Part shown: in pieces, positions 1-20,000 of the stretch
How positions within the stretch are numbered: position 1 is the first letter of the stretch
Layout: every line of letters begins with the position of its first letter
IMG/VR virus record: IMGVR_UViG_3300025138_000028
DNA from: an uncultured virus (IMG/VR IMGVR_UViG_3300025138_000028)
Taxonomy: Duplodnaviria > Heunggongvirae > Uroviricota > Caudoviricetes
Strand: one strand, 5' to 3'
DNA: 20,000 bases
The notes under the pieces: model-generated
The model's database searches: none
Seen by the model: the letters and a program-made list of their open reading frames with translations, nothing else
What the model was told of the DNA's origin: nothing
Translations under genes and position numbers: made by a program

Positions 1-1
1 T

Positions 2-109
2 GTTTTAAAGTATAATGAAGATGAAATAGATGATATGAAAAAAGAGATAGAACAGGAAATAAAAGATGGTGATATTCCTGACCCGAATGATAATGAGGAA
101 GAAAATTAA
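2..109 (+). CDS. gp20: Portal vertex protein, C-terminal fragment (5' truncated by window)
   Basis: Frame 2 reads VLKYNEDEIDDMKKEIEQEIKDGDIPDPNDNEEEN* (TAA 107-109). This resembles the acidic EI..G.IPDP C-terminus of marine T4-like portals, and it lies upstream of gp67/21/22/23. Confidence 0.75.
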   Translation, partial: VLKYNEDEIDDMKKEIEQEIKDGDIPDPNDNEEEN

Positions 110-121
110 AGGATATAGGCC

Positions 122-3100
122 ATGAGAGATATTCTTAATTATATAGCCTATCCTAGCGGACAGTCTTTCACTACAGATTTAAGAGATAATATTAGCTTAA
201 CTTTTCCTTCTGGAACAACTAATATTTCTGTATCTATTGAACTAGAATTTGATACATTCTATAATCTATTTCGTGCATGGAAACCTGTAGAAGTAAATGG
301 TGTAAATGTAGAAAATAGTTATCCTTTCTTCAAAAGTGGATTATTTCTTTGGGAAATAACAACTGATTTAGTAATTTCTCCTAATACAACATCTTTTGTA
401 ATACAAACTTATGGTACTCAAAATGCTGCCGCACTAGGATCTGAGATTTGGACTATAGTAGGTCAACCTACATATACCAATCTAACATATAATATTGAAG
501 GTACTGTAGTTGATAATATAGTTGACAGTGGATCTCAGACTGTAACAGAACAAAGTCAAGATAGCTTCTATATTCCTCCAGTATCCCAATCTTTTGATTC
601 TGGTGTTATAGGATCATTTGGCTCTCTTGTTGCGGATAGTGCCACACTTTCTGCATTATTCTCAATAGCGGGTAGTGTTACTAATCTTGTTACAGATAGT
701 GCTAAGATTAATTTTATTAGCGGAAAAGGATTGATTTATGATTCTGGTATTATAAATCAATTCCATTCTGAAAGTGCTACTATTATTAATCTAGAAACTA
801 ATACAATCAACAACATTACTCTAACTTCAAATAAAGCTAATATTGTAGAAGCAACAGGATTGACTTCTAGATTTCATCAACATATAAGCGATAAAATAAC
901 ACTTGATAAGTCTATAAGAGTAGGTCGATATTTTCTAGATGCTGGAATATATGATAGCTTCAATGGAAGGGCTATTGGTGCTAACTTAGATGCTTTAGTT
1001 GCAGATAATTTTGGAGGTTTTTATTATTTAAAAGATGACTCCCAAGAAGCACATTTAAAATATGATGAAGTCGATAAGAAGTGGTCATTTTATCCAAATT
1101 TATTATTGAACGATATTGATAGTGATGGCATCAGAGACAGTGAAGTTATAGATAAAACGCCTTTAGGTAAAGGTGAAACAGGACAATTTTTATTTTACTC
1201 AGATAATGAATATGGTTGGGATTATCCTGTTTTAGAAGGAAAATATGCTTATGATAGTTTTGACCTTAATAAGCAGTTAAATAGAATACCTGATCCAATA
1301 GGACTTATAAAAGAAAAAGAAATGACTAAGTACTCATATTTTAGTCATAGTTACAAAACATTTAATCAGTTTGATGCTTCACATTCGGATTATACTAATC
1401 TAAATAAGTCAACTCAAAATAATTTTTATCCTAATGTTAATAGTTATGTAAACTACGTTGACGCTACAAAATCTTTTGACACAATCAATATAGACAGCCA
1501 CAGAACTGCTACGGATTCAGAAGATATATACTTGAAGAATAGTTTTAATGGAGTTTTATCTCCTAAATCTAGTAATAGATTCACACTATCAGCCAAAGTA
1601 TCTGCTACAGATAGCTTCAATCAAGCAGGTGCAATAGTTCTTATTGGAGCACATGTTGAAGATGCCGGTAAAGATCATACTTTGTCTTTAGTGAGAACCG
1701 TAAGTTCCAGTTATCCTTCAGGTCTAGATTCAGATCAGGTTGCGGTAGGCGACTCTTATAATTTATTTTCTTATGGCATATATTATAATTATTATCAGAG
1801 CGACCAAGTTTTAATAGGTAGAGAGCAAGAACCTGGTGTAATATCTAATCTTAATAGAAGTTGGGAAAATACTGGCTATTCTAAACTTTTTATTGAAAAG
1901 AATGAAAAATATATTAAATTTATGGCTTCTGACTGGAACGATAGTGTTCCATTAGCAGAGCATATAGTTTCGTTTAATTTTGACGATCAAAATGCAACTT
2001 GGTCAGATTTAGTAGACCTTAGCATTTTTAATGAGGAAGTAGGACATGGGTTCGGCTTTCATCATGTATCAAATGCAAAAATAACAGATATAAGATATAG
2101 ATCCGCAAACGATGCTGAATTTGGTACAGACGAAAATACTGTAATCGATTTATACAATAGAAATACTCACCTGTGGTACGATAGTTTCAAAGCTGCAGCT
2201 TTTGGTAAAACTAGAGGATATCATAAAGTTGACGTTGACTCTTTTGGCGTCAACATTATGAAAAAAAATATACCAGAAGGTAGATTTTATTGGAATAGAT
2301 ATTTAGATAAAGTTTGGTGGCAATCTGGAACAGGTGCAGACAATACATTTATGTTAAGTAATATTCTTGATGATACTAAACTACCTTTAGGGGAATATTT
2401 AGAAATTACAGCTGGTTCTACTACACCAGCACAAAACAGGCGTTTAGTTAAAAATCGAGTGCCGTTGCAAAGAATAAATTCTAATTTTGGCGTAACTCAA
2501 AGCGGAATAACAGTTAGCGTATTTCAAATGTCAGAAGATCCAGATGAAGAATCTGCATTAATTTCTACGGATAATTATTCTACTTACTTTAATACTACAA
2601 ATTCTAATGCATTTGCAGCGAAGTTAAACAGTTTAAGAACAGGCGGAGAAAGAGTTGTTGTTTTAACTTCTTATGGAAATTGGTGGACAGATAATACAAC
2701 CGTTAGAGATGCCGCAAAGGCTCAAGGATTAAGTAAACTTTGGGCAACTTGCGGAGGACCAGAGTCTCTTGCTAATCAACCATATGCTGCCATATACATG
2801 ACTGGAACAACTCAAAAAGTATATGAAACGACAGAAACTAATAATGGAACAATATCTCCTACAATATATTCCATTCTAAGGGACGGTGAATTTTTTGTAT
2901 TGAACGGAACTGCAAATGTAAGCGCAAATTTATCTGGGCCTCATGGAAATATAGAAGCTGAAATTGACGGAAACAATCGACTTACACTAACTAATGGAAT
3001 AATTACAAGTTTAGGAACTCCTAAAAATCTTGTAGACTTAGACTATGATGAACCCACAGATAGAAATAATAATATTTTAATACAGTCTCATAGTTCTATT

Positions 3101-4453
3101 CATAATCTCATAGATGCTTCGGATTCTGGAACAGATAATCATTGGTCTATTCAGAAAAATTTGGATCCATATAATGATACTGTTAGTAATACTACAGGAA
3201 TATTCAAAGTATCTGAAAATGGTGATGTTGATATTACAGGATCACTCACTACAATAACAACAGACAATATGATTGAAGGTACAAATAATATATTTTTCAC
3301 TGATAGTAGAGCGATAGCGGCATTATCAGTTATTAACGACTCTCCAACAGGCGGTGTTGCTACACTAGCTTATAACGATAGCGGAGTCTTTACTTTTACG
3401 CCAGCAGCAACATTATCAGTTATTAACGACTCTCCAACAGGTAGTGTTGCTACACTAGCTTACAACGATAGCGGAATCTTTACTTTTACACCGGCATTTC
3501 TAGGAACTGTGAGTTTGGGTGGAACAGCTCCAATTTTACCTGCAGACGGCACTGCTTGGTTTGATGATGTTACAACTGGAGAAATGTTTGTATATAGTGA
3601 TAGTGCATCAAATTGGATACAAGTTACTGGATCGATCACTTCTTTTTCAGCTATAAGTGGAACACCACCGACTGCACCTTTAGATGGTACTTTTTGGTTT
3701 GACGATGTAACAGACGGAGAACTGTTCATTTATAGTGATAGCGCGTCAAATTGGATACAAGTTACTGGATCGATCACTTCTTTTTCAACAATAGGCGCAA
3801 CGCCTCCAGCTGCACCTTTAAATGGTACTTTTTGGTTTGATGATAGCGCAACTGGAGAACTATTTATTTATAGTAATGAGGCATCAAATTGGATACAGGT
3901 TACTGGTGTAGTCGCTAATGTAGCATTTTCTAATTTAACAAGTACTCCAACTACCTTAGCAGGCTATGGAATTACTGATGCTGCAAGTTCATCAAGTGCA
4001 TCAGTTCCTGCCGGCACAGTAATTTATCACGCAGCTAATACTGCCCCTACGAATTTCATAAAAGCTAATGGTGCTGCTATATCAAGAACAACTTATGCTG
4101 ATTTGTTTGCAGCTATTGGAACGACATTTGGTACAGGTGATGGGTCTACTACATTTAATGTCCCAGACCTTCGTGGTGAGTTTATGCGGGGCTGGGATGA
4201 CACACGTGGTATTGATGGTAGCAGGGCATTTGGTTCGACGCAAGCTGATCAGATGGAGCAGCACAATCACATTCAATCAAACTACTCACTTCACCAAGGA
4301 TTCGGTGGCGGGACTGGCGGCGTAGTTGTTCGAAGCCCTGCAGACGTCCAGTACGGCAATCTTTCCACCATTTTGGGCAATAGGGGCGGCACAAGCAACA
4401 GCAGCGAGAATCGACCCCGCAACGTAGCATTGTTGGCTTGCATTAAATATTAA
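122..4453 (+). CDS. Long multidomain fibre / virion structural protein with internal repeats and C-terminal phage tail-collar domain
   Basis: 1443-aa ORF with RBS AAGGA at 109-113. The C-terminus has PTTLAGYGITDA, the tail-collar motif VPAGTVI...ANGAAISRTTYADLFAAIGTTFGTGDGSTTFNVPDLRGEF.RGWD, an HNH metal motif and the ending RPRNVALLACIKY. It also has a TTDN..EG.NN.FFT..RA fibre motif and tandem repeats. Confidence 0.85.
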   Translation: MRDILNYIAYPSGQSFTTDLRDNISLTFPSGTTNISVSIELEFDTFYNLFRAWKPVEVNGVNVENSYPFFKSGLFLWEITTDLVISPNTTSFVIQTYGTQNAAALGSEIWTIVGQPTYTNLTYNIEGTVVDNIVDSGSQTVTEQSQDSFYIPPVSQSFDSGVIGSFGSLVADSATLSALFSIAGSVTNLVTDSAKINFISGKGLIYDSGIINQFHSESATIINLETNTINNITLTSNKANIVEATGLTSRFHQHISDKITLDKSIRVGRYFLDAGIYDSFNGRAIGANLDALVADNFGGFYYLKDDSQEAHLKYDEVDKKWSFYPNLLLNDIDSDGIRDSEVIDKTPLGKGETGQFLFYSDNEYGWDYPVLEGKYAYDSFDLNKQLNRIPDPIGLIKEKEMTKYSYFSHSYKTFNQFDASHSDYTNLNKSTQNNFYPNVNSYVNYVDATKSFDTINIDSHRTATDSEDIYLKNSFNGVLSPKSSNRFTLSAKVSATDSFNQAGAIVLIGAHVEDAGKDHTLSLVRTVSSSYPSGLDSDQVAVGDSYNLFSYGIYYNYYQSDQVLIGREQEPGVISNLNRSWENTGYSKLFIEKNEKYIKFMASDWNDSVPLAEHIVSFNFDDQNATWSDLVDLSIFNEEVGHGFGFHHVSNAKITDIRYRSANDAEFGTDENTVIDLYNRNTHLWYDSFKAAAFGKTRGYHKVDVDSFGVNIMKKNIPEGRFYWNRYLDKVWWQSGTGADNTFMLSNILDDTKLPLGEYLEITAGSTTPAQNRRLVKNRVPLQRINSNFGVTQSGITVSVFQMSEDPDEESALISTDNYSTYFNTTNSNAFAAKLNSLRTGGERVVVLTSYGNWWTDNTTVRDAAKAQGLSKLWATCGGPESLANQPYAAIYMTGTTQKVYETTETNNGTISPTIYSILRDGEFFVLNGTANVSANLSGPHGNIEAEIDGNNRLTLTNGIITSLGTPKNLVDLDYDEPTDRNNNILIQSHSSIHNLIDASDSGTDNHWSIQKNLDPYNDTVSNTTGIFKVSENGDVDITGSLTTITTDNMIEGTNNIFFTDSRAIAALSVINDSPTGGVATLAYNDSGVFTFTPAATLSVINDSPTGSVATLAYNDSGIFTFTPAFLGTVSLGGTAPILPADGTAWFDDVTTGEMFVYSDSASNWIQVTGSITSFSAISGTPPTAPLDGTFWFDDVTDGELFIYSDSASNWIQVTGSITSFSTIGATPPAAPLNGTFWFDDSATGELFIYSNEASNWIQVTGVVANVAFSNLTSTPTTLAGYGITDAASSSSASVPAGTVIYHAANTAPTNFIKANGAAISRTTYADLFAAIGTTFGTGDGSTTFNVPDLRGEFMRGWDDTRGIDGSRAFGSTQADQMEQHNHIQSNYSLHQGFGGGTGGVVVRSPADVQYGNLSTILGNRGGTSNSSENRPRNVALLACIKY
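3321..3496 (+). repeat. Tandem direct repeat, 2 copies, 90-bp period (LSVINDSPTG.VATLAYNDSG.FTFTPA)
   Basis: 3321-3406 and 3411-3496 differ at 6 of 86 positions, all transitions. Confidence 0.95.
3518..3908 (+). repeat. Tandem repeat, 3 copies, 138-bp (46-aa) period: P..P..GT.WFDD...GE.F.YS..ASNWIQVTG
   Basis: The WFDD TGG codons are at 3557, 3695 and 3833. 42 bp are identical at 3608-3649 and 3746-3787. Confidence 0.95.
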
Positions 4454-4465
4454 GGAGACACATGT

Positions 4466-4861
4466 ATGAACGTATATCAAACTGACATTAATGGTGTCTA
4501 CTTAGGCACAACAACAGCAGACCAAGACCCTTTAGATAACACTAATTGGCTCATTCCAGCAGGTTGTGTAGAGACTGCACCTCCAACAATAACCGACAGC
4601 CAGCTTGCAAAATGGGGTGGTACAGAGTGGGTTGTAGAAGATATTCCTACTGTGGAGCCTGACCCAGAACCTGAGCCTATCGCACCAGAAGTTTCAGCCC
4701 GTAGAAAACGTGACGGACTATTGATGACCTCAGATTGGACACAAGTTAATGACTCTCCTGTAGATAAGTCTGCATGGGCAACATATAGACAACTTTTACG
4801 AGAGGTACCAAGTCAAGCAGAATTCCCAAACACAATTGTATGGCCTACTAAACCCGTATAG
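4466..4861 (+). CDS. Tail fibre assembly chaperone (C1)
   Basis: Follows the fibre, RBS AAGGAG. N-term Y.G...AD.DPL....WLIPAGCVETAPP, C-term R.KRD.LL..SDWTQ..D.P.DK.AWATYRQ.LR.VP.Q..FP..I.WPTKP. Confidence 0.85.
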   Translation: MNVYQTDINGVYLGTTTADQDPLDNTNWLIPAGCVETAPPTITDSQLAKWGGTEWVVEDIPTVEPDPEPEPIAPEVSARRKRDGLLMTSDWTQVNDSPVDKSAWATYRQLLREVPSQAEFPNTIVWPTKPV

Positions 4862-4890
4862 AGTATGCATAATCAGGAGAAAAAAGAATG
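4841..4890 (+). repeat. Chaperone-end/intergenic/RBS repeat (copies 4841-4890, 6858-6907, diverged 7301-7347, partial 9749-9769)
   Basis: TGGCCTACTAAACCCGTATAGAGTATGCATAATCAGGAGAAAAAAGAATG vs TGGCCCACTAAACCCGAATAGAATATGCGTAATCAGGAGAAACGAGAATG, 44/50 identical. Confidence 0.9.
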
Positions 4891-5583
4891 CCATATCCAT
4901 TAAACCCGACAACTGGTGATGAATATATTTTAGGATCAAAAACTTGGAAATACAATGGTTCGCGCTGGGTAAAATTAGGACTTTCACAAACTGTATCTGC
5001 AGATGTAGCATTCTCCGATTTAACAAGTAAGCCTTCTACATTAGCTGGCTATGGAATTACAGATGGGGCAACATCAGTTCCAGCTGGTATGATTATGCCT
5101 CACACTACCGCAACCGAGCCAGCGGGTTGGCTTGAATGTGATGGCGCCGCTGTTAGTCGCAGCACTTACTCCGCTTTGTTTGCAGTTATATCAGATGATT
5201 ATGGCGCAGGAGACGGGTCAACAACTTTTAACTTGCCAGATCTCAGAGGAGAATTTATCAGAGGTTTCGCAAACAGCTCCGCTAACGATGCAGACAGGGC
5301 GGGCCGTACCAATCGTGGAGATGGCACTACAGGCGATGTAGTTGGTTCTAAACAGTCCGATGCTATTCGTAATATGACAGGTGCTTACGGTTCAATTGTT
5401 GGTTGGCACACTAGCAGTTACTCAGTTAGCGGTGTATATTTTACAGGCTCATCGGGTAGTTACATAACTAATGGGTCATATGGTTCTGGTGGACACGTTC
5501 ACTTTAACGCTAGTAGACAGGTTCCTACAGGCTCGGATAATAGACCTACTAACGTACAAATGATGTACTGCATTAAAATATAG
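4888..5583 (+). CDS. Short fibre F2 with tail-collar domain and P2/Mu-like tip
   Basis: RBS CAGGAG. N-term YP.NPT.GD...KTW.Y.G..W, then KPSTLAGYGITD, the collar motif GWLECDG.AVSRSTYSALFAVI...TTFNLPDLRGEFIRG, and the tip DAIRN.TG...FNASRQVPT..DNRP.N. Confidence 0.85.
   Translation: MPYPLNPTTGDEYILGSKTWKYNGSRWVKLGLSQTVSADVAFSDLTSKPSTLAGYGITDGATSVPAGMIMPHTTATEPAGWLECDGAAVSRSTYSALFAVISDDYGAGDGSTTFNLPDLRGEFIRGFANSSANDADRAGRTNRGDGTTGDVVGSKQSDAIRNMTGAYGSIVGWHTSSYSVSGVYFTGSSGSYITNGSYGSGGHVHFNASRQVPTGSDNRPTNVQMMYCIKI
5017..5076 (+). repeat. 60-bp perfect direct repeat, copy 1 (copy 2 at 8628-8687; diverged copies ~3919-3986 and ~7464-7533)
   Basis: GATTTAACAAGTAAGCCTTCTACATTAGCTGGCTATGGAATTACAGATGGGGCAACATCA is identical in F2 and F4. 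Confidence 0.95.
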
Positions 5584-5591
5584 GAAATATA

Positions 5592-6392
5592 ATGACAAAA
5601 ATTCTTCATTTTGTATCTGGTTTACCTAGATCATGTTCTACACTCTTGTGTAATCTTTTAGCTCAGAATCCAAGAATACATGCAAGTCCTACAAGTGCAT
5701 TGCATGAAATAGGGTACATGTCTCGTCACATATTTCAGTCTGAAGAGGCTTCTTTTGTTGACAAAGAAAGTGTACTAAAACCTATGTACTTAGATTATGT
5801 TAGAGGTGGATGTGCAAATGCTTATAACAGTCTAACAAATCGTCCAGTAGTAGTAGATAAACACCGTTCTTGGATTGGGCACTCAGATCAACTGTTTCAA
5901 TTGTGGCCAGAAGCGAAGGTGATTGTTCCAATCAGAGATATTAGAGGTGTAATTTCTAGTATGGAGAAAAAAAGAAGAAAGCATCCTGAGTTTTTAAACC
6001 CTATAGAATTACAAAATCCTTATAATTGGACAACAATTGAAAAGCGTGTTCAAAGTTGGTTAGGCAATACACCTGTTGGTATTGCTATTGATAGATTGCT
6101 TGATGCTTCTACAAGATTTAGTGATAGAATAATGTTCGTACATGCAGAAGAATTGACAAGTAATCCTCAAGAAACGATGAACAAAATTTGGAATTATCTA
6201 GGAGAACAACCTTTTAATCACGATACTAAAAATGTGTTGCAGTATACTAAAGAAATTGATGCTGGTTTTCCTTACGGTGATCATGTTATTAAGCAAGAGA
6301 TAGAGCCTTTAGAAAAGGACTGGAATAAAATTTTAGGAGCTAATATATCAGAAATGATAAATCAAGAGTTTAAATGGATAAACGATCTGTAG
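5592..6392 (+). CDS. PAPS-dependent sulfotransferase (P-loop sulfotransferase family)
   Basis: 5'-PSB loop FVSGLPRSCSTLL, VVDK, 3'-PB-like AKVIVPIRDIRGVISS, and (Y/A)EEL..NP...M.KI..YLG. Confidence 0.85.
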   Translation: MTKILHFVSGLPRSCSTLLCNLLAQNPRIHASPTSALHEIGYMSRHIFQSEEASFVDKESVLKPMYLDYVRGGCANAYNSLTNRPVVVDKHRSWIGHSDQLFQLWPEAKVIVPIRDIRGVISSMEKKRRKHPEFLNPIELQNPYNWTTIEKRVQSWLGNTPVGIAIDRLLDASTRFSDRIMFVHAEELTSNPQETMNKIWNYLGEQPFNHDTKNVLQYTKEIDAGFPYGDHVIKQEIEPLEKDWNKILGANISEMINQEFKWINDL

Positions 6393-6407
6393 CAAATAGG
6401 AGACACT

Positions 6408-6878
6408 ATGACGAATCTATATAATTACGATAAAAATACTAAAGAGTATATCAATACTACTATAGCAAAACCTGATCCCATAGATGGTATTGATCGTATT
6501 CCTGCTAACGCTACTACGGTTGCCCCTATGACTGTAGCTGAAGATCGATTGGCTTGTTGGGATGGCACTAATTGGGTTGCTAAAGAAGATCATCGTGGAA
6601 AAGATTTTTGGACTAGTGGCCTTCAGATAGAACCTGAAACTGTTAATTGGATTGGACCTATGCCAGCTGATAAATTTTTAACTAAACCTGCTTTAACGGA
6701 TGCAGAGGCTTCAGCAGACATTCGCTTTAGACGTGATATGCGTTTGAATACCTCAGACAAAAATGCTCTCCCTGACCGTATTACAGACGCTTGGATTGCG
6801 TATAGACAGGAATTAAGGGATGTCCCAAAACAAGCAGGGTTTCCTCACAATATAACATGGCCCACTAAACCCGAATAG
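6408..6878 (+). CDS. Tail fibre assembly chaperone (C2, Tfa-like)
   Basis: YNYD..TKEY...IPANATTVAP...WDGTNW...EDHRG as in lambda Tfa-like proteins. C-term W.AYRQELRDVP.Q.GFP..ITWPTKPE. RBS AGGAG. Confidence 0.85.
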   Translation: MTNLYNYDKNTKEYINTTIAKPDPIDGIDRIPANATTVAPMTVAEDRLACWDGTNWVAKEDHRGKDFWTSGLQIEPETVNWIGPMPADKFLTKPALTDAEASADIRFRRDMRLNTSDKNALPDRITDAWIAYRQELRDVPKQAGFPHNITWPTKPE

Positions 6879-6904
6879 AATATGCGTAATCAGGAGAAAC
6901 GAGA

Positions 6905-7321
6905 ATGTCTATTACAATTACACAAGTGCGTAATGCACAATCACTTAACGCAGACAACACTCAAATGGATGTAGAAATTAATCATCCCGATTACGGTTGG
7001 ATACCTTACACTTTGGACCCTACCGACACTGATATGACTATCGATAACAATGCTGTAATGTCTTTGATAAGCACAAACTTTACATCTTATGTAGCACCTA
7101 CTCAAGCAGAGTTAGATGCAGAACTTGAAGCAAATCTAAGAAGTCAACGTGACCAGAAGTTAGTAGAAGAATTGGACCCTATAGTAACTAACCCTTTACG
7201 TTGGGCAGAACTTACATCTGATAAGCAAACAGAGTGGACACAATATAGAACTAACTTATTAAATGTACCACAACAGTCAGGGTTTCCTACAAATGTAACT
7301 TGGCCAGATAAACCTGTATAA
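6905..7321 (+). CDS. Tail fibre assembly chaperone (C3, HP.YGWIP type)
   Basis: RNA......D.EINHPDYGWIPYT.DP.D, then NPLRWAEL...Q.EW..YR..LL.VPQQ.GFPT.V.WP.KP. RBS CAGGAG. Confidence 0.85.
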   Translation: MSITITQVRNAQSLNADNTQMDVEINHPDYGWIPYTLDPTDTDMTIDNNAVMSLISTNFTSYVAPTQAELDAELEANLRSQRDQKLVEELDPIVTNPLRWAELTSDKQTEWTQYRTNLLNVPQQSGFPTNVTWPDKPV

Positions 7322-7324
7322 ATA
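7317..7324 (+). promoter_or_regulatory. T4-type late promoter TATAAATA
   Basis: Exact consensus overlapping the C3 stop codon, 20 nt upstream of the F3 ATG. gp55 is encoded in the window. Confidence 0.7.
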
Positions 7325-7344
7325 TACAATCGGGAGAAACAGAA

Positions 7345-8499
7345 ATGGCATATCCAACAAATCCAACGACCAGTGACACCTATGTTTTAGGAACAAAAAC
7401 TTGGACCTACAATGGCACGAACTGGGTAAATCAAGCAACGTTTGCATCCGGTAGCAATGCTGGTGTAGCATTCTCAGATTTAACAAGTACTCCAACTACA
7501 CTATCTGGCTACGGAATTACAGATGGTGCAACAGGAACAAGTGAATCAGTTCCAGTTGGTACAATAATTTATCATTCAGCCAACACACCACCTACGAATT
7601 TCATAAAAGCCAATGGTGATGCTGTATCGAGGACAACTTACTCTGATTTGTTTACAGTTATTGGAACAACTTTTGGTAGTGGTGACGGCTCTTCCACGTT
7701 CAATGTCCCTGACCTTCGTGGTGAGTTTCCCAGAGGTTGGGATGACAGTCGTGGAATTGATAATGGTCGTAACTTTGGCTCATCTCAAGCTGATGAACTA
7801 AAGGCACACACTCACACATTCTCAACACACTATAATACAGGGGCTGGCGGCGTACCACTGCAGGGGACTTCTTCCCCAGTAGGGACTGTTACCACAAGTA
7901 GCACTGGCGGATCAGAAACCCGCCCAAGAAACATAGCCCTACTTGCTTGCATTAAATATCAAGCAACCTCTTCTGGTGGCGGTGGCGGTGGCGGTTCTCT
8001 CAGCAACATAGTTGAAGATACTACACCACAGCTTGGTGGCAATCTGGACGCACAGACATTTGATATCACTACTACAGGAAAGATACTATACGCGAATATG
8101 TATGCTACAGAAGGTGATTTGCCAAGTGCGACCACCTATCACGGTATGTTTGCACATGTTCATGGTACAGGAGCAGGTTACTTTGCTCATGGCGGTAATT
8201 GGATTAAACTAGCAAATCATGCAGACCTGAGTAGTGCAGGTAGTACAACCTTTAATGCCATTGGAACTTATTGTTTGGGGTTCTATACTGGTCTTGGCAC
8301 TCACAATGGAGGTGCTACTTTCTCAGGAAGTTCAATTGCTACTGCTAATACTTATGCCGGTGGTGGTGGCTGGAGTGGATCTAGTACTTCTACTTTATCA
8401 GGAACTTGGCGCCTTATGGGAAACATAGGCTATTATAATCAAGGTAGCACTGCAAGTAACGCAAACGTATCCGGCAGTTTATTTGTGAGGATTTCATAA
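7345..8499 (+). CDS. Short fibre F3: tail collar, Gly linker, extra domains, GTWRLMG-type tip
   Basis: Same N-term module and PTTLSGYGITD junction. Its collar is close to that of the long fibre, with an HTH motif and an internal RPRNIALLACIKY. It continues with Gly7, EDTTPQLGGNLD, LPSATTYHGMFAHVHGTG and LSGTWRLMG...LFVRIS. Confidence 0.85.
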   Translation: MAYPTNPTTSDTYVLGTKTWTYNGTNWVNQATFASGSNAGVAFSDLTSTPTTLSGYGITDGATGTSESVPVGTIIYHSANTPPTNFIKANGDAVSRTTYSDLFTVIGTTFGSGDGSSTFNVPDLRGEFPRGWDDSRGIDNGRNFGSSQADELKAHTHTFSTHYNTGAGGVPLQGTSSPVGTVTTSSTGGSETRPRNIALLACIKYQATSSGGGGGGGSLSNIVEDTTPQLGGNLDAQTFDITTTGKILYANMYATEGDLPSATTYHGMFAHVHGTGAGYFAHGGNWIKLANHADLSSAGSTTFNAIGTYCLGFYTGLGTHNGGATFSGSSIATANTYAGGGGWSGSSTSTLSGTWRLMGNIGYYNQGSTASNANVSGSLFVRIS

Positions 8500-9473
8500 T
8501 GTCATATCCAACAAACCCGACAGCAGGTGATACACATATTTTAAGTGGAAAAACTTGGAAATATGATGGTACGAACTGGTCAAAATTAGGACTTTCGCGA
8601 ACCTTATCGGCGCCTGTAGCATTTTCTGATTTAACAAGTAAGCCTTCTACATTAGCTGGCTATGGAATTACAGATGGGGCAACATCAAGCGGAGGATTTG
8701 AAGCAATTGTATTTCCCTCAGATTGGTCAAGCCCTACTGCAACATATACCTCATCAGGAACATATTCTAAAGGATCGCTTGCCGACGATGACTATGTTTG
8801 GGTGTACCTTGTTGGCGGTGGCGGTGGTGGTTCTAAATCAGCAGGCGACAACATTTTTCCCGGTGGAGTTGGCGGCAGAGCAATGTTAATTTATGCCCAA
8901 GCTGGCGTTTTAGATGGTGCATCATATGTTGTCGGTGCTGGTGCGGCAGGCAAAACAAGTTCTACTGGCGCTGGTTATGACGTTGGCTCAAACCCGACCG
9001 TTTCCAGCTTCACGCTAACAAGCGGAAACGGCGGAAATGTGTTTGCAACCTCGACATCTCTTTACCCCTCGACGGCCACCGCAGACCTTTCAGCTTTTAT
9101 GAAAACTGTGTTAAAAACATCCTCGGATGTTCTTGCCACTGATGTCAGTATAACAGGAACAGAAATTACAAGCGTTACATTTTTAGGCACATTTCCATCT
9201 GGATATGGAAGTTTTTATGCGGGTGGTAACATATCCAACGACAATTCTGGCACCGTGGTATTTGGTGGGGGGTCCGGGGCTGGTAAACGCTTCTCCTCGG
9301 CCATAGCCAGCACTAACAATGAGGCAAGGTCTGATTCAACCTTTGCGGGTAATGGCGCAGCAGCCACTTCAGGGGCGGCAGGCGTTGCTCCGGGCGGCGG
9401 TGGCACAGTCGGGGGAGATGGCGACAATGGTGGTGACGGTGCTGCTGGTTCAGTGAGAATTTACAACGTATAA
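8499..9473 (+). CDS. Short fibre F4 with glycine-rich (adhesin-like) C-terminal domain
   Basis: Same N-term module and KPSTLAGYGITD junction but no collar. Gly-rich domain VWVYLVGGGGGG...VVGAGAAG...APGGGG...GGDGAAGSVRIY. TAATG stop/start overlap with F3. Confidence 0.8.
   Translation: MSYPTNPTAGDTHILSGKTWKYDGTNWSKLGLSRTLSAPVAFSDLTSKPSTLAGYGITDGATSSGGFEAIVFPSDWSSPTATYTSSGTYSKGSLADDDYVWVYLVGGGGGGSKSAGDNIFPGGVGGRAMLIYAQAGVLDGASYVVGAGAAGKTSSTGAGYDVGSNPTVSSFTLTSGNGGNVFATSTSLYPSTATADLSAFMKTVLKTSSDVLATDVSITGTEITSVTFLGTFPSGYGSFYAGGNISNDNSGTVVFGGGSGAGKRFSSAIASTNNEARSDSTFAGNGAAATSGAAGVAPGGGGTVGGDGDNGGDGAAGSVRIYNV
8628..8687 (+). repeat. 60-bp perfect direct repeat, copy 2
   Basis: Identical to 5017-5076. 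The sequences diverge immediately 3' of it. Confidence 0.95.
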
Positions 9474-9484
9474 AGGAGGTTGTT

Positions 9485-9769
9485 ATGACTAAAATATTTT
9501 ACAATAAAACAACAGGTGACCCAGCGGTATTTGATGACAATGCCAATGTATCTGATTGGCCTAACTTCCAGACATCTCAGCCTGATATGACACCAATTAG
9601 CGCAACGAAAGTACGCGCCGAGCGTGACGAACTACTAGCTGCATCTGATCATATGGCCTTGGCTGATAGGATTACTGATGGCTGGCGCACTTATCGACAA
9701 GCCTTGAGAGATTTGCCAGCGCAAGAAGGTTTTCCTACAAATGTAACTTGGCCCACTAAGCCCGAATAG
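9485..9769 (+). CDS. Tail fibre assembly chaperone (C4)
   Basis: VRAERD.LLAASD..AL.DR....W..YRQALRDLP.Q.GFP..V.WPTKPE. RBS AAGGAGG. Confidence 0.85.
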   Translation: MTKIFYNKTTGDPAVFDDNANVSDWPNFQTSQPDMTPISATKVRAERDELLAASDHMALADRITDGWRTYRQALRDLPAQEGFPTNVTWPTKPE

Positions 9770-9773
9770 TTTA

Positions 9774-10481
9774 ATGAATTTAATTAAACACGAAAAAGGT
9801 AATAAAAATGGTTGTCCTAGATGGGTATATGAAAATAATAATCATATTATAAAAACTATACCTTTTAAACCAGCGTACAATTTAAATGTAGGAAATCAGA
9901 TAAAATTAATAAATGAAGTGAGTGATACTGAGTTGATATTGTCTGATTATAAAATTGAAGATAATAAATTTTTAACTTATAAAATGAATAAGATTCCTTA
10001 TCAATTTGATTTAGAAGAAAATATAGTAAATGAAGCTAGTTTTGATGGCGATACATTTTTTTTCAAAAATAAAAAATTTAAATCTATATACACAGATATA
10101 GATTTGTATCTTGAAAATATTCTTGTAAAATATGTAAAAGTGAATTTAAAACTTTTTCCATACTATAATATTGACGGTGGATATGGGAACATACTTCAAT
10201 ACGATATTGGTAAATGGATTATCATTGATTGGGACGATTGTATTCTAGGTAATAAATGCAACTCTCAAGATATAGGAAAATACTTGATGATAGAAACTGT
10301 AGAATCGATTATTGATTTAATTGAATGTGCAGATATAAAAGATATAAAAAATTATTATCAAAAAGCAATTAAGTTTTACAAAAAAATGACATTAAATACT
10401 GTTTTAGAAAATTGCGAATTTAATTTAGAAGAATTAGCAATCAAAAGTTATATAAATATATCTGATAATAAGGAGAATTGA
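9774..10481 (+). CDS. Putative protein-kinase-like (APH/choline-kinase-type) phosphotransferase
   Basis: Candidate catalytic loop NIDGGYGNIL (DxxxxN), metal-binding IIDWDD and an N-lobe IIK lysine. Very AT-rich. Confidence 0.5.
   Translation: MNLIKHEKGNKNGCPRWVYENNNHIIKTIPFKPAYNLNVGNQIKLINEVSDTELILSDYKIEDNKFLTYKMNKIPYQFDLEENIVNEASFDGDTFFFKNKKFKSIYTDIDLYLENILVKYVKVNLKLFPYYNIDGGYGNILQYDIGKWIIIDWDDCILGNKCNSQDIGKYLMIETVESIIDLIECADIKDIKNYYQKAIKFYKKMTLNTVLENCEFNLEELAIKSYINISDNKEN
10451..10458 (+). promoter_or_regulatory. T4-type late promoter TATAAATA for gp67
   Basis: Exact consensus 24 nt upstream of ATG 10483, followed by RBS AAGGAG. Confidence 0.8.
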
Positions 10482-10482
10482 A

Positions 10483-10737
10483 ATGGAAGATGAAAATATT
10501 GAAGTAGAAAATGAAACTTTTGACACGTCAGAAATTGAAGTGGAAGATGAAAATATAGAAAACGAAGAAAGTCAGTCTATGGAAGCAGATTTTGTAAATG
10601 CTGTGGCAGAAGATGACTTTAGAAACGCGGGAGATATGTTTTCTGCTATGCTAGGCAACAAAATGAGAGATGCATTGGAAGCCGAACGGATTAATATTGG
10701 TAGCAATATGTTTAATTCATCTGAAGCTGAAAATTAA
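10483..10737 (+). CDS. gp67: Prohead core protein gp67-like
   Basis: Small acidic protein. FVNAVAEDDF..A...F..ML..K..DALEAERI.I...MF resembles the T4 gp67 pattern, and its position before gp21 fits. Confidence 0.7.
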   Translation: MEDENIEVENETFDTSEIEVEDENIENEESQSMEADFVNAVAEDDFRNAGDMFSAMLGNKMRDALEAERINIGSNMFNSSEAEN

Positions 10738-10742
10738 ATTTG

Positions 10743-10750
10743 TATAAATA
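10743..10750 (+). promoter_or_regulatory. T4-type late promoter TATAAATA
   Basis: Exact consensus in the intergenic gap upstream of the 10784/gp21/gp22/gp23 genes. Confidence 0.85.
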
Positions 10751-10783
10751 ACATAGACTAAAGTTAAAAATAAGAGAAATTGA

Positions 10784-10981
10784 ATGAAAACTTTTAAAGA
10801 ACTAAAAGAATCTATACTTTCAGAAAAGACCATTAAAGTGGGAAAATCTAATGTGGAGATTACTAAAAAAGGCAATGAGTTTAAAGTCATGATTGATGGA
10901 GAACATCTTGATAATTATGAAACTGAAAAAGAAGCAATTGCTATGTCAAAAGAATTCATTAATCAATATAAAAAAGGATAA
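10784..10981 (+). CDS. Small head-module protein (gp68 position), possible internal head protein
   Basis: 65-aa ORF between gp67 and gp21 with N-terminus MKTFKELKE. Confidence 0.7.
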   Translation: MKTFKELKESILSEKTIKVGKSNVEITKKGNEFKVMIDGEHLDNYETEKEAIAMSKEFINQYKKG

Positions 10982-10984
10982 GAT

Positions 10985-11638
10985 ATGAAACTAATTGCAG
11001 AATATTGTGACCACGATCTATCATTGATCAAAGAGTCTAAAGCAAACGGTGAAAAGTCTTATCAGATCGAAGGCGTATTTGCACAAGCAGATAAGCCTAA
11101 TCGCAACAAAAGAAATTATCCAATGGCGGTTATGAAACCTGCCGTTGAAAAATACTTTAATGAACAAGTTAAAACTGGTCGTGCTGTAGGTGAGTTAAAT
11201 CATCCTGACGGTCCGACAGTAAACTTGGACAAGGTATCCCATCGTATTACAGACCTTAAGTTTGAGGGAAATAATGTGATGGGTAAAGCACTTATATTAG
11301 ATACTCCCATGGGTAAGATTGTAAAAGGTCTTTTAGATGGTGGCTGTCAACTAGGTGTTTCGACTCGTGGTATGGGAAGTCTTGAGAAAAATAATAATGG
11401 GATTATGGAAGTTAAAGGTGATTATCATCTTAACACTGTAGACATTGTTCAAGATCCAAGCGCACCTGATGCATTTGTAAATGGCATCATGGAAGGTGTA
11501 GATTGGGTTTGGAATAATGGATTGATATGCGCTCAAGATATTGAAAAAATAGAGACTGAAATAAACAAAACTCCATCAAGATCATTGGTAGAAGCCAAAG
11601 TCCGTGAGTTTAAGAATTTCCTCTCATTGTTGAAATAA
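10985..11638 (+). CDS. gp21: Prohead protease
   Basis: IEGVF.QA...NRNKR.YP, GELNHP, GVSTRGMGSL, DIVQDPSAPDAFV.GIME. Confidence 0.97.
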   Translation: MKLIAEYCDHDLSLIKESKANGEKSYQIEGVFAQADKPNRNKRNYPMAVMKPAVEKYFNEQVKTGRAVGELNHPDGPTVNLDKVSHRITDLKFEGNNVMGKALILDTPMGKIVKGLLDGGCQLGVSTRGMGSLEKNNNGIMEVKGDYHLNTVDIVQDPSAPDAFVNGIMEGVDWVWNNGLICAQDIEKIETEINKTPSRSLVEAKVREFKNFLSLLK

Positions 11639-11653
11639 GAAAAGGAGTCAAGT

Positions 11654-12757
11654 ATGACTGATAACAATCAAGAGTACGAGATCCATGATGAGGAAGAAAT
11701 TGTGGAATCTCACGAAGGCGACGAAGAACTTCAGGAAAGAAGTGAACCAAAAGGCGATAAAGCATCGGCTATGGAAACACCTCCAACTGAAGATGAATCA
11801 GTAGCATCTGTAAAAGCTGCCGCCGGTAAAACTAAAAAAGCGGCGATGCCAAAAGCATCGGCGTCAGGCGCAAAAGCCAAAATGAAAGAAGCCATTGACA
11901 AGATGGAAGTAACTCAACTTCAATCATTGTACGCAAGTGTGATGGAAGAAGAAATTGATATGGAAGAGGAAGCAATTGTTGAGGAAGATACCTCTGCAAA
12001 TGAAGATTTGGAAGTTTTGATTTCTGGAGATGAGTCTCTTAGCGAAGATTTTAAAGCAAAAGCAAGTGTAATTTTTGAAGCTGCTATCAACAATCGCGTT
12101 GAAAGTAAAGTTCGAGAATTAGATGAAGCATTTGATGCTAAAATCGATAGTCTTGAGGAAAAATTTGCCGAAGAGACTACGGAAGCAATCGTAGAAGCCA
12201 AAACAGATTTGGTTGATAAAATTGATTCCTATCTTAACTACGTTGTCGAAAATTGGATGGAAGAGAATCGCATTGCTGTTGAAGCAGGCATTCGGACTGA
12301 AATTGCTGAAGGGTTTATGAATAAGTTGCAAAGCTTGTTTGTTGAATCTTACATTGAAGTCCCAGAATCCAAAGTTGATCTAGTTGATCAATTAGCTGAG
12401 GAAGTTCAAGAGTTGGAAAACCGCTTGAACGCTGAAACTTCAACTAATATGGAAATGCATGAAAGCATGAATAACCTTAAGCGCATGATGATTATTTCTG
12501 AAGCATCTAAGGACCTTGCTGACACTCAAGCTTCCAAACTAGAAAAATTGGCCGAAGGTGTAGATTTTGAAAACGAAGAAAAATTTGCTTTCAAAGTTAT
12601 GACTATCAAAGAATCGTATTTTTCAGCAAAACAAACTGTGGACACACCAACCGCTATTGTTGAGGAAACACTTACCGAAGAAAATAATGAAGAAACTAAT
12701 CAAGTAGAAGTTTCTTCTAATATGGCACAATATATCGCTGCCTTAAAAGCTAACTAA
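11654..12757 (+). CDS. gp22: Prohead core scaffolding protein
   Basis: Acidic coiled-coil with LSEDFKAKA..IFEAA, KIDSYLNYVVE.WM.EN..A.E.G.R.EIAE.F and IKESYF. Confidence 0.95.
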   Translation: MTDNNQEYEIHDEEEIVESHEGDEELQERSEPKGDKASAMETPPTEDESVASVKAAAGKTKKAAMPKASASGAKAKMKEAIDKMEVTQLQSLYASVMEEEIDMEEEAIVEEDTSANEDLEVLISGDESLSEDFKAKASVIFEAAINNRVESKVRELDEAFDAKIDSLEEKFAEETTEAIVEAKTDLVDKIDSYLNYVVENWMEENRIAVEAGIRTEIAEGFMNKLQSLFVESYIEVPESKVDLVDQLAEEVQELENRLNAETSTNMEMHESMNNLKRMMIISEASKDLADTQASKLEKLAEGVDFENEEKFAFKVMTIKESYFSAKQTVDTPTAIVEETLTEENNEETNQVEVSSNMAQYIAALKAN

Positions 12758-12771
12758 GGAGTATAAAAGTT

Positions 12772-14121
12772 ATGCAATATAATCAACTAGTAGAAAAATG
12801 GGCTCCAGTTCTGAATGAAGAATCAGCTGGTGACATTCAAGACAAGCACCGGAAAGCAGTAACTGCCGTTGTACTTGAGAACCAAGAAAAGGCTCTTATG
12901 GAACAGCGTCAACAACAAGCTGGTTTTGGCTCACTTAACGAAGCCGCACCAACTAACTCAACAGGTGCAAACATACAAAACTGGGATCCAGTTCTGATTT
13001 CTCTTGTTCGTCGTTCTATGCCAAATATGATGGCATATGACGTTTGTGGTGTTCAGCCAATGACTGGTCCAACTGGACTGATCTTTGCAATGAAATCCAC
13101 ATATCGCACTACTCGCGGTGGCGGAACAGACAATGGCGAAGCACTATTCAACGAAGCTGGAACTGGTTTCTCTGGTACAGGTTCCCATAGCGGCGGCCCA
13201 TCTGGTCTTGCAGGTCTTGACGGTACAGCCGGTCACGTAAGTGGCGACTCCTCAATCGACTCCGAGCGCGGTACTGGCCCAGCACATGGTACTGGTATGT
13301 CTACTGCCGACGGTGAAGCATTGGGTACTAACGGTTCAACAGCTTTCGCTGAGATGGGTTTCACCATCGACAAAGCGCAAGTCGTTGCGAAAACACGCGC
13401 ATTGAAAGCGGAATATTCGCTTGAACTCGCACAGGATCTGAAAGCAATCCACGGTCTGGACGCAGAAGGCGAACTGGCTAACATTCTTTCAACTGAAATC
13501 CTTGCAGAAATCAATCGTGAAGTTATCCGTTCTATCAACAGTCAAGCTAAAACTGGTGCAAGCCAAGCTTCTACTGCTATGAATGGTGTATTCGATCTGT
13601 CTACAGATGCAGATGGTCGTTGGAGTGTTGAAAAGTTCAAAGGTCTTATGATCCAAATTGAACGTGAAGCAAACGTAATCGCAAAAGAAACTCGCCGTGG
13701 TCGTGGTAACTTTATCATCACTTCTAGCGATGTTGCATCTTGCTTGTCTGCAACTGGTATGCTTGACTATGCACCAGCACTTAAAGATAACCTGAATGTT
13801 GACGATACTGGTAACACATTTGCCGGTGTTCTTAATGGTCGCACAAAAGTATATGTTGATCCATATGCAACAGTCGATTATATCACAACAGGTTATAAAG
13901 GTACTAACGCATATGACGCTGGTATCTTCTATTGCCCATACGTACCTCTTACAATGGTTCGCGCCGTTGCTGAGGATAGCTTCCAGCCAAAAATTGGTTT
14001 CAAAACCCGTTACGGCATGGTATCTAACCCATTCGTTGGTGCAACTGCTTCTGATGGTCTTGCTGCAGCTAAGACTAATCAGTACTACAGAATTTTCCGT
14101 GTAGACAATATTCTCGCATAG
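12772..14121 (+). CDS. gp23: Major capsid protein
   Basis: KW.PVL, LENQE, DPVLISLVRR.MP, GVQPMTGPTGLIFAM, RALKAEYS.ELAQDLKAIHGLDAE.EL.NIL..EI..EINRE, FYCPYVPL, FQPKIGFKTRYG. Confidence 0.99.
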   Translation: MQYNQLVEKWAPVLNEESAGDIQDKHRKAVTAVVLENQEKALMEQRQQQAGFGSLNEAAPTNSTGANIQNWDPVLISLVRRSMPNMMAYDVCGVQPMTGPTGLIFAMKSTYRTTRGGGTDNGEALFNEAGTGFSGTGSHSGGPSGLAGLDGTAGHVSGDSSIDSERGTGPAHGTGMSTADGEALGTNGSTAFAEMGFTIDKAQVVAKTRALKAEYSLELAQDLKAIHGLDAEGELANILSTEILAEINREVIRSINSQAKTGASQASTAMNGVFDLSTDADGRWSVEKFKGLMIQIEREANVIAKETRRGRGNFIITSSDVASCLSATGMLDYAPALKDNLNVDDTGNTFAGVLNGRTKVYVDPYATVDYITTGYKGTNAYDAGIFYCPYVPLTMVRAVAEDSFQPKIGFKTRYGMVSNPFVGATASDGLAAAKTNQYYRIFRVDNILA

Positions 14122-14173
14122 ATTCTAAAAACAATAAAGGAGAGCATCAAAGAATGCTCTCCTAATAAAACTC

Positions 14174-14203
14174 AAAGGCAGTGTTTCGGCACTGTCTTTT
14201 TTT
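14174..14203 (+). terminator. Rho-independent terminator after gp23 (UUCG loop), probably bidirectional
   Basis: AAAGGCAGTGT-TTCG-GCACTGTCTTT followed by a T run, between convergent genes. Confidence 0.9.
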
Positions 14204-14411
14204 AATCTAAAATGCAATTCCATTGTTCATTCACATAGAACGCTTCTAATGTATTATCTTTACCGAATGGTGAGATAATTTTACATACTGGAGGATTAGT
14301 ATCATCACCACGTTCATTATGTCTCATACTCATAGAACCTTCTACAATTTGACAATCGTGATGTGATGGTTGAACCATCGATCCCACAAACCTAACTGTT
14401 ACGACTTGCAT
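14202..14411 (-). CDS. Hypothetical protein (early block)
   Basis: 69-aa ORF whose start overlaps the stop of the upstream minus-strand ORF, with GAGGA upstream. Confidence 0.65.
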   Translation of the reverse strand: MQVVTVRFVGSMVQPSHHDCQIVEGSMSMRHNERGDDTNPPVCKIISPFGKDNTLEAFYVNEQWNCILD

Positions 14412-14767
14412 TATACTGTTTCCTCTTCATTGCGATAAAACCAAGCTTCCAGGTCAAAATCTTTAGCTGCTGATACTGCAACTTCAAAAACTTCAAAAGG
14501 ATCTGTACCCTTAACTGTATCATTATTCCAAATAGTAGCTTGAACTCCGTCTCCTGGAAAAGCTGTGACACATCCTACATTGTGATAATGATAACCATCT
14601 TCAGTGTACTTGATGTCCCAAATTGGAGTGCCGTAAGACCATTCACCAGTACTAGCTTCTTTAACACGCTCAAACTGAAAGCGAGCCGAAACATTTGAAG
14701 GAGCGTTATTTACATAATTATTCCAAATACCGGTACCGGTTACATATGAAGGAAGTTTAGTTTTCAT
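14411..14767 (-). CDS. Hypothetical protein (early block)
   Basis: 118-aa ORF with its own promoter and a purine-rich leader. Confidence 0.75.
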   Translation of the reverse strand: MKTKLPSYVTGTGIWNNYVNNAPSNVSARFQFERVKEASTGEWSYGTPIWDIKYTEDGYHYHNVGCVTAFPGDGVQATIWNNDTVKGTDPFEVFEVAVSAAKDFDLEAWFYRNEEETV

Positions 14768-14811
14768 TTTTATGTCTCTTTCTTCTTTGTCTTGATTCTC
14801 TTTACTCTTTT

Positions 14812-14840
14812 TTTGTAGCGCATTTCTGCGCTACTGTCAA
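14812..14840 (-). promoter_or_regulatory. Sigma70-type early promoter with 8-bp palindrome
   Basis: Minus strand TTGACA-17 nt-TACAAA. The inverted repeat GTAGCGCA-GAAA-TGCGCTAC is at 14815-14834. Confidence 0.75.
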
Positions 14841-14846
14841 GAGTTT

Positions 14847-15218
14847 TTATCCGTGATCATATGCACAATGTACAGTTTTTTTGTTTTTCCAAGCAAATAT
14901 TAGATTATAATACCAACTTTCATTTTTGTTTCTTAGTATCTGCAGGGGAGAACTATCAAGACCCTCTTTGTTCCGCTCTGCAACATATTCTTCAACTGTG
15001 AAAGACTTCATCAATTCTTTCATGAATTTGGCTTTAGTGAAAGGACCGCCGTACTTGAACCGAGCGATAAAGAGGTCTTTTGGTTTACCAACACGCGATG
15101 GATGAACATTTACACCATTTTTTGAAACTGCTGGCCAAACGGGTCGACCCTCATAGTCGCCAGTGTAGTGCAAATAGCCACCGTGATATGTGAAGTCATT
15201 TTTATTGAACTTTGTCAT
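14847..15218 (-). CDS. Hypothetical protein (early block)
   Basis: 123-aa ORF (F.YHGGYL.Y...FIARFKYGGPFTKAKF.KEL) with its own promoter and leader. Confidence 0.8.
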   Translation of the reverse strand: MTKFNKNDFTYHGGYLHYTGDYEGRPVWPAVSKNGVNVHPSRVGKPKDLFIARFKYGGPFTKAKFMKELMKSFTVEEYVAERNKEGLDSSPLQILRNKNESWYYNLIFAWKNKKTVHCAYDHG

Positions 15219-15252
15219 TTCAGGCTCTCTTTCTGTTTCTCTTTACTCTTAC

Positions 15253-15281
15253 TTTGTATCTGATTCGTATAAGATTGTCAA
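15253..15281 (-). promoter_or_regulatory. Sigma70-type early promoter
   Basis: Minus strand TTGACA-17 nt-TACAAA, followed by the shared AAGAGTAAA leader. Confidence 0.75.
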
Positions 15282-15290
15282 GTCTTAATA

Positions 15291-15509
15291 TTAATTAAAA
15301 ACTACTTTGACTACGTTGCCCTCAGGATCAAACATTGTGCTGACTCTATTGACTTTGCAATTAGTAGCAGTTCTACACTTCCACCATTCTTCAGCTTCTT
15401 TTTGTGTATCAACAGTCAGTGTATTCCACTCAAGAGGACCTTCAGTGTGAGGTTTACCAGTTGTCTCATCGAACTGCCTTACAGTGAATTGACTTCTAAG
15501 TTTCCACAT
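15291..15509 (-). CDS. Hypothetical protein (early block)
   Basis: 72-aa ORF with its own promoter and leader. Confidence 0.7.
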   Translation of the reverse strand: MWKLRSQFTVRQFDETTGKPHTEGPLEWNTLTVDTQKEAEEWWKCRTATNCKVNRVSTMFDPEGNVVKVVFN

Positions 15510-15541
15510 AATATCTCTCTCTTTCGATTTTTTACTCTTAC

Positions 15542-15570
15542 CTTATATCGAATATAAGCTGTTATGTCAA
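15542..15570 (-). promoter_or_regulatory. Sigma70-type early promoter with 7-bp palindrome
   Basis: Minus strand TTGACA-17 nt-TATAAG. The inverted repeat CTTATAT-CGA-ATATAAG is at 15542-15558. Confidence 0.75.
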
Positions 15571-15571
15571 G

Positions 15572-15579
15572 TATAAATA
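15572..15579 (+). promoter_or_regulatory. T4-type late promoter TATAAATA for gp3-uvsY-uvsW
   Basis: Exact consensus, intergenic, 34 nt before the gp3 ATG. A near-copy TATAAATG is at 15584-15591. Confidence 0.85.
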
Positions 15580-15613
15580 GACGTATAAATGAAATTAAAT
15601 TAGGTAAGCTAAA

Positions 15614-16120
15614 ATGGCGACATTAACACAAAATTTAAACTTTTTACAGCCTACAAATTTTAAGGTAGTAATAGATCATTCTAAATTTGGCAACTTAGAA
15701 TTCTTTGCTCAGAGAGTAGTTCATCCAGGGATTACTATATCGTCTCCCAATTTACCCTATTTAAGAGTTGCTACTGTTCCTTTACCAGGAGATACTTTAA
15801 CTTTTGAAGATTTGGCTATGGATGTTTTAGTTGATGAAAATCTAAAAACTTATTCTGAAGTATTTAATTTATTAACGTCTATGGTACAAAAAAACGTTGA
15901 AAGTCCTTTAGATAATAGAAGAACAGACTTAACGTTTACGCCAACAATGGATATTACTCTCACTATAACTAGTAGCCACAATAATGTCATTAAAACTATT
16001 AGATATATAGATTGTGTACCTACAAGTATAGGCACTATATTACTAGAAGCAACATCGGACACGTCACCCGTGATTACATTTCCCGTACAATTCAGTATAG
16101 GATATTATGAAATAAAATAA
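15614..16120 (+). CDS. gp3: Tail completion / tube terminator protein
   Basis: NLNFLQPTNFK, LEFFAQ....PGI, PGD.LTFEDL....LVDENL..Y.E, ..Y.D..PTSIG. Synteny gp3-uvsY-uvsW. Confidence 0.9.
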   Translation: MATLTQNLNFLQPTNFKVVIDHSKFGNLEFFAQRVVHPGITISSPNLPYLRVATVPLPGDTLTFEDLAMDVLVDENLKTYSEVFNLLTSMVQKNVESPLDNRRTDLTFTPTMDITLTITSSHNNVIKTIRYIDCVPTSIGTILLEATSDTSPVITFPVQFSIGYYEIK

Positions 16121-16143
16121 ATTATTATATTATGGAGAAATAA

Positions 16144-16590
16144 TTGCTAACAATTGAAACTACTTTAGAAGAATGGCAAAAAGATTGCCAAATAGATGAA
16201 AAAAATTTAGTTAGATCCACCGTAGAAATTGCAAAACTACACGCAAAATATTTACAGGTTCTTTCTATAAACAAACTACAACTTAAAAAATCTGAGATGA
16301 AACAAAAAACACTTTTATTAGAAAAGTGGAAATATTATAATGGAAAATTGTCTCAAGATGAAATCGATGCACATGGTTGGACTTATGATCCTTTTGATGG
16401 TATAAAGCCACTCAAAGGAGATATGAACCGTTATTACGATGCAGATGAAGATATTCAAAAATCAGAAGAACGAATAGCATACTACAAAACTTTTGTTGAG
16501 ACACTTTCAGAAATCGTAGAAAATTTAAAATGGAAGCATCAATCAATAAGTAATATTATTAGATGGAAACAGTTTGAGGCTGGTGGATAA
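16144..16590 (+). CDS. uvsY: Recombination mediator UvsY
   Basis: TTG start with GGAG RBS. W..D..ID......S....KLHAKYL, KWKYYNGK, I.N.I.W..FEAG. Confidence 0.9.
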   Translation: MLTIETTLEEWQKDCQIDEKNLVRSTVEIAKLHAKYLQVLSINKLQLKKSEMKQKTLLLEKWKYYNGKLSQDEIDAHGWTYDPFDGIKPLKGDMNRYYDADEDIQKSEERIAYYKTFVETLSEIVENLKWKHQSISNIIRWKQFEAGG

Positions 16591-18098
16591 TGATTGAAAA
16601 AATTTCGGTAATGAAGAAAAATGAAAGCCAACTGCTAGTTGATTGTGACAGCGGAATTCTTATGGAATTAAATGAATACTTCAGTTTCTTCGTGGATGGA
16701 TACAAATATATGCCTCTTTATCGAAATAAAGTTTGGGATGGCAAAATTAGAATATTCAATGGAATGACGCAAGAGTTGCCGGCAGGTCTACTACATCAAC
16801 TCAAATCATTTTCGAAACAACGAGGATATGAATTAGATTATGAAGATAGTGAATATGGTTCTCCCGAGCAATACAATCAAATAGATCCCGACACTGTTAT
16901 GAAATTCATTGAAACTTTAGATTTAAGAAGCAAAGGTAATCCTATAAAAATAAGAGATTATCAATTCGATGCTATATGCACTGCAATTAAAAATAAAAGA
17001 TCGATACTGCTATCTCCTACAGGTTCAGGTAAATCTCTAGTCATTTATGTTTTGTTAAGATGGTATATGAAAAACAACGATAATAAAGTATTAGTAATTG
17101 TTCCAACAACATCATTAGTACAACAGATGTTTGCGGATTTTTCGGATTATTCGACACATGATAATTCTTTTGCTGTTGAGAAAGAATGTCATGTAATATA
17201 TTCTGGAAAAGCTAAACATGATATAAAAGAACGTATAATTGTTAGTACTTGGCAATCCATATATAAACTTCCTCCGAGTTGGTTTTCTAATTTTGGAGTA
17301 GTATTCGGAGATGAGTGCCATGGATTTAAATCGAAATCTCTTACATCTATTATGAATAAATGTGTAAACACTGCGTATAGATATGGAACAACAGGGACAC
17401 TTGACGGTACACAAACCCACAAACTTGTTTTAGAAGGTTTATTTGGTAAAGTAAGAAAAGTTACCACAACAAAAAAATTACAAGATGACGATACTTTAGC
17501 ACCTCTCAATATTTTTATGTTGACTTTAGAATATAGTGAACAAGAAAAAATGGAAAATGTAGGTAAAACTTACGCTCAAGAAATTAATTGGATCGTACTA
17601 AATGAAGCTAGAAACAACTTCATACGAAACTTGGCCATTGATATGAAAGGAAATACATTAGTCCTTTTTCAATTTGTAGAAAAACATGGTAAAGTTCTAC
17701 ATGATATAATTTCTGATAAAGCAGAAGAAAATAGAAAGGTATTCTATGTATCTGGCCAAACAGAAGCTACGGACAGAGAAGCTATAAGAAAAATTGTTGA
17801 AACTCAAAAAGATTCTATAATTGTAGCTTCTTTAGGCACTTTTAGTACAGGTATAAATATTAAGAACTTACATAACATCATATTTGCTTCTCCTAGTAAA
17901 TCTCAAATCAGAGTATTACAAAGTATAGGAAGAACTTTAAGAAAAAGTGATGATGGTAGAGTGAGTAAGTTATACGACTTAGTGGACGATCTAAAACACA
18001 AATCAAAAGATAATTACGCATTACTTCATGGAGAAGAAAGACTAAAAATCTACAAGAAAGAGAAATTTGATTTTAAAGAGTACAGGATAAAGCTATGA
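16590..18098 (+). CDS. uvsW: SF2 DNA/RNA helicase UvsW
   Basis: WDGKIR, RDYQ, SPTGSGKS, VPTTSLV.QM, STWQS, GDECH, GTTGT, GTFSTGINIKNLHN, LQSIGR.LR. Confidence 0.97.
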   Translation: MIEKISVMKKNESQLLVDCDSGILMELNEYFSFFVDGYKYMPLYRNKVWDGKIRIFNGMTQELPAGLLHQLKSFSKQRGYELDYEDSEYGSPEQYNQIDPDTVMKFIETLDLRSKGNPIKIRDYQFDAICTAIKNKRSILLSPTGSGKSLVIYVLLRWYMKNNDNKVLVIVPTTSLVQQMFADFSDYSTHDNSFAVEKECHVIYSGKAKHDIKERIIVSTWQSIYKLPPSWFSNFGVVFGDECHGFKSKSLTSIMNKCVNTAYRYGTTGTLDGTQTHKLVLEGLFGKVRKVTTTKKLQDDDTLAPLNIFMLTLEYSEQEKMENVGKTYAQEINWIVLNEARNNFIRNLAIDMKGNTLVLFQFVEKHGKVLHDIISDKAEENRKVFYVSGQTEATDREAIRKIVETQKDSIIVASLGTFSTGINIKNLHNIIFASPSKSQIRVLQSIGRTLRKSDDGRVSKLYDLVDDLKHKSKDNYALLHGEERLKIYKKEKFDFKEYRIKL

Positions 18099-18547
18099 AT
18101 ACAAATAACGTACTACAACTAAAGTTAGCTAATGGAGAAGAAATAATTTGTGAGTTATTGGAACTCGCGGATGAAGATTCCATAGATGAAGAATTTGAAG
18201 TAGTTGCAAGGAACTGCTTAAAAATAACTACATCAGAAATGACAATCAATCGTGTTTTATGTATGCTTAAACCTTGGATGTCTTTTCAAGATACTATAGG
18301 TAATAATTTAGCTTCAATAAATCCTCAGCATATAGTATCAAGATGTATTCCTAGCGATGAATTGATGGAACAATACGAAAGGGCTACTTCCGCAAATGAC
18401 TACGATGAAGAAAATGATGAACTATTTACAAAAAAAGACCTCTTAGACGCAGCCAACTGGATGCAAAGATTGGGAATAACTAAAGAGCATGAGATGTTAG
18501 ATTCTGATGAAAATGTGATTAAGTTTCCTGAAGGTAGAAAACACTAG
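18095..18547 (+). CDS. Conserved hypothetical protein between uvsW and gp55
   Basis: 150-aa ORF (LKL.NGEEIIC..., LKPWM) with an ATGA overlap with uvsW. Confidence 0.75.
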   Translation: MNTNNVLQLKLANGEEIICELLELADEDSIDEEFEVVARNCLKITTSEMTINRVLCMLKPWMSFQDTIGNNLASINPQHIVSRCIPSDELMEQYERATSANDYDEENDELFTKKDLLDAANWMQRLGITKEHEMLDSDENVIKFPEGRKH

Positions 18548-18576
18548 TATATACCCCACTCACTAAGAAGAATCTT

Positions 18577-18604
18577 ATTATAACAGATTCGTTGAAAACG
18601 TCAA
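18577..18604 (-). promoter_or_regulatory. Antisense sigma70-type promoter with extended -10
   Basis: Minus strand TTGACG-16 nt-TATAAT, with TGT immediately before TATAAT (TGn extended -10). Confidence 0.55.
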
Positions 18605-18618
18605 TAGAAAATATGTGG

Positions 18619-18647
18619 TAGACAAAATATAATTTTTGTAGTATAAT
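18619..18647 (+). promoter_or_regulatory. Sigma70-type promoter for gp55-gp47
   Basis: TAGACA-17 nt-TATAAT upstream of RBS GAAGGAG (18658-18664). Confidence 0.75.
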
Positions 18648-18669
18648 GTTAAATAATGAAGGAGCGAAT

Positions 18670-19266
18670 ATGCCTAAAGCAAAAACAAAAAATACTCATT
18701 ACGTGAACAATCAAGAATTTTCAGCAAATATTGTTGAGTATGTAAAAACCGTAAACGAAGCAAGAAAAAAATCTGAAGAACTGCCTGTAGTTACTAACTA
18801 TTTGGCAGAATGTTTTTTAAAAATCGCTGAAAATTTATCACATAAATCTAACTTTATTCGGTACACTTACCGAGAAGAAATGGTTATGGATGCAGTAGAA
18901 AATTGTTTAAAGGCAGTAGAAAATTATAATATCAATGCAACCACTCGCTCTGGAAAACCAAATGCTTTTGCATACTTTACACAGATTATATGGTACGCTT
19001 TTTTGCGCCGTATAGCTAAAGAAAAGAAACAACAAGAAATCAAAGAAAAATACTTGTCACAATCTGGAATAGAAGAATTTTTGGTTTCAGAGCAAGGAGA
19101 AGCATCTTCTGTTGTTGCCACTCACTTTATCGATGTTCTTAAAGACCGTATTGACAAAGTGAAAGAATATGATACAATTATGAAAGAATTTGGTAAAAAA
19201 GAAAAGCAACAAAGGAAGAAGCGAACAGTAAATGCTGATTCAGATTTAAAGGATTTCTTAGAGTGA
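18670..19266 (+). CDS. gp55: Late transcription sigma factor
   Basis: HYVNN.EF, FLKIAE.LSHK.NF..YTYRE.MV.DAVENCL....NYN, NAFAYFTQI..YAFLRRI.KEKKQ. Start moved to ATG 18670 because that is where the RBS lies. Confidence 0.95.
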   Translation: MPKAKTKNTHYVNNQEFSANIVEYVKTVNEARKKSEELPVVTNYLAECFLKIAENLSHKSNFIRYTYREEMVMDAVENCLKAVENYNINATTRSGKPNAFAYFTQIIWYAFLRRIAKEKKQQEIKEKYLSQSGIEEFLVSEQGEASSVVATHFIDVLKDRIDKVKEYDTIMKEFGKKEKQQRKKRTVNADSDLKDFLE

Positions 19267-20000
19267 AAATACTTATTCTTAATGATACACACACAGGCAT
19301 AAGGAACTCATCCGATATATTCCTAGATAATGCGTCTAAATTTTATTCGGAACTACTATTTCCCTACTGCGACAAGCACGATATTAAACAGATACTACAT
19401 TTAGGAGATTATTATGATAATAGAAAAATTATTAATTTTAAATCTCTAACCCATAACAGACATTCTTTTCTCAATCCTATGAGAAAACGAGGAATGACTA
19501 TGGATATTATTCCGGGTAACCACGATACTTATTTTAAAAATACAAATGATTTAAATTCTCTAAAAGAGTTATTGGGTCATTATATGAACGAAATCCATAT
19601 TATAATGAAGCCTACAGTGATGAACTATGGTGGTCTTGACATTGCATTACTACCATGGATTACTAATGAGAACCATTCAGAATCTATGAATTTTGTTAAG
19701 AATTGTAAAGCATCTATCCTCGGCGGTCACTTAGAACTAAGTGGTTTTGATATGATGAGGGGTATTCAAAGTCGTGGTGGTTTAGACAAAAATATCTTTT
19801 CAAGATTTGAAACTGTTATGTCTGGACATTATCATACAAAGTCTCAGCAAGACAACATTATGTATTTGGGCACACAGATGGAATTTTTCTGGTCAGACGC
19901 GCATGATCCTAAGCACTTTCATGTGTTAGATACTGAAACCCGAGAAATAGAAGCTATTAGAAATCCATTCACATTATTTGAAAAGATAGTTTATGATGAT
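19263..20000 (+). CDS. gp47: Recombination endonuclease subunit (Mre11/SbcD-like), 3' truncated
   Basis: GTG start overlapping the gp55 stop. MKILILNDTHTGIRN, LHLGDYYDNRK, IPGNHD, GHLEL.GF, SGHYH are metallophosphoesterase motifs. Not in the supplied ORF track because it runs off the window. Confidence 0.95.
   Translation, partial: MKILILNDTHTGIRNSSDIFLDNASKFYSELLFPYCDKHDIKQILHLGDYYDNRKIINFKSLTHNRHSFLNPMRKRGMTMDIIPGNHDTYFKNTNDLNSLKELLGHYMNEIHIIMKPTVMNYGGLDIALLPWITNENHSESMNFVKNCKASILGGHLELSGFDMMRGIQSRGGLDKNIFSRFETVMSGHYHTKSQQDNIMYLGTQMEFFWSDAHDPKHFHVLDTETREIEAIRNPFTLFEKIVYDD

Follow-up and report, generated by a model that had tools for sequence, protein, structure and literature searches.

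The window, the whole 20,000-nt stretch of DNA analyzed here, derives from an uncultured marine T4-like phage and contains four tail-fibre genes and four chaperone genes in a single tandem array, positioned between the portal gene (ending near position 107) and gp67/gp68/gp21. The features, all on the plus strand, are as follows.

122–4453, plus strand: F1, long fibre of 1443 amino acids; Collar domain (PF07484) at residues 1298–1355
3920–3985, plus strand: junction copy 1, in F1 (peptide pattern)
4466–4861, plus strand: C1, Tfa-type chaperone, MNVYQTD class (PF16778); co-occurs with tips ending ...ACIKY
4888–5583, plus strand: F2, short fibre with leader, junction and collar tip, a homologue of the receptor-binding domain of T4 gp12
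5005–5076, plus strand: junction copy 2, in F2; 5017–5076 is identical to 8628–8687
5592–6392, plus strand: sulfotransferase-family gene within the array (Pfam)
6408–6878, plus strand: C2, chaperone, MTNLYNY class (PF16778); co-occurs with tips ending ...MYCIKI
6905–7321, plus strand: C3, chaperone, MSITI class (PF16778); co-occurs with tips ending ...VRIS
7317–7324, plus strand: putative T4-type late promoter TATAAATA, spanning the C3 stop codon, upstream of F3
7345–8499, plus strand: F3, short fibre with leader, junction, collar tip, Gly linker, second domain and C-terminal tip ending ...VRIS
7465–7530, plus strand: junction copy 3, in F3 (peptide pattern)
8499–9473, plus strand: F4, short fibre with leader, junction and glycine-rich tip (PF21722)
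8616–8687, plus strand: junction copy 4, in F4 (peptide pattern)
9485–9769, plus strand: C4, chaperone, MTKIFYN class (PF16778); co-occurs with Gly-rich tips
~9722–9769, plus strand: right-hand hinge, the 3' end of C4; from 9722 onward, contig L015 shows 98.9% identity
10985–14121, plus strand: core head genes gp21, gp22 and gp23 (Pfam)
16144–18098, plus strand: uvsY and uvsW, standard T4-like recombination genes (Pfam)

The array was not found in cultured phages (best blastn cover 10%), the nearest cultured gp23 being 64% identical, and none of the 60 gp21 relatives with the portal gene in view has a collar or APC match between portal and gp21. The junction pattern had no matches in GTDB genomes and gives no host clue, and no description of this array was found in open-access text. 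Among the fetched loci, the sulfotransferase-family gene is present in L097 only.

F1 comprises an unannotated body of 1090 residues (no PHROG match), two 30-residue and three 46-residue repeats, the junction and a gp12-like collar tip ending ...ACIKY. As the preliminary description stated, the junction peptide VAFS(D/N)LTS(T/K)P(T/S)TL(A/S)GYGITD(G/A)A occurs in all four fibre genes, in frame and on the same strand, beginning at 3920, 5005, 7465 and 8616. The collar tips of F1, F2 and F3 match PF07484 above the cut-off, and F2 residues 63–231 align with 1ocy (E 5.9e-8); the top Foldseek matches are gp12 and the A-1(L) fibre, with TM scores of only 0.3–0.4 for a monomer model. All four chaperones match PF16778 above the cut-off over the C-terminal part only, the architecture of Tfa-type chaperones. 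Tip classes and chaperone classes co-occur in fixed pairs, in keeping with the earlier proposal that tip and chaperone move as units, and five tip-chaperone classes coexist and re-assort in a single array. Prediction of a complex of three F3 C-terminal tips with three C3 chains gave a median of 0.01 (runs of 0.47, 0.00 and 0.01), which speaks neither for nor against the pairing. Each short fibre gene has its own start, also as proposed, and a ribosome-binding site (RBS), and F3 is preceded by TATAAATA, which we take to be the T4 late-promoter consensus and which occupies the same place in L007. Sigma-70 and terminator scans stayed at chance level. The short fibres are probably expressed and may be incorporated into the virion, in which case tip exchange could alter host range.

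The 60 identical bp shared by F2 and F4 form an exact match at 5017/8628. Their flanks had been described as diverged, which holds for the unrelated 3' flank and fails for the 5' flank, a homologous leader with 73–80% nucleotide identity in which 19 of 26 shared codons are synonymous-identical. Similarly, the 22-bp match of F1 and F3 is exact at 3933/7478, but the similarity extends beyond it since the whole collar tip is common to the two (62% amino acid identity). The downstream repeats are as reported: 23 bp match exactly at 7283/9731, and the best 50-mer across the chaperone stop codon and RBS of C1 and C2 matches at 44/50 positions (4840/6857). Junction DNA is more alike than codon bias predicts, with a synonymous identity of 0.774 versus 0.36–0.40 expected from codon usage, a value inflated, like the count of junction-centred breaks, by the collection of the relatives' loci with the junction pattern. 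Several synonymous sites in the junction core are nearly invariant across 34 copies, and copies share up to 59–66 exact bp. At the protein level the junction is generic, a common repeat of unrelated marine phage fibres. The Pfam PTR family (PF12789) was considered for it and set aside, as the four junction-bearing pieces gave no match at E ≤ 10 and the Atlas lead scored only 0.87. Atlas leads for the short-fibre leader and the F1 body also scored below 0.9. A resemblance of that leader to the 46-residue repeats of F1 is plausible by eye (BLASTP E 0.2) and is not claimed.

Comparison with related contigs supports the proposal that tips are exchanged in frame at the junction by recombination, the long fibre included: relatives carry shuffled tips, and identity drops from ~90–100% up to the junction to ~20–45% just past it. 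F1 and L095 are 76–96% identical over the 240 nt upstream, 86–90% within the junction and 20–46% after it, and homology of F1 with six related arrays stops at 3981. F2 and L006, a lineage B contig, are 96–100% identical over 120 nt and the junction and 6–56% thereafter; the first 60 nt of junction copy 2 are identical in L006, where a different tip follows. A relative ~98% identical in the long-fibre body bears another tip; a single assembly underlies this lineage A long-fibre swap (L005, L095 and L098 being the same), and the independent contig L096 agrees with L095 at every position between −660 and −60 relative to the junction. The 34 junctions show 19 upstream-downstream combinations. Homology ends fall within junctions in 78 of 340 binned cases, 29 being expected, although the ends are not independent; 145 of the 340 lie at no defined motif. 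The junction is the busiest of several hinges, and other conserved motifs act as hinges too. At the right-hand hinge, L015 matches the window from 9722 on, but there this segment forms the end of a different upstream chaperone. L009, a near-duplicate of L007, was kept for the homology-end count, and its six junctions were excluded from the identity, step-profile and combination counts. Relatives differ by module swaps that end in conserved motifs; the evidence throughout consists of metagenome assemblies, with no recombinant molecule observed.

Modules of the array are 94–99% identical in nucleotide sequence to those of a second T4-like lineage (B), C3 being at 97.6%, whereas gp21, gp23 and uvsW are 73, 74 and 69% identical, respectively. 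The lineage B array occupies another locus, with gp23 and gp3 on either side, and lies on the opposite strand. A module pool common to two lineages points to exchange between genomes. A special switching system within the genome, as suggested earlier, is not borne out: junction identity is 89.7% within and 89.1% between genomes (p = 0.18), and the additional motif hinges and the generic junction peptide also oppose it. The F2/F4 pair, however, holds two of the three rare KPST junctions (p ~ 0.03, post hoc), which fits within-genome conversion better than our preferred explanation. As to gene conversion from silent cassettes, there is no overall within-genome excess of identity (p = 0.18) and the donors look expressible, while this one post hoc pair is suggestive. 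Fast switching within a genome is unproven.

No junction-to-junction join is among the joins listed for the deepest run (X1), whose contigs drop rare variants, and the window order is unchanged in L097 (a 99.9% identical contig) and in X2 pieces across the F1 and F3 junctions. In X1 a second genome co-occurs in which the ...VRIS tip is followed by C3 (join 8501 to 6911). X1 depth is 322–408 over the array and 523–589 over the flanks, a difference confounded by GC and contig-level depth, the dip tracking higher GC. Most of 4400–6800 is without cover in X5 while both flanks are present at ~98.5%; no contig bridges the gap, so it was not counted. A joint of 4051 to 7634 in X2/X3 contains 37 foreign letters and has one side of 33 nt, and so probably belongs to another organism.

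As noted earlier, the window encodes UvsY, UvsW and a gp47/SbcD-like protein, and no invertase or reverse transcriptase came to light: no resolvase, integrase or reverse transcriptase family was found by Pfam in the 24 window ORFs scanned, nor was a site-specific recombinase or a retroelement reverse transcriptase found in four lineage B fragments (10–23% complete). The 7.5 kb upstream in L097 hold only core-type ORFs (≥ 100 amino acids, judged by eye). An invertible switch or shufflon was rejected, as no adjacent recombinase was found in these ORFs and fragments, the junctions are all direct and none of the short genes lacks a start or an RBS.

The repeats, shuffled combinations, break positions, inter-lineage sharing and tip-chaperone co-occurrence are direct observations, and we consider it probable that they reflect ordinary homologous recombination at conserved motifs, acting on a population-shared pool at a variable receptor-binding island. 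Each fibre gene consists of a leader or long body, the 20-codon fibre repeat and at least one tip, each tip class paired with its matching Tfa-type chaperone. The phage's general homologous recombination, likely involving UvsX, UvsY and UvsW, would act at short conserved stretches, most often the junction but also the starts of genes and the C-termini of collars and chaperones. The recombining copies would come from co-infecting genomes, which belong to two or more lineages, and at times from a single genome. Since a junction crossover keeps both frame and domain boundary, its products would be viable and junction DNA would be homogenized across the population.

The same junctions could instead form a recombinase-free contingency locus, where recombination during replication often moves tips to the long fibre or deletes or duplicates cassettes and a clone yields host-range variants. 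The 60 bp with a rare allele in F2/F4, the tandem-doubled junction of L011/P0010 (on four contigs), the two to three internal junctions of L007 genes, the X1 depth dip and the resemblance of L009 to a duplication or circle between two L007-array junctions are consistent with this reading. We nonetheless regard it as unlikely, given the lack of excess identity within genomes, the lack of a junction-to-junction join among those listed for X1 and the conserved order in L097 and X2; moreover, the depth dip follows GC and the odd join of L009 lies only 96 nt from a contig end. Equally doubtful is its extension, in which expressed mini-fibre genes would serve as an on-board tip library, selection for recombination would keep the junction uniform, T4-type recombination-dependent replication would transfer tips to the long fibre, or cut out and duplicate cassettes, at a rate that counts within one bloom, and a five-class tip-chaperone code would keep the products foldable. 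False shuffles through mis-joining of co-occurring strains at near-identical junctions seem very improbable, despite the long exact matches, the presence of both lineages in the same samples and the chance that L009 is such a loop. The long fibre with the ...VRIS tip recurs in independent L003, L004, L006, L007, L011, L131 and L153, and the long fibre with the collar tip is seen in both L001 and L013. In L095, private alleles occur immediately before the junction and no lineage B tip is an exact match, and tip and chaperone classes stay matched where random chimeras would break them. A shufflon-like recombinase encoded elsewhere in the genome, using the junction as a crossover site in direct orientation, could explain the nearly invariant synonymous sites, but we give it hardly any credence: the family is absent from the ORFs and fragments surveyed, no junction copy is inverted, breaks cluster at other motifs as well and the junction peptide is a generic fibre repeat.

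Several alternative tips beside a fibre gene are likewise a feature of invertible fibre switches (Mu Gin, P1 Cin, shufflons) and of diversity-generating retroelements. Here, in contrast, the repeats are direct, every spare tip is a complete gene with a start of its own, and the 24 window ORFs scanned include no invertase or reverse transcriptase. The mechanism is known from T-even phages, and the array is a clean natural case of it, not a proven dedicated switch. T-even adhesins undergo exchanges within or near conserved motifs (PMC3157838), and distal fibre/adhesin shuffling was described for gp37/gp38 (Tetart et al. 1998, as cited in PMC3157838). As far as the cited text describes that system, it shares with the array the T4 superfamily, motif-flanked variable specificity parts, a binding-domain library across genomes and no dedicated recombinase. 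The array differs in its at least four fibre paralogues with their own chaperones in tandem amid head genes, in a hinge conserved at the DNA level in every copy and in its different loci in two lineages. The PeSLs of RB49 and phi1, intergenic promoter-terminator cassettes for which circles from neighbouring repeats were demonstrated, resemble it in short direct repeats, T4-type genome and insertion, deletion or replacement of modules (PMC2839356); the present hinge is coding and gives in-frame fusions. In the Tfa pairs of Mu (Tfa) and Pam3 (gp24/gp25), as here, a variable tip-matched N-terminal domain precedes a conserved C-terminal domain (PMC9608196), and distant Alteromonas phages share a fibre and chaperone module that, as here, moved between distant marine phages (PMC10579305). 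Unlike these, the array assembles five tip-chaperone classes, their pairing deduced from co-occurrence. It offers a sharply mapped natural case of receptor-binding part re-assortment in marine T4-like phages. Its coding hinge is delimited to 60 bp, its leaders, tips and matched chaperones form a short list, and modules have recently passed between lineages whose core genes diverge by ~30%; this makes the rate of fibre exchange and its route, within or between genomes, measurable in wild populations by long reads or PCR.

The window belongs to a T4-like phage and carries gp21, gp22, gp23, uvsY, uvsW, a gp55-like sigma factor and a gp47/SbcD-like gene. Marine metagenomes are the sources carrying this DNA, and the nearest cultured phage by major capsid protein shares 64% identity. 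An array extends from the portal gene to gp67/68/21 in the following order:

122–4453, (+), F1, long tail fibre (1443 aa)
4466–4861, (+), C1, Tfa-type chaperone
4888–5583, (+), F2, short tail fibre
5592–6392, sulfotransferase-family gene (PF13469), separating F2 from its chaperone
6408–6878, (+), C2, Tfa-type chaperone
6905–7321, (+), C3, Tfa-type chaperone
7345–8499, (+), F3, tail fibre
8499–9473, (+), F4, tail fibre
9485–9769, (+), C4, Tfa-type chaperone
9774–10481, AT-rich orphan ORF (235 aa), no family match, a single relative in locus L015 (97%)

The GC content of the array is mostly 40–51%, with the sulfotransferase gene below its neighbours, versus 23–34% in the flanks. Collar or APC domains at the portal–gp21 position were found in none of the 60 gp21 relatives having the portal in view. 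Portal-to-gp21 inserts of 6–10 kb with no collar or APC match occur in loci L017–L019, L021, L024, L034, L035, L041 and L050.

F1, F2 and F3 contain a Collar domain, the F2 tip aligns end to end with the T4 gp12 receptor-binding domain, the F4 tip is glycine-rich, and PF16778 is present in all four chaperones. The short-fibre leader, a candidate mini-fibre anchor, comprises 40 residues. The N-terminal body of F1 (1090 aa, 122–3400) has no match in Pfam, PHROG or NCBIfam. A 90-bp tandem repeat in F1 (3316–3495) is present twice in the window and in contig L097, the sole other holder of the sulfotransferase gene among the fetched loci, and once in contigs L095 and L096 and in metagenome run X5.

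The repeats reported in the preliminary description were all located, including the junction shared by the four fibres (3920, 5005, 7465 and 8616), after which the tips differ. The flanks of F2 and F4, described there as diverged, are indeed unrelated on the 3' side, but the 5' flanks are homologous leaders. The fetched loci contain 119 distinct junction-like contexts, most of them in fibres of marine phages that are unrelated, and a single protein often holds several; thus, the junction peptide itself is unsurprising. At the DNA level, the anticipated excess over codon bias was observed: among 34 array junctions, 77% of the comparisons at shared codons are synonymous-identical versus 36–40% expected from codon usage, the observed value being raised by retrieval of the loci with a junction pattern.

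The IMG/VR junction-pattern search yielded 14 loci, and a looser pattern 108 stretches. Array-bearing loci mostly represent a second T4-like lineage, B, with ~75% (gp23) and ~69% (UvsW) amino acid identity to the window, in which the array occupies the gp23–gp3 interval, on the opposite strand. The F1 repeats, three leaders, C3 and three parts of F3 are 94–99% identical in nucleotides to lineage B, versus 69–74% for core genes. There, an unrelated 'MARRITVNLSDT' body precedes the same repeats and junction as in F1. Nothing in lineage B matches the sulfotransferase, the variable tip of F1 or most of the F2 and F4 tips.

A relative with an exchanged tip, as had been predicted, occurs within the window's own lineage (L005, L095 and L098, one assembly). 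Its F1 body is 97.5% identical, the junction leads into the ...VRIS tip, which in the window forms the end of F3, and the entire array downstream is unlike the window's. Between -660 and -60 of the junction, the body is identical to that of L096, an independent contig, and it carries private alleles immediately ahead of the junction, so it is not a plain lineage-B copy. L015 is 98.9% identical to the window from 9722 on, yet ends a different chaperone.

In 30-nt-step profiles of several pairs, identity drops from about 90–100% to about 20–45% directly after the junction, and in reciprocal pairs it climbs there. By clustering, the 34 junctions have 6 types of upstream and 13 of downstream sequence, which combine in 19 ways; 3 of the 13 downstream types stand behind at least two upstream types. 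Of the 340 binned homology ends across 11 arrays, 78 are at junctions (expected 29), 48 at gene starts (expected 18), 31 at collar ends (expected 11), 24 at chaperone ends (expected 11) and 145 outside any defined motif, with p-values overstated because the ends are non-independent. The junction is the busiest hinge, one among several.

Tips and chaperones travel in pairs. In 16 loci, several overlapping or near-identical, each C-terminal tip class has one chaperone class, with exceptions at contig ends only. This co-occurrence agrees with the modular Tfa design, in which the N-terminal domain is variable and binds the tip while the C-terminal domain is conserved (PMC9608196). The F3 C-terminal tip also occurs on unrelated, junction-less bodies, so tips circulate more widely than the array.

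Tip classes (C-terminal residues) and their chaperone classes (N-terminal residues).
ACIKY: MNVYQTD
VRIS: MSITI
Gly-rich: MSKIFYN
EYYS: MDYKT
MYCIKI: MTxxYNY

General homologous recombination at motifs conserved within coding sequence is probably the best explanation of these data; assembly chimeras and a distant site-specific recombinase are both very improbable. Recombination between junction copies inside one genome, as proposed initially, appears unlikely to be the source. Hints of it are the rare KPST junction, found in 3 of 34 copies, two of which are those of F2 and F4 (post hoc p about 0.03), a doubled junction in L011/P0010, and L009, in which junction four of the L007 array runs into that array's first tip. 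A duplication or circle would give such a join, but this one is located 96 nt from the end of a contig. Against fast switching, L097 keeps the window's array order at 99.89%, contigs of run X2 span the F1 junction with 0 differences and the F3 junction with 3, and the 15 joints listed of 19 in run X1, whose contigs drop rare variants, include none between two junctions. Junction identity is 89.7% within genomes (53 pairs) versus 89.1% between them (508 pairs; permutation p=0.18), consistent with a pool shared across the population. X1 holds a further genome with the ...VRIS-tip-then-C3 order; thus, carriers co-occur.

Comparable cases are known: exchange at conserved motifs in T-even adhesins (PMC3157838), repeat-mediated shuffling in RB49/phi1 (PMC2839356), shared fibre-plus-chaperone modules in Alteromonas phages (PMC10579305) and hypervariable host-recognition islands in pelagimyophages (PMC7029224). 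Relative to these, the array's variation is a tandem multi-gene form with a single DNA-uniform hinge.

L097 differs from the window by 9 substitutions over 13.3 kb, 3 of them inside the F3 junction (7473–7501), representing either a micro-conversion tract or bleed-through of co-occurring strains into the consensus. The L007 locus (reverse strand, 10992–15076) contains fibre genes, 590 and 770 aa long, that are concatenated tips with 2–3 internal junctions.

A purine-rich, ribosome-binding-like stretch precedes every array gene. Upstream of F3, the window and L007 both contain TATAAATA, the T4 late-promoter consensus. Three small minus-strand ORFs (14411–15549) lie between gp23 and gp3, each with a short repeat of family D17 upstream (TTTACTCTT..., at 14801, 15242 and 15531); these repeats are possibly early-promoter cassettes.
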